Shown: piece by piece, positions 1-61,918 of the stretch
How the letters are laid out: each line of letters starts with the position of its first letter
How positions within the stretch are numbered: position 1 is the stretch's first letter
Assembly (NCBI GenBank): GCA_001304225.1
Contig: LJVD01000004.1
Location: forward strand, 1-61,918
Source of the DNA: a candidate division Zixibacteria bacterium SM1_73
GTDB taxonomy: Bacteria; Zixibacteria; MSB-5A5; SM1-73
Direction of reading: 5' to 3'
Length of the DNA stretch: 61,918 nucleotides
The notes under the pieces: model-generated
Seen by the model: only the letters and a program-made list of their open reading frames with translations
Told to the model about the DNA's origin: nothing
Database searches by the model: none
Program-made: the position numbers and the translations under genes

Positions 1-174
1 CTCGGTTTTTTCTCGGCTACTTGAGATATTTCTCATCCCCCAGCATCACTGTCTCTAACCTCAATTTATATTTATCAGTTTCTATCCCGGTTCTGATGGC
101 TGGTAGGTCGACCACGTCCGCAGGGCTGGTTGACCGTTCCTATGATCTGCCAAGCAGGTTTCGCCATGCTTGAC

Positions 175-696
175 CTATGGTGCTAGTTCTTTCTCATGTT
201 TTCTGACGAAATCAAGAAATTTTCGCAAAGTGGGTTCAACTCTCTCCTGGTAAAATTCTGCCGCACGAGGATTCATTTGTTTAGCTACCGATGGATTTAT
301 GATAAGGCACAAGTTGCGAAGATTTAATCTCAAGTTAAACTGATCAATAACATCTTTGGCGCTCCATGTGATATCGATCAAATTTATTTCAAGACTGTCA
401 GCGATTGGCTGAAACGAGGGCAAATTGCTTAAGAGTTCATTAATTGACTGATTTAGCAAGGGTTCATATGGAAAGCCTACATCCATACTTGCAGTTGTAT
501 CTTTGAACATGTGCACTACGCCTGGATCCAGGTTGAATCTACATTCATTGATAGCTGACCTTAGGAGTTTCCGTCTTTTGTCGCTTTCGCTCTTTTGATA
601 AAAGAAATTCGAAGCATAAAAAGTGATAAGAGCGCCTACAATGACGCCAAAAAGTGTCCAGACTGCGTTTTTGTCGTACCATTTCTTGCCACTCAT
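175..696 (-). CDS. hypothetical membrane-anchored protein
   Basis: 173-aa ORF with one N-terminal hydrophobic helix (WTLFGVIVGALITFYASNFFY). I recognise no family motif. Confidence 0.4.
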   Translation of the reverse strand: MSGKKWYDKNAVWTLFGVIVGALITFYASNFFYQKSESDKRRKLLRSAINECRFNLDPGVVHMFKDTTASMDVGFPYEPLLNQSINELLSNLPSFQPIADSLEINLIDITWSAKDVIDQFNLRLNLRNLCLIINPSVAKQMNPRAAEFYQERVEPTLRKFLDFVRKHEKELAP

Positions 697-910
697 TTTT
701 ACTTGCCTCGTTTTGATTTCCTCTGTTCGCTACGGTCGCCTTCGAGATAAGTCCCTCTGCCGTACTAGGATATTGTTATGCCGAAGTGCAGGTGTCAGGT
801 AATTCGCCTATGGGTCGCAACCCGACCTACGACTCCTGACCTCTCCCCCTATTTCCCTTCAGGGTGAACCCCTCTCCACTTTGTGGAGAAGGGGACTAAG
901 GAAGTGAGGT

Positions 911-2173
911 TCAAAACAATCCTAACTGCTTGGTCTCCTCTTTTTCCTTTTCACCGAAAATCTGGATTTTGCCGTAGACGCCATCATGTCCAGGGGTTAT
1001 TTGCAGATTGCCCTCCCGCACCCTTTTGATCCCTTCGAGTATTTTGGGAGGAGTTGATTTTTCCAATTCCTCCAAAGGAAGATCAAGCAGTATGCGGAAT
1101 TCAGATCCATACGTTGAAACCAGCCTCAGGTACTCATTCTCCACACCTTTGGTGTCCATGCCTTGATTTAGTGCCTCGGCGATTATCTCCATCAGAGGAA
1201 TCAGATGTTTGCAGAAGATAGCATTTTCAGGCACAAAACCTTCAGAACGATCGGCTAAACTCTCCACCCGGTGCATAACACCTATGGTGAGTTTTCTTCC
1301 GCATACCGGACAGATGTTTTTGTTTTTCCTGGATTCGGCAGGAGAAAAGAGTATGCCGCAGTTTCTGTGCCCATCAAAGTGATATTTTCCCTCTTCGGGA
1401 AAAAACTCGATGGTAAAAAGTAACTTTTCTTTGTCTTTATTCTTAATAGCTTTTATTATCTCTTTGTAATCCATCTCGCAATCGAAGACGTTCGCTTCCC
1501 TGCCGATCCGATTAGGTGAATGAGCATCGGAGTTGGAAATGAGACAAATTTTATCTAAGGAGGATAAGCGCCAGTTCATCTGCGGATCAGAGGAGAGTCC
1601 GGTCTCAATGCAAGAGATATGTTTGGACTGCTCCTCAAAACATTCCTCGATTGAGTCGAAGCCGGAATTAGCTCCAAATACGGAAAACCAGGGCGTCCAG
1701 GCATGTGCTGGCACCAGGAAAATTTCGTCCGAAACGTCTGTGATTATCTCTACTAACTCCTTAGCCGAGAATCCAAATATGGGTCTGCCATCAGAACTTA
1801 GCTTTCCCAATTCGGAAAGCTCATTGTTTATCTTTTCCACCACCTTGAAGTTGGGAGCAAAGATCATGGTATGAATCCTTCTAGAGCCACCAGCCTGCTG
1901 GAACATGTTGCTTACCTCGGTGGTGAGCATGAAATAGACGTCTGCTTGCGATGCGTTTTTTCTATACTCTTTTTTCAAGGTAAACAGACCGTTGCCCAAA
2001 GGTTTCAATTTTTGCCTCAATTCGGCAAAATAGAATGGATGGGTGAAATCTCCCGTTCCTAATAAACTAACTCCTTTCAGGCTGGCCCACTTTGCCATAC
2101 TCTCCACATCCATATCTTTGGAGGTTGCCCGACTGTATTTGGAATGCACATGAAAATCAGCGATGAATCTCAT
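911..2173 (-). CDS. PHP-domain endonuclease Q-like protein
   Basis: N-terminal PHP metal motif FHVHSKYSRATS, a later SNSDAHSP, and CPVCGRKLTIGVMHRVESLA, which I associate with the EndoQ/TIGR00375 family. Confidence 0.65.
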   Translation of the reverse strand: MRFIADFHVHSKYSRATSKDMDVESMAKWASLKGVSLLGTGDFTHPFYFAELRQKLKPLGNGLFTLKKEYRKNASQADVYFMLTTEVSNMFQQAGGSRRIHTMIFAPNFKVVEKINNELSELGKLSSDGRPIFGFSAKELVEIITDVSDEIFLVPAHAWTPWFSVFGANSGFDSIEECFEEQSKHISCIETGLSSDPQMNWRLSSLDKICLISNSDAHSPNRIGREANVFDCEMDYKEIIKAIKNKDKEKLLFTIEFFPEEGKYHFDGHRNCGILFSPAESRKNKNICPVCGRKLTIGVMHRVESLADRSEGFVPENAIFCKHLIPLMEIIAEALNQGMDTKGVENEYLRLVSTYGSEFRILLDLPLEELEKSTPPKILEGIKRVREGNLQITPGHDGVYGKIQIFGEKEKEETKQLGLF

Positions 2174-2222
2174 TGTGTCTCCTCAAAAATGTCAAGTTGA
2201 TCCAATAATTTTACTTGAAACC

Positions 2223-2251
2223 AGTATAGCTTTTTGAAAGCCTTTTGTCAA
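2223..2251 (-). promoter_or_regulatory. sigma70-like promoter for the endoQ-like gene
   Basis: The minus strand reads TTGACA (2251-2246), a 17-nt spacer, then TATACT (2228-2223), about 50 nt upstream of the ATG at 2173. Confidence 0.45.
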
Positions 2252-2660
2252 CTTTAACTTTGGTTTTGTTTAAAAGTGGATGATGAAGAAAATGCTTGAC
2301 TTTCACTCGGTGTTTGCATAAGTTCAAATTGTTGTTTTCAAAAAAAGGAGAGACTGAAAAGAAAACTTGATGAATAAGGGATTGGGGTACCGAAGGAGGT
2401 GGTAAGAATATTCAATCCTTCGTCAAGCCCAGGACACTGAGCAGAGTCGAAGTCGAGGATTGATTCCTGAGGGCTTCGCGACTGAGCTCTGGTGAAGTCT
2501 GAAATCGAAAGATCAACTAAATCTACTCAAAATAAGTCATTAATGAGCAATCTCTTGTGTTTAATGATGTTGTCACTGGAGAGGTTAGAATCGCTGTCTT
2601 CCTTCTATCTCCAAGAGAGACATTATTGGACAGAGAGACAAAGAAGAACAGGAGGTTAGA

Positions 2661-2957
2661 ATGGCAGGTAGCAAGCTCTATGTAGGAAATCTTGGCTATT
2701 CCGTAACTAATCAGGACCTGGAAGATTTGTTCTCCGAGTACGGTGAAGTTAGGCAAATCAACATAATTGAAGGTAGGGGTTTCGGATTTGTTGAAATGTC
2801 TAACCCATCGGAAGCTGAGAAAGCAAAGGAAGCATTGGACGGTTCCAATTACAAAGGACTTACCTTGAAAGTTGACGAAGCTCGCCCGCCTAGAAGGAGA
2901 GAAAGAGGAGCTCGCCCGCCTAGAAGGAGGCAAGGAAGGGATTATCGAAGATATTAG
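2661..2957 (+). CDS. RRM-type RNA-binding protein with Arg-rich tail
   Basis: RNP2 LYVGNL and RNP1 RGFGFVEM motifs. The C-terminus carries ARPPRRRERG/ARPPRRRQGR. Confidence 0.85.
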   Translation: MAGSKLYVGNLGYSVTNQDLEDLFSEYGEVRQINIIEGRGFGFVEMSNPSEAEKAKEALDGSNYKGLTLKVDEARPPRRRERGARPPRRRQGRDYRRY

Positions 2958-3199
2958 AATAATTGAGAGTTAATATAAATTTAGTGTTGAATACAGTATA
3001 GTAATGGGCTGGCCATGTACCATATGGTAAATGGTCAGCCACTTCATATAACTTGGCGCTTTTGCCCAGTGCTTCGTACCGGATAAAGGACACGCGCTTT
3101 GGATGGTCTTTGCGGCTCTGGGAACTTGTCCCAGGCGGAGTGAAGGGCTTACTTTGAGCGAAACCGAAAGGTTTCTCCAAACCTCTGACTTCTATTATG

Positions 3200-3229
3200 C
3201 CCCACAGATAGACTGTGGGGTTATTCTTT
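3200..3229 (+). terminator. rho-independent terminator-like hairpin
   Basis: ccccacag-ataga-ctgtgggg followed by ttattcttt. It lies about 240 nt after the RRM stop codon. Confidence 0.5.
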
Positions 3230-3273
3230 ATATGTACCAGAACTTAAGTTGATCCAATAATTTCATCAAAATC

Positions 3274-3302
3274 AGTATAGCTTTTCGAAAGCTTTCCGTC
3301 AC
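3274..3302 (-). promoter_or_regulatory. second copy of the endoQ promoter-leader module, with no clear gene downstream
   Basis: The minus strand reads GTGACG, a 17-nt spacer, then TATACT. The surrounding ~56 bp (3246-3301) are about 75% identical to 2195-2250. Confidence 0.35.
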
Positions 3303-3421
3303 CAAAACGCAAATAAAGTCCTTGCAAAAAATTACAAAGCTATTATATTAAAAAAACAAATGGGGGTTATTTTTTTTCTACATTTTTGTAGACTCTCTTG
3401 ACGTAGTAAATTGCGTGGGAG

Positions 3422-4096
3422 ATGGCCAAGAAGATTATAGCCATAGATGGACCGGCGAGTTCTGGAAAAAGCACCACCGCTAAGCTGGTGGCAAAGAAAT
3501 TGAATTTTTTTTATCTGGATACTGGAGCAATGTATCGTGCTATAACTCTGAAGGCTTTGGAAGAAAGTGTGGACGTTAATGATGAAAAAAAATTGGAAAA
3601 GTTGGTCAAAGATTCCGTCATATCATTCAAAAACGAAAATGGTATCCAAAAGATACTATTGGATGGCAAGGATGTGAGCGAGAAGATCAGGAAGCCTTTG
3701 GTGGATTACAATGTCTCTTTGGTCTCTATGCATAAAAAGGTTAGAAAAGTTTTGGTTGAAAAGCAGAAAGAAATCGGTCGAAAACACAATTTGGTAGCAG
3801 AAGGAAGGGATACCACCACCGTGGTCTTTCCTCATGCTTTTAAAGTATATTTAGACGCGGATTTGAAAGAAAGAGCAAAAAGGCGGTTTTTGGAGCTTAA
3901 AGATAAGGGGATTCAAACTTCGCTGGAAGAACAGATGAAAGAGATCGCCCAAAGGGACAAACTCGATTCCGAAAGGGAGGCAAGCCCCCTTTGTCTGGCC
4001 AAAGATGCGATGGTGGTGGACACCACTCATCTGACCATTGAAGAGCAGGTGAACAGGGTGATTGAACTTTACGAAGATACATCTCGAGTTTCCTGA
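3422..4096 (+). CDS. cmk: cytidylate kinase
   Basis: P-loop IAIDGPASSGKST and DTGAMYRA motifs. It lies upstream of rpsA, the classic cmk-rpsA synteny. Confidence 0.9.
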   Translation: MAKKIIAIDGPASSGKSTTAKLVAKKLNFFYLDTGAMYRAITLKALEESVDVNDEKKLEKLVKDSVISFKNENGIQKILLDGKDVSEKIRKPLVDYNVSLVSMHKKVRKVLVEKQKEIGRKHNLVAEGRDTTTVVFPHAFKVYLDADLKERAKRRFLELKDKGIQTSLEEQMKEIAQRDKLDSEREASPLCLAKDAMVVDTTHLTIEEQVNRVIELYEDTSRVS

Positions 4097-4188
4097 GATT
4101 GGGCCTTTGACAGGCATGAGATTCTGGTCAAGATCGAGCCAATGAGAATTCCAAAGACGGGAGACCCGACGATAGACTCAGTTAAAAG

Positions 4189-4812
4189 GTGAGAACTCAT
4201 TACTTTTTAGGTTGGGCAATTATTAATCTAATGCTCAGAATTCTTTGGCGGTTCAGAAAAAAGGGAGCAGAATTTATCCCCAAAAAAGGTGGGGTAATCA
4301 TAGCTTCCAACCATGCAGCTTATGTGGACCCGCCCTTTCTGGGGGCAGCTTCCACCCGAGAACTTTATTATCTAGCAAAGACTGAACTTTTCAGCAATGG
4401 ACTTTTAGGCTGGTTGATCCGGAAATATAATGCCTTTCCCATAATCAGGGGATCTTTTGATAGGAAGGGAATGTCTCAGGCCGCGGAACTTTTAAGAGAA
4501 AAGAAGGCGCTTCTCCTTTTTCCTGAGGGGACCAGAAGCAGAGATGGAAACCTTTTGGAGCCCAAATTGGGGTTGGGAAAGATAGCCCTGGAAGCGGGCG
4601 TCCCCATAGTCCCCGCCTATATTGCCAACTCAAAAGACCTATTTTCGACCTTTTTGAAAAGGAGAAGATTGGTGATCCTCTTTGGTTCGCCCATTCTCAA
4701 AAGTTGGCTGGATAGAATTCCGAAAGATAAAGAGGGGTATAAGAGAATAGGACAAGAGATAATGTCGAGGATCAGAATGCTGAAAGAAAAAGCAGAAAAT
4801 GATGATTTTTGA
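4189..4812 (+). CDS. plsC: 1-acyl-sn-glycerol-3-phosphate acyltransferase
   Basis: NHAAYVDP (the NHxxxxD motif) and FPEGTRS motifs. GTG start. Confidence 0.85.
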   Translation: MRTHYFLGWAIINLMLRILWRFRKKGAEFIPKKGGVIIASNHAAYVDPPFLGAASTRELYYLAKTELFSNGLLGWLIRKYNAFPIIRGSFDRKGMSQAAELLREKKALLLFPEGTRSRDGNLLEPKLGLGKIALEAGVPIVPAYIANSKDLFSTFLKRRRLVILFGSPILKSWLDRIPKDKEGYKRIGQEIMSRIRMLKEKAENDDF

Positions 4813-4867
4813 TTTGCTTTATTAAAAGAGTTGAGTAGATTATCTAAAAGGCCTCTGGTAGGTAATA

Positions 4868-5704
4868 ATGAAAGTTTTTGTGGTTAAGAAGGCGGGTTTT
4901 TGCTTCGGAGTAAAAAGAGCCATCAAGCTTGCCTTCGACTGTGCCAAGAGGAAAAACGAAAAAGTTTTTACCTGGGGACCTTTGATTCATAATCCCCAAG
5001 TGGTGGAGAACTTAAAGAAAAAAGGCGTTTGTGCCGTAGAGGATTTAAGAAAAATCAAAAAAGGAACTTTGATCATTCGTTCGCACGGCATACATCCGAA
5101 GATATTGGAGAGGATAAAAAAGAGAAAAATCGAGGTGGTGGATGCCACCTGCCCTTTTGTGAAGAGGGCTCAGAAGAAAGCGAGGCTTCTTTCCCATCAG
5201 GGCTATCAGGTAGCGGTGGTAGGAGAGGCGGATCATCCGGAGGTTCAGGGAATCATGGGATATGTTAACGGCTCAGCGCTGGTGATAAACCAAAATCGGA
5301 GCAAACGGAACCTTCCTCATTTTGAGAGATTGGGAGTGATCGCTCAAACCACCTTAAGCCTTGATGCCTTCAAACAAACGATTGGGGAGCTGCTTGAGAA
5401 GGCGGATGAGTTAAAGGTGTGCAACACCATATGTCATGCCACTGCCCGTGCTCAGAGGGCCACTTTAAAGCTGGCCAGCAAGGTGGATATGATGATCGTG
5501 GTGGGAGGACACAATTCAGCCAACACCAATCGCTTGGCAAAATTGTGCAAAGGACTGAGAACTCCCACTCATCATATTGAGACGGCAAAAGAATTGCGAA
5601 GGAATTGGTTTAAAGGCAAAACCAGCGTGGGAGTGACTGCCGGCACCTCTACTCCGGACTGGCTTATCCAAGAGGTGGTGGAGAGTATAAGAAAATGCAA
5701 TTGA
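4868..5704 (+). CDS. ispH: 4-hydroxy-3-methylbut-2-enyl diphosphate reductase
   Basis: N-terminal AGFCFGVKRAI and the conserved cysteines and histidines of the LytB family. Confidence 0.9.
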   Translation: MKVFVVKKAGFCFGVKRAIKLAFDCAKRKNEKVFTWGPLIHNPQVVENLKKKGVCAVEDLRKIKKGTLIIRSHGIHPKILERIKKRKIEVVDATCPFVKRAQKKARLLSHQGYQVAVVGEADHPEVQGIMGYVNGSALVINQNRSKRNLPHFERLGVIAQTTLSLDAFKQTIGELLEKADELKVCNTICHATARAQRATLKLASKVDMMIVVGGHNSANTNRLAKLCKGLRTPTHHIETAKELRRNWFKGKTSVGVTAGTSTPDWLIQEVVESIRKCN

Positions 5705-5751
5705 ATTTCACAGCCTTTCTGAATTTTGGATTAGCAAGATTTGATTCGAAA

Positions 5752-5851
5752 ATATGTCCTTCAGGATGATTCCTATCCTTCGACCCGGAGGTCTCACCTC
5801 TCCCGCCAAAGGCGGGATCAGTGCGAGGCAGGACCGAAGGGCAGGATGATT
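5752..5851 (-). repeat. ~100-bp intergenic repeat, copy A (inverted relative to copy B)
   Basis: The reverse complement aligns with 13171-13270 at about 88% identity. The core is cctgcccttcggtcYtgcctcgcactgatcccgcctttggcgggagaRgtgagacc. Confidence 0.8.
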
Positions 5852-5891
5852 CCATATTTGGACAAATTCCATATAAAGGAGGAACCGTTTA

Positions 5892-8204
5892 ATGGTTGAG
5901 GAGAAAAAATCCAAACCAGCATCTGCCCCCAAGAGGAAGGGTAAGGCAGAGACCAAATCTGGGGCAGCTGCTAAAATTTCCAAAAAAGGAGGTGAGAAGA
6001 AGGTCAGAAGCACGACCAAACGACCAGCCGCCAAAAGAAGAAGAATTGCAAAGAAGAAAACCATCAGCAAAAAGGAGACAACGGCGCAAGCCACCGTGAC
6101 CCCGGAAAAACCAAAGGAGGCAGAAGTCCCTAAAAAGGTTGCCAAGCCATTGCCCAAAGAGAAACCTTCTTTTAATTCTGCCCAGGCTTTGGCTAAGGCG
6201 ATGGAAAGGGAGTATTCCTCAGATGAATTCGATGAATTTCTAAAAATGTATGAAACCACCCTGCGTGATATCCAGGAAGGAGAAATCATAAAGGGGAAAG
6301 TGATGGGTGTGACCAAGGAGGATATTATTGTGGACGTGGGGTTCAAATCGGAGGGAATCATACCCTTAGCGGAATTCCCCGAGCCTCTGAACATAAAGGT
6401 AGGAGATGAAATAGAAGTATTCTTAGATGCCATAGAGGATCAAGATGGACAATTGGTCTTGTCTAAGCAAAAAGCCGATTTCATGCGAGTGTGGGAGAAA
6501 GTAAGAGAATCCCATGATAAGGGTGAATTGATTGAAGGCAAGGTTATACGCAGAATTAAGGGGGGAATGGTGGTGGATCTTTTGGGCGTGGACGCTTTTC
6601 TGCCTGGTTCACAGATAGCATTAAAGCAGATTCCGGATTTTGATGCCCTTTTAGGGCAGAACATGGAGCTTAAGGTAATTAAGCTCAACAAGGCTCGGCG
6701 CAACATAGTGGTCTCACGAAGGGTGGTCTTAGAGGAGGAAAGACAGCGGCAAAGAGAAAAGCTTTTGGCTGAAGTGCAACCCGGACAGACCATGGAGGGG
6801 GTGGTAAAGAATATTACCGATTTCGGGGTGTTCATCGATTTGGGAGGAGTGGACGGGCTTCTTCATATCACCGATATGTCCTGGGGAAGGATAAGCCATC
6901 CTAGCGAACTGGTGGCATTAGGTGATAAGATTAACATAAAGATATTGGATTTTGACAAGAGCACAGGAAGGATCTCCTTAGGTTTGAAACAGCTCACCCC
7001 CTATCCTTGGGAAAACATCGAGGAAAGATACCCGGTAGGAAAAAGAGTCAAAGGAAAGGTGGTTTCCATCACCGACTACGGTGCTTTCGTGGAGTTAGAG
7101 AAGGGAGTGGAGGGTTTAATTCACATCTCCGAGATGTCGTGGACACAACATATAAAGCATCCTTCTAAATTGATGGGAATCGGAGATGTGGTGGAAGCAG
7201 TGGTGTTGTCGGTGGATAAGGAAAATGAAAAGATCTCCTTAGGGATCAAACAATTAGAGCCGGATCCTTGGGCGAACATTGAGGAGAAATACAGGGTTGG
7301 CTCCCGGATAAGCGGCCGGGTCAGAAACCTGACCGCTTTTGGCGCTTTCTTGGAATTGGAGGAGGGAATTGACGGTTTAATCCACATCTCCGATATGTCC
7401 TGGACCAAAAGGATTCAGCATCCTTCAGAGCTGATGAGAAAGGGGGAGAGGATAGAGGTGGCGGTGTTGAATGTGGACAAGGAGACCCGCAGGATCTCCT
7501 TGGGCTACAAACATCTCAAGGAGGATCCTTGGCCCGAACTGTCAAGAAAATTTGGAATCAACAAAGAGACCACGGGCAAGATCCTGCGCCTTCTGGACAG
7601 AGGAGTCATCGTCGATTTGGGCGATGAGGTGGAGGGGTTTGTCTCCACCAATCAGTTGGGAAAACCGGAGATTACCAGACCAATAGATGCCTTTAATGAA
7701 GGAGATGAGATACCCTTGAAGGTGATAGAGTTCGATAGGTCTGGGAAACGAATCGTTCTCTCCGTGGACGCATATTATCGGGGAAGAGAGAAGGCCGAAC
7801 TTGAAGCATTCTTGGCCAAACATCCGACCAAAACCCTTAAGGTGGAGGAGATAGTAGAGGAGCGTCCTAAATTAGAGGTAGAAAAAAAGTTCGAGGAAAA
7901 AACAAAAGAAGCTTCTTCCCCATCTGGACCTCCCCGGATAAAGACAGAGGAAACCCACAAGGTTGAAACTGAAGATAAACCCATGCCTGAAGTAGAGGAG
8001 GAGAAAGAGGAAACTCCTCCCCAAGCTGAAGCGCCAGAGGTAAAGGCAGAAGAACTTTCCCGACCCAAAACCGAAGAGAAACCTAAAGGTGAGGGAGACG
8101 TAGTAAAAGACGAATCCAGCCCCTCAAAAGGAACTGGAGAGGTTCCTGAAACCAAGGGAGAAGATGAAACACCTGAGAAAAAAGGGGAGGAAACCAGCAC
8201 TTAG
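5892..8204 (+). CDS. rpsA: 30S ribosomal protein S1 with long charged N- and C-terminal extensions
   Basis: Six S1 (OB) repeats with GxVxxxxxxGxFVDLGG-like motifs. Lys-rich first ~100 aa and Glu/Lys/Pro-rich last ~130 aa. Confidence 0.9.
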   Translation: MVEEKKSKPASAPKRKGKAETKSGAAAKISKKGGEKKVRSTTKRPAAKRRRIAKKKTISKKETTAQATVTPEKPKEAEVPKKVAKPLPKEKPSFNSAQALAKAMEREYSSDEFDEFLKMYETTLRDIQEGEIIKGKVMGVTKEDIIVDVGFKSEGIIPLAEFPEPLNIKVGDEIEVFLDAIEDQDGQLVLSKQKADFMRVWEKVRESHDKGELIEGKVIRRIKGGMVVDLLGVDAFLPGSQIALKQIPDFDALLGQNMELKVIKLNKARRNIVVSRRVVLEEERQRQREKLLAEVQPGQTMEGVVKNITDFGVFIDLGGVDGLLHITDMSWGRISHPSELVALGDKINIKILDFDKSTGRISLGLKQLTPYPWENIEERYPVGKRVKGKVVSITDYGAFVELEKGVEGLIHISEMSWTQHIKHPSKLMGIGDVVEAVVLSVDKENEKISLGIKQLEPDPWANIEEKYRVGSRISGRVRNLTAFGAFLELEEGIDGLIHISDMSWTKRIQHPSELMRKGERIEVAVLNVDKETRRISLGYKHLKEDPWPELSRKFGINKETTGKILRLLDRGVIVDLGDEVEGFVSTNQLGKPEITRPIDAFNEGDEIPLKVIEFDRSGKRIVLSVDAYYRGREKAELEAFLAKHPTKTLKVEEIVEERPKLEVEKKFEEKTKEASSPSGPPRIKTEETHKVETEDKPMPEVEEEKEETPPQAEAPEVKAEELSRPKTEEKPKGEGDVVKDESSPSKGTGEVPETKGEDETPEKKGEETST

Positions 8205-8229
8205 TTGGTCTTGACAAGAAACATACAAA

Positions 8230-8281
8230 AGCGATGGCTTTTTGATCCACCGAAGATATGCAACTGCCATCGCTTTTTTAT
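8230..8281 (+). terminator. terminator-like hairpin after rpsA
   Basis: agcgatggc ... gccatcgct (9-bp stem, large loop) followed by tttttatt. Confidence 0.4.
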
Positions 8282-8455
8282 TATTTTACTACAAATGCAA
8301 AAGATTTTTTAATGGTTAACTTGATTGCCCCTCATCTTTTCCTTTAGGGAAGGGGTATGTAAGCTTATTTCTTGCTATTGTACTTAGGTGATCTCAAATA
8401 GCAGAGCTTTGAAGCCAGCCATCTTGTCGATATCGAGACTGGTGAGGTCAATCTA

Positions 8456-9739
8456 ATGAAAGTAGCCCTATTCACCGTCGGCTGCAAGCTGAACCAATAT
8501 GAAACTCAGGCCATCGCCGAGGAATTGGAGGATTGCGGCTTCGAAAGGGTTGATTTTTCATCCAGAGCGGATATCTACGTAATTAACACCTGTACGGTCA
8601 CCAAAGAGAGCGATTACAGTTCCCGTCAAGCCATTTATCGAGCAAAAAGAAGGTCTCCTCAAGCTAAGATTGTCGTTACCGGATGTTATGCCCAGCTGGA
8701 GAAAGAATTTTTGGAGAAATTGCCTGGTGTAAGTTTGGTTGTCAAACAGGACAAAAAGGGAGACCTGGTTAATTTGATTGCGAATTCATTTGGAGATCAT
8801 GCTATCAAGCCCACGGAAAAGAAAAGCTGTAATGAATTCTTCGGATTTAAGGTCTCCATGCATGCCGCACATACCCGGGCTTTGGTAAAAATTCAAGATG
8901 GATGTGACAAAAGGTGCTCCTATTGCGTGGTTCCATTAGCTCGGGGCAGTGAAAGAAGCAGAGAGGTCGATGCGATTTTATGCGAGATCGATCACCTGAT
9001 AAGAAATGGATATAAAGAGGTGGTCCTGACGGGTGTGCACATTGGCAGATATAATAAAGATGGCTTAAATTTGGTGAGCCTTTCAGATAAAATTTTAGAT
9101 CAGACAAAGGTGGAGAGATTGAGATTTTCCTCGATCGACCCAAAGGAATTTTCAGATGAAATGATCGAGTTAATCTCAAGATCAAAAAAAATCGCCAGAC
9201 AGTTACACATACCTCTGCAGAGCGGCGACGACCACATACTCTCTTTGATGAGAAGAAACTATACCACCGGTGAATACAGAAAGCTTTTGGAGAAAATAAG
9301 AGGTGCCATTCCCGAAGTTATGATTGGAGCAGATGTGATAGTTGGATTTCCAGGTGAAACGGATGAACAATTTGAAAAGACCTGTCAATTCATATTCTCT
9401 TCGCCCCTTAATTATCTTCATGTCTTCAGCTATTCCGGCAGAAGAGGAACTCCTGCCTCGCAGTTTCCTAACAAGGTTTCCCCACAAACCATCCATAAAA
9501 GAAGTGAAATCCTGCATGATCTGGGCAGGAAAAAATGGGAAGAGTATCTGAGCCTTTTCATCGGAAAGACATTGGAAGTTTTGATTGAGCAAAAAAGAGA
9601 TAAGAAGACTAATAAACTTTCTGGTCTTTCCGACAACTACATTCGGGTCTTATTGGATGGTGAAGATTTCTTGAGGAATAAGATTATTCCAGTTTTAATT
9701 CTACGAAGAGAAGGAAATATTTTGATAGGGAGGGTTTAG
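8456..9739 (+). CDS. mtaB: tRNA t6A37 methylthiotransferase (radical SAM, MtaB-like)
   Basis: N-terminal TVGCKLNQYETQ, the radical-SAM motif CDKRCSYC, and a C-terminal TRAM-like region. Confidence 0.8.
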   Translation: MKVALFTVGCKLNQYETQAIAEELEDCGFERVDFSSRADIYVINTCTVTKESDYSSRQAIYRAKRRSPQAKIVVTGCYAQLEKEFLEKLPGVSLVVKQDKKGDLVNLIANSFGDHAIKPTEKKSCNEFFGFKVSMHAAHTRALVKIQDGCDKRCSYCVVPLARGSERSREVDAILCEIDHLIRNGYKEVVLTGVHIGRYNKDGLNLVSLSDKILDQTKVERLRFSSIDPKEFSDEMIELISRSKKIARQLHIPLQSGDDHILSLMRRNYTTGEYRKLLEKIRGAIPEVMIGADVIVGFPGETDEQFEKTCQFIFSSPLNYLHVFSYSGRRGTPASQFPNKVSPQTIHKRSEILHDLGRKKWEEYLSLFIGKTLEVLIEQKRDKKTNKLSGLSDNYIRVLLDGEDFLRNKIIPVLILRREGNILIGRV

Positions 9740-10083
9740 TTTCATTGTCCACCTATACTGCCGGAGGCGGAAAGGGAAATTAAAATCCTCCTTTATCTTC
9801 CCTTGAAAAAGGGGGATCTTTGGATGATTCTCTTTCACAAAAGAGGGAGATCTCAAATAATTCCCTTTATGAAAAGGGGATTATAACTGTTGTAGCGGGT
9901 GCCCTTCCGCCGGACGCGAATCTGCCTCTGGCAGACACCCCGCAACGGAATGTTATAGATTTTCATTGACAAATCCGAAATTTGTTGTAACTTATGAAAA
10001 GAGAAGAACCAGGGGGATTCTTGTCGACAAATAGAAAGGTTTTTTAAATTCAAATCTCAAATCCTTAGGAGGTGAAATTCATC

Positions 10084-13059
10084 ATGCCAAAACTTAGATG
10101 GTTTTTTGCCATTCTTTTGATGGCCTCAGTCCTATTATTATCCCAAGCCGGATGGGCAGAGAATCTTGACCGGGACTGGCAGATAATCCAACAGAGATTG
10201 TCTGAAAGTGGTGCAGCCGGAGAGCAGGTAATTCCTGTGGTAAAAAGCGGGCTTAAAGACGGGGGAGATTTGTTATGGTGGTTTCAGGGAATCGAAAACG
10301 TGGAATGCGTCTCCCGGTTTGTGGACGTAGACGGGGATATGCTTCCAGACGTGCTGATTGAGACCTATGAGGCTGGAGCTCCAGAGCAAGATCACTTTTA
10401 TTGTATCAAAGGGAATAGCCCCGGCTATGGCACAGTCCTCTGGTCCTGTCGCCCTCCCGGAGGAGACAGCGACGGCGGCGGTTGGGGTGATCAATGCGTC
10501 TCCTACACAGAGGACCTCAACGGAGATGGCTATGCCGAAGCTTTGTTGGGAACCTCCTGGGGTGGAAGAACTGCCTACGCCATTGAGGGCGATTCAGGAT
10601 ACGTAGTTTGGTCCTATGATACATATGATAATCCTCCCTCTGGGTGGATTTACAGCATATGTTCCATAGAGGACCTAAATGAAGACGACATACCTGAGGT
10701 TCTTTTCGCCGCGGGCTCGGATGCGGACGCTGGTTATTGTGTGGATGGCACCAATGGAAATCTAATCTGGAAGTTTCAAGCTAATGATGCCGTCTTTGCC
10801 GCCGCGGAGATCCGGGATGTAAATGACGACGGATACAGTGATGCCTTATTCGGAACCGGAGACCCCTATGAAGACAGAATGGTCTGCGTTTCTGGTGCCA
10901 GTTCCGGCTCAGCCACTTTAGTCTGGCAACAGAGCTTTGGAGCTTCGGTCCATGACGTTGCTGCCATTGAGGACGTAAATGGAGACGGAATACAGGACGC
11001 TTTAGCCGGAGTGTGGGACGGAAAGGTGTATTGCAGAAGTGGAACCAACGGAGCACATATCTGGAGCCATTTAGTGGGAACATACGATTACATCATGAGA
11101 GTTGTCTCCATCGATGACGTAGATGACGATGGAATTCAGGACGTCTTAGTGGCGTCATGGGGAAACGCCATAGTCTGCCTAAGCGGAGTCAATGGAAATG
11201 TGGTCTGTCAATATCCCACAGGAGGAGATGTCTGGGCAGTGGATGGAGTGGATGACATAAATGGCGACGGTTATCCTGAGGCTGTGGGAGGATCATTTGA
11301 TTACAAGGTCTACTGTGTCGACCTAAGAGATTGCGACACCCTCTGGACCTACTATACGGGCAATAAGGTTCTTTCAGTGAGAGGTCTTCCGGATGTGGAC
11401 GGCAACACCACGCCGGATGTCCTGGCAGGAACCCAGATGCTGTCTGGTTCTGGTGGAAGAGCTTACTGTCTCTCTGGCGGTCTTCCACTGGATACTGTGC
11501 CCAACATTGTCTCCACCTCACCAGCACAGAATGAGCTGAATGTGCCCATTTCAACCAACATATCGGTGACTTTCGATATCGATATGGATGAAACCACTAT
11601 CAACGACTCTACTTTTGTGGTGAACGCATTGTCTACCGGACTTCACGAAGGGACAATCATTTACGACTACTTGACTAAAACTGCAACCTTGGATCCCGCA
11701 GGCGATTTCGATGAAGGTGAGATCGTAACCGTGGTTCTCACCACCGGAATAAAATCAACCTTCGGATGCCCCATGGAGAGCAGCTACGTTTGGTCCTTTA
11801 CCACCGAAGTTAACGACGAAAGTCCTGGCACTTTTGCCCCTGCAGTCAACTATGAAGTAGGTGAAGGTCCTTGGTCAATTTTTGCGGCCAATCTTGATTG
11901 GGATGGAGACATAGACATCGTGACCGCAAATTCTCATTCCAACAATGTCTCGGTTCTGCTGAACAATGGGGACGGGACCTTTGCCTCTCATTCGGACTAT
12001 CCAGTCGGTGAGGAGCCCTGGTCGGTCTTTGCTGCTGATCTTGACGGTGATGGATACTCTGACCTCATAACCGCAAATATGTATGACAGCGACATCTCGG
12101 TTTTACTGAACAATGGGGACGGGACCTTTGCTTCCCCATCGGTCTATCCAATCTATGATACCCCTGTCTCTGTATTTGCTGCCGATCTTGATGGTGACGG
12201 CGACCTGGACCTAACAACTGCAAACATATATTCCGACGATGTCTCAGTTTTATTCAACAATGGAAATGGCACCTTCGCCCCGCAATCCACATATCCAGTT
12301 GGTGACGGGACTATGCCTGCATCAGTCTTTGCGGCTGATCTTGATGGTGACGCCGATCTAGATCTTGCGACCTCTAATTATGGCTCCTATGATGTCGCAG
12401 TCCTTTTGAACAACGGGAACGGGACCTTTGGCTCCTCCACGCTCTATCCGGTGGGTGAGCTTCCTTTGTCAGTTTTTGCCGCTGATCTTGATGCTGACGG
12501 TCATCTTGACCTTGAAACTGCAAATTGTTATTCCAGCGATGTGTCGGTTCTATTGAACAATGGAGACGGCACCTTTGGCACACATACTGTATATCCGGCT
12601 GGCACTGGCCCCTGGTCGGTTTTTGCGGCAGACATTGACGGTGATGATGACCTCGACCTATCAGTTTCAAGCGAGTTCTCAAGCGATGTCACAGTTCTTC
12701 TGAATGACGGGAATGGTGTTTTCGACCCCGATTCGGTCTATCCAGTGGGTGATTATGCTTACTCAGTCTTTGCTGCTGATCTTGATGGTGACGGTGACCT
12801 TGACTTAGCGACTGCAGCCTACGGTGCTGATAGTGTCTCCGTTCTTCGGAACTGTCTTCCCGCTGGTGACTGCAACGGGGATGATGTGATCAATTCGGCT
12901 GACGTGGTTTATCTGATAAATTACCTCTTCAAAGGAGGACCTGCACCTGAGCCTCTGGGTGCTGGTGACGTCAACTGTGACGGGATAATCAATAGTGCTG
13001 ATGTGGTATATCTAATCAACCATTTATTTAAAGGAGGACCGCCACCGGGCTGCTGTTAG
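10084..13059 (+). CDS. secreted FG-GAP/VCBS-repeat protein with Ig-like domain and C-terminal double dockerin-like module
   Basis: Signal peptide. Repeated VFAADLDGDGDLDL and NNGDGTF units. Tail GDCNGDDVINSADVVYLINYLFKGGP repeated twice. I prefer the ATG at 10084 because AGGAGG lies at 10067-10072; the ORF-track GTG at 10072 overlaps that RBS. Confidence 0.8.
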   Translation: MPKLRWFFAILLMASVLLLSQAGWAENLDRDWQIIQQRLSESGAAGEQVIPVVKSGLKDGGDLLWWFQGIENVECVSRFVDVDGDMLPDVLIETYEAGAPEQDHFYCIKGNSPGYGTVLWSCRPPGGDSDGGGWGDQCVSYTEDLNGDGYAEALLGTSWGGRTAYAIEGDSGYVVWSYDTYDNPPSGWIYSICSIEDLNEDDIPEVLFAAGSDADAGYCVDGTNGNLIWKFQANDAVFAAAEIRDVNDDGYSDALFGTGDPYEDRMVCVSGASSGSATLVWQQSFGASVHDVAAIEDVNGDGIQDALAGVWDGKVYCRSGTNGAHIWSHLVGTYDYIMRVVSIDDVDDDGIQDVLVASWGNAIVCLSGVNGNVVCQYPTGGDVWAVDGVDDINGDGYPEAVGGSFDYKVYCVDLRDCDTLWTYYTGNKVLSVRGLPDVDGNTTPDVLAGTQMLSGSGGRAYCLSGGLPLDTVPNIVSTSPAQNELNVPISTNISVTFDIDMDETTINDSTFVVNALSTGLHEGTIIYDYLTKTATLDPAGDFDEGEIVTVVLTTGIKSTFGCPMESSYVWSFTTEVNDESPGTFAPAVNYEVGEGPWSIFAANLDWDGDIDIVTANSHSNNVSVLLNNGDGTFASHSDYPVGEEPWSVFAADLDGDGYSDLITANMYDSDISVLLNNGDGTFASPSVYPIYDTPVSVFAADLDGDGDLDLTTANIYSDDVSVLFNNGNGTFAPQSTYPVGDGTMPASVFAADLDGDADLDLATSNYGSYDVAVLLNNGNGTFGSSTLYPVGELPLSVFAADLDADGHLDLETANCYSSDVSVLLNNGDGTFGTHTVYPAGTGPWSVFAADIDGDDDLDLSVSSEFSSDVTVLLNDGNGVFDPDSVYPVGDYAYSVFAADLDGDGDLDLATAAYGADSVSVLRNCLPAGDCNGDDVINSADVVYLINYLFKGGPAPEPLGAGDVNCDGIINSADVVYLINHLFKGGPPPGCC

Positions 13060-13170
13060 TTTCAAGATGCTGGGGCGGGGGGTGGAAGGGCGTATTGAAA
13101 AAGTATTACTTTGGGGCAGGATGAACTCCCGCCCCTATGTACAACAACGACTTATCAACAAGAGGGCAGG

Positions 13171-13270
13171 GTTCATCCTGCCCTTCGGTCTTGCCTCGCA
13201 CTGATCCCGCCTTTGGCGGGAGAAGTGAGACCTCAGGGTCGAAGAAAAGAGATTCACCCTGAAGGACATT
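13171..13270 (+). repeat. ~100-bp intergenic repeat, copy B
   Basis: See copy A at 5752-5851. Confidence 0.8.
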
Positions 13271-13413
13271 CAGTCCTGCCAATAGAGTTTTCTAACCGTC
13301 CCTTGAATTCCTGTCCTACTAAGCGGAAATCCCCCGCCAAGGGCGGGGGGCTTTGCACCAAATGCCTGAGTCGAGCAAGCCTTGAACCGTATGGTTCAGG
13401 GCAAGCTCGACCA

Positions 13414-14394
13414 CTACAATTCAGCTTCTTTCTCGGTCGAAGTGACCTCAAACTCAGATTGAGAAGAAGTGGATTCCACTTGCTCCAGCTTATCCTTGAA
13501 CAATTCAAGCTTTCGGTCTGCAAAATCATAACATCTTGTAGCATTATGTAAGTGCGTCCCTATCAGGCGAAAATCATTTTTGAATCTGGAAAAATCCCCT
13601 CGCAGGCTCTCTAAAGTGGCAATGATCTGTTGAGCGCTTCTCTCTATTTCCAAACCTTTCAATCCGAAAAGTATGGTCTGAAGGTAGGCATAGAATGTAT
13701 TAGGAGAAACCGGAATTACCCTTTTTTCCATAGAATAATCGACAATGCTTTTTTCCTCTGGCGTGGCATCCGTTTTTACCATGATCTCATAATAAACATT
13801 TTCAGCCGGTATGTACATGAGGGCGAAGTTATACGTTCCTTCATCCGGCAAAATATATTTTCTGGCAATTGAGTCGATGTGAACCTTCACATCCCTTTCA
13901 AATTTTTTTCTAAAGAAGCGTTTATCCTGATCGCTTTTTGCTTCCAACAGTTTTCTGAAATTCTCCAAAGGAAATTTGGAATCGACGGGGACCAGCCTTT
14001 TTCCCAAATGAACGATCGCATCCACCCTCTCTCCGGATTTGAACTGATAAGATAAAGAGAAGTGCCTTTCTGGGAGAATCTGACCCAGAAGGTCAGAAAG
14101 GAGAAACTCGCCGATTCCGCCTCTTAGTTTGGGAGCTCGTAAGATATCTTGTAAGGTGGAGATGTCTTTACCTATCTCATATATTCTTTTGTTCGATTCC
14201 TCCAGACGAACCAGATCCTTCTGGACATCGCTTACTGCTTTGCTGGTCGCCTCGAATCGCTGAGAAAGGATTTGATCTGTATTCTCCAGGTTTTTTTGCA
14301 GTTGCTCCCTTACGTCAGTTAACTGCTTTTGCATCAGGATGAAAAGGAGAATCAGAATGATTATAACCGAACTTCCAAAGATCAAATATTCCAT
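13414..14394 (-). CDS. rmuC: DNA recombination protein RmuC
   Basis: N-terminal TM helix, a coiled coil, then an RmuC nuclease-like core (VDAIVHLGKRLVPVDSKFPLENF). Confidence 0.85.
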   Translation of the reverse strand: MEYLIFGSSVIIILILLFILMQKQLTDVREQLQKNLENTDQILSQRFEATSKAVSDVQKDLVRLEESNKRIYEIGKDISTLQDILRAPKLRGGIGEFLLSDLLGQILPERHFSLSYQFKSGERVDAIVHLGKRLVPVDSKFPLENFRKLLEAKSDQDKRFFRKKFERDVKVHIDSIARKYILPDEGTYNFALMYIPAENVYYEIMVKTDATPEEKSIVDYSMEKRVIPVSPNTFYAYLQTILFGLKGLEIERSAQQIIATLESLRGDFSRFKNDFRLIGTHLHNATRCYDFADRKLELFKDKLEQVESTSSQSEFEVTSTEKEAEL

Positions 14395-14519
14395 AGAAGC
14401 GTTTTGTCCTGGTAAGTGTTTATATTAATGAACAAGTCGTGGCGGAATACCCTTCGTAGTGAACCCTTAGGGCAAGCCTTACCCCGCCACACTTGTGGTG
14501 AGTTTATCGAACCATGATA

Positions 14520-14550
14520 GGTCGAGGGTAAGGGTACTCTCGACCAACAA
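14520..14550 (+). repeat. REP-like hairpin, family H
   Basis: ggtcgagggtaagggtactctcgaccaacaa. Related copies lie at 37903, 50974 and 58645. Confidence 0.7.
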
Positions 14551-14559
14551 GTAATTTGT

Positions 14560-15582
14560 CTAAGGGTAACTTCTACCTTTAATTCTTGCGCTTTCAAGTT
14601 GCCAAGATTCCCACACCTTTGGGCCCTCCGATTTCACCAATCCGACATCTTCAGCATACCATTGATGACTCGTGCCATTATATTTTTCCATGTTTCCTAT
14701 CCATCCAGAAGCGAAGGTTTTGAATTTAAGACAACCTTGAAAAGTCCCGGCCGGAACGGTGACATTCTCGACTCCTTCAAGAATTGAAATCCAGGTATAG
14801 ATGCCGGAAATTCCATCTTCATCATAACATGTGTCCGCATTCACTACCGAGTTACCGGGTTTCATGTTCGGCTCAGCGATGATAATAGGTTCATGATCCT
14901 TTAAATCGTCCTGCCGAGAGGGAAACCAAACGTCAGTATGCCAGTGCCACCTTAACCCTAAGCTATCATTGGAGAAACCATCATCTGTATAACGATCCAC
15001 AAAATCCCCACCTGATCCAAGGAAACGCGAACGTCGATTAAAAATCATGCTCCCGTCTGGAGAGACAGAAATCGCTGTACCCGTCCGTGCCTTTAACCGG
15101 CCAGTATGAGGATTTTGAACCCAATTCCAACTGCCGTTGCCATCTAAATCCGTAAAAAACTCCCCTTCATCATATTGCCCGTTGGGAGGATCATATTCAC
15201 CATTGCCATTTCTATCCTCATACGGGACCCCCGGCGTCCAAGGATCATTTGGTCCATCGTATTTACCATTTTGATTCAGGTCCATTGTAGCATCAAAGAA
15301 ATCTCCCTCATCGTAGATTCCGTTTTTGTTCATATCGATAAAAGGCTCTCCCAAATTAATATCTCCATCTACAAAAGGTTCTCGAATGCCATACCATAGA
15401 ACAGCTACCTCCCAGATCCACTCATCTCCCTCATTCAAAGGGAAATAGTCCTTCATAAGATATACCGTAGGTTGAGCAGGACCGGTAGTCTTCTTGGTAC
15501 TGCAGCTGCTGACTAAACAGAACAGGATTAAAATCGAAGCCCAAAGTATCTTTTCTCGAAATAACCTCTTCGTTTCTATCAC
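14560..15582 (-). CDS. lipoprotein with thrombospondin-type-3-like Ca-binding repeats
   Basis: Lipobox LVSSC. Repeated DxNxNGxYDxxD units (DMNKNGIYDEGD, DLNQNGKYDGPND, DRNGNGEYDPPN, DLDGNGSWN). Confidence 0.55.
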   Translation of the reverse strand: MIETKRLFREKILWASILILFCLVSSCSTKKTTGPAQPTVYLMKDYFPLNEGDEWIWEVAVLWYGIREPFVDGDINLGEPFIDMNKNGIYDEGDFFDATMDLNQNGKYDGPNDPWTPGVPYEDRNGNGEYDPPNGQYDEGEFFTDLDGNGSWNWVQNPHTGRLKARTGTAISVSPDGSMIFNRRSRFLGSGGDFVDRYTDDGFSNDSLGLRWHWHTDVWFPSRQDDLKDHEPIIIAEPNMKPGNSVVNADTCYDEDGISGIYTWISILEGVENVTVPAGTFQGCLKFKTFASGWIGNMEKYNGTSHQWYAEDVGLVKSEGPKVWESWQLESARIKGRSYP

Positions 15583-15777
15583 CCGCTTAGCAGTATATCA
15601 ATTATATCGTATGAGAATCATAGATTAGATATGTCGAAAGACCTTGCTCTTCGGGGATGTTATCCCAGACGGGTCTCCGTCATCCCCGAATTTTCCCCTG
15701 TGGATGATAACATCCACAGGGAGCTTTAGAAATGTTGCAGGGCAAGGAACCCCACAACAACTACTAACATATCCTAT

Positions 15778-16548
15778 TTACTTGCTTTCACCTTCGCTCT
15801 CTTTATACTTCCTTAGGAAAGGTGCGAACAGGTCGATGGGAACCGGGAAGATGGTGGTTGAGTTCTTCTCCGTTGCCACCTCCGCGAGGGTAGAGAGGAA
15901 CCTCAACTGAATTCCCACCGGTGTTTTGCCGATCACTTCTGCGGCAGCGGCCAGCTTCTCCGACGCCTGGTACTCTCCTTCCGCATGGATGACCTTGGCT
16001 CTTCTTTCTCTCTCCGCCTCCGCCTGCCGGGCGATGGCTCTTCGCATCTCCTCAGGAAGATCCACATTTTTCACCTCAACCACCGACACCTTGATTCCCC
16101 AGGGCTCGGTCTGATCGTCAATGATCTTTGCAAGTTGCTGGTTGATCTTTTCCCGCTCGCCTAAGAGCTCATCTAACTCCACCTGCCCCAAGACGCTTCT
16201 TAATGTGGTCTGGGAGATCATGGAGGTGGCATAGAGAAAGTCTTCCACCGCTACGATGGCTTTGTTGGCGTCCATCACCCTGAAGTATATCACCGCATTT
16301 ACTTTGACCGAGACGTTATCCCGAGTGATCACATCCTGAGCCGGCACGTCCATGGTCACCACCCTCAGGCTTACCCTCACCATCCTGTCCACAATCGGAA
16401 TCAAAAGTATCAAGCCCGGACCCTTCGCTCCTATCAACCGACCTAATCTGAATATTACCCCCCTTTCATACTCCCTTAAGATCCTGATGGCATTAGCCAA
16501 GATGAAAAGTCCAATGATGACAAGGGTCAATATACCTGCTGGAGCCAT
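15778..16548 (-). CDS. SPFH/band-7 stomatin-like protein
   Basis: N-terminal TM helix followed by [12 protein letters not shown] and a PHB domain. It sits directly downstream of nfeD. Confidence 0.9.
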
Positions 16549-16591
16549 AAATACCTCCTTCTTAATATGGTGAATTTATGGTTCGCCAAGC

Positions 16592-17890
16592 TCACCATGT
16601 TATCGAACCATCACTTTTTTTGGTTACTTTCAAGGTTAAGCGATCCACTTCTTTCACCACCACCTTCTCCCCTTCTTCTATGGGCTCATCTGCGATAGCT
16701 TTCCAGAGCTCCCCATGAATAAAAACAGATCCTTCGGGTTTTAAAGGAGATTTTGCTACCCCAACTTCACCCACCATCCCTCTTTTCCCGGTAGCGGCTT
16801 TTCTCCTTTGAGCTTTCAATCCAAACCCCACTGCAAAAATGAAGAAAGCTGCCATGCCAACAACCACGAATATTATTATGGACAAGGATGCCCGCATGTA
16901 AGGCAAGGGTGACTCAAAGAGCATTAACGAACCCAAAAATAGAGACACTATTCCTCCTATGGTTAAAGCACCGTAACTTGTAACCTTTACCTCCAAGATA
17001 AAGAATATTACAGCCAAAGCCATCAAAAGCAGGCCAGCATAATTTATGGGCAAACTCTGAAACGCAAAAAATCCCAAGATCAAACAGATGCCCCCGATGA
17101 TTCCGGGAAAGATAGCTCCTGGATTGGACAATTCAAAGAATATGCCCAACATTCCTATGCTGAAGAGAATATAGGCAATATTGGGATTGGAGATAACTTC
17201 CAATACTCGGTCTCGCCAGCTTATCTCTATCCTTTTCAGCTCCACCCCCTTGGTATTAAGTGTTCTCTCACCAGATGGGAGGGAAACTTTACGGCCGTCA
17301 CAACTGTCCAGAAGCTCTCGCACGTTGTCTGCCACAAGATCGATCACCTTCAGCTCTAAAGCCTCATATTCGGTCACTGAAACGCTTTTTCTTACTGCAT
17401 CTTCTGCCCATTCAGCGTTTTTGCCTCTGCGGGTGGCGATGCTTTTTATATAAGCGGCCGCATCATTTTCGACCTTTTCCATCATGGTGGAGTCTATTTC
17501 CCCTCCCATGCTGACCGGATGAGCCGCACCTATGTTTGTCCCTGGAGCCATGGCAGCGACATGTGCGCTTAAAGTGATGAAAACTCCGGCAGATGCTGCC
17601 CGAGACCCACTGGGAGAGACATACACGATCACCGGTACCTGTGAGTTCAAGATATCCTTGGTCACCAACCTCATGGATTCATCTAATCCCCCTGGGGTAT
17701 TGAGCTCTATTATCAGAGCCTCGGAGCCGTCCTCTATGGACGATTCGATGGCTTTCAGGATAATGCGCGCAGAGATAGGTCCGATGGGACCATCAATTCT
17801 TACCAGCGAGACATGACTTTGTTGAGCAAAAAGAAGGCTAACCCAAGAAAGGAAAAGAAGAGCAAGACAAACAAGGACTCTCTTTTTCAT
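16592..17890 (-). CDS. NfeD-family membrane-bound ClpP-class serine protease
   Basis: Signal peptide, a ClpP-like domain (GSRAASAGVFI), a multi-TM block, and a C-terminal NfeD OB domain. NfeD-stomatin is an established operon. Confidence 0.85.
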   Translation of the reverse strand: MKKRVLVCLALLFLSWVSLLFAQQSHVSLVRIDGPIGPISARIILKAIESSIEDGSEALIIELNTPGGLDESMRLVTKDILNSQVPVIVYVSPSGSRAASAGVFITLSAHVAAMAPGTNIGAAHPVSMGGEIDSTMMEKVENDAAAYIKSIATRRGKNAEWAEDAVRKSVSVTEYEALELKVIDLVADNVRELLDSCDGRKVSLPSGERTLNTKGVELKRIEISWRDRVLEVISNPNIAYILFSIGMLGIFFELSNPGAIFPGIIGGICLILGFFAFQSLPINYAGLLLMALAVIFFILEVKVTSYGALTIGGIVSLFLGSLMLFESPLPYMRASLSIIIFVVVGMAAFFIFAVGFGLKAQRRKAATGKRGMVGEVGVAKSPLKPEGSVFIHGELWKAIADEPIEEGEKVVVKEVDRLTLKVTKKSDGSITW

Positions 17891-18002
17891 AAATGCCCGA
17901 TCCTTAGAAATTGAAAATTTACTAATTTTAGAATCACAACCTTAAGATAGCCAAGTAGGGGAAAGAAAGCAACAAAAATTATTAATAAAATATTGGGTGT
18001 CG

Positions 18003-18115
18003 CGGAAGGTTTCGGCCTTCCATTGTGGAAAATGGAAACTCGCCAAGCTCAGGGTGCTGAGCAAAGTCGAAGCACAAGCTCAGGACAAAAAAGGTTTCCT
18101 CTACATGTCGAACAG
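18003..18115 (+). repeat. double-hairpin repeat (family D) carrying a ~60-nt nested insertion
   Basis: gcggaaggtttcggccttccattgtggaaa [60-nt insert] aggtttcctctacat. Compare the copies at 58574-58630 and 61466-61513. Confidence 0.7.
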
Positions 18116-19827
18116 CCTCGTACCTCAGGTGCCCTGCGCACCTGATATATTAATAGTATCAGGAGCTCGGGGCTCCTGACCCATTTGCCTCCTACGATCG
18201 TGGATTCGATTTTTGTGTCTAATATCTCGTCTGGATTTATCTCAAAGATGTCTTTGGATAAAACCATCATATCTGCCAATTTCCCGGTCTGGATTGATCC
18301 TTTGATTTTCTCCTCATAGGAGGCGTAGCTTGCTCCCTGGGTAAATGCAAAGACGGCTTCTGGAACGCTCAAGCATTCTTGGGGATACCAGGCTCTTCTT
18401 CTTTGGCCTTCTTTTCCCATGGGTCCTGCGGACTTTCGGGTCACTGCCGCATGGATTATTCTTAACGCATCCATGGTCTCGATGGGCAGATCTGAACCAA
18501 AAACGAGCTTGGTTTGATGGTTCAATAAGCTCTTATAGGGATAACGAAAGCCCTCTCTTTTCCCCCAGTATTTATCTACTATGTCCCGATCCGATGGAGC
18601 ATGATATGGCTGAACAGATGCGATCACCCCTGATTTGCTGAACCTTTCCATATCTTGAGGAGAGATCAGTTGGGCATGTTCAACACGATGGCGGAGCTTT
18701 TTGTTTTGTGTTGAGCTTTCAATAGCATTTAGGGCCTGATGGACCGCTCTGTCACCGATGGCATGAATGGCAACACCTATTCCAGCTTGAGATGCTTTTC
18801 TCACCGCTTGGGTTAATTCCTCTTGCGAAGTGACCTGTATGCCAAAGTTATCCTCTGAGTTTTCATACGGCTCAAACATTAAAGCGGTCTGTGAACCCAA
18901 CGCGCCATCACTGTAAAGCTTCAGCCCGCCGAACCGGATATTCTCGTCGCCAAAGCCAGACTGCAACCCTAAACTTATAGCAGAATCCAAATCCTCTTTG
19001 GAAATCCAAAAGCAAACTCTTAAGGAAAGCTCCTCATCCTTCAAAAACTTCTGGAAAAAGAAAACCGCCTTTTGTTCTTCAAGATTATGAATTCCAGTCA
19101 ATCCAAAGCTATTAGCTTTCTTCATCGCCTCCTTGAGGAGCCTTTTGGATTTTTCAGGAGAAGGTGAGGGGACTTTTTCCCATATCAACTCACAAGCCTC
19201 TTCTTTGAGTATCCCTGTTGGCTCGCCACAGGTGGGATGGCGATCTATTTTGCCGCCCTGAGGGTCTTTTTTATATTTGTCAATTCCGGCCAACTTCAAA
19301 GCCAAGGAATTCACCCACAAAAGATGATGATCCTTACTTCTGAGCGCTGCCGGATTCTCAGGACAGATTTTGTCTAAAATTTCTTTAGTAAAATTTCCCT
19401 CCTCTTTTAGAATGTTTTTATCCCACCCTCTGCCTACAAGCCACTCTTTGGGTCTTAATTTTTTGGCAAAGATTTTGATCTGCCATAAAATGTGATCAAA
19501 GGACTTTATCTGATCAAGATTGACTTGATTGAGACTCAATGCGAAAGAGAGAAAATGGGTATGGCAGTCGATGAATCCCGGAACGACTGTTTTTCCTCGA
19601 AGATTTATAACCTTGAAGTTGCTCTTTCCCAGATTTTCAACATCTGAGGTTTTGCCCACGCCTATTATTTTGGAATCCCTCACTGCCACTGCCTCAGCTT
19701 GAGGCTGTTTGGGATTCATGGTGTAAATCTTTCCGTTCAACAACATCAAATCTTTCATATGATTTCTTATGCTTTGATTTCTCTCAAAAGATGGCCGAAA
19801 GCCTTTGCAATAATTCTTGTTTGTCAT
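18049..19827 (-). CDS. amidohydrolase-3 (YtcJ-like) metal-dependent hydrolase
   Basis: VVPGFIDCHTHF and later HAIGD/VEHAQ motifs. The true start is probably the internal MKDLMLLNGKIY. The last ~40 aa are read out of repeat family D. Confidence 0.75.
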   Translation of the reverse strand: MTNKNYCKGFRPSFERNQSIRNHMKDLMLLNGKIYTMNPKQPQAEAVAVRDSKIIGVGKTSDVENLGKSNFKVINLRGKTVVPGFIDCHTHFLSFALSLNQVNLDQIKSFDHILWQIKIFAKKLRPKEWLVGRGWDKNILKEEGNFTKEILDKICPENPAALRSKDHHLLWVNSLALKLAGIDKYKKDPQGGKIDRHPTCGEPTGILKEEACELIWEKVPSPSPEKSKRLLKEAMKKANSFGLTGIHNLEEQKAVFFFQKFLKDEELSLRVCFWISKEDLDSAISLGLQSGFGDENIRFGGLKLYSDGALGSQTALMFEPYENSEDNFGIQVTSQEELTQAVRKASQAGIGVAIHAIGDRAVHQALNAIESSTQNKKLRHRVEHAQLISPQDMERFSKSGVIASVQPYHAPSDRDIVDKYWGKREGFRYPYKSLLNHQTKLVFGSDLPIETMDALRIIHAAVTRKSAGPMGKEGQRRRAWYPQECLSVPEAVFAFTQGASYASYEEKIKGSIQTGKLADMMVLSKDIFEINPDEILDTKIESTIVGGKWVRSPELLILLIYQVRRAPEVRGCSTCRGNLFCPELVLRLCSAP

Positions 19828-20035
19828 TTTGAACTAAGCCTTTCAGCACTCGTCACCCTGAGCGAAGCGAAGGGTCTGGGGTGCCTCAGGGTAAACTCCG
19901 CGGATTGAAGAATCTCGGCTTGGTGTGATTTGGGAGATGACATTCTTTTCCATACGGTCCGGGATAACAATTCTTGTTCCACTTACCTTCCAAACAGATT
20001 AACCAGATTTACCAGATAATATCTGTTTAATCTTC

Positions 20036-21907
20036 TCATCTGTTGGAAAGTACTCTTTTATCTCCCTCCCTTTCGGTTACTCCCTGTTGATCCAGTTTTT
20101 CTAAAATGGGAACCATATATTTGCGGGTGGTGGAAACATGTTCCCTCAGTTGACTCACCGTAGCGGGTCCATTCTTGTCGATGAAATCCACGATCTTATT
20201 TTTAATCTTCTCAAAATCTTCTTTTCTGAAAAGCACTCCATCCTTCAATTCGATTAGTTTCCCCCCTTGGATCAAAAACATCAAAACATCTTCATGATTT
20301 GAGCTCTCACCCAAAATTTCCTCTTTGGTGGGTGGAGAAAGCGGATGGACAACAAATTTCTGCAATATTTTTTGAGAGAGATTCTCTTGTTCTGGAGTAA
20401 GTTTGGGCTTATGAGAAGGAAGCCTGAGATAAGCCTCCTGTTGAACTATTCTTCTATCCTTTACCAGGGATCTGATAGCTTCGGTCAAGAGATCCTCTTC
20501 TATTTTCAGTTTCCCGGAAAGCCCTGCAGATTTCACTCCAATTTTGAAGGGAAATTTCTGGTGTGTTTTTTCCACCTCTTTGGTTATTTTTGTTAACACC
20601 TCTTCCCATCTTGATTTATGTATCAGCAGATTTTCGATCAAAAATATTCTCCCTGCTTTTTCCAATTCCGTCAAGCTTGACTCAATTTGGCTCCGGCTGA
20701 AATTGCCTGCTTTTAGGATGTCTCTCCTTAACATGAAATTTTGTCTTTCCAAATCAGAAAGAATTAAATCCGGCAGGTTTAGATTCAGTCTCCTTCCAAG
20801 ATCAGGGACTAACCACTTATCTTTTTTCTTATATACTCTTGGAGAGACATCCAATACGATTCCGCCTCCGATGGTTATCTGTGGCGAAGGCAATCTCAGT
20901 ATAAAATGATCTCCGATTCGAGCTAAGAGATTCTCTTTGCATTTAAACTGCACCAAAGCAGAGCCGCCCGGCTCTATTTTCTCTTTATTTAGAATATTGA
21001 TCCTGGCCAAAAGTTCAGTGGTTCCCAAAATTAGAAGGAGCTGGGCATTATGTTTTATGGGGAATGCCATAGTGGACACTAGGTCAACTTTGGCGGCGAA
21101 AATATCGGTGGTTTCATCCTGAGCCGCTTTGGTGACTACGTCTCCCCTTTGGATATCTACTTTTTCCAGCCCAGCTAAATTCATTGCCACCCTGGTCCCG
21201 GGCAAGGCTTTTTCAAATTTCTTCTTGTGGGTTTGTAAATCTCTTATCCGAGCGGAAATTTTTTGAGGAAGAATTTCTATCTCCTCCCCCAAATGGAAAG
21301 AACCGTCGATCAGGGTGCCGGTGACCACCGTTCCCCTGCCGGCCATGGTGAAGACCCGATCGATATACATTCTCGGTTTTCCGATATCTTTCCGGGGCTG
21401 GATTTCAGAAATCATCTTGGCTATTTCGTCATAAAGCTTTTTTATTCCAATCTTATTGGGGGAGGAAACTTCGAGTATGGGGGCACCTTCCAGAATAGTC
21501 CCTCTTACCTTTTCCTTGATATCTTCTTCTACTAAGCTCAGCCAATCTTCTTTAACCAGGTCTATTTTGGTTATCACCACGATTCCTCTTTTTATCTTTA
21601 AAAAATCCAGGATTTGTAAATGTTCTTGGCTCTGGGGCATCCAGCCATCATCCGCTGCCACCACAAATAAGACCGCATCGATTCCCCCCACCCCAGCCAC
21701 CATATTCTTCACAAATCTCTCATGACCGGGAACGTCTACGATTCCCACCTCTGATCCGTCCGGAAGAGAAAGCCAGGCAAAACCTAAATCGATGGTCATG
21801 CCCCTTCTTTTCTCCTCCGGAAGCCTATCCGGATCGATGCCGGTTAAGGCTTCCACCAACTTGGACTTTCCATGATCTATATGTCCGGCAGTTCCTATGA
21901 CAAACAT
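20036..21907 (-). CDS. selB: selenocysteine-specific elongation factor
   Basis: GTPase motifs GHIDHGKS, DVPGHE and TKID, plus a long winged-helix C-terminal region. It is adjacent to selA. Confidence 0.9.
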   Translation of the reverse strand: MFVIGTAGHIDHGKSKLVEALTGIDPDRLPEEKRRGMTIDLGFAWLSLPDGSEVGIVDVPGHERFVKNMVAGVGGIDAVLFVVAADDGWMPQSQEHLQILDFLKIKRGIVVITKIDLVKEDWLSLVEEDIKEKVRGTILEGAPILEVSSPNKIGIKKLYDEIAKMISEIQPRKDIGKPRMYIDRVFTMAGRGTVVTGTLIDGSFHLGEEIEILPQKISARIRDLQTHKKKFEKALPGTRVAMNLAGLEKVDIQRGDVVTKAAQDETTDIFAAKVDLVSTMAFPIKHNAQLLLILGTTELLARINILNKEKIEPGGSALVQFKCKENLLARIGDHFILRLPSPQITIGGGIVLDVSPRVYKKKDKWLVPDLGRRLNLNLPDLILSDLERQNFMLRRDILKAGNFSRSQIESSLTELEKAGRIFLIENLLIHKSRWEEVLTKITKEVEKTHQKFPFKIGVKSAGLSGKLKIEEDLLTEAIRSLVKDRRIVQQEAYLRLPSHKPKLTPEQENLSQKILQKFVVHPLSPPTKEEILGESSNHEDVLMFLIQGGKLIELKDGVLFRKEDFEKIKNKIVDFIDKNGPATVSQLREHVSTTRKYMVPILEKLDQQGVTEREGDKRVLSNR

Positions 21908-22014
21908 ATAATTTTCTGAAAAACGTTTTTTTGGACTGACAAGCGGTAAAGGCTTGCCTACGCTAATTAAACGCTAGAACTACAGAGAGAGTATAATGCA
22001 GAAATTAGAAAGAA

Positions 22015-23442
22015 TCAACTTTTTTTGGGAAAAATGTTCTTTATCGCCTTTATGATCAGATCATCCTGATGAGGGAAAATGGTTCTTAAATCCAACACGA
22101 ATTTCTCATCCTCTATGCGGCCAATTATGGGTGGAGATTGTTCTCTGAAAAGCTGGGCTAACTGATCAGCGGTATGAACCGCATGGTTCATACCAGCGGA
22201 TTCAGTAGATTCAACAGATATTGCCACTGTTGGCAAGGTTTCACCTGGAAGGGAGCCTCCTCCCACCGTGCTTTTGCTCTCTTTTATGGTGATTGAAATT
22301 CCTGATTTGTGTAACTCTTCTTTGATATTCTCCGCCCTTTTTCTCAAAACATCCAAAGGAGCGCTGATCATTTGCCAGGCAGGAATCTTTTTAGTTGCCT
22401 GGCCCTTGAGATAAGAAAGCAAAACGCTTTCCAGGCCGGCAATGAACATTTTATCCAATCTTAGGGCGCGGTGAAGAGGGTGTTTTCTTAACAGATCAAT
22501 ATATTTCTTCCTCCCCAAAATTATTCCGGCTTGAGGTGCACCCAAGAGCTTATCCCCTGAAAAACAGACCAGGTCTGCTCCAGCGGAAATAGCCTCCAGT
22601 GCCGTGGGCTCGTGCGCCAGTTCAAAATCCTCGGTCCTGAGCATGACTCCGCTTCCCAGATCCTCTGCCGCACAAAGATTGTGCTTCCTTCCTAAATTCA
22701 CTAATTCACTTATAGGCGGTCTCTCTACAAATCCGATCATTCTGAAATTGCTCTGATGGACTTTGAGCAGAAGGGCGGTATCCTGAGTTATGGCGTTCTC
22801 ATAATCGGAAAGGGTGGTCTTGTTGGTGGTTCCCACTTCTTTTAAAATTGCTCCGCTCAAAGCTAAAATCTCAGGGATGCGAAAGCCACCGCCTATCTGC
22901 ACCAACTCGCCTCTTGAGACGATAACCTCTTTTCCTTCTGCTAAAGCGGTCAGAATCAAAAGAACTGCCCCGGCGTTGTTATTTACTGCTAAGGCAGCCT
23001 CGGCTTGAGTCAACTGGCACAAAAGCTTTTGTAAAAAAATTCCTCTATGGCTTCTTTTTCCCGCTTTGAGATCAAATTCCAAATTATTATAATTCTTGCT
23101 GATCTCTACTATGTGGGACAATGACTCTTCATCCAAGGGTGCGCGTCCCAGATTGGTGTGCAGGATCACCCCGGTGGCATTGATCACCGGTCGGACTAAA
23201 TCCGTAGTCTTTTCTTCAACAGCTTGGCTAACTTTTTCGACTATTTGATCAAAGGAAATATCTTGTGGAACTTCTTTGATCTGTTCTCTTATGGAGGAAA
23301 GCATCTCTTTTGCTGTTTGGCTTACCAGAGGATGGGAATATTTTTCGATTTTCTCTTTTAGCTTTTCCGATTCTAAGATTTTTTCGACGCTAGGAAGCTG
23401 TCTTAACTTCTCCTTGATCAGCTTTTCACTTGGATTTTGCAT
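22015..23442 (-). CDS. selA: L-seryl-tRNA(Sec) selenium transferase
   Basis: PLP-lysine context FSGDKLLGAPQAGII and an N-terminal LPSVEKIL motif. Confidence 0.9.
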   Translation of the reverse strand: MQNPSEKLIKEKLRQLPSVEKILESEKLKEKIEKYSHPLVSQTAKEMLSSIREQIKEVPQDISFDQIVEKVSQAVEEKTTDLVRPVINATGVILHTNLGRAPLDEESLSHIVEISKNYNNLEFDLKAGKRSHRGIFLQKLLCQLTQAEAALAVNNNAGAVLLILTALAEGKEVIVSRGELVQIGGGFRIPEILALSGAILKEVGTTNKTTLSDYENAITQDTALLLKVHQSNFRMIGFVERPPISELVNLGRKHNLCAAEDLGSGVMLRTEDFELAHEPTALEAISAGADLVCFSGDKLLGAPQAGIILGRKKYIDLLRKHPLHRALRLDKMFIAGLESVLLSYLKGQATKKIPAWQMISAPLDVLRKRAENIKEELHKSGISITIKESKSTVGGGSLPGETLPTVAISVESTESAGMNHAVHTADQLAQLFREQSPPIIGRIEDEKFVLDLRTIFPHQDDLIIKAIKNIFPKKS

Positions 23443-24467
23443 CTTTTGTCCTCGACTATATCGCCAATGACCACAGAGTTGGGCACGCCTTTGGAAATAA
23501 GACGACCCAGAAGCTTCTGCTCCTTTTCTTTTGCCACCGCGATCAACAGTCCCCCGGAGGTTTGCGCATCGGATAGGATCAATTTTGCTTCCTCAGAGAT
23601 ATCCCGATCCCAATCTGCTTTATCCTGAATAAACTTAAGATTTGCCAAAGTACCACCTGGGACCACCCTCTGTTTTGCCAGTTCCCAAGCATAGTCTATC
23701 ACGGGAACCTTGGATAAAAAGACTCTTGCTCCAACATTTGAAGCCTGCACCAACTCCCACAGATGTCCCAAAAGCCCGTAACCTGTGATATCCGTACAAG
23801 CATTGATCCCCACATCCAGCATTGCCTCTGAGGCAAATTTATTTAGAAAAATCATTATCTTCACCGCTTCGGCTACCCACTTCTCCTCGACCTGCTCTTT
23901 TTTAATAGCCGTGGTTATGAGCCCAATCCCTAACGGCTTGGTCAACACCAAAGAATCTCCAACTTTGGCCTTGGCATTACTTATTATCTTATCTGGATGA
24001 ATTGTTCCGGTTACTGCCAGTCCATATAGCGGCTCTTTGGTTTTGAGAGTATGACCGCCTATTATAGCCACATCCGCCTCTTGGGTTTTGTCTGCGCCTC
24101 CCCTTAGGATTTCATCCACGGCCCATAAAGGAACGGACTTTGGAGGAAAACCAAGAAGATTAAGTGCAGATAAAGGTTTTCCTCCCATGGCGTAGATATC
24201 GCTTAAGGCATTAGCCGCCGCTATTCTCCCGAAATCATAAGGATCATCCACCACCGGCGGAAAGAAATCCACGGTTTGCACCAGAGCTAGATCTTCTCTT
24301 ATCTTGTAAACCCCGGCATCATCCACCGAGTTGAACCCAACCAACACATTCGGGTTTTTCATTTTGGGCAAATGACTCAGAACCTGAGTCAGGTCATCAG
24401 GACCACACTTTGACGCTCACCCAAAACTCGATGCCAAACGGGTCAATCTAATTTTTTGTTCACTCAT
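23418..24467 (-). CDS. selD: selenide, water dikinase containing selenocysteine (in-frame TGA at 24419-24417)
   Basis: The ORF track starts at 24371. The same frame is open upstream to the ATG at 24467, giving MSEQKIRLTRLASSFG-U-ASKCGPDDLTQVLSHLP. G-U-A-S-K aligns with the G-C-G-C-K active-site loop of E. coli SelD (Cys17/Lys20). Confidence 0.8.
24373..24391 (-). promoter_or_regulatory. SECIS-like hairpin for the selD UGA
   Basis: On the mRNA, tgactcag-GUU-ctgagtca is a perfect 8-bp stem. It starts 25 nt after the UGA, and the loop begins with G-U. Confidence 0.5.
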
Positions 24468-24530
24468 TTGATCTATTTCTTTTCCCGTTAGTGAATTTCA
24501 AAGGACAAATCGTTCCATTACTTGCTTTCC

Positions 24531-25499
24531 TCATTGACACTCGTCTCTTACAAACTTTCTCGTGGCACGAGTCGCCATAGCTCGACCAAAACTGAATGGA
24601 GTGGTACTCAAAAATTTATGAACCTGAATTATTCCGTAGTCCTCCAAATAACTAACTGCTCTGTTAATTCTACTTGGGGGTAATTTGGTGATTTCCTGAA
24701 TCTCTTGACCACTCAGTTCTTTTCTTGCCTCTATAGCAGAAACAATAATTTTAATGTCATTTTCGGGGTCATAACGTGTGCCTACCCCTCTGAAATGCAA
24801 ATATAAGGCGTAGGTTGGTTCGACTTGTGCGTAAGCAAAGGGTTGTGTTCCCAAAAATCGTAACGATTTTACCAGACCATGGGACTCAAGTTCTTCTATA
24901 GCATCATTTATTTCTTGGGGCGTAAACTCAAGAAGTTCGGACAGTTCCTTCACGTCATACCTTTTTCCAAACGGGCGACTATCGTCATTGTCCTTAACCA
25001 TGAATTCCCCTAATTTGGTAGCTTCAGGTGAGAGGCCTCCAATAGTCTCAGTTCGCGTAGCAACAAAGTCTGGGGGAACCCCTAATGTCGGCTTTTCTCT
25101 TATTTCAAAGATGCTTTTTAACAACTCTCGTGCCTTATTCTCAAAATCTGAAGACATATCGATCCATCTAAGGGGTTTTACAGCACTCGGTATATCACAT
25201 TGCTCTATAATAATCGGTATTATCTTCGTAATGCCCTGAATCTTCTTGATCATAGCAACATCAAGTTCATTTTGAACCCAATTTGACTTAACACTGCTCT
25301 TCGATAACAGTATCAAAAAGACGTCACAATTCCTCAGTCCTTCCTCAAATATTTTCTCGATTAAAGAATCTCCCGGCAATATTTCCCATTTATCCCACCA
25401 GGCATCGACGCCGTTTTCCCGAAGAATAGTTGCAATTTTCTCTGCGAAGCTTTTATCCGAATGGCTATAACTTATAAAGACTCGCGGTGCTTCGTCCAC
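24531..25499 (-). CDS. TIR-domain protein with two tandem wHTH-like C-terminal units
   Basis: TIR hallmarks VFISYSHSD and SKSSVKSNWVQNELDVA (candidate catalytic Glu). Internal C-terminal duplication: ELSELLEFTPQEINDAIEELESHGLVKSLRFLGTQPF and ELSGQEIQEITKLPPSRINRAVSYLEDYGIIQVHKFLSTTPF. GTG start 4 nt after AGGAGG. Confidence 0.8.
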   Translation of the reverse strand: MDEAPRVFISYSHSDKSFAEKIATILRENGVDAWWDKWEILPGDSLIEKIFEEGLRNCDVFLILLSKSSVKSNWVQNELDVAMIKKIQGITKIIPIIIEQCDIPSAVKPLRWIDMSSDFENKARELLKSIFEIREKPTLGVPPDFVATRTETIGGLSPEATKLGEFMVKDNDDSRPFGKRYDVKELSELLEFTPQEINDAIEELESHGLVKSLRFLGTQPFAYAQVEPTYALYLHFRGVGTRYDPENDIKIIVSAIEARKELSGQEIQEITKLPPSRINRAVSYLEDYGIIQVHKFLSTTPFSFGRAMATRATRKFVRDECQ

Positions 25500-25507
25500 T
25501 TCTCCTC

Positions 25508-26095
25508 CTATCTTTCACTAAACCACCGTTCAATATTCTCTTTCTTGATGATTGGGCGAACTGTTAAGGAAGTAATTCCAATTATTCCGCCCTGTAAGTC
25601 TCTTTTCTGACCCGGCGAAAACCAAATTGGTTTTGCTTGAACCGTACGGTCATCTTTTATGTGAACTACTTCAACAATAGCAATGCAGACTTCTACGTCC
25701 GCTAAATTTCGATATACCTCAAATAACGAACCAATTTCAGTGTTGTAATTACCCACAAAAAGAAAAATGTGATCTCCGCCAAAATCATCACAGCGTTGAA
25801 TACTTCTTAAAGTTATTTTCGAATATGAATTCTTGAATAGTCTGTATCCTTGATATGTAGCTGAAATTGTCAAGAACATAAGAGCAAAGAAGAACAAGAT
25901 TAGGAAGCAGATCCAGATACGGGTCAATATGTATACCGATGCCGGAAAAAGAAACCAGCCTCCAACGGTGGCGACTCCGGTGATAGTTGCCCACCACCAC
26001 CTAAAGAATGGGCCAAACATGATTCCTAAAAAGGTTGCATTTCTATTCATCTTTATCTCTCTGTCCCTGCGCAGTACCATCATCAAACAAGGCAA
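25508..26095 (-). CDS. small 2TM membrane protein with ~115-aa soluble C-terminal domain (unknown family)
   Basis: Hydrophobic helices FFRWWWATITGVATVGGWFLFPASVYIL and IWICFLILFFFALMFLTISATY. The stop codon lies 8 nt before the TIR start. An alternative start is the ATG at 26050 (MNRNATF). Confidence 0.6.
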   Translation of the reverse strand: MPCLMMVLRRDREIKMNRNATFLGIMFGPFFRWWWATITGVATVGGWFLFPASVYILTRIWICFLILFFFALMFLTISATYQGYRLFKNSYSKITLRSIQRCDDFGGDHIFLFVGNYNTEIGSLFEVYRNLADVEVCIAIVEVVHIKDDRTVQAKPIWFSPGQKRDLQGGIIGITSLTVRPIIKKENIERWFSER

Positions 26096-26178
26096 ACAGC
26101 ATCAGTTCAAAGAACCAACAGACATACAAAATCGTTTATTCTGCACCTTGTCTCATGAGGTACTTTCCAAAGATGGAT

Positions 26179-26406
26179 CTAAAGATTATTCATGAATTCC
26201 TCCGAGGTAACTTTCGCTTGCTTGAGAATTCCCTTGAGCGTCCCAATCTTAAGCTCGCGATGAAGTGGAACAACGCAGCCAACTTCACCTTCTTTCGTTT
26301 GCTTTTTTAAAACTACATGGCTGCCCCGTTGCCTTACCTTTTCGAAACCAAGTCTGTGCAAGGATCGGAGGACTTCCTCTCCGGACACCTTCCTTAATTC
26401 ACGCAT
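26179..26406 (-). CDS. hicA: HicA-family mRNA interferase toxin
   Basis: 75 aa with GFEKVRQRGSHVVLKK (the HicA GSH motif). It overlaps hicB by 8 nt. Confidence 0.85.
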   Translation of the reverse strand: MRELRKVSGEEVLRSLHRLGFEKVRQRGSHVVLKKQTKEGEVGCVVPLHRELKIGTLKGILKQAKVTSEEFMNNL

Positions 26407-26611
26407 TAGCTACCACCTCAAATGTAGCAAGGATCGGTTTTTCAACCTTGGTTTGTGGAAATTCCTCCAGGTAAAGCTCTGTGGCTTCTTTGAGATTGGC
26501 GATTGCTTCTTCAATGGTGTAGCCTTGACTTACTGTTCCCACCTCGGGACACTCTGCCACATACATATCCTCTTCTTTATGGAGGATAGCAGTAAAGGTT
26601 AAGGTAGCCAT
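26399..26611 (-). CDS. hicB: HicB-family antitoxin (UPF0150 fold)
   Basis: 70 aa with YVAECPEVGTVSQGYTIEEAIANLKEA, typical of the HicB N-terminal domain. Confidence 0.85.
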   Translation of the reverse strand: MATLTFTAILHKEEDMYVAECPEVGTVSQGYTIEEAIANLKEATELYLEEFPQTKVEKPILATFEVVANA

Positions 26612-26678
26612 CCTTCAACCTCCTAAACTAGGTTATAAATAAGGCTTTGCATATATAATCCGTTATAACTTGCTTTGT

Positions 26679-27500
26679 TTATATATCGATTACCATTCCC
26701 ACTCCATTTGCGATGAAATCCTCCTTATATTCTTCTTTAAACAATTCTCTGGTTTTATCTCCAGAGCAATGGCAAGGGGCCGCCTTTTTCACGCCCAGTT
26801 CCCTGAAGCTTTTTATTATCTCTCTTAATTTAGAATCACCAACTCCTCCTAAGTGAAAGCCACCCAGAACCAAATAGATCTCCTCGGTGGTTATCTTTTT
26901 AGCTTCTCTTAACATCTCCACAATCCCGGGATGGGCACAGCCGGTTATCACCACCAGCCCCTTTTCTGTTTTCACGATTAAAGCTTGTTCTTTAATCCAG
27001 GTGCCCAGCTCTCCGGTGGTGCTCACGCTTTCAGATATCTTTACTGGACCGGCAACCTCAACCACATTTGCCTTGTATGATTTTACTTTGTTTTTAAAAT
27101 CATCGGGAAATGAACTCAATAAACAAACGTCGAGATTTGAGTTAATCTCCAATATCCCCGAAAGTCCACCGGTATGATCTCCGTGAATATGGGACAGCAC
27201 GATTGTATTTATGGTTTTTGGATCTATACCCAATTTCTGCATATTATAAAGCAAGGTTGAGCTCTCTCCGCCGGTATCAAAAAGAATATTTTTATCTCCC
27301 ACTTTAACCAGACAGGAGAACCCCCATCCTGTCTTCAATTCGGGATCATGCTCGTAATTATCATAAACGGTAATTAAAGTGATTTTTGCTTGAGTTGATT
27401 CCATTTTAACTTTCTCCATCCTTTCTGTTTTTCTGCAACTGAAAAATGAAATTAACAAAAGTATTACGAGGAAGGGTATAAATGGGAATAACTTTTTCAT
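26679..27500 (-). CDS. MBL-fold metallohydrolase lipoprotein
   Basis: SHIHGDHTGGL motif. Signal peptide plus lipobox (ISFFSC) from the ATG at 27500. The ORF-track extension to 27647 is translation through the tRNA gene. Confidence 0.75.
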   Translation of the reverse strand: MKKLFPFIPFLVILLLISFFSCRKTERMEKVKMESTQAKITLITVYDNYEHDPELKTGWGFSCLVKVGDKNILFDTGGESSTLLYNMQKLGIDPKTINTIVLSHIHGDHTGGLSGILEINSNLDVCLLSSFPDDFKNKVKSYKANVVEVAGPVKISESVSTTGELGTWIKEQALIVKTEKGLVVITGCAHPGIVEMLREAKKITTEEIYLVLGGFHLGGVGDSKLREIIKSFRELGVKKAAPCHCSGDKTRELFKEEYKEDFIANGVGMVIDI

Positions 27501-27556
27501 AATACCTTCAAACTGATTAACGAGATCACTTGACCATGTGCTAAAATTAAAATAAG

Positions 27557-27651
27557 CGGAAGGGGTGGGAATCGAACCCACCTCCCCCCGGACCAACCGA
27601 GGGGACCACGGATTTGAAGTCCGCAAGGACCACCAGATCCTATCCACTACA
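27557..27651 (-). tRNA. selC: tRNA-Sec-like gene (anticodon TCA); acceptor stem not resolved
   Basis: Anticodon loop CUUCAAA, with UCA at 27617-27615. The D arm is a 6-bp stem with a 4-nt loop (AGGAUC-UGGU-GGUCCU). The variable arm is a 9-bp stem (UCCCCUCGG-UUGGU-CCGGGGGGA). The T arm is GUGGG-UUCGAUU-CCCAC. The 3' strand CCCUUCC-G lacks a clean 5' partner; the observed 5' strand is UGUAGUGG. Confidence 0.6.
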
Positions 27652-27858
27652 AATTTTTTTGTTCGCTTTGATGAAGTTTAACCCAAACTTTCTCACAAAA
27701 TTCAAAGAGACAATTCAGAATTTGAAATTGTGATAATAGCATTGTAAATGGACATTTGCATGATGATCTTTTGGAGAATTTTTCATTTTTATCTTTGAAT
27801 TTCAAATTTTCACTAATATTTGTCTTTTACACATTTCAATTTCGTTCTCCAGGCGCAC

Positions 27859-28569
27859 TTATATCGATGAAACCGGTATCTTCATGGGGTCATCGATCTC
27901 CATCATCTCTTTGGTCACAAAGGCTTCGCCATATTTTTTACGAATAAGATAACCATAATGTCTGGCAGTGATCTCCATGAATTCAAAGATATCACCCGCT
28001 GGCGGAAAGACCACTTTTCCAGATGTCATTTCTTGGAACTGCGACTTGTAGCAAGCAACTGCCTTCTTTTTTCTTTCAAATTGATCCGTGATGTCCACAA
28101 TGAAGGAATGCTGAATCTGGTGAAAGGAGGAATTGTAAATGATTTTTGAAGGACGATGAGGTTCTCCGGGAGCATCTAACTTAGCTAATCCGGAGAGATA
28201 ACAGGCATCATATGCTAATTTAGAACAGTTGGCGTGATCGGGGTGCCTTTGAGTCCAGTAGGGCAAAATCGCCAGACGAGGTTTGTGTTTTCTGATCAGC
28301 CTCACCAACTTCAATTTATTCTCCCAGGTGGGCTCCACTTTGGAATCGGGAAGCATCAGGTTCTCTCGGATTTTGACCCCCATCACCTTAGCAGCATTCA
28401 AAGCCTCTTTTTCCCTCTGCTCTTTTGACCCCAAAGTCCCCATTTCTCCTTGGGTCAAATCGATGATACCCACCTTATAGCCCAAATCAGCCAACTTGAT
28501 GACCGTACCGCCACATACGATTTCAACGTCGTCTCGATGAGCAGCTATGGCCAAAGCATCCAACTTCAA
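27859..28569 (-). CDS. PIG-L/LmbE-family deacetylase (BshB1-like)
   Basis: LAIAAHRDDVEIVCGGT and IIDLTQGEMG motifs, plus HPDH. Confidence 0.75.
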   Translation of the reverse strand: MKLDALAIAAHRDDVEIVCGGTVIKLADLGYKVGIIDLTQGEMGTLGSKEQREKEALNAAKVMGVKIRENLMLPDSKVEPTWENKLKLVRLIRKHKPRLAILPYWTQRHPDHANCSKLAYDACYLSGLAKLDAPGEPHRPSKIIYNSSFHQIQHSFIVDITDQFERKKKAVACYKSQFQEMTSGKVVFPPAGDIFEFMEITARHYGYLIRKKYGEAFVTKEMMEIDDPMKIPVSSI

Positions 28570-28672
28570 AGTTTGTTCCTCCTTGTTTGTAATTTTATGA
28601 AAGGCTACCTTCTTGGTTTGGAATCATATTATCATGTATGATTTTGAACCATAAACCGAAAGGAGGTAGCAG

Positions 28673-29230
28673 ATGTATTCCGTAGTTATGGACATTCACA
28701 AAAGTTTTTTATCAGGTGACGGTTATAGATGAATCTGGGGAAGTAAAAGATCGGCGCCGCCTTAATCATACTCCCAAAGAGGAGTCGATAGAATATTTTA
28801 GTCAATTTCCTTCGGTTACGCAAGTGATAATGGAACCTACCTGTGGATGAGGGTGGCTTTCTGACTGTCTTTTGGATGCGGGATCGGAGGTGATTAAAAG
28901 TCGTGCCAAACAGAACCCTCAAGCTAAAAGGTTGATGACCATACCAGGAGTTGGATTTATTCTGACTTATCTTTTCCTCAGTGAGATAAGAGATATCAAC
29001 TGGGGTTTCATTGAGACGGCTGGTAGTGCTATCCGGTTTAATCCGGAGCTTAAATATTGGGCAGATAGGATCAAAGCCAAGAAAGTAGCTGGAGTAGCAA
29101 TCTGTGCGGTAGCCTGAAAGTTGGTGCATATAGTCTATCAAGTTTTGACTCAAAAAAGAGATTATCAACCCAGAAAAATCAGAACCCATCGGTCGAGCAG
29201 ACCGGTGAGCAACTTGGTTGTCAAATAACG
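28673..29230 (+). pseudogene. IS110-family transposase relic
   Basis: An RBS precedes the ATG at 28673. The reading is MYSVVMDIHKSFL..(frameshift)..VIDESGEVKDRR..MEPTCG-stop. The C-terminal domain then follows with LMTIPGVGFILTYLFLSEIRDI, then KLVHIVYQVLTQKRDY in another frame. The central part is missing. Confidence 0.65.
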
Positions 29231-29408
29231 ACGAAACGTTAAAGGTAATGGGGAGGCTAAACCTCGAAGAAAAACTACCTGCCTCCGGCTTAAAAACCAA
29301 GCACAAAAAGGTAGACGAGCTTGACCTCAAAATAGTTCTTGACACGGTAGCCTCCCAAAGATAGTTGCTTGATTTATTATACACAAAATCGCCTAATAAA
29401 TCGGGCGA

Positions 29409-30329
29409 CTACGAACAATCATTTGACTTACTTTTCCAGCGGTCGTGCATCCACAACCATTGTGATGGATATTCTCTGATGATAGATTCCAAAACTTTCG
29501 TGTATTTTTGAGTAGTTTCAATTATGTCTCTTTCTTTATTCTGGGAAGAGGCGAGCTTTATTGGCTCTCTCACTATGATCTTATATTTATTATCTTTCTC
29601 TCTGACGATTGCCATAGGAACGATAGGTGATTGGGTCTTATAGGCCAAAAGAACCGGCCCTACGGGGGTACGCGCGGGTCTTTCAAAAAAACGCACAAAG
29701 ACTCCTCTCACCCTGCTTGAATCCTGATCAGCCAACACTCCCAAAGCCCTGCCCGACCTCAGAGCCCTGATAACTTGTTTGACAGAAGCAGATGATGGAA
29801 TATTCTCCAACCCTGTGCTTTCCCGGCTTTCTACCAAAAGATCGTCTAACCTTGGGTCATAAAGTTCCCGACCGATTACCGAGACTTTGTAGCCTTTCAG
29901 AGAAAAATACGCAGCTAAAAGCTCGAAGTTTCCGATATGCCCGGTCAAGGCCATGACTCCTTTACCCATTTTGTAGGCTTTATCAAAATACTCCAATCCT
30001 TCGATCTGGGTAATCTTTTCTATTTCCTCCCATTTCATATTTTTCAAGCGGACGGCATCTGCCACGTTTTTGCCCACATTCTCGAAAACGCTTAAAGCTA
30101 ATTTTTTAAGCTCCCTTTCATCTTTTTCTTCACCGAAAGCTATTTTGAGATTACCCTGAGTTCTTTTTCTTGCATCTGTTATTATGAAGTATGCTAACTT
30201 TCCTAAAAAACGTCCCAGAGAAATCGAGGATTTGCGTGGCAGGGAATTTAAGACGAAAATAATGGAGGTGATAAATCTGTAGAGAAACCAGTTTTTGAGC
30301 CTTTTCTTTGCAGGTTTGAGCAAAAACAA
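29409..30329 (-). CDS. lipid A biosynthesis (LpxL/HtrB-type) acyltransferase
   Basis: Length and architecture fit the lysophospholipid acyltransferase family (N-terminal TM helix, HIGNFE motif). It is the last gene of the kds operon. Confidence 0.7.
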   Translation of the reverse strand: MFLLKPAKKRLKNWFLYRFITSIIFVLNSLPRKSSISLGRFLGKLAYFIITDARKRTQGNLKIAFGEEKDERELKKLALSVFENVGKNVADAVRLKNMKWEEIEKITQIEGLEYFDKAYKMGKGVMALTGHIGNFELLAAYFSLKGYKVSVIGRELYDPRLDDLLVESRESTGLENIPSSASVKQVIRALRSGRALGVLADQDSSRVRGVFVRFFERPARTPVGPVLLAYKTQSPIVPMAIVREKDNKYKIIVREPIKLASSQNKERDIIETTQKYTKVLESIIREYPSQWLWMHDRWKSKSNDCS

Positions 30330-30343
30330 AGTTTTTGCACTCC

Positions 30344-31306
30344 TTAAACCACTCCCGCCTTCAAAATATCATGTAGATGAACTATACCGATTGGCTCTTT
30401 TTTCCCATTGGTGATGATGAGTGAGGTGATGCTGTAGGATTCCATCATGTTCAAAGCCTTTGCTGCCAGTTCCTCTCCGTGGATGGTCTTGGGATTTTTG
30501 GTCATCGCCTGTTTGGCTTTTAAGCTGAATATCTCATCTGTTTTCTCCACCAGTCTTCTTAAATCTCCGTCGGTGAAGATTCCCACCAGCTCGCCTTTTT
30601 CGTTAACCACAGTTGTGGTTCCTAATCTTTTGGAGGTCATCTCCAGGATGACGTCTTTCATATTAGTCTCTTCTGAGACGATAGGAATCTGGTCTCCGGT
30701 ATGCATGATATCCCCCACTCTCAAAAGAAGCTTTCTTCCCAATTGTCCACCCGGATGAAGCAGAGCAAAATCCTCCGATGAGAAGTGCCTTTCTTCCAGA
30801 AGTGCTATTGCCAGAGCATCCCCCATCACCAATGTGGCGGTGGTGCTGGACGTGGGGACCATATTATGGGGGCAGGCTTCCTCACCCACAGAGACGTCAA
30901 TCACCACATCGCTTTTTTCGGCTACCGGTGAGTGGGGATTACCAGTCAAGGTGATAACGGGCACGGCTAATCTTTTGAAAAGGGGGATCAGCTGATATAA
31001 CTCATCGGTGTCCCCGCTTTTAGTGATGGCAATCACCACATCCTTTTTTTTCCTTACCATCCCCAGATCACCATGTGTTGCTTCAGCTGGATGAAGGAAA
31101 AATGCGGCCGTTCCGGTGGAGGTTAAAGTGGCGGCGATCTTTTTGCCGATTATCCCGGATTTACCCATCCCGGTCACGATCACCCGACCTTTGCATTTTA
31201 AGATCAGTTCCACTGCCTTTACAAACTGATCATCTATTTTCTTCTCCAGGTCTAAGACAGCCCTGGCTTCCTTTCGGATCACCTCTTTGGCTTTTTCTCT
31301 TATCAT
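30344..31306 (-). CDS. kdsD: arabinose-5-phosphate isomerase (KpsF/GutQ family)
   Basis: SIS domain (GMGKSG) followed by two CBS domains. Confidence 0.9.
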   Translation of the reverse strand: MIREKAKEVIRKEARAVLDLEKKIDDQFVKAVELILKCKGRVIVTGMGKSGIIGKKIAATLTSTGTAAFFLHPAEATHGDLGMVRKKKDVVIAITKSGDTDELYQLIPLFKRLAVPVITLTGNPHSPVAEKSDVVIDVSVGEEACPHNMVPTSSTTATLVMGDALAIALLEERHFSSEDFALLHPGGQLGRKLLLRVGDIMHTGDQIPIVSEETNMKDVILEMTSKRLGTTTVVNEKGELVGIFTDGDLRRLVEKTDEIFSLKAKQAMTKNPKTIHGEELAAKALNMMESYSITSLIITNGKKEPIGIVHLHDILKAGVV

Positions 31307-31327
31307 GACACCAACTCCATGGTTCGT

Positions 31328-31867
31328 TTAACTCACCATTTTTGGATTGACTTTTTTGCTTTCCAATATCATATCGATCACTTCCCTTACTGCACCTTCG
31401 CCTCCTTTTGCCTTAGTAATAAATTTAGCGTATCTTTTCGCAATCGGATTTGCATCCTTCACGCAGATAGGAAGTGCAACCTTCTCCAAAATGGGAACAT
31501 CTAAAATATCATCACCCATATAGGCAATCTGTTTGTCAGTCAATTTTAAACTTTTTTTAATCTGGTGATACGCCTTGATCTTATCTGCAACTCCCAAGTA
31601 TACATATTTTATTTTAAGTTCACAAGCTCTAAATTTTGTGGCCTTTGATCTTCTTCCTGAAATCAAGGCAATTTCCAAGCCCGCACGAGATGCTAAGGCA
31701 ATTCCCAAACCGTCTGACACGTTGAATCTTTTGGTTTCTTCACCATTATCGTTTATGTATAGAGAATTGTCTGTGAGCACGCCGTCAACATCTAATACAA
31801 GTAATTTGACCTTAGCCGCAATTTTGTTTACCTGATTTGTGCCTTTCTGCATTTTAAGTTGACGCAA
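31328..31867 (-). CDS. kdsC: KDO-8-phosphate phosphatase
   Basis: HAD motif LLVLDVDGVLTD and GDDILD. Confidence 0.85.
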   Translation of the reverse strand: MRQLKMQKGTNQVNKIAAKVKLLVLDVDGVLTDNSLYINDNGEETKRFNVSDGLGIALASRAGLEIALISGRRSKATKFRACELKIKYVYLGVADKIKAYHQIKKSLKLTDKQIAYMGDDILDVPILEKVALPICVKDANPIAKRYAKFITKAKGGEGAVREVIDMILESKKVNPKMVS

Positions 31868-31964
31868 AAGAGAGAACCGAGTTTAGCTACCTCTCACTCT
31901 AACCCCCAGAGGCGGGGGACTTCATGAATTTCCCCTCCCTTAGTTGAAGGGTGATTATGCAAAT

Positions 31965-32843
31965 TTATTCGATTCGTTTGGTATAGTTTGAATTACGCGA
32001 GGTGAGTCTCTCTACTTCGATTTCTTCTTTTACCAGTTTATCAATCTCTATCACCTGAACCAACAACTCCTCTAATTTCTCCAGAGGCAACATGCTATGC
32101 TTATCGCACAAAGCATTTTCAACATCGGGATGCGTCTCAATGAATAATGCATCGCAGCCACAAGCCACAGCTGCGCGCGCCAAAGGCAAAATGAATTGCG
32201 GCTGTCCGCCAGAAAGCCCACCGCTCGATCCCGGCAATTGTAAGCTGTGAGTGGCATCGAAGATCACGGGGTAACCTAAATTTCTCATGATAATCAAAGA
32301 TCTCATATCCACCACCAGATTATGATAACCAAAGAAGGTGCCCCGCTCGGTGAGAAGAATATTCTTATTTCCCACAGACTCTATTTTTTTTGCGATCGTC
32401 CCCATATCTTCGGGCGCCATGAATTGCCCTTTTTTAATATTAACTGCTTTGCCTGTTTTCGCTGCGGCTAAAACTAAATCTGTCTGCCGGCATAGAAAGG
32501 CTGGAATCTGAAGAACATCTGCCACCTCTGAGACCGGCTCGGCTTCTTCTGGATTATGAATGTCAGTTAATATGCAAACCTCAAATACTCTTTTGACCTT
32601 GCCCAGAATTCTCAAACCTCGGTTCATTCCCGGTCCGGAATAAGACTTGATGTTCAGTCGATTCGCCTTTGAATATGAACTTTTGAAGATAAAAGGAATC
32701 TTAAGTTTAGCACTAATCTCTTTTATCTTTTCGCAAGTTTCAAGCGTGATCTTTTCCGATTCGATCACGCAAGGACCGGCAATTAAAGCCAGACAACTGC
32801 CTTTTCCAATTTCAATGCTGTCAATTTTTACTGATTTAGCCAT
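31965..32843 (-). CDS. kdsA: 2-dehydro-3-deoxyphosphooctonate aldolase
   Basis: IAGPCVIES, KSSYSKANR and ETHPD motifs. Confidence 0.9.
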   Translation of the reverse strand: MAKSVKIDSIEIGKGSCLALIAGPCVIESEKITLETCEKIKEISAKLKIPFIFKSSYSKANRLNIKSYSGPGMNRGLRILGKVKRVFEVCILTDIHNPEEAEPVSEVADVLQIPAFLCRQTDLVLAAAKTGKAVNIKKGQFMAPEDMGTIAKKIESVGNKNILLTERGTFFGYHNLVVDMRSLIIMRNLGYPVIFDATHSLQLPGSSGGLSGGQPQFILPLARAAVACGCDALFIETHPDVENALCDKHSMLPLEKLEELLVQVIEIDKLVKEEIEVERLTSRNSNYTKRIE

Positions 32844-32920
32844 TGTATTCGCAGATTAAGTCTTTCTAAGCACTCTTAGCCTTTTAGTCTCTCGTTACAA
32901 AATAGCATAATTCCATTTTT

Positions 32921-33025
32921 TAATCCCCCTTTTATTCCCCCTTTTATAAAAGGGGGATTCAGAGGCAGCCTTTTGATTCCCCCTTTGAAAAAGGGGGATT
33001 CAGGGGGATTATAATCCCGGTTGGG
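32921..33025. repeat. CCCCCTTT-loop-AAAGGGGG hairpin cluster
   Basis: cccccttttataaaaggggg and tccccctttgaaaaaggggga. A related cluster lies at 9796-9895. Confidence 0.7.
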
Positions 33026-33107
33026 ATGGGAGTTGCATTCCAGTCTTCTTATTGCCAATACGTCAAAAACATCCGTTCAATCCATTACATCCGTTGACAG
33101 ATCCATT

Positions 33108-35042
33108 TCATCTGTTGGGAATCTTCCCCGAATATTCCAATTGCTGTTTCATAAAATCCTGTGTATATAAAATCTCCACATCGGTTATGTTCCCCTCTTT
33201 ATCTTTGACCAAACTTAAGCGGGGCATGACCAAGGCGTAATGATCGGGCAAATCAATTGCCTCAGCCCTTTTTATTACCTGATCTCTCCAGTTGGGATTG
33301 ATCTTTATTCCGTATTTTTCCACCAATTTCTTTGCCTCTTGGTAATCACCTTCTGCCTTTATTCTCATGATCAAAGACAAAAGCTCACCGGCGCCTTGTT
33401 TCATCTTATTTATGTCTTTAACGGCCAGGTATACTTTTCCGTCTTTTTCGGTCGCCTCAATGGCTTTGCTCTTGTCTCTGAGATAGGACACGACCATATG
33501 TCGGGCACGAGCATGGTCTTTCTCCAGCCGATGACCTTCTTTAACGGTTCTCAATCTCACTAAGTCCATGCGCGCATAATCGCGATATAATGCCTCGCCG
33601 GTCTTTCTGTCAATTTTCGCAATCTGCATCAATTTCTCATCGAAGATGTGCCACAGAGCCATAAGGTCAGCCTTCGCCTCCTCCAGAGTGGAATAATATT
33701 CTCTTAAGTATTCTTTAGGATCGGATTTGAGTCTTTCGCTTACCCTTCCCGATCCATGTCCCAAAATCTCGTGGATGGCGGTGTGTAAAAGTCCTGCCCT
33801 CTCCCCATAAAGCTCGTCTAATTTGCTCTCCTCTTCGGTGAGGGCAAATTCTTTGGTGGTTTTCCCGGCTTCTACTTTTCGTCTGATATTAGTTACATTG
33901 GCCAAGATAAGATTCTTGCTTCCATAATTTTCTCTTATTGCTTGAGCATTGGGAAGATTAACTCCCAGCCAGCTTATTGGTCCTGCGCCACCTATTCCCA
34001 ATAGCAAATTCACTGCATTTGCTACCGGTGGACTTATCTTCTTCTTTTTGTATTTTTCATCCCAGGGAGCTTTGTCTTCGAAATATTCAGCAGAGGCAGC
34101 CATATCTTGCATCATTTGATTAGTCTCTTTATCCACAAAACTGACCACTCCCTCAAATTCACCCTTTGCCCCGCGAGCGTCGTTATAGGTTTCAATGAAA
34201 CCGTTGATGATTTCCACTATGGGATCGTCCCGCACCCAGCTGATATTGTATTTGTCAAAATCCTCAGGATCACCGGTTTTGAAGTAACGGATAAGATTTT
34301 TCAAAGCTTCTCTTTGTCCCTCCTCAGCATAAGGCAGAGCTTTTTCCAAATTATCTATTACCCTATCCAGTTGTTCTGCATAGAGACCGGGATGAATTAA
34401 ATCCGTTCCGGCACGGTAAACTTGTTCTATTATTTTTCCACCTTTTTTCACCACTTTGGAATTAAGAGGATATTTTTCCTCAAAATTCTCTAAATCCTTT
34501 AAGCTCACTCCTTCATAATAGTTATTTCCACTGCCGGTTATAACATCCTCTCCTTCTTTGGGAGATTTGTTTGCCAAAAGTGGCTCAAAATCAGAATCGA
34601 AGATGGTTCTTTTAAGCTTATTTAGCTCATCTCTAAGCGCCTCTTCCTCTTTGACTCCTAAATCGGCTCCGTTGGATAAGGCTATTTTGGAAGACAGAAG
34701 AAGGTCTTCAAAGCTACACTCAGGGACAAATTTTCTGCTGTTGGTGCCATAGTTTCCATTGAAAGCCCAGAAAAGCTTAAGATAGGAAGTGATCTTTTCT
34801 AAAATTTTTTCATCTATTCCTTGAGGATGGGTGACGATCTCCTCCATAAGATTTCTTATCTGGAGCCCATGTCGGTGAATTTGATCATAGGTTATGTCAC
34901 GACCAGCCAAAGCAGCTTGGTAAAGATAATAGGCCAATATCTTCTGATTCAGGCTCAAATGCTCGAAGCCGTCAGCATAAAGCTGCACTATGGCAACCTT
35001 GCCCACTCTTTCCAAAAGATATTTTCGTTCATCAGTTTTCAT
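33108..35042 (-). CDS. M49 (dipeptidyl-peptidase III-like) zinc peptidase
   Basis: HEILGHGSG plus a downstream LEEAKADL (HExxGH / EExxAxx). The likely start is MKTDERKY at 35042. Confidence 0.7.
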   Translation of the reverse strand: MKTDERKYLLERVGKVAIVQLYADGFEHLSLNQKILAYYLYQAALAGRDITYDQIHRHGLQIRNLMEEIVTHPQGIDEKILEKITSYLKLFWAFNGNYGTNSRKFVPECSFEDLLLSSKIALSNGADLGVKEEEALRDELNKLKRTIFDSDFEPLLANKSPKEGEDVITGSGNNYYEGVSLKDLENFEEKYPLNSKVVKKGGKIIEQVYRAGTDLIHPGLYAEQLDRVIDNLEKALPYAEEGQREALKNLIRYFKTGDPEDFDKYNISWVRDDPIVEIINGFIETYNDARGAKGEFEGVVSFVDKETNQMMQDMAASAEYFEDKAPWDEKYKKKKISPPVANAVNLLLGIGGAGPISWLGVNLPNAQAIRENYGSKNLILANVTNIRRKVEAGKTTKEFALTEEESKLDELYGERAGLLHTAIHEILGHGSGRVSERLKSDPKEYLREYYSTLEEAKADLMALWHIFDEKLMQIAKIDRKTGEALYRDYARMDLVRLRTVKEGHRLEKDHARARHMVVSYLRDKSKAIEATEKDGKVYLAVKDINKMKQGAGELLSLIMRIKAEGDYQEAKKLVEKYGIKINPNWRDQVIKRAEAIDLPDHYALVMPRLSLVKDKEGNITDVEILYTQDFMKQQLEYSGKIPNR

Positions 35043-35240
35043 CTTTTCTCCACAGTTGAAAGATAAATATAATATAAAAAAGCACAAAGACAAAGTAATA
35101 ATTTCTTTCTCAATTTTGCATCCGTGTATGGGCGGAATTTAATTGTGCACTGAATTCCCGCCACATCTGGCATAGATTTGGGAAAAGCAGAGTTTGTAGA
35201 AGATATTAAGTTGCGGAAACCTTTAGGTTCTTCAGGTAGC

Positions 35241-36449
35241 TCACCAAAATATCAAAGAAATTGCCCATGCAATCGAATCTTCTCCAAATCTATCTTTAAT
35301 CTTGTCCATGGCCAAATAGACATCTCTCTTTTGGTCATAAAATTCTGGGAAAGGTAAAGGGATTTGGGAAGAAAATCTGTCTCTGACGAGATTGGAGACA
35401 GATACCCCCAAAAGCCTCACCTTTCTTATCCCCAAGTCAAGACACGCACTCTGTGCCTTGAGGCCGGAGGCAAGCCCTTTAGCCAGCCTGTAGATTTTAT
35501 GTTCGGAATCCGTGGGCTTGGGAATGGTCTCCGATCTGGTGAGGGTCACAAAATCGGAATATCTCAGCTTTAGGGTGATGGTCCTGCCTTGAAGTCCTTT
35601 TCTGCGGAGCCTCCTTGCCACCATGCTTGACAGGGAGAGCAATACGGAGGAGATCTCATCTGGGTCGTTTGTGTCCTTAGGCAAAGTATGTTCATGTCCC
35701 ATGCTCTTCTCTAAAGGACTCTTGACAAGGACGGGGGAGTCGTCTACTCCATTAGCGATAAGATGAAGATATTCCCCAACCTTCCCGAACTGGTCTTTCA
35801 GAACCTCCACCGGAAAGGAAGCCAGATCTCCCACGGTTCTTATGCCAAACTTTGAGAGAACATTACAGGTCTTCTCCCCAATTCCCCAGAGCTTTCCCAC
35901 CTTTAGAGGGTAAAGTGTGTTTTTTATTTGATCCTTTGAAATGATGGTTAAACCATTCGGTTTATTCAAAGAGGAGGCTAACTTGGCCAGAAGCTTATTG
36001 GACGCAATCCCCACCGAACAGGAAAGTTCCAATTCATTCCTGATTTCATTTTTCAATTTCTGCGCTAATTGGTGAGGTGTGCCAAAGAGCCTCTGGCAAC
36101 CGGTTATGTCCAAAAAAGCTTCATCTATGGAGAAGGGTTCCACCGCTGGGGTGAAGTGGTAAAAAATTTTCACCAATTGTGAGGAGACGTAACTGTATTT
36201 TTCTATATCTCTCAAAATGACAAAGGTAGCGTGAGGACACAATTTTCTTGCAAGAGGCAAAGGCATCCCTGCCTCTACTCCATATTTTCTGGCAGGATAG
36301 GAGGCGGCAGAAACCACTCCATGCCTTTTTCGTGGATCTCCCCCCACGATCACCGGCTTTCCTTTAAGCCAGGGACGCTCCTTTTGCTCTACCGAGGCAA
36401 AGAAGGCATCCATATCTACGTGTAAGATTATTCGATCTTTCATGTTCAT
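35241..36449 (-). CDS. dinB: DNA polymerase IV
   Basis: ILHVDMDAFFASVEQ and SIDEAFLD motifs. The 20 aa upstream of 36449 in the ORF track are read from the GGTT/AACC hairpin. Confidence 0.9.
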   Translation of the reverse strand: MNMKDRIILHVDMDAFFASVEQKERPWLKGKPVIVGGDPRKRHGVVSAASYPARKYGVEAGMPLPLARKLCPHATFVILRDIEKYSYVSSQLVKIFYHFTPAVEPFSIDEAFLDITGCQRLFGTPHQLAQKLKNEIRNELELSCSVGIASNKLLAKLASSLNKPNGLTIISKDQIKNTLYPLKVGKLWGIGEKTCNVLSKFGIRTVGDLASFPVEVLKDQFGKVGEYLHLIANGVDDSPVLVKSPLEKSMGHEHTLPKDTNDPDEISSVLLSLSSMVARRLRRKGLQGRTITLKLRYSDFVTLTRSETIPKPTDSEHKIYRLAKGLASGLKAQSACLDLGIRKVRLLGVSVSNLVRDRFSSQIPLPFPEFYDQKRDVYLAMDKIKDRFGEDSIAWAISLIFW

Positions 36450-36454
36450 AGTTA

Positions 36455-36547
36455 GCAAGTTTGCAGGTTTGAAGGTTTCAAAATAACCTTCTAACCTGTT
36501 AATCTTCAAACCTCTTAACCTTTTAGCCTGCTAACTTTCTAACCTGT
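36455..36547. repeat. GGTT/AACC low-complexity long hairpin
   Basis: gtttgcaggtttgaaggtttc ... aaccttctaacctgttaatcttcaaacc, between lexA and dinB. Confidence 0.7.
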
Positions 36548-37159
36548 TCACATCTTTCTTAAAAGCCCGATCACTTTTCCGGCGATGCGAAACTCGGGAC
36601 TTTTCTTGTCCACAACGATCGGCTCAAAGACCGGATTGGCTGGCTCCAATCTTATTCTGTTCTTCTCCGGAAGGTATCTTTTTACGGTTGCCTCCTCCCC
36701 GATGACTGCCACCACAACATCTCCCCTTTCTGCGGTTGGCTGCATTTTTGCCAGAACATAGTCTCCATCAAAGATGCCCGAATCTTTCATGCTGTCACCG
36801 ACGACTTTTAAAGAGAAGATATCCCCTCCGGAAAGGAATGACCTGTCCACCGCAATGCTCCCTTCGATATTCTCCACCGCCAGGATGGGCAATCCAGCGG
36901 CTATTCTGCCCAATAAAGGAATAGCCATAAAAGAAGCCCCGCTTTGGGTCAAAAGCTCAATTCCTCGTGAGACCAAGGGCTTGCGCCTTATGTAACCTTT
37001 TTGGGTCAAAGCAGACAAGATAGCTCTCACCCCATTGGTGGAGCTGATCTTGAACATGTGCCCGATCTCCCTGATGGTGGGGGGATATCCCTTTTTCTGG
37101 ATCATCTCGGTGATGAAATCCAGAACGTCCCTTTGTCTTTTGGTTAATTCTTTTGACAC
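36548..37159 (-). CDS. lexA: LexA repressor
   Basis: N-terminal wHTH and an S24 peptidase core (VVGDSM ... TVKRY). GTG start after GGAGG. Confidence 0.9.
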   Translation of the reverse strand: MSKELTKRQRDVLDFITEMIQKKGYPPTIREIGHMFKISSTNGVRAILSALTQKGYIRRKPLVSRGIELLTQSGASFMAIPLLGRIAAGLPILAVENIEGSIAVDRSFLSGGDIFSLKVVGDSMKDSGIFDGDYVLAKMQPTAERGDVVVAVIGEEATVKRYLPEKNRIRLEPANPVFEPIVVDKKSPEFRIAGKVIGLLRKM

Positions 37160-37164
37160 GGTTC

Positions 37165-37298
37165 CTCCGGTTTAAAGGTTTGCAGGTTAGAAGGTTCAAA
37201 GGTTTGAAAGTTTACAAGTTTGAAGGTTTGCGGGTTTCAAGATTAACCTCTTAACCTTTTAACTTTCCAACCTTCTAACTCTTTAACCTGTTAACCTT
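37165..37298. repeat. GGTT/AACC low-complexity long hairpin
   Basis: The ~60-nt arm ggtttgcaggttagaaggttcaaaggtttgaaag... faces ...aaccttctaactctttaacctgttaaccttctaac. Confidence 0.7.
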
Positions 37299-37661
37299 CT
37301 AACTTTGTTTTAGATAGGATATAAACTTACTTATCATTCTAACACAAATCTCGGCTTGACCGAGCGAAGATCCATATTCTTTGGCGTTAAGGTACTTCTG
37401 ATCCCGTGCCAAATAGAGTTGAGATCTCACCTCCCCTGCTGATCTTTTTGCGTAATACAGAAATCTTACAAAATCATCTTTGCTTTGACTTTCATAGCCT
37501 TCGGCTATATTGGACATTATGGAGATAGCGGCTCTCCTAATCTGATCCCTTTACCCAAAATCTTTAATAAAGTTTTGATGTTTGGTTACCTCATAAACCA
37601 TATTGGTGAGTTTTCTGGCTTCCTGCCAAGCGTTGATTTCCTCAAATCTCTCGATCCTCAT
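37299..37661 (-). pseudogene. four-helix-bundle protein (23S rRNA IVS-protein family) with in-frame TAA
   Basis: From the ATG at 37661: MRIERFEEINAWQEARKLTNMVYEVTKHQNFIKDFG-TAA(37553-37551)-RDQIRRAAISIMSNIAEGYES..., all in one frame. Confidence 0.7.
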
Positions 37662-37718
37662 CCTAACCTCCTAACCTTTTGACCTTTTAACTTTCTAACT
37701 TTTTAACCTTCCAACCTA

Positions 37719-37747
37719 AATATACTGCCCATTTGTGCAGCTGTCAA
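37719..37747 (-). promoter_or_regulatory. sigma70-like promoter with LexA-box-like palindrome in the spacer (lexA operon)
   Basis: The minus strand reads TTGACA (37747-37742), 17 nt, then TATATT (37724-37719). The spacer is CTGCACAAATGGGCAG, giving CTG-N10-CAG and TGCNC-N4-GTGCA. Confidence 0.55.
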
Positions 37748-37902
37748 GGAAAAAATCGGCATATTTTGAAATTTTTTTAGCTAATTCAATAGCTGCGCAG
37801 GTGGGGTCCCAGCTTCGTAGAGATTATCCGTCGGGGACAAGCCATGCCGTCGGGACGAAATCTGGGTGAATCCTCCAGTATGGACCCCGACGCTACGGCT
37901 GT

Positions 37903-37933
37903 GGTTCAGGGTAAGGGTACCCTGAACCAACTA
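37903..37933 (+). repeat. REP-like hairpin, family H
   Basis: ggttcagggtaagggtaccctgaaccaacta. Confidence 0.65.
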
Positions 37934-38026
37934 AGGCTTCTTCATGGTCATGAAAAGGTTTTCGTGTTGACAAGCTTGATTCTTAGATTTATTATTCAAT
38001 TGAGATAGAACGTTTGCCGATTAAGA

Positions 38027-39214
38027 ATGATGAGGAAAGGCTTTAACATAGAGGATAAAATCTCTTCCCGATTGAAAAACTTGGAGGAATATGTTTTCTT
38101 CGATTTGGCGAAAGCCACAAAAAATGCTGTTCTTTCGGGAAAAGACGTTATAGACCTGGGAGGGGGCAATCCGGATCTGCCCCCTCACCCAAAAATCATT
38201 GAAGCTTTAAAAAAGGAGGCGGAAGTCTTAGAAAATCACAGGCACCCAGTTTATGAGGGTTTGCCTGAATTGAAGAAGGCCATAGCTTCGTGGTTTGAAA
38301 AAAGGTTCGGGACCGGTGTCGATCCAGATTCAGAAATTCTGATACTGATTGGCTCGAAAGAGGGTTTAAGTCATGTGAGTCTTGTATTCATAGACAAAGG
38401 GGATGGGGCTTTGGTTCCTGATCCCGCTTATCCGATTTACAGTCGAGGAGTAATCCTGGCCGGGGGAAATGTTTTGGATATGCCTCTTTTGAGGGAAAAC
38501 TTATGGCGTCCTGATTTTAATAAACTGCAGAAAAAGGACCTGTCGAAGGCCAAACTTTTGTTTTTGAACTATCCTAACAATCCCACCGGAGCTTTGGCAG
38601 ATAAAGAGTTCTTTAAGGAAGTTGTTGATTTTGCAAAAGAAAACGAGCTGGTGATATGCCAGGACATGGCTTATTCGGAGATAACCTTCGATGGAAATAA
38701 ATCGGTAAGTATGCTACAGATTCCGGAAGCGAAGGAGAGGACTTTGGAATTTCACTCTTTCTCCAAGACTTATGGTATGACCGGATGGCGGTTGGGTTTT
38801 GTGGTGGGAAATGGAGCACTTTTAAATGCATTGAAAAATGTGGAGGTGGTCGTCAACTCTGGCGTGTTTCACGTTCTTCAAAAAGCTGCCATGGTTGCTC
38901 TCTCTCTTCCTGATGAGGCGATTAAGAAGGTTTGCGAAACTTATCAGGAAAGAAGAGATGTTTTGGTCACCGGATTAAACGGATTAGGATGGGAAGTTGA
39001 GAATCCAAAAGGTGGAATATTCGTCTGGGCAAAAATACCGTATGAATATGATTCCAAAAAGATGGCAAAATTACTGATTGATAAGGCAGGGGTCGTAACT
39101 ACACCAGGTGTGGGCTTGGGTTCCCAGGGCGAAGGATATTTAAGATTTTCATTGATTGCAGATAAAGAGAGCATGAAAGAAACTGTGGAAAGGATCAAGG
39201 CATTGTCTTTTTGA
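38027..39214 (+). CDS. class I/II PLP-dependent aminotransferase
   Basis: NYPNNPTG and SFSKTYGMTGWRLGF (PLP lysine). Confidence 0.85.
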   Translation: MMRKGFNIEDKISSRLKNLEEYVFFDLAKATKNAVLSGKDVIDLGGGNPDLPPHPKIIEALKKEAEVLENHRHPVYEGLPELKKAIASWFEKRFGTGVDPDSEILILIGSKEGLSHVSLVFIDKGDGALVPDPAYPIYSRGVILAGGNVLDMPLLRENLWRPDFNKLQKKDLSKAKLLFLNYPNNPTGALADKEFFKEVVDFAKENELVICQDMAYSEITFDGNKSVSMLQIPEAKERTLEFHSFSKTYGMTGWRLGFVVGNGALLNALKNVEVVVNSGVFHVLQKAAMVALSLPDEAIKKVCETYQERRDVLVTGLNGLGWEVENPKGGIFVWAKIPYEYDSKKMAKLLIDKAGVVTTPGVGLGSQGEGYLRFSLIADKESMKETVERIKALSF

Positions 39215-39266
39215 AAAGCGGCAGACGGCGATCAACCGACTGCGGGCGTAAGTTAGGGGGCTTGAA

Positions 39267-40028
39267 ATGAGAAAAAATTTATATATGAAAAAGAGCTTAG
39301 TTTTTCTTCTGATTTTTCCCTTGGTATTGCTTTCCTTTTGTGGCGGTAAAAGGACCACCCGCCCTACCGAACCTGAATATGAATTTACCATCAACGGGGT
39401 GGTGGTTAAAGATTTAAGTATGGGCAAGGATATCGCCTATTTTACAATTCTGAGAGATTCAGTTGATTTCGACAGTGCAGTTGTGGCAGTCGATACTGAT
39501 ACTCTCGAAAATCAGGGTGGTGGAATCTACTCCAAAGAAGCTCCTCATCTTTTTGACTTTGAAGAGGCACTCACCATCACGGTATCAAGCGCAGAAGAGG
39601 ATTTGAACTTTGAATCCGAAGTCGTAATCCCAGGATTTTTTCGAATTACAGCAAAGGTGCCTGATACGGTTCGAAGTTCGGATGAATTCGTGGCTCTCCA
39701 TTTTAGTGCCGCATCCAATGCGTCTAGATATTTTATTAGCGTGCTCAAACGCAATAATGTCGAGAGTGCATTGGGTCACACAGCTTTGATTCCTTGGGAT
39801 AAAATCGGCAATTATCCAATTCCAAAAACTACATTTCGAAACATTCACGATAATTACAAAACTGGAATATATTTAATCTACCTGATCGCTTATAATAAGG
39901 GTTTTGTGCCATATCCAGATATGGAATTTCAAGCCCCCGAAGAGCTCCCCAAATCGGTTACTTTGCCTTCAAATGTAACCATCGGGGCTGGAGTTGTGGC
40001 CCCGTTGGACTCAATAAAGGCCGAATAA
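39267..40028 (+). CDS. hypothetical lipoprotein
   Basis: Signal peptide with lipobox LLSFCGG. No recognisable domain. Confidence 0.5.
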   Translation: MRKNLYMKKSLVFLLIFPLVLLSFCGGKRTTRPTEPEYEFTINGVVVKDLSMGKDIAYFTILRDSVDFDSAVVAVDTDTLENQGGGIYSKEAPHLFDFEEALTITVSSAEEDLNFESEVVIPGFFRITAKVPDTVRSSDEFVALHFSAASNASRYFISVLKRNNVESALGHTALIPWDKIGNYPIPKTTFRNIHDNYKTGIYLIYLIAYNKGFVPYPDMEFQAPEELPKSVTLPSNVTIGAGVVAPLDSIKAE

Positions 40029-40040
40029 AAGGAATTCTTT

Positions 40041-40952
40041 TTGAGCAAGAAGGTTTTCAATCAAATAAAAGATTTGGTCACAGAAGATCGGAATCCTGCT
40101 ACTTTCGATATAGATACCAAGTCCACCCTCCAGATCTTAAAATTAATTAACACAGAAGATAAAAAGGTTGCGCTGGCGGTAGAAAAAGAACTGCCAAATA
40201 TTGCCAGAGCGGTGGATTTGATTGTAAATGCCTTCAAGAATAAAGGGCGACTATTTTATGTCGGCGCCGGCACCAGCGGAAGATTGGGAGTTTTGGATGC
40301 CGCGGAATGTCCTCCCACCTTTGGTACCCCTCCAAGAATGATAAGAGGAATTATAGCAGGAGGAAGAAGAACTTTGGTCAGATCTAAGGAGGGGGTGGAA
40401 GATGACTTCAAAGCGGGCGCAAAAGATCTGGAGAAGAATAAAATTAGCAAAAAAGATGTGGTGGTGGGAATAGCTGCCTCCAGAAGAACCCCTTACGTCT
40501 TGGGAGCCCTGGAAAAGGCAAAAAAGGTTGGTGCCAAGACAATCTCTGTTTTCTGCAATCCGACGCCCAAACTAAAGATCAAGGTGGATGTTTCCATATC
40601 TCCCATTTTGGGTCCGGAGGTGATCGCCGGCTCCACCCGGATGAAGGCTGGAACTGCACAGAAGATGATTTTGAATATGCTTACCGCCGCTTCAATGATC
40701 AAATTGGGAAAGGTTTATCAGAATTTGATGGTGGACTTACAAGTTAGAAGCGAGAAATTAGTGGAAAGATCAAAACGTATTATAATGATGGCAACCGGTG
40801 TGGACTATAAGAAAGCGGAAAGATATCTTGAAAGAGCTGATGGTAAAGTCAAGACCGCCTTGGTGATGATTTTATCAAATGTAGATAGAGAGAGCGCGGA
40901 GAAAAGACTAAAAGAAGCAGGAGGTTTTGTAGCTAAAGCTATCAGCAATTGA
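40041..40952 (+). CDS. murQ: N-acetylmuramic acid 6-phosphate etherase
   Basis: SIS domain GAGTSGRLGVLDAAECPPTFG. TTG start. Confidence 0.9.
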   Translation: MSKKVFNQIKDLVTEDRNPATFDIDTKSTLQILKLINTEDKKVALAVEKELPNIARAVDLIVNAFKNKGRLFYVGAGTSGRLGVLDAAECPPTFGTPPRMIRGIIAGGRRTLVRSKEGVEDDFKAGAKDLEKNKISKKDVVVGIAASRRTPYVLGALEKAKKVGAKTISVFCNPTPKLKIKVDVSISPILGPEVIAGSTRMKAGTAQKMILNMLTAASMIKLGKVYQNLMVDLQVRSEKLVERSKRIIMMATGVDYKKAERYLERADGKVKTALVMILSNVDRESAEKRLKEAGGFVAKAISN

Positions 40953-41046
40953 GAACAGGCCGAGATTCATATCTCGACACATAAGATGTCGATTTTAGAA
41001 AATCGACCCACTCTATTTTTTGGGAAAAATAAGAAAAGAGGATATT

Positions 41047-41379
41047 ATGCCTTATTGTCCTAACTGTAAATATGAATACAAAGATAAAATCAAGGAATGC
41101 CCAGACTGTGGAGTTAAATTGGTTGATGAATTGGCGAAGGAGACCTTAGAGAATGTGAAATATGTTCGTTTTAGAAGCCTTCCTTCCAGGCTCTATGCGG
41201 AGATGCTGCAAGAAGCTTTGAGAAAGGAAGGGATACCCTCTATCATCAAGGGGGATGACGTAGCTATAACCCTGGGAAGTTATAGCACCACCTCCCCAGT
41301 GGAGGTGACCATTTGGGTACCAGAGCAAGATTTGGAAAGATGCGAAAAGATGGCAGATGAGATGTTCGATCATATCTGA
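41047..41379 (+). CDS. zinc-ribbon / DUF2007-like small protein
   Basis: CPNC..CPDCG ribbon. ATG at 41047 preceded by agagga. Confidence 0.5.
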   Translation: MPYCPNCKYEYKDKIKECPDCGVKLVDELAKETLENVKYVRFRSLPSRLYAEMLQEALRKEGIPSIIKGDDVAITLGSYSTTSPVEVTIWVPEQDLERCEKMADEMFDHI

Positions 41380-41575
41380 TAAGACATCGATTTTGGTTCG
41401 AATTCTGGATCCATAGGATCAGAAATTACTCAAATGAGAAAAACGAGCTAAGAAATATTCTCTTGTAGGCCGAGATTCGCCTCTCGGCGAGAAGGCTTCG
41501 AAATTCGCCAGATTTTCCCTTTTGTTCCTTCCAGCTTATTCTCCCCATTCTTGAAAAGTAAGGTTTGCATTTGAC

Positions 41576-43414
41576 ATGTCGATAAAAATATCGGGGACCC
41601 CTCTGGGAAGAATTAGGTCTCTGGAGGAAAGTATGACCGAAACAGAGTTTCTGCCTGAGGTCGAGGGAATTGACCAAAAAGAATTTGATTCAGCCAAAAC
41701 CTTAGTTCAACTTTTGGCCAAAACCCTGAAATCCCTTTGGCTCTATCCCAAAAACAATCCAATTCCCCAGGAATTCAAAAGAAAATTGCACCAAAGCTTT
41801 TCTGATTTCCTGGATTCATATGAGGAGTTAAGATTAGAGGTGAAACATTCACAACTTCTTTACCTGGGGAAGATGGTGTACGAGGATCAGGATAGAGAGG
41901 AAGGGATGGCCTACACTTTACACAAAGATGGGGTAAGAGAGCTTGTCTTTATTAAAGGACTGGAATATGATGAACTCGCCGACTTTTTGGAGACAATCGA
42001 AATTGGTCTTAAATCCAAGGAGTTAGAGGACGATATGGTCACGCTGCTTTGGGAGAAAGACTTTAATCATATAAAGTATCTGGTGGTGGATGATCTTTTG
42101 GATGTGGATGTTCCCAATGCGGAGGATATCCCTGACGACTGGGATTTCAGCCGACTGCTTCAATCCGAGATAGCTTTATCCGGTGAGGCGGAGATGCCAC
42201 CGGAACAGAGGGCCTCTCAAGATTTGGCTCTTCGGAAAAAAGAGGAACAAATAAAAGAACTTTCAAAAAAATTAAAAGAATTCTCCTCAGAGGAAATAAG
42301 AAACATTTATCAGCTTCTGGAATCTGATGCCCGTTCTCGCCTGTTGGAAGACTTTTTCACCATTCTTGAAGAGATTTTGATCACAGAAAAGGATTTCTTA
42401 GAATTCGAGGCGCTGGTGGAAAGGATTGAAAAGGTCCTGGGTTGGCTAATAAATGTGGGGGATTTCAAGTCTGCGTCCAATATAATCCGGCGATTGAAAA
42501 AGTTTGAGTTGGCCGCCCGGGATTCTCTCTCCCCAACGGATACTGGAGGACCAAGGAAGGCGGAGCGAGTCAAGAAGGCAATAGACAAAGCTGGAGATGA
42601 GGAGAAGATCAAGAAAATAGGCTCGGCATTAAATGAAAAAGAAATCGTGGATCTTTGTGGTGCCAAAGAGTTTCTGCTTTCCTTGAACTGGAACTCCATT
42701 CCTGGGATCCTCCATCTGTTGAGGGATCTTAAACATTTTACTGCCCGTAAGATGGTATGTGAGGTCTTGGAGGAGGTAGGGAGGGACCATGTAGGTATCG
42801 TGGGAGAAGGTGTGTATGATCGTCTCTGGTATGTGGCACGAAACGTGGCCTTTGTCCTGGGGAGAATTGGAAAAGAAGAGGGAGTGAAGTTTTTGAAGCA
42901 AATCATCAATCATCCAGACTTGAGGGTAAGAAAGGAGGTTATAATCTCCTTGACCAAAATCCAGGGCAAAGAATCAGGAGCTCTTTTGGTCTCAGCTTTG
43001 GATGACCAAGACAAAGGGATTCGTATTTTGGCTGCTCGTGGTTTGGCTCAGAAAAAGGAAAAAGGAGCAATTCCAGCTTTAGTGAAAATCATCCAGTCTG
43101 ACCTGTTCGTAGGTACAGAATCAGAAGAGAAAAAGCAGATGCTTGAATCTTTGGCCGTGATCGGAGAAGATCAAGTCATTCCCTTCTTAAAAAAGTTGAT
43201 CAATAAGCGGGCTTGGTTGAAAAGAGACAAACATAATGAGACCCGTGTATTTGCCATAAGAGCTTTGGGTTTAATGAAGACCCAAAAGGCAGGAAAGACT
43301 CTCCAAGAATTGGCTAAGAAGAGGAATAAGGTGATCAAACAAACCTGCCAGCGCATTTTGCGCAAGATGGATTCTCAACCAGCTCGAGAAATAGAGTCCG
43401 TGAAAACCCAATGA
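41576..43414 (+). CDS. HEAT-repeat protein
   Basis: C-terminal HEAT/PBS-lyase-like repeats (VRKEVIISLTKI, IRILAARGLAQ, TRVFAIRALGLM). The start is uncertain; MTETEF at about 41633 is possible. Confidence 0.65.
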   Translation: MSIKISGTPLGRIRSLEESMTETEFLPEVEGIDQKEFDSAKTLVQLLAKTLKSLWLYPKNNPIPQEFKRKLHQSFSDFLDSYEELRLEVKHSQLLYLGKMVYEDQDREEGMAYTLHKDGVRELVFIKGLEYDELADFLETIEIGLKSKELEDDMVTLLWEKDFNHIKYLVVDDLLDVDVPNAEDIPDDWDFSRLLQSEIALSGEAEMPPEQRASQDLALRKKEEQIKELSKKLKEFSSEEIRNIYQLLESDARSRLLEDFFTILEEILITEKDFLEFEALVERIEKVLGWLINVGDFKSASNIIRRLKKFELAARDSLSPTDTGGPRKAERVKKAIDKAGDEEKIKKIGSALNEKEIVDLCGAKEFLLSLNWNSIPGILHLLRDLKHFTARKMVCEVLEEVGRDHVGIVGEGVYDRLWYVARNVAFVLGRIGKEEGVKFLKQIINHPDLRVRKEVIISLTKIQGKESGALLVSALDDQDKGIRILAARGLAQKKEKGAIPALVKIIQSDLFVGTESEEKKQMLESLAVIGEDQVIPFLKKLINKRAWLKRDKHNETRVFAIRALGLMKTQKAGKTLQELAKKRNKVIKQTCQRILRKMDSQPAREIESVKTQ

Positions 43415-43441
43415 TCTTGAATTCATGCCAAAGGAGGTAAT

Positions 43442-44926
43442 TTGGCCTCTCCGGATGTGACCAAAACAAATTCGCCAAAAGGTCTGGATGAAAAAAGTTC
43501 CTCCAAGTCTTCTCAGGCTTATCTTTTGGAGCAAGGGAGGAATTTGATCTATCAGCTCTATGCCTCTTTGAAGACCGCGCAGATATATGAACGGTCTAAC
43601 TTAGCCTATGTGAAACAGAGCGAGAGCTTATTTAATCTGGTCAAAGGCCTGCTGGAAAAAGAAGAAAAAATAATTTTAAGCTCCAAAGAAGGCTATTTGT
43701 TTCTGAATGAAACCAGATTGAAGTTCGGCTTTGAGGGATATTTATCCAGCAAGTTTATTCTGGAGATTTTTAGAAAAGTTCAATTTGAAAGTTTATTCGT
43801 CAGTCCTGAGGCGACCAAAGAAGAATTAGACGAGCTTGTTTCTCTGCTGGCACATGCCAATTACGATTGTGACGATCCTTTCGGAAGATTGGAGAGGAAA
43901 GCAGCTGATTTGGGGCTCCAACATATTAAATTGGAAAAGTTTGCCGAGGAGTGGGAAATAGGAGATGAAGCTTCTCCAGAAAATAGGAAGAAAGTTGCCA
44001 AGAAGAGATTTTTTAAGACTCTCTCTGTAGCCCAGGAAGTAGTGGAGTCGGCTAAAACCGGAAGGAGCATAAACACGGTAAAAAGCAAAAGGGCCATTCA
44101 ATTCTTGATAGACCAGTTGATCCATGATGAGATCAACTTCATGAGTTTGACTGCTATAAAGAATTTTGATGAGTATACCTTTGCCCATTCGGTGAACGTC
44201 TGCATTCTATCAGTGGCCTTAGGGTCCCGGCTGGGGCTTTCCAAAAAGGAATTGAGTGAATTGGGATACGCTGCATTATTTCACGATATTGGGAAGGTGA
44301 GAATTCCTTTGGCGATACTTAATAAGCCAGACGAACTGGACGAGTGTGAGTGGAAGGAGATGAGAAAACATCCCATCCTGGGAGTGAAGGCGCTTCTTTC
44401 CACACGTGCCTTGGATAAATTCTCTCTGCGGGCGATGGTGGTGGCATTCGAGCATCACCTGAAGCTAGATTTGTCCGGATATCCCCAACTCCTCTTTAAA
44501 AAAGATTTGAATCTTTACTCACGCATCGTCACCGTTGCAGACGTATACGACTCTATGACCTCAGGAAGAGTCTATGCCAAAGTCCCGTTGACTCCGGATG
44601 TGGCTTTGAAAAGGATGATGGAGCAGATAGGCAGAGGCTTTGATCCGTTGCTTTTGAAAGTCTTCATAAACATGTTGGGGATATATCCGGTCGGCTCAGT
44701 GGTTCTTTTGAATACCGGAGAGGTGGGAGTGGTAATGAAGTCCAATCCTGATGAGCTTTCCCGGCCCGAGATGGCTATCATCGCCGACAGGAAAGGAAAA
44801 AAGGACAAAATCGAGCTGGTGGATCTGGCCAGCATTGATGAGAAGACCGGAGAATACAAACGAACTGTCATAAAAACCATCGAGCCTCGGCCGTACAAGC
44901 TGGACATCGCCAGATACATTTACTGA
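43442..44926 (+). CDS. HD-GYP domain phosphohydrolase
   Basis: HSVNV, LFHDIGK and HHLKLDLSGYP motifs. Confidence 0.85.
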   Translation: MASPDVTKTNSPKGLDEKSSSKSSQAYLLEQGRNLIYQLYASLKTAQIYERSNLAYVKQSESLFNLVKGLLEKEEKIILSSKEGYLFLNETRLKFGFEGYLSSKFILEIFRKVQFESLFVSPEATKEELDELVSLLAHANYDCDDPFGRLERKAADLGLQHIKLEKFAEEWEIGDEASPENRKKVAKKRFFKTLSVAQEVVESAKTGRSINTVKSKRAIQFLIDQLIHDEINFMSLTAIKNFDEYTFAHSVNVCILSVALGSRLGLSKKELSELGYAALFHDIGKVRIPLAILNKPDELDECEWKEMRKHPILGVKALLSTRALDKFSLRAMVVAFEHHLKLDLSGYPQLLFKKDLNLYSRIVTVADVYDSMTSGRVYAKVPLTPDVALKRMMEQIGRGFDPLLLKVFINMLGIYPVGSVVLLNTGEVGVVMKSNPDELSRPEMAIIADRKGKKDKIELVDLASIDEKTGEYKRTVIKTIEPRPYKLDIARYIY

Positions 44927-45122
44927 CAGTATGGAGTTGAGAGTCGAGAGTAGAGAGCAAGAAGTTGAGAGTTGAGAAAAAATGGTGATCTTTATTTGGG
45001 ATTCTCTGCTTCGGCGGGATCAATTTCTATTAAGCGGACACTCCACAAACTTTCGCGGAGACATCGCATTTCATCTTACGGTTTAATGAAAAAATCGCAT
45101 TCCTTGCTCTGTAGTTAAATCT

Positions 45123-45668
45123 CTAAAATCTAACCGAAAGTAAGAGATTTATCTCTTTTCCTTCTCTGGATTGAGGGATTAAGCTAATGGAGAAGTCCGG
45201 CACCTTTTCCTTATCGAAATTATAGAGATGCGCATCCACATAAGCATCGAACATGCTTATAAAAATGATACCCGCAGTGATCCATAAGAACAGATTTCTT
45301 CGATCTTCGTAAAATCTGAATTGTTCGAATTCCCAGCTCTTGTTTGGGTGATCTTGGGGAAGATCTTCGAATTTTCTTTTATGTTCGTTTCTCCTTCTCC
45401 ATTCTATGGCAGCCAGAGTGATAAAAGAGGTTTCGGTTCCAAATATTACCAGGCTTTTAAAATATCTCTCATTATAAAACTGTCCCCAACCCGGAAAGGC
45501 GACTGATCTGAAAAGTGCCCCCATGGGGGATTTGCGGGTTAAAGAAGTGTCAGCAAAAGAAGTTTCTATACCACCAGAATCCTGATCTACCTGTCCTGAA
45601 GTTTCATTTTGAAAAGCGAGCATAATAATACATGAGACAGAAAATATTAGAATAGATGGTCTTTTCAT
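45123..45668 (-). CDS. DUF5683-like membrane protein
   Basis: Signal peptide plus FPGWGQFYNERYFKS, the motif I associate with DUF5683 of Bacteroidota-like organisms. Confidence 0.55.
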   Translation of the reverse strand: MKRPSILIFSVSCIIMLAFQNETSGQVDQDSGGIETSFADTSLTRKSPMGALFRSVAFPGWGQFYNERYFKSLVIFGTETSFITLAAIEWRRRNEHKRKFEDLPQDHPNKSWEFEQFRFYEDRRNLFLWITAGIIFISMFDAYVDAHLYNFDKEKVPDFSISLIPQSREGKEINLLLSVRF

Positions 45669-46026
45669 TTGTTGCCGCCTGAAAAATCACTGGTTCTATT
45701 TAATAGACACATTGATGAAAATAAAAGCATAAGGGAGAAATTACAACAATTTTTTGCCTATGGCTGTGGAATCAATGAGTGGATGAAAATACTACAATGT
45801 CAAGATAATGGAATTTAAATAAAAGGCTGACGCCTTAACTCCACAAAATCCGTAGGAGAAGTTACCAACCACGGATAGGGATAAATTATAAAATAGGAGT
45901 GGGCATCTGAAAAAGGGGAATTTAAAGGGGGGCATAAGGGAAACTCAGATACCCACTCCCGGGGAAATTTATGTTCTCTTCAAAAATACCTATTAGTTCA
46001 TACTAATCCTCATCACAGACGCCCAC

Positions 46027-48204
46027 TCAATCCCCAGGTGGAGGTCCACCTCTAAACAGATAATTAATCAAATATACGATATCAGAACTGTTGATTATTC
46101 CGTCACTATTGGTATCGCCAGCCTCCCAGGGAACCGGTTCAGACCCGCTTTTGAAAAGATAATTGATCAGATACGTGACGTCCGCTGAATTGATCACTCC
46201 ATCTCCATTGGCATCACCGCAGGTAAATGCCTGCAACACCACTAGATCCTCCACGTTGCTCCAGGGTCCAATTTGATCCTGTTGATCCTTTGCTTTCACT
46301 TTATAATAATAGATTCCATCAATCTGCCCGGTAATTTGGTGGAAGGTATCCGTGATTGCATCAGACAAGACCACTGTGTTTTGATATGTCTCGAATGGAA
46401 AGATGTCATCTGCATAGAATCCTTCCTCATACACGTAACCGTCGGTTACGTAATGGAGACGAAAGTATATCTGTTCGCCTACATAGTCAGACAGATCGAA
46501 TATCCCTTCCACCCATCCTCCTGATGAACCGGTTATTCCGTTACCCAGGTTGTTTCCATAGGGGTTGTAGTCAGTGGTGATATTTCCGGGAATGGAGAAG
46601 AAAATAGTTCCTCCATCCCTGGAGATCTCCACATAAGCGTAGTCCCAGTTGGTTTCGATATCATACCAACACCACACCTTAAGGGTATCACCAGCCTGAA
46701 CGATTATGCTGTTTTGTGCGGTGACCCTGTTGTTCAATCTATCTCCCTGCCCGGAATAAAAGCTGTGAGAGGATGAGTGGTATCTATTTGTGGAGATGCT
46801 GAAACCGCTCAGGTCCCAGTTCGAATATCCGCTCTCAACATCGTAGGTGATCCTTTCAAATCCGGTCATCTCCACCAGTTCAAAAGAAGCGGCTGGATTC
46901 AGAGTGTCTTGAAAACTCCAGTTTACCACATAATAGGAAGTCTCCACCGTGTCCATCTCTATTAGAACGGGTGAAGCAGGAGGAAGGATTTGATAAGGAT
47001 TGTCCGCCAACTCAGCATACAGAAGATTGGCGGGAAGCTCAAGCTGACATAAAGGCAATATTCTATCAGGCGGAGGCCAGAATCCATCGTCCTGGGTGCC
47101 GATCTCCGGGCTGATGGCAATGATCATAGGTTTGGAGACGGTGTCACCATATTCCCAGTCAATGCTCCCTCCATTAACCGGATACAAAACTTCCCAGGGT
47201 GTACCAGGGGTGTGGCCGTTCAACACCGCCATGGATTCTGCGATAGCTACATAAAGGTTGTGATGGGGGGTGTAAAACTGATCATAGCTCCAGGGATAAA
47301 GAAGCCACATCCCATGGGTATGATTGTCAAGACACATAACGAAATTCCGCGCGTTTATAAAATCTCTTATGACCTGGGTCGCCGGTTCGGAGAACGGTCC
47401 TGATCCTCGATAGGTCTCATCCCAGCAATAGGGGCTGGAGCCCTCATCATCATATCCCCACATATAGCCGAAGTTTCGATTCAGATCCACTCCCCAATTC
47501 CCTCCTCCGCAGTCTCGCCGGTTCTTCCTCCACATTCCACCGCCGTTGGGGTTGGTGTACTCATTATAGCAATACCCATCCGGATTGACCACCAGAACAA
47601 ACCAGAGTTCGCGGTTGTCCACCAGATAGGTGGTCAACGAATCGGTCCCATAGTTTTCCAGAAGATACCACATAAAATACAGAAGTACCTCCATGCCTGC
47701 TGGTTCACGCGCATGAATCAAACTGTTGTAAAAAACCTCCGGCTCATCTTCATCCATGCTTGCATTATCCGAAATCTTGAAAGCCCAGATGACGCTGTCT
47801 TGCAGGCTATGACCAATGTCAATCCGACTGCTGGTGAGGGAAGCATAGAGTGTATGCATGGAATCCAGTTCCGCATTGATTTCACTGTAGGTGTGGTATC
47901 CACCCATATCCTTGGTCCTGTCCAATCTGCTCTGGTAGAAAGCCACCAGATCCTGATGGACGATTTCAACCTCATATCCTAAGGACCTCAGATACTCCAC
48001 TTCTTCTTGATCTGTTACTATGTCTATATATTGACCATACTCCGCATAAGCAATGTCCAAATGCAAGCTTTGTATTTCTCGGATCTGCGCCTTCTCTGCC
48101 AGATGAATTCTTGCGAGCATCACTCTTTCGGCGGAAAAAGCCTGGTTTAGAAAGACAGATGCAAGCAAAAGGGACATCAGCAAAATGAACTTTGGATGTT
48201 TCAT
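46027..48204 (-). CDS. secreted M14 zinc carboxypeptidase with C-terminal double dockerin-like module
   Basis: LIHAREPAG (the HxxE motif). Signal peptide from MKHPKFILLMSLL at 48204. Tail GDANGDGVINSADVTYLINYLFKSG / GDTNSDGIINSSDIVYLINYLFRGGPPP. Confidence 0.85.
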   Translation of the reverse strand: MKHPKFILLMSLLLASVFLNQAFSAERVMLARIHLAEKAQIREIQSLHLDIAYAEYGQYIDIVTDQEEVEYLRSLGYEVEIVHQDLVAFYQSRLDRTKDMGGYHTYSEINAELDSMHTLYASLTSSRIDIGHSLQDSVIWAFKISDNASMDEDEPEVFYNSLIHAREPAGMEVLLYFMWYLLENYGTDSLTTYLVDNRELWFVLVVNPDGYCYNEYTNPNGGGMWRKNRRDCGGGNWGVDLNRNFGYMWGYDDEGSSPYCWDETYRGSGPFSEPATQVIRDFINARNFVMCLDNHTHGMWLLYPWSYDQFYTPHHNLYVAIAESMAVLNGHTPGTPWEVLYPVNGGSIDWEYGDTVSKPMIIAISPEIGTQDDGFWPPPDRILPLCQLELPANLLYAELADNPYQILPPASPVLIEMDTVETSYYVVNWSFQDTLNPAASFELVEMTGFERITYDVESGYSNWDLSGFSISTNRYHSSSHSFYSGQGDRLNNRVTAQNSIIVQAGDTLKVWCWYDIETNWDYAYVEISRDGGTIFFSIPGNITTDYNPYGNNLGNGITGSSGGWVEGIFDLSDYVGEQIYFRLHYVTDGYVYEEGFYADDIFPFETYQNTVVLSDAITDTFHQITGQIDGIYYYKVKAKDQQDQIGPWSNVEDLVVLQAFTCGDANGDGVINSADVTYLINYLFKSGSEPVPWEAGDTNSDGIINSSDIVYLINYLFRGGPPPGD

Positions 48205-48550
48205 ACTGACCTTACCAATTCTTTTTTCCCCTCTCTGGGTTAGAGCTTGTTTTTTCCCTTTCGGCGAACTCAGATGCCCTCTCATTCCGTGGATGAGAGA
48301 CTCTAAGCTTCTATTATAATTTAAATAATTCAACAAATTTGTCAATAACAATCCATGCGCACTTTGGTCGCTTTTTAGGAGCAAAAAATTCCTCCTTGTT
48401 GGTATCTTTTGCACTTGATGACCTTATAAAAAAGCTCTTTTCTGCTCACTTAATTTGGTTAAGATTCGTTCATATTGCTTAAGATTTGTGCATACATGCT
48501 CTTCCAGTACCTTCAGTTATCTTTCGTTTGGACCGAATCCCAGCACAAGA

Positions 48551-49210
48551 TCAGGATGAATCCTTTTTGGAGGACTTTTCTTCTTCTTCCTCCTCGATTA
48601 TTGCCTTCTTCTCAAGCTTGGGTTTAATGGGTATACCCCCTTTTATCATCGCTTTTTTATTATCAAAGACGGGAAAGATGCCCTTGACATTGGGGCCCAC
48701 AAATTTGAGCCTATTGAAAGGTCTGATCACGGTGGTGTCCAGAAAAAAATCTTGAAATTGAACACCTCTTTTCAGACTAAAATAAATCCTTACCACCTCC
48801 CCGTCTCCTTTCTTCAAGGGAGGATTTCTTCCGAACAAATCCGGAAGCAACCCCAGTAAAATCGTCTGTTTAGCGGTATCGATACGCGGGATTCTCATCG
48901 TGAAATATTCTATACGGGTTTTGTCAAATTTAATCGAATCACATCTGATGGGAGTTTGTCCATCACCATAACGAAAAGGTAAGGTCATTCCCGACAGTTC
49001 CTCATCGTTGAAGATGGATACAGATGCCATCACCTGATTTTTCTTTTCATCCTGAAAGGTAGTTATGCGGCAAGTATCTAGTTTTCCAAATGGATCCCTC
49101 TGTGCAAAAGCAAGAGATGAAAACATAAGCGTCAACGCAAAAATCATTGCAGCTACAAGGCCCCTGTAGACGTTTCGAAAAATACTTGGCAAAAGATTGT
49201 TGTGTTTCAT
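48551..49210 (-). CDS. secreted hypothetical protein, possibly cohesin-like, with acidic tail
   Basis: ATG at 49210 after GGAGGA. Signal peptide ...MFSSLAFA. Beta-rich body and an EEEEEEKSSKKDSS tail. It lies directly upstream of the dockerin-bearing M14 gene. Confidence 0.45.
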   Translation of the reverse strand: MKHNNLLPSIFRNVYRGLVAAMIFALTLMFSSLAFAQRDPFGKLDTCRITTFQDEKKNQVMASVSIFNDEELSGMTLPFRYGDGQTPIRCDSIKFDKTRIEYFTMRIPRIDTAKQTILLGLLPDLFGRNPPLKKGDGEVVRIYFSLKRGVQFQDFFLDTTVIRPFNRLKFVGPNVKGIFPVFDNKKAMIKGGIPIKPKLEKKAIIEEEEEEKSSKKDSS

Positions 49211-49388
49211 TAGTTCCTCCATTTTGACTGATGCCGGCTTAGAAAAATAAATGAATAATTGTTTTCTGTTGATACGGGATGTCGATCTCACAACTACCAG
49301 GTTCAGCAAGCTCACCACACATGATTCGGGGCAGGAGAGTCCAAACTAACACGCAGCTTTATCTTTATTTTTGATATCGACCCCAAAT

Positions 49389-50630
49389 CTAAAAGGTCTC
49401 CCGCATGGCGCAGTGTTCTCCGCACATGGTGCATTTTTTATAATCGGCCTCGACCTTACCTCTTTTCTTTCTTGCCCTTTCCGGATCCAAACTCAGATTT
49501 ATCGTCTTTTCCCAGTCGAATTTCTTTCTGGCCTCAGAGATCTTATCATCTAACTCTTCAGCTTTCGCTACTCCTTTAGCAATATCCGCAGCATGAGCGG
49601 CAATCTTGGAGGCAATGATTCCTTGCCTCACATCCTCCAAATCAGGTAAGCTTAAATGTTCGGCCGGGGTCACATAACAAAGGAAATCCGCTCCTGCAGA
49701 AGCCGCAATAGCCCCACCTATGGCAGAGACGATGTGGTCATATCCCGGAGCACAGTCTATCACCAGAGGACCTAAGACATAAAAGGGCGCACCCTTGCAA
49801 AGCTTCTTTTCCAAAAGCACATTGGCTTCGATCTCATGAATGGGAATATGGCCGGGACCTTCCACCATTGCCTGCACTCCCTTTTCCCTTGCCCTTTCCA
49901 CCAACTCTCCCAGGACCAGAAGTTCTTCGACCTGGGTACGATCGGTGGAATCGGCAATCGAGCCTGGCCTTAATCCATCACCCAAACTCAGGGCGGCATT
50001 ATACTCTTTGGCCAAATCCAAAAGCTCATCGTAATATTCATATAAAGGATTTTCCCTGTTATGGGACTTCATCCATCTATACAAAAATGCTCCGCCCCGG
50101 CTGACGATCCCGGTGACCCTTTTCTTTTCCTCAATGATGGGGAATGCTCTTTTGGTGAGCCCGCAGTGGACGGTTAAGAAATCGACCCCGGTTTTGAGAT
50201 GATCCTCGATCACGGAAAACAAAGAATCCTTGGTCATCTGCTCCAAGGATTTCCCGTTTTGAGCCAATTTGCATACCGCCTCATAAATGGGAACCGTTCC
50301 CACGGGGATTTCCGCCCGGTTTAAGATCTCCACTCTCAAATCACGAATCTCTCCACCAGTGGAAAGATCCATAACAGTGTCTGCCTTAAGCTTTTGGGAA
50401 AGTTCCAATTTTTTCAGCTCTAAGTCGAAATCGATCCTATCCGGGGAGGTGCCTAAATTCACATTGATCTTAGTCCTTAAGCCTTTTCCCACTCCCACCG
50501 GCTTCGCTTTTTGGTGCATCTTGTTCTTGAGGATGACTATGGTTCCTTTTTGCACCGCTTCTTTTACGAATCCAGTTTCGAGCCCCTCATCTTTTGCTAC
50601 TATTTTAATATGTTCCTCTTTTACTGGCAT
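49389..50630 (-). CDS. thiC: phosphomethylpyrimidine synthase
   Basis: Radical-SAM ThiC core and the C-terminal CTMCGEHCAMR cluster motif. Confidence 0.9.
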   Translation of the reverse strand: MPVKEEHIKIVAKDEGLETGFVKEAVQKGTIVILKNKMHQKAKPVGVGKGLRTKINVNLGTSPDRIDFDLELKKLELSQKLKADTVMDLSTGGEIRDLRVEILNRAEIPVGTVPIYEAVCKLAQNGKSLEQMTKDSLFSVIEDHLKTGVDFLTVHCGLTKRAFPIIEEKKRVTGIVSRGGAFLYRWMKSHNRENPLYEYYDELLDLAKEYNAALSLGDGLRPGSIADSTDRTQVEELLVLGELVERAREKGVQAMVEGPGHIPIHEIEANVLLEKKLCKGAPFYVLGPLVIDCAPGYDHIVSAIGGAIAASAGADFLCYVTPAEHLSLPDLEDVRQGIIASKIAAHAADIAKGVAKAEELDDKISEARKKFDWEKTINLSLDPERARKKRGKVEADYKKCTMCGEHCAMRETF

Positions 50631-50973
50631 AAGAGCTTCCTTAAATCAAACGATTTATTTCTCCCGGGAATGATAAACACAAATCGTTTCACATTAGATA
50701 ATACAATGGATCGGCTTTGTCAAGCAATTATTTAGAAGTGCTCCGATCATATCTGCATACGGCAAGTCAGACCTGCCCGTTGGTATGCACCATATGAAGC
50801 ATACCGTTGGCATGAACCATTTGGTTCATATAGTCAGAAAATAAGGAGTTTCTTTGTTTACAAATTTTTTAGTCGGGTCAAAACCCGACAGTACTCACGT
50901 TAGTTGCAGCGTACAACTCTGCCTACTCTGAACACCGTTGAAGGAGGGTGTGACGCTCTTTTATTTGCAGAAT

Positions 50974-51003
50974 GGTCAAGGGTGAGACACCCTTGACCAA
51001 CAA
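50974..51003 (+). repeat. REP-like hairpin, family H (left flank of accessory island)
   Basis: ggtcaagggtgagacacccttgaccaacaa. The reverse complement of 58645-58675 differs by a single 1-nt indel. Confidence 0.75.
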
Positions 51004-51119
51004 GCCATTTCTTTCGTCAGGTACAAGACCCGTAGCCATCTCATATTGCCTGTAGCCACGAAACTCCGGGTGCGATGCTTTTTCTGTGTGTTAAAGAAAC
51101 AGTCGAGTAAACTCGACCA

Positions 51120-53777
51120 TTACATCAATCCGTTTGATTCGATGACAAGCCCCTCCGCCATCTTTCCTATCTCTACATCTGTATTTTTCAAAAGCGCATC
51201 CTTGTTTAATTCTATGTTTTTCTTGGGTATGGTCAATCGATAAGAACCCAAGCGATTATTTTCAAAGAGAGCTTGACCCTGGTTTAGACTTGGTTTTATC
51301 TGGTTTTTTAACCTATGCAAATATCTGGCCTGATTTTCTCCTGGTTCGAAATCGTCTTTGTGAATCCATCCACCTTCATTTTTGAAGAGTGCCCAGGTCA
51401 GCTTAATCAAATATTTGAAACTCTTTGCAGGGAGATTTACCCTCTTTCCGTTAACCAAAACCGAAAACTTATCCTTTACTGCAGATCCATCAATCACCAA
51501 CTCTATTCCCTCTTGTTCTAAACTTCGAGTCTCCTGTTTTTTTGACCTAAATATAGAATCTTGAACCTTGAATTTTGAATCGTGAATTCTTTCTTTCAAT
51601 CTTTCCGCCACTCTGGTCGGGATGAGTTTTTCCAACTCAGCAAGTTTCGCTTCCTTTATTTTCTTTGGGTCGGAAAACTTGTTTTCCACCAAATTCCAGA
51701 TGTAATCTCTGCCAAGTCCAGGAGTTCTCAATTTTGCCAACTTCAAACCTCTTTGATCCACTCCGAAGTTCACCCCTTGTGAGAGGTTTTTTAAGAAAGC
51801 AATTAACTTTCTGCTTAAGTTTAAAACACGAGCAATTCCACAAGCAGCATCCAGAAGCCAGCTTGCCTTTTTGCCAATCTGATCGATCTGACCTGACCGG
51901 CAATAATATTTGTTCTCTAAATTTAGGGTATTTTGGGGTGTTATCCAATCGGACAAAAGGAAAGAAAGTTTTACCAACTGGGTCTCTTTATGAGTGAATC
52001 CAATTTTTCTTTCCAAAAGGTCTTTGATCTCGTCATTTGTGCTTTGACTTTGTGGATATCTTTGCGACAATGCCTCTTCGTAGACTTTGTTCTGCTCCTC
52101 AAAAGGAAAAACATTTATATAAATATCCTCTCCGTCCTTTGTATCCAAAATATCATAAAACCAACTGAAAGGATCGAAATCTGAAGGTCCCTCTAATTTC
52201 CTCTTAAGAAGGAGTCCGGTTTGAACGGAGATACCCTTGAGAGCACACAAAGTCCCAAGCTTGGAGGCAAAGACTGTTTTTCCCTTGTCTGTGGTTAGAA
52301 GCATTTTATTTTGAATTAACTCTTCGACTTTTTCATCCAAAGCCCCGCCAAAGGCGGGATCGGAAATAAATCTTCCACTGGGAGCGGCTTTGATAACTTG
52401 TTCCAACTGAGACCTGTTTTTGGCGGCTTTGGATGTGATCAAGTCCAAGATTGTATCTTCCATATCCTTTTTATCTAACTGGAAAACGATCTTTTCGTCC
52501 TCTCCTTCGATATATCCTTCCCAAAGGGAATCGAAATGGAATTTATTAGCCGCAATCAGGATGGATCTGCCAAAATCTTTCTCCAGTCCGAATCTCCCTG
52601 CCCTTCCGGACATGTTTTCATATTCGCTCAAAGATATGGGCAGCATCACCGTCTTACCCGAATATTCTCCTAATTGATATTTTTGAGTCTCGATGAAAAC
52701 GGTTTTGGCGGGAAGGTTGACTCCCATAGATAAAGTGGTGGTGGAGAAGATAACCCTGACCTCTCCCTGGAGATAGAAAAACTCAACTGTCCTTCTTTCG
52801 TCAAAAGACAAGTCTGCATTGTGAAAGGCTATCCCTTTTTGAAGGCATCCTATCAGTTTTTCTTTCAAGGTAGTGTTTTCCAAATCAGACAAAGCCTCGA
52901 TTGCGTTCAAACAAGGAGGAAGGTTCGCTTTCTCCGAAAAAAGAGAGGCAAGAGTTTCTGAATCGAGTTTGCTTTTCAAAAAAACTAGGACCTGTTCGCC
53001 ATCCTTGACTAATTTTTCCACATTAGCAAAAAGAATCGGATGTGCTTCTTCCGAATCCAAGCTCACCAATTCCTCTGTTCCCTCTTCCCTTGAATTATGT
53101 TTTTTGTAGAAAAAATTTCCATCCAGGAGTATTCCCTGCCAAAGCTCCACCGGTCTTGATTTCTCTAAAAGAAGCTTGCATTCTAACCAGGAGGACAATT
53201 CATCCACCTCACTCAAAACGGCAGATAGACCCAAAATCTGCGGGCGATACTTGGAAGTTCTAATTTTGAGCAAAGCCAACTCCAAAACCGGGCCCCGGGA
53301 GGGATCAGCGATCATCTGAAGTTCATCCACAATGATGAGATTGACCTGGTTCAAAATATCCATATTCTTGATCAGAAGCTGATTGAACTTTTCGTAGATC
53401 ATGATGGCCAAATCGAAATCACCCTTTTCTATTCTTCTATCATGTTCCTGCCGATCCTTGGTGGAGATGACCACACCTATCCCTAGTTCTGAATATTTCT
53501 CCTGAAAATCTGAAAACTTCTCCTCGGCTATGGCTTTTAAGGGGACCAGATAGATCACCTTTTTCCTTTTGAATAAATTTGCCACCGAAGCCATCTCACC
53601 GCAGAAAGTCTTACCCGAAGAGGTGGGAGCGGAGATGATCAGACTTTGACCATTCAACAGGCCATGTTTGGTTACTGCTAAGGCTTGTAGAGGTAATAGC
53701 TCTTCACCCTGATTTTTTCTCCAGCTTTCGATGACCGACTCGGGAATTCCATATCTTAAAAGTTTTTCTACTCTCAT
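51120..53777 (-). CDS. Hel308/Ski2-like SF2 helicase fused to a C-terminal OmpR/PhoB-type winged-helix domain
   Basis: LLPLQALAV, Walker A APTSSGKT and VDELQ. HhH-like LRTPGLGRDYIWNLV. C-terminal VNGKRVNLPAKSFKYLIKLTWALFKNEGGWIHKDDF...RYLHRLKNQI...RLGSYRLTI matches the trans_reg_C pattern. Confidence 0.75.
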   Translation of the reverse strand: MRVEKLLRYGIPESVIESWRKNQGEELLPLQALAVTKHGLLNGQSLIISAPTSSGKTFCGEMASVANLFKRKKVIYLVPLKAIAEEKFSDFQEKYSELGIGVVISTKDRQEHDRRIEKGDFDLAIMIYEKFNQLLIKNMDILNQVNLIIVDELQMIADPSRGPVLELALLKIRTSKYRPQILGLSAVLSEVDELSSWLECKLLLEKSRPVELWQGILLDGNFFYKKHNSREEGTEELVSLDSEEAHPILFANVEKLVKDGEQVLVFLKSKLDSETLASLFSEKANLPPCLNAIEALSDLENTTLKEKLIGCLQKGIAFHNADLSFDERRTVEFFYLQGEVRVIFSTTTLSMGVNLPAKTVFIETQKYQLGEYSGKTVMLPISLSEYENMSGRAGRFGLEKDFGRSILIAANKFHFDSLWEGYIEGEDEKIVFQLDKKDMEDTILDLITSKAAKNRSQLEQVIKAAPSGRFISDPAFGGALDEKVEELIQNKMLLTTDKGKTVFASKLGTLCALKGISVQTGLLLKRKLEGPSDFDPFSWFYDILDTKDGEDIYINVFPFEEQNKVYEEALSQRYPQSQSTNDEIKDLLERKIGFTHKETQLVKLSFLLSDWITPQNTLNLENKYYCRSGQIDQIGKKASWLLDAACGIARVLNLSRKLIAFLKNLSQGVNFGVDQRGLKLAKLRTPGLGRDYIWNLVENKFSDPKKIKEAKLAELEKLIPTRVAERLKERIHDSKFKVQDSIFRSKKQETRSLEQEGIELVIDGSAVKDKFSVLVNGKRVNLPAKSFKYLIKLTWALFKNEGGWIHKDDFEPGENQARYLHRLKNQIKPSLNQGQALFENNRLGSYRLTIPKKNIELNKDALLKNTDVEIGKMAEGLVIESNGLM

Positions 53778-53849
53778 TTTACCCCTCCTATTTTAACGGG
53801 TCTCATAGTCAAGGACTCTAGCATGAACCACATAACCGTTACGGGATGC

Positions 53850-53878
53850 AATATACTGCACATCTGTGCAGATGTCAA
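53850..53878 (-). promoter_or_regulatory. sigma70-like promoter with LexA-box-like palindrome (helicase gene)
   Basis: The minus strand reads TTGACA (53878-53873), 17 nt, then TATATT (53855-53850). The spacer is the perfect palindrome CTGCACA-GA-TGTGCAG. 36 of 39 nt are identical to the lexA-operon promoter. Confidence 0.55.
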
Positions 53879-53942
53879 GGAAAAAAATATAAAAATGTTA
53901 TCCTCTACCGGTGAACCCTCATAACTTTGGCTTGCCAGTTCC

Positions 53943-54314
53943 TCACTTAATGATGAATTTCTTCAACCTCTTTTCGTCAACTTGAGTATCGATCAATTTG
54001 ATCAGATCTCGCGTCAGCTTTTTGTGATCTTTGTGTCCTCTCTTTACTGGCGTAATAAAAAGTACGGTGACAACTCTTTTATCGTGGTCTGTTTTTATGA
54101 ATATCCTATGCCCTGTTCGTCCTCCCACCCAAAGTTTCTTTACCTTTCCGGCGAGATCCGGCGGTAGGAATTTTCGCGGGGTTCCAGCATTTGGCGGATC
54201 ACTGGCTATTACCTGAAGTTGCGTGTCAACCTGACGTTTTAAAAACGAGTTTTCCTGCATATGTTTATATTGGTATTTAAAGATTTCGTGCCAGGCTATT
54301 TTATAAGAAGTCAA
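53943..54314 (-). CDS. RelE/ParE-superfamily-like toxin
   Basis: 123 aa with KKLWVGGRTGHRIFIKTDHDKRVVTVLFITPVKRGH, resembling the RelE/ParE core beta strands. It sits 17 nt after the Panacea-like gene. Confidence 0.5.
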   Translation of the reverse strand: MTSYKIAWHEIFKYQYKHMQENSFLKRQVDTQLQVIASDPPNAGTPRKFLPPDLAGKVKKLWVGGRTGHRIFIKTDHDKRVVTVLFITPVKRGHKDHKKLTRDLIKLIDTQVDEKRLKKFIIK

Positions 54315-54331
54315 TCCCCCTCCTCGCCACT

Positions 54332-54886
54332 CTAAACACGTCTCATGGCGCTTATAAAATCAGGGTCAAGGCCAAGCTCCAAATCTTCGCAATCATCATC
54401 TGATAAGTCGACAGGAATCCTTGGTGGCAGCTTTTCCTCAAAAATGTCTATTCCCTTTGCCACCGCCTCCAAATATTCTGGGTCGGAATGTGCCTTTTTG
54501 AGCAATTCTTCCTCTGGAAGATAACCGTATGTCTCTACCGATTTATTGATTTTTTCTTTCAGTTTGGCGTGAGTATGAGACATAGCCAGACTGTAGAATC
54601 TCATACTCTTTTTGTCTGTTAGAGAGTACTTATTCCCCTGGCCACTCTCAAGCGGGGTCGCCTTAGTATGATTCATGGACAATAGCTGTTCGTTAATAGT
54701 ATCTAAATCACCGCTGTGCGGACCATATAGATCGCATTTAAATCCAAATGGTTTTAGGCTGGCGTTTTTTAGGCCAAAATAGGCAACTTTGTTCAGCCTA
54801 AGCAGTCCGTAAACTCCATCCTTGAAGCGTCCAATGGTATACAAAAGGACCAATCTTTTGAAGGTATCTTTAGATATAGTACCCAT
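54332..54886 (-). CDS. Panacea (DUF4065)-like antitoxin candidate
   Basis: LLRLNKVAYFGL...FKCDLYGPHSGDLDTINEQL resembles the KLxKLLYxA...YGPV signature. Acidic C-terminal tail. Confidence 0.5.
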   Translation of the reverse strand: MGTISKDTFKRLVLLYTIGRFKDGVYGLLRLNKVAYFGLKNASLKPFGFKCDLYGPHSGDLDTINEQLLSMNHTKATPLESGQGNKYSLTDKKSMRFYSLAMSHTHAKLKEKINKSVETYGYLPEEELLKKAHSDPEYLEAVAKGIDIFEEKLPPRIPVDLSDDDCEDLELGLDPDFISAMRRV

Positions 54887-55307
54887 TTCGTTTACCTCCG
54901 TTTTGAAGCCTTTTCGACTTCATTCCACACAATTCAGAAAAATCTCGGTTTTTGATTGCTTTTTCTATTTTTTTGCACATATACCAGGTGGTTTTGTAAG
55001 GGAGCTCCAAATCTCTGCTTATTTGATTTATCGTCGCTTTCTTGGTTGAACAAATGAGATACAAAGCTATGAACCATTTGGTTAATGGAATGTAAGTTTT
55101 GTGAAAAATAGTTCCGGCGGTAACGGAGAATTGATACCTGCAATGGGAACATTCAAATTTTTTAACCGTTTCAATCCTTGTGATTTTCCTTCCACCGCAT
55201 CTCGGACAAAGAACACCATTTGGCCAACGTACCTTCTCAAGATACTTCTCGCATTCCTGTTCGGTTGCTAACCTGTTTATTATTTCTAACAACCTCATAA
55301 GAATCAT
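54870..55307 (-). CDS. stand-alone IS1595-type transposase zinc-ribbon domain protein (no DDE domain)
   Basis: CEKYLEKVRWPNGVLCPRCGG...FECSHCRYQFSVTAGTIFHKTYIPLTKWF. It overlaps the next gene by 17 nt. Confidence 0.65.
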   Translation of the reverse strand: MILMRLLEIINRLATEQECEKYLEKVRWPNGVLCPRCGGRKITRIETVKKFECSHCRYQFSVTAGTIFHKTYIPLTKWFIALYLICSTKKATINQISRDLELPYKTTWYMCKKIEKAIKNRDFSELCGMKSKRLQNGGKRNGYYI

Positions 55308-55317
55308 GTCCTATATT

Positions 55318-55346
55318 ACTATACGGCATTTATTTGCTTCTGTCAA
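55318..55346 (-). promoter_or_regulatory. sigma70-like promoter of the Zn-ribbon/PanA/RelE operon (near-leaderless)
   Basis: The minus strand reads TTGACA (55346-55341), 17 nt, then TATAGT (55323-55318). The ATG at 55307 lies 10 nt downstream of the -10 hexamer. Confidence 0.45.
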
Positions 55347-55665
55347 GTAATATTTTTGCTTGTTGCACATTTCATCGTCTGTGTGTCTTATTATTTAACT
55401 TCAACAATGATAAGCGGTTAAGTTTACATCTTGCTTCCGTGACGTTATAATATCAGAGGTCATTCTTCAGCCTGCTTTACTTCCAGCCCAACTGATTGTC
55501 GGATACACGCTTGCCTAGCTTTATGCCAGTGCGTTTTTCTCGCCCCTAACGTGCAACCCTCATCTAAATAGGCGACATATCACTTTCACCACAACTTTGA
55601 TGGTGATGGAGATAAGTCTTGAGTTTTTGAGAGGCTTGAAACCATTTTTTAGGTAGAGGATAGAT

Positions 55666-57033
55666 ATGACTTCCTTTTTAAGAGATTTCTGGAAAAGGCT
55701 TTTTGCTCGCCGGAGATCGGTTCTTCCAATTAAAAGCGCGAATCAAAATGAATTTAATGTTATGATTGGTCAAAGTCTTGGAGGCATCAAGTCAAAGAAG
55801 TTTAACTTCTCCGCAGGCTCTGTGGGAAAAGAATTTCCCACCTCGCCGGTCTCTAAAAGAACCTCATATTTGGGTCAAGGAGGACTTCTACTACCTCAGT
55901 CCAGCTTATATGATAGTTCTTTTCGCATCAGGCTTTACCGTTTCCTGAGGGATAATATCCCGGTTTTGAACTCTGCGATCTGGACCTGGACTCGCATCTG
56001 TGCCTCACCCAGCTATTTTGAATTGAAAGGATCAGAGGAGCCCAAACTTTTGGATAATGCATTTGAGGTGCTCAAGAATTTGGATCGACGCATTTATCAA
56101 CACAGCTTCCAGAAGTTCGGTGGAGCCGATGCGCTTTTGACCCAATTTTTTGGCTCGCTTTTCACCGATGGTGCAGTGTGTGGAGAGTTAGTTTTAACCG
56201 CGTCCAGAGATAAATTGGACAAGTTCTATTTCATCGATCCTGCCACCATCAGATTTAAGCTGAAAGATGATACCAATTGGGAGCTTTACCAGGAAGTGGA
56301 TGGGGTAGAAGTTAAGCTTAATCCAGCCTCCATTTTCTATCTGGGTTTAGACCCGGATCCGGACGATCCCAGGGGGAAAAGCATTTTGAGCTCCATTCCT
56401 TTCGTGGCGAGGGTGGAACAGAGGCTTTTGGAGGATATGCAAAAGACCATGCACAATGCGGGTTACCATCGCTTGCACGTGAAGATAAAGCCACCGGAAA
56501 GGTGCTCCGGCGAATCGGATGAGACTTATATTTCGAGGGCAAATAAGTATTTCGAAGATACGGTTGAGATGATGAAAGAGCTGGCTCCGGAGGATAATCC
56601 CATCACCTGGGACGATATCGGAATCGAATACATCGGTCCCTCCGGACACGTTGCATCCTCCAATTATTGGTATATTAACCACAAAGCCTTGGTGGAGGAC
56701 ATCTGTGCGGGAGTGCATCTGGACCCATTTATGTTGGGCTATTCTTACGGACCTACCAGAAGCTGGGCACAGTTTAAATATGAACTGATGTTAAGAAACG
56801 TCATCTCCATACAGGGCTTAGCTAAAAGATTTATGGAGTGGATCAGAAACATCGAACTGGCTCTGTGGAGAATACCTTTGGAATGTGTTCATCATTTTGA
56901 TAATCGGAAGTTCTTCGGGATGCTGGAGCAAAGAGAAGCAGAGAAGATTCATCTGGAAAATGTCATTCGAAAAAAAGAGTCGGGATTTATCTCAGAGGAG
57001 CAGGCGAAGAGGGAGATAGAAAGTATCCAGTAG
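55666..57033 (+). CDS. putative phage portal protein
   Basis: 455 aa. Size, adjacency to the large terminase, and portal-like segments (IPVLNSAIWTWTR, PRGKSILSSIPFVARVEQRLLEDM). Confidence 0.5.
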   Translation: MTSFLRDFWKRLFARRRSVLPIKSANQNEFNVMIGQSLGGIKSKKFNFSAGSVGKEFPTSPVSKRTSYLGQGGLLLPQSSLYDSSFRIRLYRFLRDNIPVLNSAIWTWTRICASPSYFELKGSEEPKLLDNAFEVLKNLDRRIYQHSFQKFGGADALLTQFFGSLFTDGAVCGELVLTASRDKLDKFYFIDPATIRFKLKDDTNWELYQEVDGVEVKLNPASIFYLGLDPDPDDPRGKSILSSIPFVARVEQRLLEDMQKTMHNAGYHRLHVKIKPPERCSGESDETYISRANKYFEDTVEMMKELAPEDNPITWDDIGIEYIGPSGHVASSNYWYINHKALVEDICAGVHLDPFMLGYSYGPTRSWAQFKYELMLRNVISIQGLAKRFMEWIRNIELALWRIPLECVHHFDNRKFFGMLEQREAEKIHLENVIRKKESGFISEEQAKREIESIQ

Positions 57034-57066
57034 GCAGTACTCAGTAGGCAGACTTCAAACCTGAGA

Positions 57067-57126
57067 TGTAGGGGCGAACCTTCGGGTTCGCCCAAATGTG
57101 GGTGGAGCTGAAGCTCCACCCCTACA
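57067..57126. repeat. nested REP hairpin between portal and terminase
   Basis: tgtagggg[cgaacc-ttcg-ggttcg]cccaaatgtg[ggtggagc-tgaa-gctccacc]cctaca. Confidence 0.7.
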
Positions 57127-57187
57127 TTTTAGCTTTTCGTTACCGTTAAGCGAGCTTCTAATTACGATGGGTTAAAGGGATGATGAT

Positions 57188-58540
57188 TTGCGAAAATCAC
57201 ATGGTTCGACCAAGAAAAAGAAATTTTGGCGAAAAGCAATTTCAGATCCAGTTTTATTTGCCAAAGAATTTTTGGAGATCGAACCGCATCCGGGACAGAT
57301 AAAGTGGCTTTCTGATTCTACCAAACCTGAAAATGCCCTCCATACCGGGAATCGTTGGGGGAAAAGCTTAGTTCAAGCCATCAAAATCCTTCACCGCTGT
57401 ATTTTCAAAATCAGAAATCTTAAATACGATAATGCCGATAAATACGAAGCGGTCAACGCCTCCATCACCCAGGATCAGGCAAAGATTATTTTCAGCAACG
57501 TTATCAGATTGATTAAAGGGAAGCCACTTTTCGAGATTCTGGTGAAAGACGTAAAGTTTACCCCCTTTCCCCATATTATCCTTAGAAACGGTGCTGTCTT
57601 TTGGGCACGGTCGACTCAGAGAAGAGGAGAGTATCTTCTGGGGCACGATTATGACTATTTCAACTTCGATGAGGTAGCATTTGAGCCGCATCCCGAATAT
57701 GTGGTTAATCAGGTTATTATGATGAGACTGGCAGACAGGGCTGGAATGCTGGACTATACCTCCACACCCAAAGGCAAAAACTGGTTTTACCGAAAATGCG
57801 GTGAGCTTCAAAGAAATCCTAAAATCGGTTATGTCCAAAACGGAGATTCCCGTGAAAATCCACATATAAGCCAGGAATATTTGGAGAGAAAATTGAAGAC
57901 TCTATCTCCCAGCAAGATTGAACAAAACATAAAAGGACTATTTATCGACGATGCTTGCCAAATGATAAAAGAGGAATATATCCGAAATGCCATGACTGCC
58001 TCCACTGGTTTATCCAAACCAGCTCCAGGACACCGATACTGTCATGGTTGGGATTTAGCCCGAAAAAGAACTTTTACCGTGGGCATCACCCTGGATATAA
58101 CCCAAAAACCTTATCAAGTTGTGGCTTTTGAGAGGTTTCAAAGAGAGTGGAAGGACGTGTATTCTGCGATCAGAAGAAGGCATAAGGAATATGGCGGAGA
58201 GGTGATAATCGACTCCACCGGATTAGGGGACGTAGTGTTGGCGGAGCTGTCGGACATTAAACCTCAAGGTTTCAATTTCGGAGAAAGGGGAGGAAAAGCA
58301 AAATCTGAGCTTATTGCCAATTTGGAACAAATGCACGCCTTGGGCAATATCGCCTATCCATATGTGGAGCAGATTGAAGAGGATGGGGAATTATGGACTT
58401 TGCAGGATGAGCTGCGAAATTTTTACTGGGACAAGAATCAGGAATGCGATGCAGTGATGGCATTAGCGTTGGCTTTGTGGCTGGTAAGAGAAGGAGAAAA
58501 ATCGCCGTTGATTTTGTTGCCAAGGGTAGAAAAGATTTAA
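57188..58540 (+). CDS. phage terminase large subunit
   Basis: Walker A-like HTGNRWGKS, Walker B YDYFNFDEVAF, and nuclease-domain acidic motifs CHGWDLARK and IIDSTGLGD. TTG start. Confidence 0.7.
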   Translation: MRKSHGSTKKKKFWRKAISDPVLFAKEFLEIEPHPGQIKWLSDSTKPENALHTGNRWGKSLVQAIKILHRCIFKIRNLKYDNADKYEAVNASITQDQAKIIFSNVIRLIKGKPLFEILVKDVKFTPFPHIILRNGAVFWARSTQRRGEYLLGHDYDYFNFDEVAFEPHPEYVVNQVIMMRLADRAGMLDYTSTPKGKNWFYRKCGELQRNPKIGYVQNGDSRENPHISQEYLERKLKTLSPSKIEQNIKGLFIDDACQMIKEEYIRNAMTASTGLSKPAPGHRYCHGWDLARKRTFTVGITLDITQKPYQVVAFERFQREWKDVYSAIRRRHKEYGGEVIIDSTGLGDVVLAELSDIKPQGFNFGERGGKAKSELIANLEQMHALGNIAYPYVEQIEEDGELWTLQDELRNFYWDKNQECDAVMALALALWLVREGEKSPLILLPRVEKI

Positions 58541-58573
58541 AGAACAAGTCAACGGATGGAGCGGATGAAGGGA

Positions 58574-58630
58574 TTGATGTAGCGGAAGGCTTTAGTTTTC
58601 CACTGTGGAAACCTAAAGGTTTCCTCTACA
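58574..58630 (+). repeat. double-hairpin repeat, family D
   Basis: ggaaggctttagttttccactgtggaaacctaaaggtttcctctacat. Confidence 0.75.
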
Positions 58631-58644
58631 TTCTATCTTCTTGG

Positions 58645-58675
58645 TTGTTGGTCAAGGGTGTCCTCACCCTTGACC
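58645..58675 (-). repeat. REP-like hairpin, family H (right flank of accessory island)
   Basis: ttgttggtcaagggtgtcctcacccttgacc. Confidence 0.75.
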
Positions 58676-58828
58676 GTTTATTTGAGCGGGGTGGGGGCAC
58701 CCCGCTCGAACGAGGGAAAAACGTGACGTCTGAGCTCGTCTCGGACGAAAAAACGTCGCACACTGAGTTGCAAGGCTGCACAATATAACGTAATAACTTA
58801 AAGTTGGGTCTTGTACCCGACGAGAGAG

Positions 58829-59122
58829 TTATTTCAGCAGAAGCATCTTCTTTGTTTCGGTGAGATCTCCTGCTTTTAATTGATAGAGATAGATTCCGCT
58901 GGCGACCTCTCTTCCCCGATCATCTTTCCCATCCCAGATAACTTCATGGCTACCCCCTGTTTTCGGTCCGTCTACCAAAGTCCTCACTTCCTGCCCCAGA
59001 ATATTGTGGATTTTCAGGGTGATGTGGATGGGTGTCTGCCTACTGCCGACTGCATACTGAATTTTGGTGGTGGGGTTGAATGGGTTGGGATAGTTCTGGT
59101 TCAAAGAGAAGGCTCGGATCAC
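58829..59122 (-). pseudogene. T9SS (Por) C-terminal sorting domain, detached by a frameshift from the upstream YVTN gene
   Basis: FSLNQNYPNPFNPTTKIQY...IWDGKDDRGREVASGIYLYQLKAG...KKMLLLK. The frame is open from 59143. The GTG at 59122 overlaps the upstream TGA (GTGA). Confidence 0.7.
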
Positions 59123-61257
59123 TTCGGTTTCCTGATCCTCTGCTCAGTAGGGGGCAGAGAGCAAGCGATAACTGAGATGTTTGAGCCATAAAGCTTGGCG
59201 CAGTAGATTTTGTTGTTGGTCGGATTGTAGACCAAAGCTTGAGGATAACCATCCACCTCCACGGTGGCTATCACCGAGTCACCTGCTCCATCGACGATCG
59301 CAACGTTATTGCTTCCCCAATTGGCGCAGTAGATTGTGTTGTTGACAGGATTATACGCTAATGCGCGGGGACGGTTTCCCACCACCGCCGTGGCTACGAC
59401 CGAATCTCCTGATCCATCAATAATGGTCACGCTGCCACTTCCATAATTGGCGCAATAGATTTTGTTGCTCTTGTGATTGTACACCAAAGCCGAAGGCTCA
59501 TCTCCCACCTCTACTGTAGCTATCACAGAATCGCCAGCACCATCAAGGATGCTGATATTGTTACTGCGATAATTGGCGCAGAAAATCTTGTTATTGTTTA
59601 GGTTGAAGGCCAAAGTTCTAGGATAGATTCCCACCTTTACAGTAGATATAATCGAATTTCCAGCACCATCTATGATAGTGACATTATCACTTCCATTAGC
59701 ACAATAGATCTTGTTGTTGATAGAATTGTAGAGTAAAGCCTTGGGACCCTCTCTTAGGTCAAGCGTAGTTATTCGCGAATCACTTCTTCCATCAAGGACG
59801 ATGACGTTTCCGCTATTCAGATTGGCGCAGTAGATTTTGTTGTTCATGGAATTATATGAGAGAGCGGAAGGATTACGTCCCACCCTGATTGTGGTTATTG
59901 CCGAATCTCCTACTCCGTCAATGATGGTTACGTTATGATCGAAGTAATTGGCACAATACATTTTGTTGTTCTCGGAATTGCAGGCCAAAGCCCTGGGGTG
60001 ACCTCCCACACCCACTATGGTTATCACTGAATCACTAGCCCCGTCAATTATAGTGACACTCTTACTTAACTCATTGGCACAATAAATCTTGTTGTTGGTC
60101 GTGCTGTAAGTTAGAGCCAGTGGATAATCTCCAACTCTAACTGTCGCTATTACCGAGTCATCTGTCCCATCGATGATGTTGATATCTTTAGTCCAGTAAT
60201 TGCCGCAGTAGAGTTTGTTGTTTTGGGGGTTGTAGGCTAAGACACGAGGACTATATCCTACCCCCACAGCAGCTGTCACTGAATTACTTACTCCATCAAT
60301 GACGGTAACGTAGTCACTCCCCCCGTTGACACAGTAGATTTTGTTGTTACTGTCATTGTAGGCTAAAGCTAAACCGTAAGGCTCGCCATCCATTGGCACT
60401 GTGGCTATCACCGAATCCTCCGCTCCGTCAATGATGGTGACACTCCCAGAATTGACGGAGTAGATTTTGTTGTTGGTGGGGTTGTACGCTAAAGCCTGAG
60501 GAAAATATCCCGCCACCACGGTGGTTATCACGGTATCACCAGATCCATCAATGATGCTGACATCGTCACTCTCATAATTGGCGCAGTAGATTTTGTTGTT
60601 TGTAGAATTGTATGTTAAAGCCAACGGTTCATTCCCCACGCTAACGGTAGCTAACACTGTGTCACCTGTTCCATCAATGACGAAGACGTTACCGTTGTCA
60701 CGGTCAATACAGTAAACTTTATTGGCAGTGGGATTATAAGCTAAAGCACCAAGACCACCCCCTAATGTTACAACGGCCATTACCGAATCTCCCATTCCGT
60801 CTATGACGGTGATATTGGCACTCCGGGCATTGGCACAGTAAATTTTGTTATTGGTTGAGTTCCAGGTTAAAGCCGAGGGATAATCTCCCACAGTCATTGT
60901 AGTAATAACTGAATCACCTCCTCCATCAAGGATGGTTATGTTGTCGCTTCCTCGGTTAGCACAGTAGATTTTGTTGCTGGCGGGATTATAAAGAAGGGTT
61001 ATAGCGTCTTTTCCCACGGTGATGCTGGCTACCTTTTGATTGGTTACGCCGTCTATAGCTACCACCCTTTCCCCACCGCAAACATAGATTTTGTTGTTAA
61101 TGGAGTTGTAAGCAAAGGCACAAGGATAAGCTACTCCACCCAGCTCATCCGGCAGCCAGATGGTGGCGATGACGGAGTCGGATTGGGCCAAACAGAGAGA
61201 AGAAAAAGACAACGTGATGATGAAAATAACAAAGGTAGAACTCAGCTTTCTGTACAT
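59119..61257 (-). CDS. YVTN-family beta-propeller repeat protein (secreted)
   Basis: Signal peptide, then about 16 units of ~42 aa of the form NNKIYCANxxSxxVTIIDGxxDSVIATVxVGxxPxALxYN. Confidence 0.85.
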   Translation of the reverse strand: MYRKLSSTFVIFIITLSFSSLCLAQSDSVIATIWLPDELGGVAYPCAFAYNSINNKIYVCGGERVVAIDGVTNQKVASITVGKDAITLLYNPASNKIYCANRGSDNITILDGGGDSVITTMTVGDYPSALTWNSTNNKIYCANARSANITVIDGMGDSVMAVVTLGGGLGALAYNPTANKVYCIDRDNGNVFVIDGTGDTVLATVSVGNEPLALTYNSTNNKIYCANYESDDVSIIDGSGDTVITTVVAGYFPQALAYNPTNNKIYSVNSGSVTIIDGAEDSVIATVPMDGEPYGLALAYNDSNNKIYCVNGGSDYVTVIDGVSNSVTAAVGVGYSPRVLAYNPQNNKLYCGNYWTKDINIIDGTDDSVIATVRVGDYPLALTYSTTNNKIYCANELSKSVTIIDGASDSVITIVGVGGHPRALACNSENNKMYCANYFDHNVTIIDGVGDSAITTIRVGRNPSALSYNSMNNKIYCANLNSGNVIVLDGRSDSRITTLDLREGPKALLYNSINNKIYCANGSDNVTIIDGAGNSIISTVKVGIYPRTLAFNLNNNKIFCANYRSNNISILDGAGDSVIATVEVGDEPSALVYNHKSNKIYCANYGSGSVTIIDGSGDSVVATAVVGNRPRALAYNPVNNTIYCANWGSNNVAIVDGAGDSVIATVEVDGYPQALVYNPTNNKIYCAKLYGSNISVIACSLPPTEQRIRKPK

Positions 61258-61465
61258 AAAAACCTCTGAGAGGACATTTTCGGAATTCTAAATCCAATAT
61301 TATAATATTCTTTGAATGGCTTTTTGTCAAGAAAAAAAATGGAGAAAGGATCAACGGATTGAATGGTTCGACTCCGCTCACCATCTTCGACGGATGGAAT
61401 GGATAAGAATGCAAATGGCGAATGACGAATGAATGATGACGGATAAGATCCTGTTGGAGGGACAA

Positions 61466-61513
61466 GGGTAGAGGAAGGCTTTAGCCTTCCACTGTGGAAA
61501 CCTAAAGGTTTCC
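61466..61513 (+). repeat. double-hairpin repeat, family D
   Basis: ggaaggctttagccttccactgtggaaacctaaaggtttcctctgcat. Confidence 0.75.
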
Positions 61514-61554
61514 TCTGCATTTTGGTCCCGCTGAAGCGGGACACTCCAGGAAAA

Positions 61555-61918
61555 TCATTTCAAGGGGAAAACCAGATTCAGCATTATCTTTTCCCGGTCG
61601 TAAGTGCAAAGCACTTTGGCAGAAGAAGAGTTATACATGGCGGAGAGTATGCCTAAGGCATCTACTGCCAAGTCTCTGGCACTCCAGCCTTCACGATAGG
61701 CATCCTCATACTCCTTGTATAAGCCTGCGGAAAGGATCAGAAACGCGGAGAGATATTTGTTCATATGTTTGGATAACAATTTCTGGGAAACATAACAGCC
61801 GGTGAAATGCTGCCATTTATCCGGAGCTTTTATGTCCCAGCGCTCCTCATCCACATAAAACCAGGGATCGCTTTTAGAAGAGAGGCGTTTGAATCTGCCA
61901 TCCCGAGGATAGTTCCAA
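61555..61918 (-). CDS. hypothetical protein, 5'-truncated by the window edge
   Basis: The frame stays open upstream of the listed GTG as far as position 61918 (…WNYPRDGRFKRLSSKSDPWFYVDEERWD…). Confidence 0.45.
   Translation of the reverse strand, partial: WNYPRDGRFKRLSSKSDPWFYVDEERWDIKAPDKWQHFTGCYVSQKLLSKHMNKYLSAFLILSAGLYKEYEDAYREGWSARDLAVDALGILSAMYNSSSAKVLCTYDREKIMLNLVFPLK

Follow-up and report, generated by a model that had tools for sequence, protein, structure and literature searches.

A predicted Sec-type selenophosphate synthetase gene with a SECIS-like hairpin in a candidate division Zixibacteria bacterium

The selD gene of candidate division Zixibacteria bacterium SM1_73, located at positions 23418 to 24467 on the minus strand of the 61,918-nucleotide stretch of DNA analysed here (the window), very probably encodes a selenocysteine (Sec)-type selenide, water dikinase (selenophosphate synthetase) and carries a functional SECIS element. 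Codon 17 of the gene is an in-frame TGA (24419-24417), and translation with TGA read as U gives a 349-aa protein extending from the ATG at 24467 to a terminal TGA at 23420-23418. The assignment is built on direct observations: homology of the protein to SelD, the pairing of Sec with Cys at codon 17, conservation of the TGA, covariation in a downstream hairpin, and the genes selA, selB and selC in the window.

Reading frame and identity of the SelD protein

Conventional ORF calling with translation table 11 returns only a 317-aa frame for selD (23418-24371), with a TTG start at 24371 that sits just 3' of the hairpin described below. The initial annotation had proposed that such calling misses the N-terminus and that the same frame continues upstream through the TGA. 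The 317-aa ORF does indeed lack the catalytic loop, and on re-translation the longer frame, its coordinates and the peptide MSEQKIRLTRLASSFG-U-ASKCGP proved exact. In the minus-strand translation, MSEQKIRLTRLASSFG precedes the TGA, followed by U and then by ASKCGPDDLTQVLSHLPKMKNPNVLVGF, and the TGA is the single internal one. The ATG (24465-24467, minus strand) is the sole start codon found from the upstream stop to the conserved KIRLT motif. Orthologue N-termini start at the same point (M-D/S-x-x-x-KIRLT), as does that of E. coli SelD (MSENSIRLT).

The extended protein is a full-length match to the NCBIfam family TIGR00476, at 379.2 bits against a curated cutoff of 125, and matches NF002098 at 350.9 bits (cutoff 299) over query residues 1-347. 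Because the second match begins at residue 1, the disputed N-terminal extension belongs to the profile itself. The best matches among solved structures are SelD of Aquifex aeolicus (2yye, E = 6e-74) and of E. coli (3u0o, E = 2e-73). In the phmmer alignment with 3u0o, both proteins are aligned from residue 1 onward and end to end over residues 1-340. Residues 1-26 of the Zixibacteria SelD are included, its N-terminus reading MSEQKIRLTRLASSFGcASKcGP, with SFG-U-ASK paired with GAG-C-GCK at residues 14-20. U17 falls on Cys17 and K20 on Lys20, which is where the initial annotation had placed the G-U-A-S-K segment, and both of these residues are needed for the activity of E. coli SelD. The A. aeolicus protein, a natural selenoprotein at the site equivalent to codon 17, aligns across the matching glycine-rich loop. 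The profiles and the 3u0o alignment both match from residue 1, and the upstream extension, which the initial annotation had considered might turn out unlike a SelD N-terminus, is SelD-like. The Pfam domains PF00586 and PF02769 (AIR-synthase-related N- and C-terminal) are precomputed on an identical 317-aa call and on all close relatives.

Conservation of the UGA codon and of the downstream hairpin

A six-frame search of 40 genomes, related to SM1_73 at levels from genus to class, found in most of them a close selD orthologue with exactly one internal TGA. The N-terminal region was read for 31 of these orthologues, which belong to candidate division Zixibacteria and share 45-83% identity with the SM1_73 protein from genus to class. 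The codon aligned with codon 17 is TGA in all 31; whether it would be TGA or TGC was a point that the initial annotation had left to be checked. The 16 codons ahead of the TGA are likewise conserved as protein in 31/31 (motif KIRLTxLAxSxG), with an N-terminal consensus of M-x3-4-KIRLT-x-LA-x-S-x-G-U-A-x-K. All 31 retain the N-terminal loop rather than beginning at a downstream Met, an outcome that would have counted against the extension. The invariant TGA and the conserved upstream peptide together argue for a coding upstream stretch and against reading the TGA as an error of assembly or as a decaying stop.

Four SelD homologues without an internal stop were also read, which are paralogues or distant homologues, and each of them has TGT at the aligned codon. 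Three are fusion ORFs of ~740 aa and the fourth is an unfused SelD in a 376-aa open frame, and the loop in these proteins is G-C-A-C/A-K. In many of the relatives a stop-free open frame of ~740 aa includes such a second SelD, which makes up its C-terminal half. As judged from the codons, TGA in 31 orthologues against TGT (Cys) in homologues is a classical Sec/Cys pair, and the in-frame UGA at 24417-24419 (minus strand), which aligns with Cys17 of E. coli SelD, is accordingly the predicted Sec codon 17.

The putative SECIS element is a hairpin at 24373-24391 (minus strand) that spans the codons L-T-Q-V-L-S-H. Its 8-bp stem is formed by a 5' arm UGACUCAG (24391-24384) and a 3' arm CUGAGUCA (24380-24373), with an apical loop GUU (24383-24381). 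All eight stem pairs are perfect Watson-Crick pairs and the spacer from the UGA to the stem is 25 nt (24416-24392); the hairpin is thus as the initial annotation had described it, in both coordinates and pairing. The loop begins 33 nt past the UGA, inside the 16-37 nt that we take to be the bSECISearch range from UGA to loop, in agreement with the earlier suggestion that the hairpin lies at a distance typical of bacterial SECIS elements. RNAfold recovers the hairpin in both the MFE and the centroid folds. The 76-nt region has a folding energy of -23.0 kcal/mol, compared with -16.1 +/- 2.8 for dinucleotide shuffles (z = -2.43). When hairpins with a perfect stem of at least 8 bp, a loop of 3-8 nt and a G in the first two loop bases were counted 16-37 nt past every TGA trinucleotide on both strands of the genome, a comparable hairpin followed 231 of 84,927 (0.27%).

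Covariation was assessed in an ungapped alignment of 75 nt around the UGA from 29 selD orthologues. In the 8-bp helix 95.7% of base-pair cells are paired, and in four of the eight stem pairs both partners have changed in a compensatory way; columns 45/55 of the alignment, for instance, pair as C-G in 12 sequences, G-C in 12 and U-A in 5. When the 3' partners are slid by 1-3 columns, the pairing drops to 29-42% and the covariation score from the observed 0.376 to at most 0.09. None of 500 shuffles matched the observed pairing or covariation score; since shuffles take no account of relatedness among the sequences, the slid control is the more honest of the two. A Thr codon varies synonymously at its third position (ACU, ACC or ACG), and with it varies the first position of the codon ten bases further 3', there with a change of amino acid (AGU Ser, GGU Gly or CGU Arg). 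A synonymous change in Thr that is matched by a non-synonymous change in its partner suggests that base pairing at this site outranks the amino acid.

The loop is GUU or GUG in 28 of the 29 orthologues, the exception being one with GAGUU (L027). Apical loops of bacterial SECIS elements carry a conserved G (PMC1794560), which the GUU and GUG loops fit. The sequence CAG-GUN-CUG at the top of the stem specifies the tripeptide Q-V-L, which is itself conserved, so that part of the conservation of the stem top could be a protein constraint. Two more distant Sec-type orthologues (L031 and L032) lack the hairpin in the same register, and L032 has another 7-bp hairpin nearby. In three of the four Cys-type paralogues, stems in the hairpin region do not exceed 5 bp, and the fourth (L036) carries an unrelated 12-bp hairpin at a greater distance downstream, a control that is good although not perfect. 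A search of the whole window against Rfam at gathering thresholds gave the tRNA-Sec and no SECIS family, and a search over 24300-24480 with E up to 10 gave only chance-level matches to unrelated snoRNA and lncRNA models (E >= 0.13). The SECIS call consequently rests on structure, position and covariation.

A smaller 4-bp hairpin, GGUC-CUGAU-GACC (24392-24404, minus strand), lies between the UGA and the main hairpin and is a possible, weakly supported accessory structure. In the 29 orthologues 82.8% of its cells are paired and three of its four pairs show a double change in a few sequences. It overlies the conserved G-P-x-D-L codons, so that coding constraint may explain its conservation. RNAfold predicts this small hairpin together with an outer helix that encloses the UGA, a three-helix fold that we do not claim; many cells of the outer helix are unpaired (69.6% paired in the 29 orthologues).

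Selenocysteine machinery, predicted decoding and rival explanations

Directly downstream of selD and on the same strand lie selA, encoding L-seryl-tRNA(Sec) selenium transferase (22015-23442; TIGR00474, 580 bits, cutoff 268), and selB, encoding the selenocysteine-specific elongation factor (20036-21907; TIGR00475, 361.5 bits, cutoff 242). The selA ATG overlaps the 3' end of selD by 25 nt. The selC gene for tRNA-Sec, with anticodon UCA, is found at 27556-27651, also on the minus strand, and was identified by ARAGORN and by Rfam RF01852 (62.9 bits, gathering score 47). The initial annotation had described selA, selB and the tRNA(UCA) as adjacent to selD; this stands for selA and selB, whereas the tRNA-Sec is only nearby, ~3.1 kb upstream, separated from selD by a TIR-domain/winged-helix gene, a small unknown gene and an MBL-fold hydrolase. 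The genome therefore encodes a complete Sec set, with selA, selB and selD recognized by NCBIfam and selC by ARAGORN and Rfam. The assembly is of the fragmented metagenome type (147 contigs) and 77% complete, which makes statements about absent genes weak. Neither tRNA 2-selenouridine synthase (TIGR03167) nor an oxidoreductase-SelD fusion was found in this 77%-complete assembly, and the first of these absences hints, weakly, that the Sec trait is the only one in which SelD is used.

From the established bacterial Sec pathway we infer how Sec insertion, binding of SelB to the hairpin, and catalysis would proceed. Translation of selD would begin at the ATG at 24467. As the ribosome approaches UGA-17, the hairpin 25 nt past it would recruit SelB carrying GTP and Sec-tRNA(Sec), with SelB probably binding the apical part of the hairpin (24391-24373, loop GUU). 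SelB would then deliver Sec at UGA-17 in competition with termination by release factor 2. The product would carry the glycine-rich loop G-U-A-S-K, with U17 and K20 in the roles of Cys17 and Lys20 of E. coli SelD, and the enzyme, using Sec17 and Lys20 of this mobile loop near its N-terminus, would convert selenide and ATP to selenophosphate. SelA, encoded next in the operon-like array, would draw on this selenophosphate in turning Ser-tRNA(Sec) into Sec-tRNA(Sec). The terminal TGA of selD has no hairpin of the SECIS kind and would act as a stop; that selD ends in TGA implies that TGA stays a normal stop in this genome and that recoding depends on context. Table 11 gene callers halt at codon 17 and restart at the downstream TTG, giving the 317-aa product without the catalytic loop.

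Since the product of SelD feeds the synthesis of Sec-tRNA(Sec) by SelA, a Sec-type SelD depends on its own product, a circular dependence that has long been noted. An elaboration that we regard as unlikely is that the SECIS forms the core of a larger UGA-occluding structure, or else that a Cys-type fusion paralogue primes the Sec-type SelD. The larger structure would combine the small hairpin at 24392-24404 with the outer helix, in which 24417-24427 pairs with 24361-24371. If it exists, the UGA would be occluded and Sec insertion tuned to the supply of SelB or selenium. Priming by a Cys-type oxidoreductase-SelD would answer the bootstrapping problem that arises when an enzyme cannot be made without its own product. 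The incomplete pairing of the outer helix and the absence of the paralogue from an incomplete assembly make both readings weak.

That the TGA at codon 17 is a true stop, such that the functional gene would be the 317-aa ORF from the TTG at 24371 or selD would be a decaying pseudogene, strikes us as very improbable. The 317-aa table 11 call and the annotation of the 120 best database relatives at 302-324 aa would both agree with it, but uniformly short entries are the expected table 11 artefact, whereas in 31 genomes the 16 codons ahead of the TGA show conservation at the protein level, and the peptide that they encode matches the N-terminus of the SelD family. A product that begins at the TTG would be without the Cys/Sec17-Lys20 loop, which established knowledge holds to be essential in E. 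coli SelD, and a pseudogene would not retain exactly one TGA at one codon class-wide. The fragmented, 77%-complete metagenome-type assembly might also raise the suspicion that codon 17 is really TGT or TGC (Cys) and has been misread or misassembled; with the same TGA in 31 independent assemblies and a covarying hairpin downstream of it, the chance of such an error is practically negligible.

Reassignments of UGA do exist in some uncultivated bacterial lineages, as is generally known, and codon 17 could in principle be read as an amino acid other than Sec, either because UGA stands for Trp or Gly throughout the genome (codes 4 or 25) or through near-cognate read-through with Cys or Trp. Yet selD itself terminates with TGA, the genome scan described below yields very few plausible in-frame TGAs, all of them at redox sites equivalent to Cys, and the homologues align Cys, not Trp or Gly, at codon 17. 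With tRNA-Sec, selA and selB encoded beside selD as well, we consider non-Sec decoding highly unlikely, and decoding of UGA-17 as Sec is the reading that we prefer.

Relation to known SelD proteins, public gene calls and other candidate selenoproteins

Sec-type bacterial SelD is known from A. aeolicus (2yye/2zod), Haemophilus influenzae, Deltaproteobacteria and Clostridia, and the Zixibacteria protein belongs to the same family, TIGR00476. It shares with these proteins an N-terminal glycine-rich loop in which Sec precedes the catalytic Lys by three residues, and at the gene level a UGA followed by a coding-region hairpin of the SelB type with a G in the apical loop, as well as linkage to selA and selB. 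It differs in its Zixibacteria host and in its very small 3-nt loop (GUU/GUG), which is encoded by Q-V-L. The Cys-type SelD of E. coli (3u0o) has the same start (MSE..IRLT), the same loop register, its catalytic residue at position 17 and the conserved Lys20, but its Cys17 is specified by a Cys codon and the gene has no SECIS, whereas residue 17 of the Zixibacteria protein is encoded by UGA and predicted to be Sec. The ~740-aa oxidoreductase-SelD fusions of many relatives, which are of the Cys type, are 48-54% identical to the Zixibacteria SelD in their C-terminal half, with the loop G-C-A-C-K; they differ from it in their N-terminal oxidoreductase domain, in having TGT instead of TGA, and in the absence of a conserved hairpin in register.

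Compared with the SECIS elements of E. coli fdhF and of Moorella thermoacetica, the Zixibacteria hairpin has no evident bulged U, and its loop is of 3 nt, or of 5 nt (GGUUC) with the closing G-C pair open. In E. coli fdhF there are ~11 nt from the UGA to the minimal SECIS element, and the 25-nt spacer between UGA and stem is longer than this.

Among bacterial selenoprotein families, Sec-type SelD is one of the two that are most abundant (PMC1794560), and a survey of 5,200 genomes counted 383 organisms in which SelD is a selenoprotein, a number exceeded only by that for FdhA (PMC5029168, Table 3). The notion that a Sec-type SelD is unusual is therefore not borne out; it is common. With its selA/selB linkage and a predicted selenoproteome that includes HdrA, the Zixibacteria case fits the Sec-type SelD family throughout. 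It is textbook biology in a little-studied phylum, at which a specialist would not be surprised, and it leaves selenocysteine biology as known unchanged. A literature search on Zixibacteria and selenocysteine found no paper on SelD or the selenoproteome, the terms co-occurring only incidentally.

The main value of the finding is a correction of annotation. The 120 best database relatives, drawn from a collection of 5.8 billion proteins, are all 302-324 aa long, which indicates that the shortening of selD is systematic in public gene calls. The best named relative, from candidate division Zixibacteria bacterium SM23_73 (89% identity), has an NCBI record that is among the short calls. Public SelD calls of this kind are without the catalytic N-terminal loop, and metabolic reconstructions and structure predictions that are made from them start without the active-site residue. 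The analysis further shows predicted Sec decoding as a conserved trait across this Zixibacteria order, which bears on the reading of selenium dependence in these sediment bacteria.

A heuristic genome-wide scan for read-through ORFs with a TGA and a downstream hairpin returned 201 candidates, most of them false (secreted repeat proteins and out-of-frame junk). The credible ones are SelD, an HdrA-like gene whose 1025-aa product has the motif DCAI-U-ILGP and whose hairpin loop is GGUC, and a thioredoxin-fold/TPR protein whose motif is U-K-W-C. The contig with the HdrA-like gene also carries a second paralogue; each of the two genes has one in-frame TGA, and the TGA is conserved in 10 of the 12 relatives searched. 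At least SelD and these two HdrA-like enzymes are thus predicted selenoproteins, and the conserved TGAs of the latter suggest that the Sec machinery has clients other than SelD.

Additional selenoprotein candidates in the SM1_73 genome

Two HdrA-like flavoprotein/Fe-S genes on another contig of the SM1_73 genome, C91 (14465-15064 and 4385-4978, both on the minus strand), are probable selenoprotein genes. Their open frames extend to 1030 and 833 amino acids, each interrupted by one in-frame TGA, which lies in the motif DCAI-U-ILGP and is kept in 10 of the 12 relatives searched. Downstream of the TGA of the first gene is the hairpin GGAUGCC-GGUC-GGCAUCC. Like selD, both genes are broken up by gene calling with table 11, the standard bacterial code, in which TGA is read as a stop. 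A further candidate selenoprotein is a 284-aa thioredoxin-fold protein with TPR repeats encoded on contig C77. Its N-terminus resembles a signal peptide, and the in-frame TGA (plus-strand offset 24560) falls within a U-K-W-C motif at the site equivalent to CxxC, with a 10-bp hairpin of loop GGA downstream.

A Cys-type SelD fused to an oxidoreductase

A second, Cys-type SelD forms the C-terminal half of a stop-free frame of approximately 740 amino acids, an oxidoreductase-SelD fusion, encoded by related genomes on G009 contig C213, G036 contig C3 and G002 contig C1 (loci L033, L035 and L036, respectively) and by about 15 others. The SelD part of the fusion is 48-54% identical to the Sec-type SelD of the window, and many relatives hold both forms. 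No such fusion was found in the SM1_73 assembly, which is 77% complete. At L036, a 12-bp hairpin (GGAGGAGAUAUU-GGCUAA-GAUGUCUCCUCC) lies approximately 40 nt past the Cys codon TGT of the fusion SelD, the sole case among the four Cys-type paralogues compared; it could be a chance occurrence, or else a remnant or an independent structure.

Gene arrangement around selD

The selA gene opens with an ATG (23442) that precedes the end of selD by 25 nt and is in a different frame (23418-23442), and this overlap suggests that the two genes would be translationally coupled. Directly downstream of selB is a gene for a 592-aa amidohydrolase-superfamily protein (18049-19827, minus strand), which has weak, exclusively N-terminal family matches. 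One of these, at 30 bits and far under the cutoff, is to the model named "putative selenium metabolism protein SsnA"; any link to selenium metabolism is hypothetical.

The region 24531-26095 (minus strand), between selD and tRNA-Sec, holds a gene (24531-25499) whose product combines a TIR domain with winged-helix/HTH units at its C-terminus and matches the retron-TIR and Thoeris ThcB4 TIR regions of NCBIfam, and an adjoining 195-aa ORF (25508-26095) with no family match. The 322-aa MBL-fold hydrolase ORF of the mechanical ORF listing (26679-27647, minus strand) overlaps the tRNA-Sec gene (27556-27651). Because its family matches start only at residue 71 or later, the real start must be further downstream than the listed 27647. 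The tRNA-Sec gene is directly upstream of the hydrolase gene.

Follow-up and report, generated by a model that had tools for sequence, protein, structure and literature searches.

Which function do the four accessory genes have that interrupt the selenocysteine locus of the candidate division Zixibacteria bacterium SM1_73, and do two of them, coding for a two-transmembrane (2TM) protein and for a TIR protein with two winged-helix units (TIR-(wHTH)x2), form a TIR signalling module of their own? TIR signalling connects bacterial, plant, and animal immunity, and to our knowledge every newly found effector or receptor domain has until now led to a new ligand or to a new mode of cell killing. By analogy, we take the pair for a possible, so far undescribed relative of Thoeris anti-virus signalling. 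It is a small TIR operon that has been transferred widely, and two parts of it are uncharacterised, namely a duplicated acidic winged-helix module as putative sensor and a 2TM protein with a beta domain of no family. Its host lineages, among them Zixibacteria, anammox Planctomycetota, Desulfobulbaceae, methanogens, and Heimdallarchaeota, are thinly covered by defence screens. As a defence system the pair would add one more receptor fold and sensor type to the Thoeris repertoire. Asgard archaea would then have a TIR-plus-effector pair as well, a point of relevance to how eukaryotic TIR immunity arose. If it serves another purpose, a conserved partnership between a TIR protein and a membrane protein would still need an explanation.

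The split selenocysteine locus

The window, that is the whole stretch of 61,918 nucleotides that was analysed, carries on its minus strand the gene order tRNA-Sec, MBL, hicB, hicA, 2TM, TIR-(wHTH)x2, selD, selA, and selB. From this order it can be read directly that the Sec locus is really split by four accessory genes, as the sequence-only reading had stated. The features are as follows.

27556–27651 (-), tRNA-Sec, flank (ARAGORN)
26679–27500 (-), MBL gene
26399–26611 (-), hicB-like antitoxin gene, 70 aa (sub-threshold HicB_lk_antitox and UPF0150 matches)
26179–26406 (-), hicA toxin gene (Pfam HicA_toxin, 1.2e-17)
25508–26095 (-), longest 2TM open reading frame, 195 aa from TTG 26095
25508–26050 (-), 2TM gene, 180 aa from ATG 26050 (open reading frame; homologue starts)
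25504–25509 (-), AGGAGG ribosome-binding site of the TIR gene (sequence reading)
24531–25499 (-), TIR-(wHTH)x2 gene, 322 aa, GTG start at 25499 (open reading frame, Pfam, AF2)
25110–25499 (-), TIR domain, aa 1–130 (Pfam, PDB profile matches, Foldseek)
25266–25268 (-), codon of Glu78 in SNWVQNEL, candidate catalytic glutamate (family conservation, alignment to AbTir)
24987–25109 (-), low-confidence linker, aa 131–171 (AF2 pLDDT <50 for aa 134–151)
24786–24986 (-), winged-helix unit 1 (WH1), aa 172–238, acidic (AF2 secondary structure, hhalign, charge)
24534–24785 (-), winged-helix unit 2 (WH2), aa 239–322 (Pfam at aa 247–294, conservation, charge)
23418–24467 (-), selD, flank, AIRS and AIRS_C domains (Pfam)

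The position beside tRNA-Sec is plausibly explained by accessory genes having entered the Sec locus. The region has an only slightly lower GC content than its flanks (0.40 vs 0.45). A search for long repeats on both sides of 24300–27750, including direct copies of the tRNA-Sec 3′ end, gave matches of chance length only, and in a promoter and terminator scan of 24300–27800 promoter-like sites were rarer than in shuffled sequence and nothing informative was found. The flanking selD gene has an in-frame UGA at 24417–24419 with a hairpin downstream.

The 2TM gene ends with the stop codon TAG at 25508–25510, and after a gap of 8 nt the TIR gene starts with the GTG at 25499. The AGGAGG sequence said to lie inside this gap is present, but shares two of its bases with the 2TM stop codon. 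Similarly, the distance of 83 nt given for hicA and the 2TM gene applies to the TTG start and becomes 128 nt with the ATG; in the close homologues (P0002, P0003; L087, L088) the 2TM start is at the position of this ATG, and 2TM homologues begin with MN(R/K)N.

The genes hicB and hicA do overlap by the 8 nt reported for them (26399–26406), and with a HicA toxin domain beside a HicB-fold antitoxin they qualify as HicAB. The hicB product is a HicB-like/UPF0150 match below threshold (22.6 bits, cutoff 27) and has no DNA-binding domain. The proposal that hicBA is a partner of the 2TM–TIR pair has to be given up. It lies beside the pair only in the window and in the closely related loci L087 and L088; L085/L086 lack it, and the families that recur in 20 distant loci do not include it. 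As the linkage is confined to close relatives, hicBA is not a component of the module.

The TIR protein and its membrane partner

The TIR half of the protein (Pfam TIR_2, E 1.5e-32, aa 7–127) contains both motifs pointed out earlier, FISYSHSD (aa 8–15) and SNWVQNEL (aa 72–79). The candidate catalytic glutamate of the second motif, Glu78, is invariant across 69 family members. In the alignment its counterpart is chain residue 78 (YELD) of 7uwg, equivalent to E208, the catalytic glutamate of AbTir (PMC10022894). The GDS motif of the BB-loop is invariant in the family as well, and both features together argue for an enzymatic use of the domain. Its PDB profile matches are BtTir (1.6e-19), AbTir (2e-18), and Cat1 (1.2e-16), all of them NAD+-cleaving enzymes and its nearest solved relatives; Foldseek matches AbTir, PdTIR, BtpA, and the SPARTA TIR. 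Bacteria and archaea have more than 569 homologues with a length of about 322 aa.

In agreement with the sequence-only reading, the C-terminal half is an internal duplication (aa 172–238 against aa 239–322, hhalign probability 99.5%, E 2.4e-22) of winged-helix character, as both copies match the Pfam wHTH families TrmB, MarR_2, and HTH_24; the AF2 model of the protein has a pLDDT of 80. With a mean net charge of -7.6 in the family, WH1 is strongly acidic, and for this reason the winged helices are, as far as can be judged from sequence, unlikely to be classical DNA binders. WH2 is neutral overall with a basic C-terminal tail and has the conserved residues R277, N279, and R280. In Foldseek searches the tandem structurally resembles subunits of ESCRT-II, which are protein scaffolds. 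Some family members carry the source annotation "MarR-family regulator".

The partner was expected to be a protein of 180–195 aa with two hydrophobic helices and a beta-rich soluble domain. This is just what the AF2 model (pLDDT 76) predicts: helices 7–34 and 41–75, a beta-rich domain 79–165, and a C-terminal helix. According to the positive-inside rule the topology is N-in/C-in with the beta domain in the cytoplasm, and the external loop has only about 8 residues. The family comprises 130 clusters at 50% identity and shares the motif FFRWWWAxxTG. At E ≤ 1 there was no Pfam match in 23 members and no match in PADLOC v2 (PADLOC-DB of 2023), and a PDB sequence-profile search gave no match. When the soluble domain was compared by Foldseek with PDB and BFVD, nothing was found below E 1e-3; the best match had 5e-3, and the top of the list consists of small barrels of a generic kind (Upf1 domain 1B, F1-ATPase N-terminal barrel, NOX FAD-binding barrel). 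A signal for SIR2, Macro, SLOG, SLATT, bPH, Cap15, or DUF6650 was sought in the 2TM protein and none was detected. The SLATT Pfam families had no match at E ≤ 1 in the 23 members, the bPH families had none among the 2TM members, one of which reached PH_20 at E 0.19 only, and no PH structure is in the Foldseek list.

Conservation and genomic context of the pair

Of the 22 closest genomic loci, 20 have a 2TM homologue (blastp E 1e-14 to 1e-39) directly upstream of the TIR gene, with -41 to +7 nt from the 2TM end to the TIR start. The pairing was also present in all seven further contig sets that were checked (L081/82, L083/84, L085/86, L087, L088, L089 from Methanobacterium lacus, and L090 from Heimdallarchaeota LC_3; hmmsearch E 1e-50 to 1e-78). 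The two genes are translationally juxtaposed neighbours, as their spacing in the window had implied, and are kept as such across very distant bacteria and archaea. Their distribution is patchy, with more than 10 bacterial and 3 archaeal lineages including methanogens and Heimdall archaea, which points to horizontal transfer. In addition, the two proteins co-vary (pairwise distances, Mantel r 0.80, p ≤ 2e-4). A third conserved gene was not found in Pfam and PADLOC scans of 124 neighbours and 10 immediate neighbours. At one locus (L016) a ThsB-like TIR takes the place of the 2TM gene; thus the TIR-wHTHx2 protein is not strictly dependent on its 2TM partner. Among the viral contigs searched the core clade is absent, only distant TIR-wHTH relatives with 29–36% identity occur, and there is no sign of a phage-borne origin of the pair. 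Loss of synteny in other genomes, a clean assignment to a named system, or a TIR domain without the aligned glutamate had been named as computational outcomes speaking against the pair, and none of them was observed.

Defence genes, which an enrichment in defence islands would lead one to expect, lie next to some copies of the pair. BREX, Septu, RM, HEPN, or Cap4 neighbours occur at six loci (L013, L014, L021, L081, L083, L089): the pair lies within a BREX operon beside PtuA/PtuB-like genes (L083, L013), has a type I RM system on one side and two HEPN-ApeA genes on the other in Methanobacterium lacus (L089), adjoins a XamI RM system (L021), and is near a Cap4-type nuclease (L081). A single subclade (L013, L014, L021, L083) supplies most of the BREX, Septu, and RM cases. 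On the other hand, housekeeping genes make up most of the 124 scanned neighbours, and many copies, that of the window included, are located beside genes such as selD, alanine racemase, FAA hydrolase, and TldD. Therefore, judged from the neighbour genes, any enrichment would be modest to moderate only. Toxin–antitoxin genes (HicAB, UPF0150, Fic) lie next to the pair in the window, L087, L088, L001, and L009.

Known systems and possible mode of action

In its broad sense, Thoeris combines a TIR protein with a catalytic glutamate and a conserved operonic partner that could be an effector; here the TIR_2 match (1.5e-32) with the invariant Glu78 would provide the former and the 2TM gene the latter. 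As judged by Pfam (23 members), PADLOC, and hhalign, the 2TM protein is not a member of a named Thoeris effector family; the families compared were SIR2-SLOG, Macro-TM, SLOG, caspase-like, DUF2270, DUF6650, SLATT, CMP hydrolase-TPR, TIR-SLOG, ion channel, and HIT hydrolase. Type II Thoeris (ThsB and the 2TM-Macro effector, now ThsC) also has two genes in one operon, one for a TIR protein and one for a small effector whose N-terminal TM helices precede a C-terminal domain in the cytoplasm, and by analogy we presume a common logic in which an ADPR-derived signal gates a membrane effector. However, the 2TM partner has no Macro domain (Pfam, PADLOC), the TIR is TIR_2/AbTir-like with two winged helices and matches the ThsB_TIR profile weakly (1.9e-7), and the gene order of the pair is effector-first. 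CBASS Cap15 resembles the 2TM partner in its overall build, with a small cytoplasmic domain of mainly beta structure behind two TM helices. In contrast to CBASS, no CD-NTase is present in any pair locus examined, the PADLOC CBASS effector models do not match the 2TM partner, and no Cap15 structure is among its best 50 Foldseek PDB matches.

Types VI and VII Thoeris use a TM-DUF6650 effector (ThsG) and a SLATT effector (ThsH), for which oligomerisation on binding 2′cADPR or cADPR is predicted (bioRxiv 10.64898/2025.12.03.692087). Here, too, a TIR protein is found beside a membrane-spanning effector, but the 23 2TM members have no DUF6650 or SLATT Pfam signal. The TM protein whose gene precedes the type VI-like TIR gene in plasmids of L. 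plantarum and Listeria was rejected as a relative of the 2TM protein, as it is helical and unrelated (hhalign probability 0.3%). Since it has no Pfam DUF6650 match itself, the comparison to type VI is indirect. The copy of this TM gene on an E. coli plasmid is degraded.

The best structural and sequence matches of the TIR domain are the sensor-fused TIR effectors, that is SPARTA TIR-APAZ, Cat1 (CARF-TIR), and the TIR-SAVED group, which likewise join a TIR_2-class domain to a non-catalytic sensor or assembly module. In the protein studied here this module is a duplicated winged helix instead of APAZ, CARF, or SAVED, and the constant partner is the 2TM protein instead of an Argonaute, CRISPR, or CD-NTase component. 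The best PADLOC match of the TIR protein is bSEFIR (PDLC03957, 4.7e-24, aa 1–206), but the match is partial (profile positions 35–241 of 412, 84 bits only) and bSEFIR is a single-gene system without a 2TM partner. PDC-S66, also a single-gene TIR system of PADLOC, is matched in its TIR part only (profile positions 151–240 of 282). Thus, both proteins fit no named system in PADLOC v2 or Pfam. The suggestion of an undescribed variant therefore stands for the named types that could be compared, whereas the comparison with the Thoeris catalogue of 29 types covers a part of that source.

We suggest, with a probability of about one half, that the 2TM and TIR-(wHTH)x2 genes are a self-contained, horizontally mobile two-gene cassette, whose most likely role is abortive infection of a Thoeris-like kind. 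The conserved pairing and the co-variation, the TIR domain with its invariant Glu78, the build of the partner, the patchy distribution, and the copies in defence contexts, the Hma loci of more distant TIR-wHTHx2 proteins included, speak for it. We infer the defence function, the trigger, and the chemical product, as well as which of the two partners is the effector, and by analogy the signal would run from the TIR protein as generator to the 2TM protein as effector. Before infection the TIR protein would be held inactive in the cytoplasm. The tandem winged-helix module would then recognise an infection cue, for which, in view of the acidic WH1, a protein or a change in the 2TM partner is a better candidate than DNA. 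The TIR domains could assemble and cleave NAD+ in a Glu78-dependent manner to an ADP-ribose-derived product, and this product, or the activated TIR protein itself, may act on the 2TM partner at its beta-rich domain in the cytoplasm; the partner would oligomerise, compromise the membrane, and halt the infected cell. Signal-gated membrane effectors with two TM helices and a cytoplasmic domain are known from type II Thoeris, from CBASS Cap15, and from types VI and VII Thoeris, and the 2TM protein shares their build. Against this reading, its beta domain has no recognisable ligand-binding fold, many copies of the pair have housekeeping neighbours, the BREX, Septu, and RM cases are largely those of one subclade, and at L016 the TIR-wHTHx2 protein does without the 2TM partner. 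More tentatively, the odds being against it, the pair may be a new Thoeris-type system of bacteria and archaea, Asgard archaea included, in which the acidic winged helices sense a viral protein, the TIR domain makes an ADPR-derived, possibly new messenger, and a new beta-domain receptor sits on a 2TM pore-former. The predicted receptor appears in this case to have no detectable relative among the known nucleotide-binding folds (Foldseek, PDB profile).

The same module could also work the other way round, with the TIR protein as NAD+-depleting killer, the 2TM protein as membrane sensor, tether, or inhibitor, and no diffusible signal. The 2TM protein would bind the tandem winged helices and release or activate the TIR on envelope perturbation, for example, phage DNA injection. 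Sensor-fused TIRs such as SPARTA, Cat1, and TIR-SAVED are usually NAD+-depleting effectors and not signal generators, which fits this arrangement, as does the closeness of the TIR domain to NAD+-consuming and sensor-fused effector TIRs (AbTir, Cat1, SPARTA TIR-APAZ). A stoichiometric complex would suit the overlapping or tightly coupled genes and the strong co-variation of both proteins, the acidic WH1 and the likeness to ESCRT-II scaffold subunits suggest a protein-interaction surface, and a beta domain without known nucleotide-binding fold would fit as well. Nevertheless, we consider it rather unlikely, because an external loop of about 8 residues leaves little to sense outside the cell and because, in every characterised signalling defence system known to us, small 2TM proteins with a cytoplasmic domain are effectors and never sensors.

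That the pair has already been catalogued is unlikely. It could be, for example, one of the roughly 29 putative TIR-plus-effector Thoeris configurations (Yirmiya et al. 2025, bioRxiv 10.64898/2025.12.03.692087) or a newer DefenseFinder or PADLOC candidate, given that the PADLOC-DB compared dates from 2023 and the comparison with Table S1 of Yirmiya et al. covers part of that table. In that part, however, neither the family motifs PGDSLI, GDSLIQKIF, DKWEI, and KIFEEGL nor a "2TM" effector class was found, and the main text mentions no winged helix, HTH, or beta-barrel. The unrelated TM effector beside type VI-like TIRs and the missing PADLOC match of the 2TM protein speak in the same direction, a literature search for TIR-wHTH or TIR-HTH style names and for TIR, wHTH, transmembrane, and anti-phage gave no description, and the family occurs mainly in archaea and uncultured anaerobes, which defence-score pipelines sample thinly. 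Least probable in our view is a non-immune role, either as a toxin–antitoxin-like addiction cassette or as a membrane-stress or NAD-responsive regulatory pair, whose winged helices bind DNA and autoregulate the operon and which hicBA might join as a four-gene unit. The MarR annotation, the conserved Arg and Asn residues in the WH2 recognition helix, the flanking toxin–antitoxin genes, and the housekeeping surroundings of many copies would agree with it. But a strongly acidic WH1 and an overall neutral WH2 are atypical of DNA-binding regulators, hicBA is missing in L085/L086 and all distant loci, the invariant catalytic Glu and GDS motif favour enzymatic use, and a position within BREX and RM operons is what defence genes typically have.

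Two further comparisons concern the boundaries of the TIR family. The archaeal NADase TcpO, which as a member would have lent the family experimental evidence of NADase activity, was rejected, as its TIR is at residues 204–341 in a different architecture. Distant TIR-wHTHx2 proteins are encoded directly after HmaC of the Hma defence system in nine loci (L045, L051, L056, L058, L064, L066, L072–L074). They have the same domain architecture and length (29–36% identity) and are part of a defence operon, but their upstream partner is the ATPase HmaC of about 950 aa (PADLOC E = 0) and not a 2TM protein. These Hma-associated proteins are a sister clade with a different context.

Conservation of the 2TM–TIR gene pair

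The 2TM gene and the gene coding for a TIR protein with two winged-helix units (TIR-wHTHx2) are conserved as a unit that is self-sufficient and horizontally mobile, and this is our main result. By scanning one genome per GTDB species we obtained 80 TIR-wHTHx2 loci. Within the closest set of 22 loci (37–53% identity over the full length) a 2TM homologue (blastp E 1e-14 to 1e-39) is encoded directly upstream and in the same orientation in 20 loci, with −41 to +7 nt between both genes. The two exceptions are locus L018, where the contig ends, and locus L016 (5429–6939; one Deltaproteobacteria MAG), where the TIR-wHTHx2 orthologue (41% identity) follows a ThsB-like TIR (PDLC00421 7.5e-62, Pfam ThsB_TIR 3.4e-15) in place of the 2TM gene, a TIR–TIR pairing which is reminiscent of type IX Thoeris. 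Look-ups from both sides gave the same picture: a TIR-wHTH gene was found downstream of the divergent 2TM proteins P0158 and P0146, and a 2TM member upstream of the TIR genes of Methanobacterium lacus and Heimdallarchaeota LC_3 (hmmsearch E 1e-50 to 1e-78). The sequence-only reading had paired both genes, and the objection that they might not be syntenic in other genomes is thereby removed. In addition, the pairwise distances of the 2TM proteins correlate with those of the TIR proteins (Mantel r 0.80, p ≤ 2e-4), and no third recurrent gene is present among 124 neighbouring ORFs. The hosts include Methanotrichaceae, Methanosarcinales, Kuenenia, Anaerolineae, Chloroflexia, Desulfobacteria, Planctomycetia, Byssovorax, Binatia, Chlorobiaceae, Desulfobulbus, Chitinophaga and Elusimicrobiota.

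In the window the pair is located within the selenocysteine (Sec) locus, and the gene layout described earlier was right in all details that can be checked against the window sequence and the ORF and tRNA coordinates.

Features of the Sec locus in the window
27556–27651, minus strand, tRNA-Sec
26679–27500, minus strand, metallo-beta-lactamase-fold (MBL) gene
26399–26611, minus strand, hicB-like gene
26179–26406, minus strand, hicA, 8-nt overlap with hicB
25508–26095, minus strand, 2TM gene (longest ORF, TTG start)
24531–25499, minus strand, TIR gene (322 codons, GTG start)
23418–24467, minus strand, selD, with an in-frame UGA at 24417–24419
Downstream of selD, minus strand, selA and selB

The start position in the 2TM homologues corresponds to ATG 26050 and yields a protein of 180 aa. 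Between the 2TM stop codon (TAG, 25508–25510) and the GTG of the TIR gene there are 8 nt. The sequence AGGAGG (25504–25509) overlaps the stop codon, which is a classic layout for translational coupling of the two genes.

Properties of the two proteins

The TIR domain (aa 7–127) matches Pfam TIR_2 with 1.5e-32 and the Thoeris ThsB_TIR profile with just 1.9e-7. Among solved structures, BtTir (1.6e-19), AbTir (2e-18), Cat1 (1.2e-16), PdTIR and TcpB are recovered with a profile built from 69 members of the family, and the AF2 model (pLDDT 80) superposes on AbTir, PdTIR, BtpA and the SPARTA TIR. Glu78 in the motif SNWVQNEL is invariant in the whole family and aligns in the profile alignment with residue 78 of the 7uwg chain, that is E208 of AbTir, the catalytic glutamate of this enzyme (PMC10022894). 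The GDS of the BB-loop and the FxSYxHxD strand are invariant or almost so across the family. PADLOC gave partial best matches, with bSEFIR reaching 84 bits over half its profile and PDC-S66 being confined to the TIR part.

A disordered linker (aa 134–151) is followed by the two winged-helix units WH1 and WH2. Their internal duplication is real, as the profile–profile comparison of the two halves has a probability of 99.5% (E 2.4e-22, 54 columns). The sole non-TIR structural match of the model is an ESCRT-II subunit, likewise a tandem winged helix. Averaged over the family, the net charge of the strongly acidic WH1 is −7.6 for the whole unit and −5.6 for the "recognition" helix; WH2 is approximately neutral with conserved R277, N279 and R280, and the tail is basic. 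These charges make the module look unlike a standard DNA-binding regulator. Some source annotations label members as MarR-family. The family comprises more than 569 clusters of uniform length (about 322 aa).

For the 2TM protein the AF2 model (37 sequences, pLDDT 76) shows helices at 7–34 and 41–75, five to six beta strands between 79 and 165 and a C-terminal helix. Lysines and arginines cluster ahead of TM1 and behind TM2, and the loop of 8 residues between the two helices contains none. This distribution indicates an N-in/C-in topology with a cytoplasmic beta domain, which is thus on the same side of the membrane as the TIR protein. Conservation is strongest in the motif FFRWWWAxxTG, where TM1 begins on the cytoplasmic side, followed by G107, E120 and Q138 of the beta domain (180-aa numbering). 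When 1.84 billion representative proteins were searched exhaustively with a profile, only 130 clusters were obtained, nearly all of 175–197 aa and with no informative fusions among them. No match was found in Pfam (23 members, E ≤ 1), among the PADLOC models or in the PDB sequences, and the structure search of PDB and BFVD gave no significant neighbour (best E 5e-3, generic small barrels). By PADLOC, Pfam and structure search, Cap15, bPH and SLATT are ruled out as identities of this protein.

Defence context and proposed mode of action

In loci L083 (1–12576) and L013 (2016–11226) the pair is inserted in a BREX operon. PglX is followed by the 2TM and TIR genes, then by a PtuA/PtuB-like pair (AAA_21/AAA_15) and a large gene (784 aa), and in L083 by BrxL; this is a nested defence-in-defence arrangement. 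In Methanobacterium lacus (2926–7692) the pair lies between HsdS/HsdM of a type I restriction–modification (RM) system and two HEPN-ApeA genes. The latter are divergently placed, and with a VRR_NUC gene the region is a compact archaeal defence island. Elsewhere, the pair adjoins a XamI RM system (L021) or has a Cap4-type nuclease nearby (L081). Housekeeping genes surround many other copies, and the BREX, Septu and RM cases stem largely from one subclade. The association with defence genes is suggestive. At nine loci (L045, L051, L056, L058, L064, L066, L072, L073 and L074; ~3000–6950 in each), sister-clade TIR-wHTHx2 genes (29–36% identity) come directly after the gene for HmaC (PADLOC E = 0), the Hma system's DUF499 ATPase, and overlap it by 4 nt; this points to a TIR accessory gene of the Hma defence system that is as yet undescribed. 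As a separate observation, the E. coli plasmid p13TMH22-1 (L091, 814–1702) carries a degraded type VI Thoeris-like locus, in which a frameshift interrupts the TIR gene and the upstream TM effector is reduced to a 90-aa remnant.

The two-gene cassette is real and conserved, and it is probably an immune system. As in Thoeris, a catalytic TIR is encoded next to a conserved partner; no named effector family includes this partner. We suggest, with a probability of about one half, a Thoeris-like scheme of TIR and membrane effector, because the TIR is the only enzyme of the operon that could make a small molecule and its partner is built like known signal-gated membrane effectors. The winged-helix module would sense an infection cue, upon which the TIR domains would assemble and cleave NAD+ via Glu78. 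The cytoplasmic beta domain of the 2TM protein would then be engaged by an ADPR-derived product or directly by the activated TIR protein, and the 2TM protein would oligomerise and breach the membrane. The main rival holds that the TIR itself is the NAD+-depleting effector and is held or released by the 2TM protein through direct contact. The resemblance to sensor-fused effector TIRs, the acidic WH1 and the tight co-variation of both proteins speak for this possibility, which we regard as less likely than the Thoeris-like scheme. It is quite improbable that the genes form a non-immune toxin–antitoxin-like or regulatory pair.

TIR plus membrane effector is a known kind of system, and its general logic is now well populated. 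A preprint from the Sorek lab (December 2025) lists 29 putative TIR–effector configurations, with types V to XI validated (bioRxiv 10.64898/2025.12.03.692087); its text mentions neither a winged-helix TIR nor a 2TM effector with a beta domain. None of the family motifs occurs in the compared part of its Table S1, and as 8,937 rows lie outside this comparison we consider it unlikely, rather than negligible, that the pair is already catalogued. The putative sensor module and effector domain of the cassette are both uncharacterised; the cassette stands out by its conservation across domains, including Asgard archaea, and by a partner outside all known families.

Neighbouring genes in the Sec locus

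In the window and in two close relatives (L087 and L088, TIR 71–76% identical) the pair is preceded by hicB–hicA. These two genes are missing in another close relative (L085/L086, 79% identical), where selD is kept downstream, and do not recur in distant loci. The link is thus confined to close relatives, and hicBA is best seen as a neighbour inherited in a narrow lineage. Accessory genes may plausibly have been inserted next to tRNA-Sec. A search for an att-like repeat of the end of tRNA-Sec found none; ~1.2 kb past this tRNA, a short ORF (28872–29117, plus strand) scores 20.7 bits against Transposase_20 (IS110 family; cutoff 21.3) and may be a decayed IS element.

The longest ORF of the MBL-fold gene (26679–27647, minus strand) runs into tRNA-Sec, and the start is probably ATG 27500, with an N-terminus (MKKLFPF...SFFSC) resembling a lipoprotein signal. 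Below threshold, the protein also matches the anti-Pycsar family Apyc1 weakly (E 0.009). Finally, selD (23418–24467, minus strand) is itself a selenoprotein gene with an in-frame TGA at codon 17 (G-U-A-S-K), in agreement with Sec/Cys17 and Lys20 of the SelD motif. ORF callers cut the gene at 24371, and the UGA is followed by a stable hairpin (24360–24425; −23 kcal/mol, z −3.3) that resembles a bacterial SECIS element.

What the first reader, a model, noticed from the sequence alone, without database searches (positions are those of the whole stretch)
51120..53777. Bacterial Hel308/Ski2-like helicase fused to an OmpR-type winged helix
The N-terminal ~700 aa follow the Hel308 layout: the LLPLQ Q-motif region, APTSSGKT, DELQ, a ratchet-sized middle part, and the HhH-like LRTPGLGRDYIWNLV. 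A further ~130 aa match the trans_reg_C pattern (LPAKSFKYLIKLTW...RYLHRLKNQI...GSYRL).

I do not know of Hel308-type helicases with an OmpR DNA-binding tail. In bacteria, Hel308-like helicases are mostly seen in defence contexts such as Hachiman HamB, but no HamA-like partner is present here. The gene lies in an island with a TA operon and phage packaging genes, under an SOS-type operator.
Basis: partly seen in the sequence, partly recalled or inferred. Interest (0 to 1): 0.7.

Follow-up and report, generated by a model that had tools for sequence, protein, structure and literature searches.

The report
SOS-controlled bacterial Hel308 helicase with winged-helix tail
A Zixibacteria genome encodes an archaeal-type Hel308 DNA-repair helicase that carries an extra OmpR-like DNA-binding domain and sits behind a conserved LexA (DNA-damage) operator, an architecture kept across the phylum and not described in the papers searched.

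Summary
Window 51120-53777 (minus strand) is an 885-aa ORF from a Zixibacteria MAG.

- **Helicase body.** Residues 1-735 form a complete five-domain Hel308/Hjm-type helicase. The model superposes on archaeal Hjm/Hel308 with TM 0.83-0.89, and HamB matches only the motor domains.
- **Tail.** A disordered linker (736-756) leads to a well-folded module (760-885). Its top 43 PDB fold matches are all OmpR/PhoB-family DNA-binding domains. A profile-profile test against Trans_reg_C gives P=1e-5, although Pfam does not detect it.
- **Conservation.** The tail is as conserved as the RecA motor (50% vs 51-56%).
- **Distribution.** The fusion occurs in 48 species-representative genomes (26 labelled Zixibacteria). 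No partner gene recurs and no HamA is present.
- **Regulation.** The promoter is TTGACA-N-CTGCACAGATGTGCAG-TATATT. The same design drives the window's own lexA-dinB operon, precedes lexA in its closest relatives, and precedes the helicase in about 40 other genomes.

The best reading is a vertically inherited, SOS-induced repair helicase, not a defence or prophage gene. The flanking phage genes are real but incidental, and the TA operon is not supported. How the tail works is inferred (duplex anchoring or targeting). This is a new variant of a known kind, of moderate interest.

The parts
51120..53777 (-). Complete gene: 885-aa Hel308-family helicase with a C-terminal winged-helix module (stop codon 51120-51122)
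   Evidence: ORF and translation. Identical to P0001, 'candidate division Zixibacteria bacterium SM1_73' AMJ73_00755.
52503..53777 (-). RecA1 + RecA2 motor, about aa 1-425. Q-motif LLPLQ, motif I APTSSGKT, motif II DELQ, motif III SAV, motif VI SGRAGR.
   Evidence: Pfam DEAD aa 40-193 and Helicase_C aa 308-397. Motifs and invariant columns. Boundaries are approximate, taken from the AF2 model.
51573..52502 (-). Hel308 accessory domains: WH domain 3 (about aa 426-515), ratchet domain 4 (about 516-672), HhH domain 5 plus the start of the long connecting helix 721-750 (about 673-735)
   Evidence: Pfam Helicase_dom4_arc aa 596-667. Alignment to Hjm 2zj2 through aa 718. Foldseek TM 0.83-0.89 to Hjm/Hel308. 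Boundaries are approximate.
51504..51572 (-). Flexible linker with several Lys/Arg (about aa 736-758)
   Evidence: pLDDT below 50 for aa 736-756 in the full-length model. Only 14% mean pairwise identity over aa 721-758.
51228..51503 (-). OmpR/PhoB-type winged helix-turn-helix (about aa 759-850): three N-terminal strands, alpha1, short beta and alpha2, recognition helix alpha3 (NQxRYxxRLK), wing hairpin (ENNRxGxYRL)
   Evidence: AF2 tail model pLDDT 87. Top 43 Foldseek PDB hits are all OmpR/PhoB-family DNA-binding domains. hhalign P=1.1e-5 against Trans_reg_C. 50% mean pairwise identity. pI 9.8.
51123..51227 (-). Conserved C-terminal extension of the module (about aa 851-885): a short strand plus two helices, not part of the canonical OmpR domain
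   Evidence: AF2 secondary structure E855-857, H859-863, H868-883. Conserved columns I111, N114, L118, D123, E125, I126 of A1.
53850..53878 (-). Helicase promoter with embedded operator: -35 TTGACA (53878-53873), one base, 16-bp palindrome CTGCACAGATGTGCAG (53871-53856), -10 TATATT (53855-53850). It lies about 70 nt upstream of the ATG.
   Evidence: Sequence. Promoter scan scores 11/12. The palindrome occurs only twice in the window, against 0.3 expected. The same layout is found in 38 of 42 sites in related loci, 40 of them upstream of a helicase gene or its fragments.
37719..37747 (-). Second copy of the same promoter and operator design, upstream of the lexA-dinB operon: TTGACA g CTGCACAAATGGGCAG TATATT
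   Evidence: The closest LexA relatives carry the same box 90-383 bp upstream of lexA: 7 of 7 at 52% identity or above or with the box, and 0 of 73 among the others.
36548..37159 (-). lexA, the predicted repressor acting on the helicase operator
   Evidence: NCBIfam TIGR00498 lexA equivalog, 216.9 bits against a cutoff of 110.95. Pfam LexA_DNA_bind + Peptidase_S24.
35241..36509 (-). dinB (DNA polymerase IV), directly downstream of lexA on the same strand (apparently co-transcribed). A canonical SOS gene that marks the shared operator as an SOS box.
   Evidence: NCBIfam PRK02406 at 341 bits (cutoff 256) and PRK03103 at 392 bits (cutoff 381). Pfam IMS/IMS_C.

Best explanation
This is a chromosomal, vertically inherited DNA-repair helicase of the Hel308/Hjm family and a core member of the Zixibacteria SOS regulon.

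Regulation. In undamaged cells a LexA dimer sits on the 16-bp palindrome that fills the spacer between the -35 and -10 hexamers, and blocks RNA polymerase. After DNA damage LexA self-cleaves and the gene is transcribed.

Enzyme. The protein is a 3'-to-5' SF2 single-strand DNA translocase with the full Hel308 set: RecA1, RecA2, WH, ratchet and HhH 'brake' domains. By analogy with archaeal Hel308 and HELQ it should act on stalled forks, D-loops or other branched intermediates, by unwinding and/or annealing.

Tail. A basic (pI about 9.5) OmpR/PhoB-superfamily winged helix hangs on a flexible linker of about 20 residues. It most likely binds duplex DNA through its recognition helix (invariant N-Q-x-x-Y-x-x-R face) and its wing (NNR-x-G-x-YR). 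That would anchor or target the acidic helicase body (pI 5.9) on the double-stranded arm of its substrate, much as accessory WH and HRDC domains are thought to do in RecQ.

Shown here: the architecture, the fold, conservation across the phylum, and the operator shared with lexA. Inferred: LexA binding, damage induction, helicase polarity and substrates, and the DNA-anchoring role of the tail.
For: **Hel308 identity**
- End-to-end NCBIfam Hel308 models, E=5e-106.
- PDB sequence hits to Hjm and Hel308 at E=1e-57 to 1e-61, through domain 5.
- Full-length AF2 model pLDDT 89. Foldseek places Hjm/Hel308 first (E about 1e-41, TM 0.83-0.89), then the Pol-theta helicase domain, then Brr2.
- All ATPase motifs are invariant across 45 homologues.

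**wHTH tail**
- Fold matches are exclusively OmpR/PhoB DNA-binding domains.
- hhalign P=1.1e-5.
- The tail is basic while the helicase body is acidic.
- The tail is as conserved as the motor: 50% against 51-56%, compared with 27-33% for domains 3-5.
- The invariant residues lie at i, i+1, i+4 and i+7 of alpha3 and in the wing.

**Housekeeping rather than mobile**
- More than 100 homologues at 47-88% identity with 99% coverage.
- 48 GTDB species representatives, with the tail in frame with an 860-1074-aa helicase.
- The neighbours vary and are housekeeping genes: thiC, Lon, purL, ruvCAB, EF-G.

**SOS control**
- The promoter/operator design is identical upstream of the helicase and of the lexA-dinB operon in the same window.
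- The box is present upstream of lexA in its closest relatives and absent from more distant lexA loci.
- There are 45 boxes in 526 kb of related loci against 0-3 in shuffles, 43 of them just upstream of the helicase or its fragments.
- 38 of 42 have the TTGACA-N-box-TATAAT-like layout.
Against: - No biochemical data exist for any member, and Zixibacteria are uncultured.
- Motif II is DELQ rather than the DExH typical of Hel308.
- All Hel308 equivalog scores are far below their cutoffs (355 against 887 bits), so orthology with archaeal Hel308, and hence shared substrates, is not established.
- OmpR-type domains usually read specific sequences as tandem dimers. Non-specific duplex anchoring is therefore an assumption.
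- The alpha2-alpha3 region is shorter than in OmpR/PhoB.
- The same module exists as a free-standing protein in phage- or plasmid-like and archaeal contigs with no helicase nearby. Its ligand therefore need not be a helicase substrate.
- LexA binding to the palindrome is inferred from comparative genomics only. My recollection that Fibrobacter LexA binds TGCNCN4GTGCA could not be verified in the held literature.
Confidence: 0.6

Rival explanations
1. The tail is a protein-protein adaptor rather than a DNA binder. It would couple an archaeal-derived helicase to bacterial machinery, for example the acidic C-terminal tail of SSB (from memory, the RecQ winged helix does this), the sliding clamp, or RNA polymerase (OmpR/PhoB domains contact sigma or alpha-CTD).
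For: Archaeal Hel308 and HELQ depend on RPA contacts through other regions, which a bacterial host cannot supply (review PMC13623763). The tail is basic (pI about 9.5). It is tethered by a flexible linker. It carries a conserved extra C-terminal extension that OmpR domains lack.
Against: The most conserved positions are those that contact DNA in OmpR/PhoB-type domains: one face of alpha3 and the wing RxGxY. Free-standing copies occur in archaea and phages, where partners would differ. No partner gene co-occurs.
Confidence: 0.15
2. The tail is a sequence-specific DNA reader. The protein would be a site-directed helicase or a helicase-transcription-factor hybrid. In the extreme version the tail itself, not LexA, recognises the CTGCACA-N2-TGTGCAG palindrome and autoregulates the gene.
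For: OmpR/PhoB domains are classically sequence-specific. The alpha3 residues are invariant across the family, which fits one fixed target. The palindrome always accompanies the gene, including the free-standing module in L055.
Against: - The palindrome also precedes lexA-dinB in this genome and lexA in relatives. LexA autoregulation is the established explanation for a 16-bp CTG-N10-CAG palindrome upstream of lexA.
- From general knowledge, OmpR-family domains typically bind direct repeats, not palindromes.
- The region corresponding to the transactivation loop is short.
- Only two such sites exist in 62 kb.
Confidence: 0.07
3. It is an RNA or R-loop helicase (Ski2-like RNA surveillance, or RNA:DNA hybrid removal as with Lhr and HELQ) rather than a fork or recombination DNA helicase.
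For: The Ski2-like superfamily includes many RNA helicases. Motif II DExQ is shared with the RNA helicase Suv3, and there is a weak Pfam DEXQc_Suv3 hit. HELQ has a reported R-loop role (PMC11835494, listed).
Against: The best sequence and structure matches are the DNA helicases Hel308/Hjm and Pol-theta, ahead of Brr2, Mtr4 and Ski2. LexA control and a dsDNA-type wHTH point to DNA-damage processing. R-loop removal after damage is not excluded and would be a sub-case of the main explanation.
Confidence: 0.08
4. It is an anti-phage defence helicase (Hachiman HamB-like, or another helicase-based system), or cargo of the adjacent phage/IS island.
For: PADLOC HamB models hit at E=4e-37. Portal, large terminase and an IS1595 fragment lie within 4 kb upstream. 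A weak DarG-like ORF is adjacent.
Against: - The HamB hits cover the motor and part of domain 3 (aa 40-483) and score 126 bits, against 356 bits end to end for Hel308 models. HamB 8vx9 reaches only 6e-16 in PDB and is absent from the top 50 fold hits.
- There is no HamA or any recurring partner.
- The gene is present with the same promoter across a phylum, in varied housekeeping neighbourhoods.
- The phage genes are absent from the otherwise syntenic locus L002.
Confidence: 0.04

Closest known systems
Archaeal Hel308 / Hjm (for example P. furiosus Hjm 2zj2/2zj8, A. fulgidus Hel308 2p6r, S. solfataricus 2va8)
   Same: Same five-domain architecture (RecA1, RecA2, WH, ratchet, HhH). About 25% identity over about 700 residues. 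TM 0.83-0.89. These are the best hits of all sequence and structure searches.
   Different: - The host is bacterial.
- Motif II is DELQ, not DExH.
- Scores fall far below the NCBIfam equivalog cutoffs.
- About 150 extra C-terminal residues form a linker plus an OmpR-like wHTH and an extension.
- Transcription is under a LexA operator, and archaea have no SOS/LexA system.
Human HELQ and the Pol-theta helicase-like domain
   Same: Same Hel308 family core. Pol-theta HLD is the second-best structural match (TM 0.76-0.82). In HELQ, accessory regions appended to the core direct it to its substrates (N-HELQ, review PMC13623763).
   Different: The appended region here is C-terminal and is a wHTH, not an N-terminal IDR/PWI-like RPA-binding region or a polymerase.
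OmpR/PhoB-family DNA-binding domain (Pfam Trans_reg_C, PF00486; includes CadC, ToxR and SARP types)
   Same: Same order of secondary-structure elements (N-terminal sheet, alpha1, beta, alpha2, alpha3, wing hairpin). The top 43 Foldseek hits are exclusively this family. Profile-profile P=1.1e-5, in register. The RxGxY wing signature is kept.
   Different: - Not detected by the Pfam model.
- Shorter alpha2 and alpha2-alpha3 loop.
- An extra conserved C-terminal strand plus two helices.
- Fused to a helicase, or free-standing at about 125-150 aa, rather than to a receiver or membrane domain.
- Recognition-helix residues are invariant across the whole family instead of varying with operator specificity.
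Hachiman HamB
   Same: An SF2 Ski2-like motor found in bacteria. PADLOC HamB HMMs hit the motor and part of domain 3.
   Different: There is no HamA. The full Hel308 ratchet and HhH domains align to Hel308, not HamB. The gene is conserved as a core gene under LexA control rather than patchily in defence islands.
Bacterial fork and recombination helicases with accessory DNA-binding domains (RecQ WH+HRDC, RecG wedge, PriA, Lhr)
   Same: Functional analogy: a 3'-5' SF2 motor plus an accessory nucleic-acid-binding domain that selects branched substrates. From general knowledge, several such helicases are damage-inducible.
   Different: A different helicase family. RecQ, RecG and Lhr models score 85 bits or less on the motor only. 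No known member carries an OmpR-type domain.
LexA boxes of other phyla (E. coli CTGT-N8-ACAG; Fibrobacter TGCNCN4GTGCA, recalled from memory and not verified)
   Same: A 16-bp palindrome with CTG-N10-CAG geometry. It overlaps the promoter and is present upstream of lexA itself.
   Different: The inner bases differ from the E. coli box. A Zixibacteria LexA box has not been described in the literature I could search.

Membership tests
Hel308/Hjm/HELQ helicase family | Five-domain architecture: RecA1, RecA2, winged helix, ratchet, helix-hairpin-helix | tested here: met
   Pfam DEAD, Helicase_C and Helicase_dom4_arc. Hel308 models cover aa 3-751. The alignment to Hjm runs through domain 5. The AF2 model against Hjm/Hel308 gives TM 0.83-0.89 over whole targets.
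Hel308/Hjm/HELQ helicase family | Conserved SF2 ATPase and translocation motifs (Q, I, Ia, II, III, V, VI) | tested here: met
   L27, L28, Q31, G55, K56, D151, E152, T346, T348, G391, A393, G394 and R395 are invariant in 45 homologues. Motif strings are listed.
Hel308/Hjm/HELQ helicase family | DExH form of motif II | tested here: inconclusive
   Motif II is DELQ, and Q154 is at least 90% conserved. The catalytic D and E are kept. The H-to-Q change also occurs in the active helicase Suv3, so it is a variant and not evidence of inactivity.
Hel308/Hjm/HELQ helicase family | Score above the curated equivalog cutoff (orthology with archaeal Hel308) | tested here: not met
   Best score is 355.7 bits against a cutoff of 887 (PRK02362). 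NF040935 helicase_Hel308 gives 268 against 1200. This is a divergent subfamily, not an equivalog.
Hel308/Hjm/HELQ helicase family | 3'-5' DNA helicase, translocase or annealase activity on forks | not testable with these tools
   Requires biochemistry.
OmpR/PhoB winged helix (Trans_reg_C) | Fold: N-terminal beta-sheet, alpha1-beta-alpha2-alpha3, C-terminal beta-hairpin wing | tested here: met
   AF2 tail model pLDDT 87 with E16-23, E26-31, E34-39, H40-55, E60-62, H72-86, E94-96 and E101-104. The top 43 Foldseek PDB hits are all this family, with TM on the target up to 0.65.
OmpR/PhoB winged helix (Trans_reg_C) | Match to Pfam PF00486 at the gathering threshold | tested here: not met
   No hit at E<=10 for the fused tail. 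Only 1 of 32 free-standing members reaches E=0.011.
OmpR/PhoB winged helix (Trans_reg_C) | Detectable sequence homology by profile-profile comparison | tested here: met
   hhalign of 64 tail-family sequences against 120 Trans_reg_C domains: probability 81.7%, P=1.1e-5, 81 aligned columns in structural register.
OmpR/PhoB winged helix (Trans_reg_C) | DNA binding through alpha3 and the wing | not testable with these tools
   Only indirect support: a conserved alpha3 face and wing, and pI about 9.5.
Hachiman (HamA/HamB) defence system | Adjacent HamA (DUF1837) nuclease partner | tested here: not met
   No HamA in Pfam or PADLOC scans of the neighbours. No recurring partner in about 46 loci.
Hachiman (HamA/HamB) defence system | Full-length best match to HamB | tested here: not met
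   HamB HMMs score at most 126 bits, over aa 40-483 only. PDB HamB 8vx9 gives E=6e-16, against 1e-61 for Hjm.
SOS (LexA) regulon | Operator identical in type to the one upstream of the organism's own lexA, overlapping the promoter | tested here: met
   TTGACA-N-16-bp palindrome-TATATT occurs at both the helicase and the lexA-dinB operon. The box lies upstream of lexA in its closest relatives only.
SOS (LexA) regulon | Operator conserved upstream of orthologues | tested here: met
   45 sites in 526 kb against 0-3 in shuffles, 43 of them upstream of the helicase or its fragments. 38 of 42 have the full promoter layout.
SOS (LexA) regulon | LexA binding and damage-induced expression | not testable with these tools
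   Requires EMSA, transcriptomics or reporter assays.
Lhr / ligase-associated DEXH helicases | Full-length match to Lhr-core models | tested here: not met
   TIGR04121 scores 85.5 bits on aa 16-200 only. PRK13767 scores 65.6 bits.

The most novel reading that the evidence does not exclude
The roughly 125-aa wHTH-plus-extension module would be a previously unrecognised, portable DNA-damage or replication-intermediate recognition domain. It would work in cis when fused to Hel308 across Zixibacteria. It would work in trans as a free-standing protein: one under a LexA box in a Zixibacteria lineage (L055), and others in phage recombination/replication modules and in DPANN-type archaea. On this reading it acts as a dedicated loader or targeting factor for Hel308-type helicases. 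Zixibacteria would then have captured an archaeal Hel308 and wired it into the bacterial SOS regulon as their main fork-repair helicase.
Probability: 0.2. Interest if true: 0.75.

Novelty: new variant of a known kind. Interest (0 to 1): 0.55.

Why it matters
Reviews describe Hel308/HELQ as conserved 'from archaea to humans' (PMC13623763). Bacterial members outside defence systems are essentially unstudied.

- **A bacterial Hel308 lineage.** Here a whole bacterial phylum keeps a complete Hel308-type enzyme as a core gene. It is regulated by the bacterial DNA-damage repressor through an unusually well-conserved promoter/operator.
- **An undescribed fusion.** The enzyme carries a DNA-binding module that no other helicase family is known to have. 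This would be a natural case of an archaeal-type repair motor integrated into a bacterial stress network.
- **A new domain family.** The tail defines an unannotated branch of the OmpR/PhoB winged-helix superfamily (603 representative clusters at E<=1e-3, with no Pfam model).
- **A candidate LexA box.** The analysis yields a candidate LexA box for Zixibacteria (CTGCACA-N2-TGTGCAG), usable to map the SOS regulon of an uncultured phylum.

The practical limit is that nothing can be tested in the native organism. The value lies in heterologous biochemistry and comparative genomics.

Tried and rejected
- **Pfam and PHROGs on the tail and neighbours.** No Trans_reg_C hit for the tail even at E<=10, so the sequence-level claim rested on hhalign instead.
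- **Tail profile against PDB sequences.** Only chance-level hits (subtilisins at E about 0.05; response regulator 1p2f at E=1).
- **Tail model against viral structures (BFVD).** Nothing meaningful; best E=0.17.
- **Cluster-member names for taxonomy.** Nearly all unnamed.
- **Rosetta-stone idea.** I tested whether free-standing modules sit next to a Hel308 gene. They do not. L005 has CDC48, L006 has phage recombination genes, and L138 has a methyltransferase and Rep.
- **Apparent Zixibacteria 'stand-alone' copies.** Several are artefacts: a helicase gene fragmented by frameshifts in L136 and one truncated at a contig edge in L137. Counts of free-standing members are therefore inflated.
- **Verifying the Fibrobacter LexA box TGCNCN4GTGCA.** Not found in the held library. 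It is cited as recollection only.
- **TPP riboswitch or other RNA between the helicase and thiC.** None.
- **Defence and prophage-cargo readings.** Rejected on synteny, the absence of a partner and LexA control.
- **Not done.** A phylogeny against archaeal Hel308, ASH-Ski2 and HamB.

Full report
**1. The observation**

The window holds a single long ORF at 51120-53777. It is on the minus strand, 885 aa long, and starts at an ATG preceded by a GGAGG-type ribosome-binding site. The product is identical to the hypothetical protein AMJ73_00755 of 'candidate division Zixibacteria bacterium SM1_73'. Zixibacteria belong to the FCB group.

**2. The helicase body**

- Pfam finds DEAD (aa 40-193), Helicase_C (308-397) and the archaeal helicase domain 4 (596-667).
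- The four best NCBIfam models are all archaeal Hel308-type equivalogs matched end to end. PRK02362 gives E=5e-106, aa 3-751 against model positions 3-723 of 739. All score far below their equivalog cutoffs.
- Against PDB sequences the best hits are P. furiosus Hjm (2.6e-61, aa 16-718) and the Hel308 structures. ASCC3, Brr2 and Pol-theta follow. HamB 8vx9 reaches only 6e-16.
- PADLOC HamB models score at most 126 bits and cover only the motor and part of domain 3, aa 40-483.
- A full-length AlphaFold2 model built on 45 homologues is confident (pLDDT 89.1, pTM 0.77). It superposes best on Hjm/Hel308 (E about 1e-41, TM 0.83-0.89 on the target), then on the Pol-theta helicase domain, then on Brr2.
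- The ATPase motifs are invariant in the family. Motif II is DELQ rather than DExH.

It is therefore a complete, presumably active, five-domain Hel308-family helicase. It forms a divergent bacterial subfamily rather than an equivalog of the archaeal enzyme.

**3. The tail**

The full-length model shows a disordered segment at aa 736-756, followed by a well-folded module at 760-885.

- Pfam does not recognise the tail, even at E<=10. A tail profile finds nothing significant among PDB sequences.
- A tail-only model from 32 homologues is confident (pLDDT 87.2, pTM 0.83). Its order of elements is three beta-strands, alpha1, a short beta and alpha2, alpha3, and a beta-hairpin. An extra strand and two helices follow.
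- The first 43 Foldseek PDB hits are all OmpR/PhoB-family DNA-binding domains: ArlR, BaeR, CadC, AdeR, VicR, PhoP, CovR and ToxR. The best is E=6.9e-3 at probability 1.0, and TM on the target reaches 0.65.
- I built a genuine Trans_reg_C alignment of 120 response-regulator domains. I compared it by hhalign with 64 tail-family sequences. The result is probability 81.7% and P=1.1e-5 over 81 columns, in register from beta3 to the wing.
- The invariant residues are G764, S786, F787, L790, K792, G803, W804, H806, G813, N815, Q816, Y819, R822, N840, G844 and Y846 (with 744 added to its numbering).
- N815, Q816, Y819 and R822 lie on one face of alpha3. N840, G844 and Y846 lie in the wing, with R842 and R847 nearly invariant. 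These are the surfaces that contact DNA in OmpR/PhoB domains (established knowledge).
- The tail is basic (pI 9.5) while the helicase body is acidic (pI 5.9).
- The wHTH is as conserved as the RecA motor, at 50% mean pairwise identity against 51-56%. Domains 3-5 are at 27-33% and the linker region at 14%.

The 'OmpR-type winged helix' reading is therefore supported at fold and profile level. The module is a divergent, unannotated branch of that superfamily.

**4. Distribution**

- The 120 best homologues of the full protein run from 88% down to 47% identity. Those from complete genes have about 99% coverage and lengths of about 850-980 aa. Every one with an organism name is from Zixibacteria.
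- A tail profile finds 603 representative clusters at E<=1e-3 in 1.84 billion proteins, and 264 at E<=1e-10.
- All mid-length hits tested are truncated copies of the same helicase architecture.
- In GTDB species representatives the tail occurs in 48 genomes. By record title, 26 are Zixibacteria, including the founding RBG-1 genome. Eighteen are 'uncultured Ignavibacteria/Ignavibacteriales' co-assembly MAGs, whose labels I could not verify. One is Ignavibacterium sp., one is Terriglobales and two are unnamed.
- In nearly all loci with intact upstream sequence the tail is in frame with an 860-1074-aa helicase ORF. L043 and L053 are explained by scaffold gaps. In RBG-1 (L048) the tblastn alignment covers aa 1-884 in one frame while the uninterrupted ORF is only 328 aa, so the gene apparently carries an in-frame stop.
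- A second architecture is a free-standing protein of about 125-150 aa. Some apparent Zixibacteria examples are artefacts of frameshifted or truncated helicase genes.
- Genuine free-standing copies occur in several settings:
  - a phage-like early/recombination region (L006: Rad52-like, HTH_3, DUF5131);
  - a mobile-element-like region (L138: N6/N4 methyltransferase, Rep);
  - an archaeal-type contig (L005: TFIIS-type Zn ribbon, CDC48);
  - a protein labelled Nanoarchaeota.
- None of the free-standing members is annotated or has a Pfam domain.

**5. Genomic context**

- There is no HamA and no other recurring partner. Clustering the flanking ORFs of about 46 loci shows only housekeeping neighbours in subsets: a Lon-like gene directly downstream in 17 loci, a PurL-like gene divergently upstream in 7, and ExbD/TonB-like genes. 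Lon and PurL are confirmed by precomputed Pfam hits in L136/L137 and L004.
- In the window the downstream gene is thiC. That adjacency is kept in a 78%-identical relative (L001, L002), while the upstream side differs. More distant relatives have quite different neighbours: BshABC, DinB-family, EF-G and RuvCAB in L003, and PurL in L004.
- The phage portal (55666-57033) and large terminase (57188-58540) are real. So is an IS1595 zinc-ribbon fragment at 54870-55307. They are incidental to the helicase.
- The two small ORFs immediately upstream give only a ParE-like hit at E=0.13 and a DarG-like hit at 2.8e-5. The 'TA operon' is therefore not supported.

**6. Regulation: the most informative result**

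About 70 nt upstream of the start codon lies a near-consensus sigma-70 promoter, TTGACA-17-TATATT. Its spacer is filled by a perfect 16-bp palindrome, CTGCACAGATGTGCAG.

- Within 3 mismatches the palindrome occurs only twice in the 62-kb window, against 0.3 expected.
- The second copy is at 37725-37740 and has the identical layout: TTGACA g CTGCACAAATGGGCAG TATATT.
- That second promoter lies upstream of an operon encoding LexA (TIGR00498 above cutoff) and DNA polymerase IV (above cutoff).
- Among 80 metagenomic lexA loci, all six with LexA at 52% identity or above, plus one at 48%, carry the same box 90-383 bp upstream of lexA. None of the other 73 does.
- Across 526 kb of related loci (the GTDB tail loci L008-L055 plus L001-L004) there are 45 sites within 2 mismatches, against 0-3 in shuffles. 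Forty-three lie just upstream of the helicase or its fragments. One precedes the free-standing module in L055, and one lies far downstream in L039.
- In 38 of 42 sites the layout is TTGACA, one base, the palindrome, then a TATAAT-like hexamer.

A palindrome of CTG-N10-CAG geometry that sits in the organism's own lexA promoter is, by established knowledge of LexA autoregulation, the LexA box. The helicase is therefore a conserved SOS-regulon member, and its promoter would be occluded by bound repressor. From memory, the core TGCAC-N4-GTGCA matches the Fibrobacter succinogenes LexA box. I could not verify that in the held literature.

One high-GC Zixibacteria lineage (L055) encodes only the free-standing module, behind the same promoter/operator: TTGACA g CTGCCCAAATGTGCAG TATCAT. 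This is a single case. It suggests the module itself is tied to the damage response.

**7. Mechanism**

Shown:
- a complete Hel308-type motor;
- a tethered OmpR-like wHTH under strong constraint;
- inheritance across the phylum;
- a LexA-type operator shared with lexA-dinB.

Inferred:
- LexA represses the gene until DNA damage occurs.
- The enzyme then translocates 3'-5' on ssDNA at stalled forks or recombination intermediates, as archaeal Hel308 and HELQ do (PMC13623763).
- The basic wHTH binds the duplex arm, increasing affinity or specificity for branched substrates.

The rivals, with my estimated probability for each, are:
- a protein adaptor to SSB, clamp or RNAP (0.15);
- a sequence-specific reader or autoregulator (0.07);
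- an RNA or R-loop helicase (0.08);
- a defence or prophage function (0.04).

**8. Comparison and novelty**

The protein works like, and is structurally a member of, the Hel308 family. It fails the curated equivalog thresholds and has a DExQ motif II. The tail has the OmpR/PhoB fold and detectable profile homology but fails the Pfam model.

I found no paper describing a Zixibacteria Hel308, a LexA-regulated Hel308, or an OmpR-type domain on any helicase.

I rate it a new variant of a known kind, with interest of about 0.55. It is a clear and well-supported architecture with an unexpected regulatory link. It lies in an uncultured phylum, and the role of the tail remains inferential.

Noticed in passing
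window 37160-37725 (minus strand), between the LexA-box promoter and lexA: A four-helix-bundle protein gene (TIGR02436, E=1e-34 once two frames are joined) lies between the promoter and lexA. It appears frameshifted in this assembly. It is flanked by arrays of 8-bp-period repeats (GGTT-rich at 37162-37244; AACC-rich at 37236-37313 and 37656-37725), with a 43-nt inverted-repeat pair. In the closest relatives the LexA box is only about 90 bp from lexA. This looks like a cassette inserted into the lexA leader.
   Followed up: partly
window 35241-37747 (minus strand): A lexA-dinB (DNA polymerase IV) operon with its own LexA-type box. Together with the helicase site it gives a candidate Zixibacteria LexA-box consensus, CTGCACA-N2-TGTGCAG, always embedded in the -35/-10 spacer.
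   Followed up: yes
L055 393-1329 (DAIOGN010000073.1, high-GC Zixibacteria MAG): A free-standing copy of the wHTH module of about 155 aa. tblastn finds no helicase homology in the 975 bp available upstream. It is driven by the same TTGACA-N-palindrome-TATCAT promoter. An RNase-H-like/exonuclease-looking 407-aa ORF lies nearby at 2701-3924 (-).
   Followed up: partly
L006 6001-6390, L138 5001-5459, L005 6001-6402: Genuine free-standing homologues of the tail. L006 is a phage-like recombination/replication region (Rad52-like, HTH_3, DUF5131). L138 is a mobile-element-like region (N6/N4 methyltransferase, Rep). L005 is an archaeal-type contig (TFIIS Zn ribbon, CDC48). All are unannotated.
   Followed up: partly
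window 55666-58540 (+); L001 3720-6529: A phage portal and large-terminase gene pair lies close to the helicase. In the 78%-identical relative L001 a terminase-like gene and an adjacent 457-aa ORF sit in the corresponding place, there with an S49-type protease and a PIN gene. The otherwise syntenic L002 has a NUDIX gene instead. This may be a shared prophage remnant.
   Followed up: partly
window 54332-55307 (minus strand): An IS1595-type transposase zinc-ribbon fragment (145 aa, N-terminal part only), overlapping a 184-aa ORF with a weak DarG-like PADLOC hit (E=2.8e-5). The adjacent 123-aa ORF has only a ParE-like hit at E=0.13. This is a possible degraded mobile or TA remnant.
   Followed up: partly
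L009-L054 and L136-L137, immediately downstream of the helicase: In 17 species representatives an approximately 830-aa Lon-like gene follows the helicase on the same strand, at a median gap of about 220 bp. Lon domains are confirmed in L136 and L137. This is not so in the window, where thiC follows.
   Followed up: no
L048 3655-6372 (RBG-1, AUYT01000001.1): In the founding Zixibacteria genome the helicase aligns to aa 1-884 in a single frame, but the uninterrupted ORF is only 328 aa. That implies an in-frame stop: a sequencing error, a pseudogene or recoding. No LexA-type box within 2 mismatches was found in that locus.
   Followed up: no
window 27559-27650 (minus strand): A tRNA-Sec gene (Rfam RF01852, 62.9 bits). 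It is the only Rfam hit at gathering threshold in the window.
   Followed up: no
window 50631-51119: The 490-bp gap between the helicase stop and thiC has no detectable TPP riboswitch or other Rfam element, even at E<=1. From general knowledge that is unusual for thiC.
   Followed up: partly
window 46027-48414 (-); L001 6956-9646; L003 5019-7802: Large secreted proteins with dockerin domains lie near the helicase in several genomes. In the window it is an M14 carboxypeptidase with a MAM-like domain and a dockerin. They form the most frequent 'neighbour cluster', probably only through shared repeat or sorting domains.
   Followed up: no

Follow-up and report, generated by a model that had tools for sequence, protein, structure and literature searches.

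Within the window (the whole 61,918-nt stretch of DNA analysed here, from a candidate division Zixibacteria bacterium), a gene for a Hel308-like helicase lies behind a promoter that closely resembles the promoter of the lexA operon, with a palindrome between the -35 and -10 elements in both cases. This raises the question of whether the helicase is a member of the SOS regulon, as the original prediction had proposed, and whether LexA is the regulator that would act on both promoters. Most cultured phyla already have a mapped SOS regulon. By contrast, our literature search found no SOS regulon mapping for Zixibacteria or Eisenbacteria.

Twin promoters of the lexA operon and the helicase gene

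The two promoters and the palindromes within them are located as follows.

37719..37747, minus strand: lexA-operon promoter, with the -35 TTGACA at 37747-37742, a 17-nt spacer and the -10 TATATT at 37724-37719 (promoter scan 11/12)
53850..53878, minus strand: helicase promoter, with the -35 TTGACA at 53878-53873, a 17-nt spacer and the -10 TATATT at 53855-53850 (promoter scan 11/12)
37725..37740, no strand assigned: predicted LexA operator CTGCACAAATGGGCAG, an imperfect palindrome with one arm mismatch (plus-strand reading CTGCCCATTTGTGCAG)
53856..53871, no strand assigned: predicted LexA operator CTGCACAGATGTGCAG, a perfect 7+7 inverted repeat filling the spacer of the helicase promoter

Direct string comparison identified a block shared by the two sites, AATATACTGC...GGAAAAAA, at 37719-37755 and 53850-53886, in which 34 of 37 bases are identical. 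The mismatches fall at the N position of the operator, at the N position of the spacer and at the base after the -35, and the similarity between the 37.7-kb and 53.8-kb copies fades on either side of the block. A shared stretch of 39 nt had been announced; the block and its three mismatches are real, but its length is 37, as the two extra bases differ. Read on the minus strand, both sites consist of cTTGACA, one base, the 16-bp palindrome and TATATT, with an upstream T-run also in common. Within the 17-nt spacer, the operator extends over positions 2-17, so that one base separates it from the -35 and none from the -10. Both promoters match 11 of the 12 consensus positions and are among the best in the 19.5 kb scanned. 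These observations bear out the description of the helicase promoter as a near copy of the lexA-operon promoter with a palindromic spacer.

The pattern CTGCNCANNTGNGCAG, with at most one mismatch, occurs at only these two places in the 62-kb window, for a chance level of 0.08 per shuffled sequence and two or more matches in 0 of 100 shuffles. A LexA box of the form TGCNC-N4-GTGCA is said to have been described for Fibrobacter succinogenes by Mazon and co-workers in 2004. Its exact matches in the window are only the two operators, each with 0 mismatches, in agreement with the fit proposed earlier. When one mismatch was allowed, the count in the window was not above chance.

Behind the 37.7-kb promoter, three genes follow on the minus strand.

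37299..37661, minus strand: four-helix-bundle gene of the 23S rRNA IVS protein family (PF05635, E 9e-34; TIGR02436, 23S_rRNA_IVP)
36548..37159, minus strand: lexA, 203 aa (TIGR00498, 216.9 bits against a cut-off of 110.95)
35241..36509, minus strand: dinB, DNA polymerase IV (Pfam IMS and IMS_C; NCBIfam Pol IV models)

The model matches confirm the identities given to lexA (about 217 bits against 111 for TIGR00498) and to dinB. The transcription unit had been named as lexA-dinB, which is correct for the presence of both genes but not for the first open reading frame, the four-helix-bundle gene being the first cistron behind the promoter. This gene has an in-frame TAA at codon 37, is likewise split in an independent assembly and is probably a pseudogene in the window; it is intact in the relative whose LexA is 89% identical (L001) and absent from two others (L004 and L007, 82% and 75%). 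The dinB gene lies directly 3' of lexA in the window genome, without an operator of its own, and the order lexA-dinB is kept in the three relatives. The LexA protein shares 42% identity with that of E. coli, and its AAG, GDSM and VKR motifs align with A84-G85, S119 and K156 of the E. coli protein. By this alignment, it is a canonical LexA that has kept the Ala-Gly cleavage site and the catalytic Ser/Lys pair. Its recognition helix differs from the E. coli counterpart, and its nearest named homologues are also from Zixibacteria.

The 53.8-kb promoter leads to the helicase gene, which is followed by a hairpin.

51120..53777, minus strand: Hel308-like SF2 helicase of Zixibacteria bacterium SM1_73, 885 aa, AMJ73_00755 (Pfam DEAD, Helicase_C and Helicase_dom4_arc, PF21280)
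51098..51121, minus strand: hairpin and U-rich tail right after the helicase stop codon (RNA fold -11.1 kcal/mol, z -2.6)

The operator is located 5' of the helicase gene, as had been stated; the distance from the -10 to the ATG at 53777 is 72 nt rather than the 73 nt given. The assignment to the Hel308 family is confirmed by a match to NF002654 (E 5e-106, 355.7 bits) and by the best solved structures, which are archaeal Hjm/Hel308 proteins matched over their full length (PDB 2zj2, E 2.6e-61; 2p6r, E 6e-58; also 2va8). The protein possesses the features of the family, namely a Ski2-like SF2 motor, domain 4 (the ratchet) and the full-length structure match: its residues 16-729 align with residues 12-684 of archaeal Hel308/Hjm, so that essentially the whole archaeal protein is covered by residues 1-730 or so. 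Since the NCBIfam cut-offs are missed (887 for the NF002654 equivalog; 1200 for NF040935, which scored 268.4 bits), we call the protein Hel308-like rather than an archaeal Hel308 equivalog. Homologues of Hel308 are rare in bacteria; in eukaryotes, the relatives of archaeal Hel308 are HELQ and the helicase domain of Pol theta.

Residues 760-850 or so form an extra C-terminal region that is strongly conserved, for which neither Pfam (E<5) nor a profile search of the PDB returned anything useful. We modelled the last 141 residues from a 10-sequence alignment (mean pLDDT 86.7) and compared the model with the PDB using Foldseek. The top 50 matches are solely OmpR/PhoB-type winged-helix DNA-binding domains, including ArlR, CadC, CovR and PhoP, with a probability of about 1, a TM-score of about 0.6 on the target and an E value of about 0.01. 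The C-terminal domain of the helicase is predicted from this model to be a winged helix of the OmpR/PhoB type.

The hairpin is a possible intrinsic terminator and is not among the results of the consensus terminator scan. Downstream of the helicase by 490 nt, thiC has a promoter-like site of its own, and no TPP riboswitch was detected between the two genes at gathering or E<1 thresholds. Because of the hairpin after the stop codon and the promoter-like site of thiC, the helicase is probably transcribed alone. Two small proteins known from relatives, a Zn-ribbon ORF (sought by tblastn) and a 98-aa protein, are both absent from the window.

Conservation of the operator and the genes behind it

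In relatives whose LexA is 89%, 82% and 75% identical, cTTGACA-A-CTGCACAAATG(G/A)GCAG-TATATT is present upstream of lexA in all cases, and the lexA promoter-operator is kept in L001-L009, the imperfect form of the operator included. The flanks vary between these relatives, and so does what lies between the promoter and lexA. Because the same core is found despite differing flanks and gene content, the palindrome is a conserved operator and not a local duplication.

We then scanned one genome per GTDB species (596 Gb, both strands) with TTGACANCTGCNCANNTGNGCAGTA, a pattern of 20 specified bases for which we estimate about 1 match by chance in 596 Gb, assuming equal base frequencies. As it requires the -35 and part of the -10, the scan covers promoter-embedded operators. 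It returned at least 118 loci (121 sites) in GTDB species genomes, mostly of Zixibacteria, Eisenbacteria and related MAGs. By hand count, the labels among the 118 loci listed are Zixibacteria (51), Eisenbacteria (17), "uncultured Ignavibacteria/-les/-ceae" or Ignavibacterium sp. (27), unclassified or FCB (15) and others (8); taxonomic labels of MAGs are unreliable, and "Ignavibacteria", "Acidobacteriota" and "Chloroflexota" may be wrong. The species counted are related to each other, so that sites do not equal independent events. Conservation over more than 100 species is highest in the palindrome, while the flanks and the inner -10 positions vary. The same pattern had no match in 2.9 million viral contigs, and the 16-mer operator had no further copy outside its promoter-embedded position in the 875 kb of fetched loci.

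The genes behind the 121 listed sites were classified by blastx against the window proteins and two recurrent small proteins, as follows.

Hel308-like helicase: 59 of 121 listed sites; at 45 of these, a small Cys-rich Zn-ribbon ORF comes first
Zn-ribbon ORF at a truncated locus end: 2 of 121
lexA operons (often lexA, 98-aa ORF, dinB): 32 of 121
dinB directly: 10 of 121
98-aa ORF with a weak DUF6504 match: 8 of 121
recA: 2 of 121, in tandem, in one MAG (L033, labelled Chloroflexota)
HD-domain protein: 1 of 121
truncated or unassigned: the remainder

Several single genomes have the site at two or three target genes on different contigs; in SM23_73_3, for instance, there is a lexA site in L050 and a helicase site in L116. 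The prediction would have been refuted if no further SOS genes carried the motif; in other species, dinB has its own copy at 10 sites and recA has tandem copies in one MAG. A tblastn search with a RecA sequence over all the fetched loci identified recA in L033 only.

The quality of the palindrome differs between targets. Among the listed sites, perfect inverted repeats are found at 53 of 61 helicase sites, 10 of 10 dinB sites and 7 of 8 sites of the 98-aa gene, and imperfect operators at 17 of 32 lexA sites compared to 8 of 61 helicase sites (Fisher p = 6.6e-5, uncorrected for shared ancestry). The window obeys this rule, with a perfect operator for the helicase and an imperfect one for lexA.

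Pairing of the operator with the helicase gene

Since the first scan was ascertained by the motif, we therefore picked a second sample by the helicase protein, consisting of 73 metagenome loci with helicase relatives at 88% to 33% identity. The 500 nt 5' of each helicase gene were scored with a matrix built from lexA-promoter operators only, against a threshold set at the 99th percentile of the scores in 536 control windows, which came from the same loci. An upstream stretch of 450 nt or more was available for 64 loci, and 59 of these helicase upstream regions scored above the threshold. Four of the five loci below it have a TTGACA...TAT promoter with a variant palindrome, for example CTGAACATCCGTTCAG and GGGCACAAATGTGCAC, and at the fifth the contig end cuts upstream of its Zn-ribbon ORF. 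In its promoter-embedded form, the operator was found at 63 sites leading to the helicase in the metagenome loci, and the pairing holds from 88% down to about 34% protein identity. Of the relatives examined, almost all have the operator in front of the helicase gene, a more regular association than that with dinB. Across the whole family, helicase and operator travel together, which is the strongest evidence for placing the helicase in the SOS regulon. Judged from these comparisons, the helicase is among the most conserved members of the predicted regulon across Zixibacteria, Eisenbacteria and allied uncultured lineages. Taken together, the 59 of 121 listed sites and the 59 of 64 helicase-ascertained regions support the proposed membership by comparative genomics.

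Other explanations of the shared palindrome have to be weighed against control by LexA. The palindrome could be the operator of a different repressor, for example a damage- or stress-responsive one, co-regulating lexA, dinB and the helicase; a LexA recognition helix unlike that of E. coli leaves some room for it. We nevertheless consider such a regulator unlikely, as the only regulator gene consistently behind the motif among the sites listed is lexA itself (32 of 121, and also in L001-L009), the target set of lexA, dinB, recA and a repair-type helicase is typical of LexA regulons, and a 16-bp dyad with CTG...CAG ends is a known format of LexA boxes. Moreover, the variants CTGAACATATGTTCAG found 5' of some helicase orthologues fit the LexA box of Myxococcus. 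The two sites could also represent only a strong promoter in common, or a recently copied cassette, with a spacer palindrome devoid of regulatory role. The copies are indeed alike beyond the operator, in cTTGACA, TATATT and the T-run, and promoter copies are seemingly duplicated near the helicase in L128 and L137, with an intact distal and a degraded proximal copy. Spacers, however, normally vary freely, yet here it is the palindrome that is best conserved in more than 100 species, and it is confined to a few DNA-damage genes while being absent from the surrounding 875 kb and from viral contigs, which leaves this explanation scarcely plausible. For L128 and L137, we also considered an insertion of a cassette between the -35 and the operator, but a promoter duplication followed by loss of the -35 from the proximal copy seems to describe the sequences better.

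A third possibility is that the helicase belongs to a mobile or anti-phage module, as a Hachiman-type HamB or as a gene of the adjacent cassette or of a prophage remnant, and that LexA control reflects the biology of mobile elements. PADLOC HamB models match the helicase core, itself Ski2/Hel308-like (E 4e-37), and a variable three-gene cassette (an IS1595-type Zn-ribbon protein and ORFs of 184 and 123 aa) lies directly upstream, with a weak terminase-like ORF further on and other cassettes at the same position in relatives. The 184-aa ORF has a weak DarG match, the only PADLOC match among the neighbouring ORFs. In contrast, the match to Hel308 covers the full length and scores far higher (355 bits, compared with 126 for HamB), the HamA partner (DUF1837) is absent, and the neighbouring ORFs are without a Pfam match. 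The helicase and its promoter are also kept across the phylum, down to 34% identity, as expected for a vertically inherited gene, and the frequent partner in relatives is a Zn-ribbon peptide. With no HamA beside the helicase and a much stronger Hel308 match, Hachiman was rejected as the main explanation; a phage origin was rejected as well, TTGACANCTGCNCANNTGNGCAGTA being unmatched in viral contigs. Overall, we regard a mobile or anti-phage module as a very improbable origin of the arrangement.

Proposed regulation and comparison with known systems

The reading that we prefer, with a probability of roughly 0.85, is that the helicase promoter is under the control of LexA and that the helicase is a member of the SOS regulon by the classical mechanism. 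Both promoters are near-consensus and of the sigma-70 type, with a spacer that would be nearly filled by a 16-bp LexA operator, CTGCNCA-N2-TGNGCAG. We infer that LexA is the protein that binds there and that it would repress by occlusion: in the undamaged cell, a LexA dimer sitting between the -35 and the -10 would keep RNA polymerase off both promoters. DNA damage would lead to RecA-stimulated self-cleavage of LexA and free both promoters. The 37.7-kb promoter would then express lexA and dinB, providing autoregulation and a translesion polymerase, and the 53.8-kb promoter would express the Hel308-like helicase. Because it would be freed together with the lexA promoter once LexA is cleaved, the helicase would be a damage-inducible member of the regulon. 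Judging from how LexA and operators located in spacers are known to behave, this design would fit tight repression and strong induction after LexA cleavage.

The perfect operator of the helicase and the imperfect one of lexA suggest a graded affinity, with the helicase repressed more tightly than lexA. Weaker SOS boxes go with earlier and leakier expression in E. coli, and by this analogy we hypothesize that lexA is less tightly shut than the helicase.

A broader proposal, which we offer tentatively and hold to be possible rather than probable, is that Zixibacteria, Eisenbacteria and allied FCB lineages have a minimal SOS regulon whose members are lexA, dinB, the helicase and a DUF6504-like protein of 98 aa. 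The main inducible effector would be the fusion of an archaeal/eukaryotic-type Hel308 helicase with an OmpR-like DNA-binding domain, often accompanied by the Zn-ribbon protein; recA, uvrA and other canonical genes of the SOS response would escape LexA, and the weaker lexA operator would set an induction hierarchy. If true, such a regulon would constitute a previously undescribed bacterial damage-inducible module for fork or crosslink repair. Fork or crosslink processing is the role proposed for archaeal Hel308 and human HELQ, and damage-inducible fork or crosslink processing is a testable assignment for the bacterial homologue. The regulatory mechanism is textbook; the novelty lies in a conserved, unreported candidate member of the SOS regulon in an uncultured phylum, for which one fixed promoter-operator design with few targets provides a clean operator model. 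Our literature search combining Hel308 and LexA returned no paper in a bacterial context, the matches being yeast two-hybrid studies.

Zixibacteria and Fibrobacter belong to the same FCB superphylum. Both window sites fit the consensus reported for Fibrobacter exactly, and the palindrome has the same register as other LexA boxes. In contrast to the Fibrobacter box, the Zixibacteria unit is longer and always lies in the TTGACA/TATATT spacer, its role as a LexA site being predicted. Our literature search found no paper quoting TGCNCN4GTGCA. LexA has been characterised in F. succinogenes (PubMed Central), in a paper that did not confirm the consensus. The SOS box of Myxococcus xanthus, CTRHAMRYBYGTTCAGS (PMC9705874), has the same length and CTG...CAG ends, and the helicase-orthologue variants mentioned above (L155, L194) fit it. 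The fit of the window sites is incomplete, with arms GTGCAG and GGGCAG instead of GTTCAG. Within the FCB group, the LexA regulon of Balneolaeota, obtained by comparative genomics and validated by EMSA, includes lexA and recA together with polymerases IV and V and "a helicase" of unspecified type (PMC7739468). LexA of Balneolaeota recognises a direct-repeat motif, TTACACATATTTTWTACATA, which resembles the Zixibacteria operator neither in sequence nor in symmetry (PMC7739468). The Bacteroidetes SOS paper mentions neither Fibrobacter, Zixibacteria nor Hel308.

The resemblance to the LexA/RecA circuit of E. coli, whose SOS box is CTGT-N8-ACAG, lies in the CTG-N10-CAG frame, an autoregulated lexA, dinB as a target and a LexA that has kept its cleavage site and its Ser/Lys pair. 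The two circuits differ in the inner bases of the operator and in its placement, which is fixed in the spacer here but varies around the promoter in E. coli. They also differ in the regulon, a small one in our data with a Hel308-like helicase as its dominant member, a protein that, to our knowledge, E. coli does not possess. Finally, the helicase shares with archaeal Hel308/Hjm the Ski2-like SF2 core, domain 4 (PF21280) and an alignment over nearly the whole protein (2p6r, 2zj2, 2va8). It differs from the archaeal proteins in being bacterial, in scoring below the equivalog cut-offs and in its predicted additional C-terminal domain of the OmpR/PhoB type, as well as in its position under a LexA-type operator and, in many relatives, in its co-transcription with a small Zn-ribbon protein.

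Additional genes at the helicase locus

Between the predicted LexA-box promoter and the helicase, we observed a small Cys-rich ORF at 45 of the 59 GTDB helicase sites (among the matches listed) and at 23 metagenome loci. The encoded protein is 55-94 aa long (for example at L010, L022, L025 and L029, fetched loci of relatives) and occurs mostly with the helicase clade that is at most 56% identical to the window helicase. Its C-terminal end, CPDCGxxM(V/I)RxGxCFSCPxCGxxSC, has a Zn-ribbon-like pattern, and Pfam gives no match for the protein. In the window, the ORF is missing between promoter and helicase. Overall, the small Cys-rich Zn-ribbon-like protein looks like an undescribed helicase partner.

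Other genes, and in two relatives (L128 and L137) promoter copies, lie upstream of the helicase, as follows:

Window 53943-55307, minus strand: three-gene cassette, directly 5' of the helicase promoter
Window 55666-58540, plus strand: possible mobile remnant ORFs, a 455-aa ORF, then a 450-aa ORF
L128, 511 and about 2380: LexA-box promoter copies
L137, 116 and about 2401: LexA-box promoter copies

The window cassette contains an IS1595-type Zn-ribbon protein of 145 aa and two further ORFs. One, of 184 aa, has a weak C-terminal DarG match in PADLOC and by eye resembles an antitoxin domain of the Panacea/SocA type; the other, of 123 aa, appears RelE/ParE-like by eye and has no Pfam match. The three genes may form a toxin-antitoxin module. 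L128 carries the same three-gene cassette, and the inserted cassette of L137 consists of two ORFs (393 and 321 aa). Both relatives have one intact LexA-box promoter, placed 5' of the inserted cassette, and, right ahead of the helicase, a second copy that keeps the operator and the -10 and has a degraded -35. The intact distal and degraded proximal copies suggest that gene insertion at this locus was accompanied by promoter duplication. Of the two possible remnant ORFs in the window, the 450-aa one weakly matches the terminase large subunit (Terminase_6N, E 8.5e-6) and the 455-aa one has no Pfam matches; the pair, which adjoins the helicase locus, may be left over from a prophage or mobile element.

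Further genes behind predicted LexA-box promoters and other window features

In Eisenbacteria-labelled MAGs (L014, L083, L097, L099, L119, L123), a gene for a 98-aa protein is found in one of two settings: behind a LexA-box promoter of its own, or between lexA and dinB. The protein, weakly matching DUF6504 (E 3e-4, under the cut-off), may be an additional SOS regulon member. Upstream of recA in L033, from a MAG labelled Chloroflexota, we observed two identical tandem copies of TTGACAACTGCTCATCTGAGCAGTATCCT, 155 nt apart. On the minus strand of L028, a LexA-box promoter is located 3 nt ahead of the gene for a 430-aa protein with HD and HD_assoc_2 domains, which by eye resembles a dNTP triphosphohydrolase; the same MAG has the box at lexA too (L016).

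L033:1420-1599, plus strand: tandem predicted LexA-box promoters ahead of recA
Window 37299-37661, minus strand: four-helix-bundle gene (23S rRNA IVS protein family), located behind the lexA promoter and ahead of lexA itself
Window 20036-21907, minus strand: SelB
Window 22015-23442, minus strand: SelA
Window 27556-27651, minus strand: tRNA-Sec
Window 49389-50630: thiC

The four-helix-bundle gene has an in-frame TAA at codon 37, and an SRA assembly that is independent of this one shows the same split. A close relative has the gene intact, and relatives further away lack it. In the window it appears to be an insertion in the lexA leader that is decaying.

Elsewhere in the window, a selenocysteine machinery cluster occupies 20036-27651 (minus strand). 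The 490-nt region upstream of thiC (50631-51119) contains several hairpins, and no TPP riboswitch was found there at gathering or E<1 thresholds.

The helicase C-terminal extension and the operator variants

Window 51120-51545, minus strand: helicase C-terminal extension, residues about 745-885

These residues are strongly conserved and gave no match at sequence level. For their AlphaFold model (pLDDT 86.7), the best 50 PDB matches were all OmpR/PhoB-type winged-helix DNA-binding domains, which points to a similar predicted fold. Archaeal Hel308, in contrast, is without this extension.

Among the GTDB matches listed, imperfect palindromes were found in 17/32 lexA operators but only 8/61 helicase operators (Fisher p 6.6e-5, with sites counted without correction for phylogeny). 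The window agrees with this contrast, its lexA operator being imperfect and its helicase operator not. At five relatives' loci (L153, L155, L156, L159 and L194), the helicase promoter is unchanged and the operator arms are CTGAACA...TGTTCAG, with a GAAC-N4-GTTC core. Judged from sequence, the helicase operators look like a natural variant series inside one gene family, in which the CTGAACA...TGTTCAG form corresponds to the Gram-positive/Myxococcus type of LexA box.
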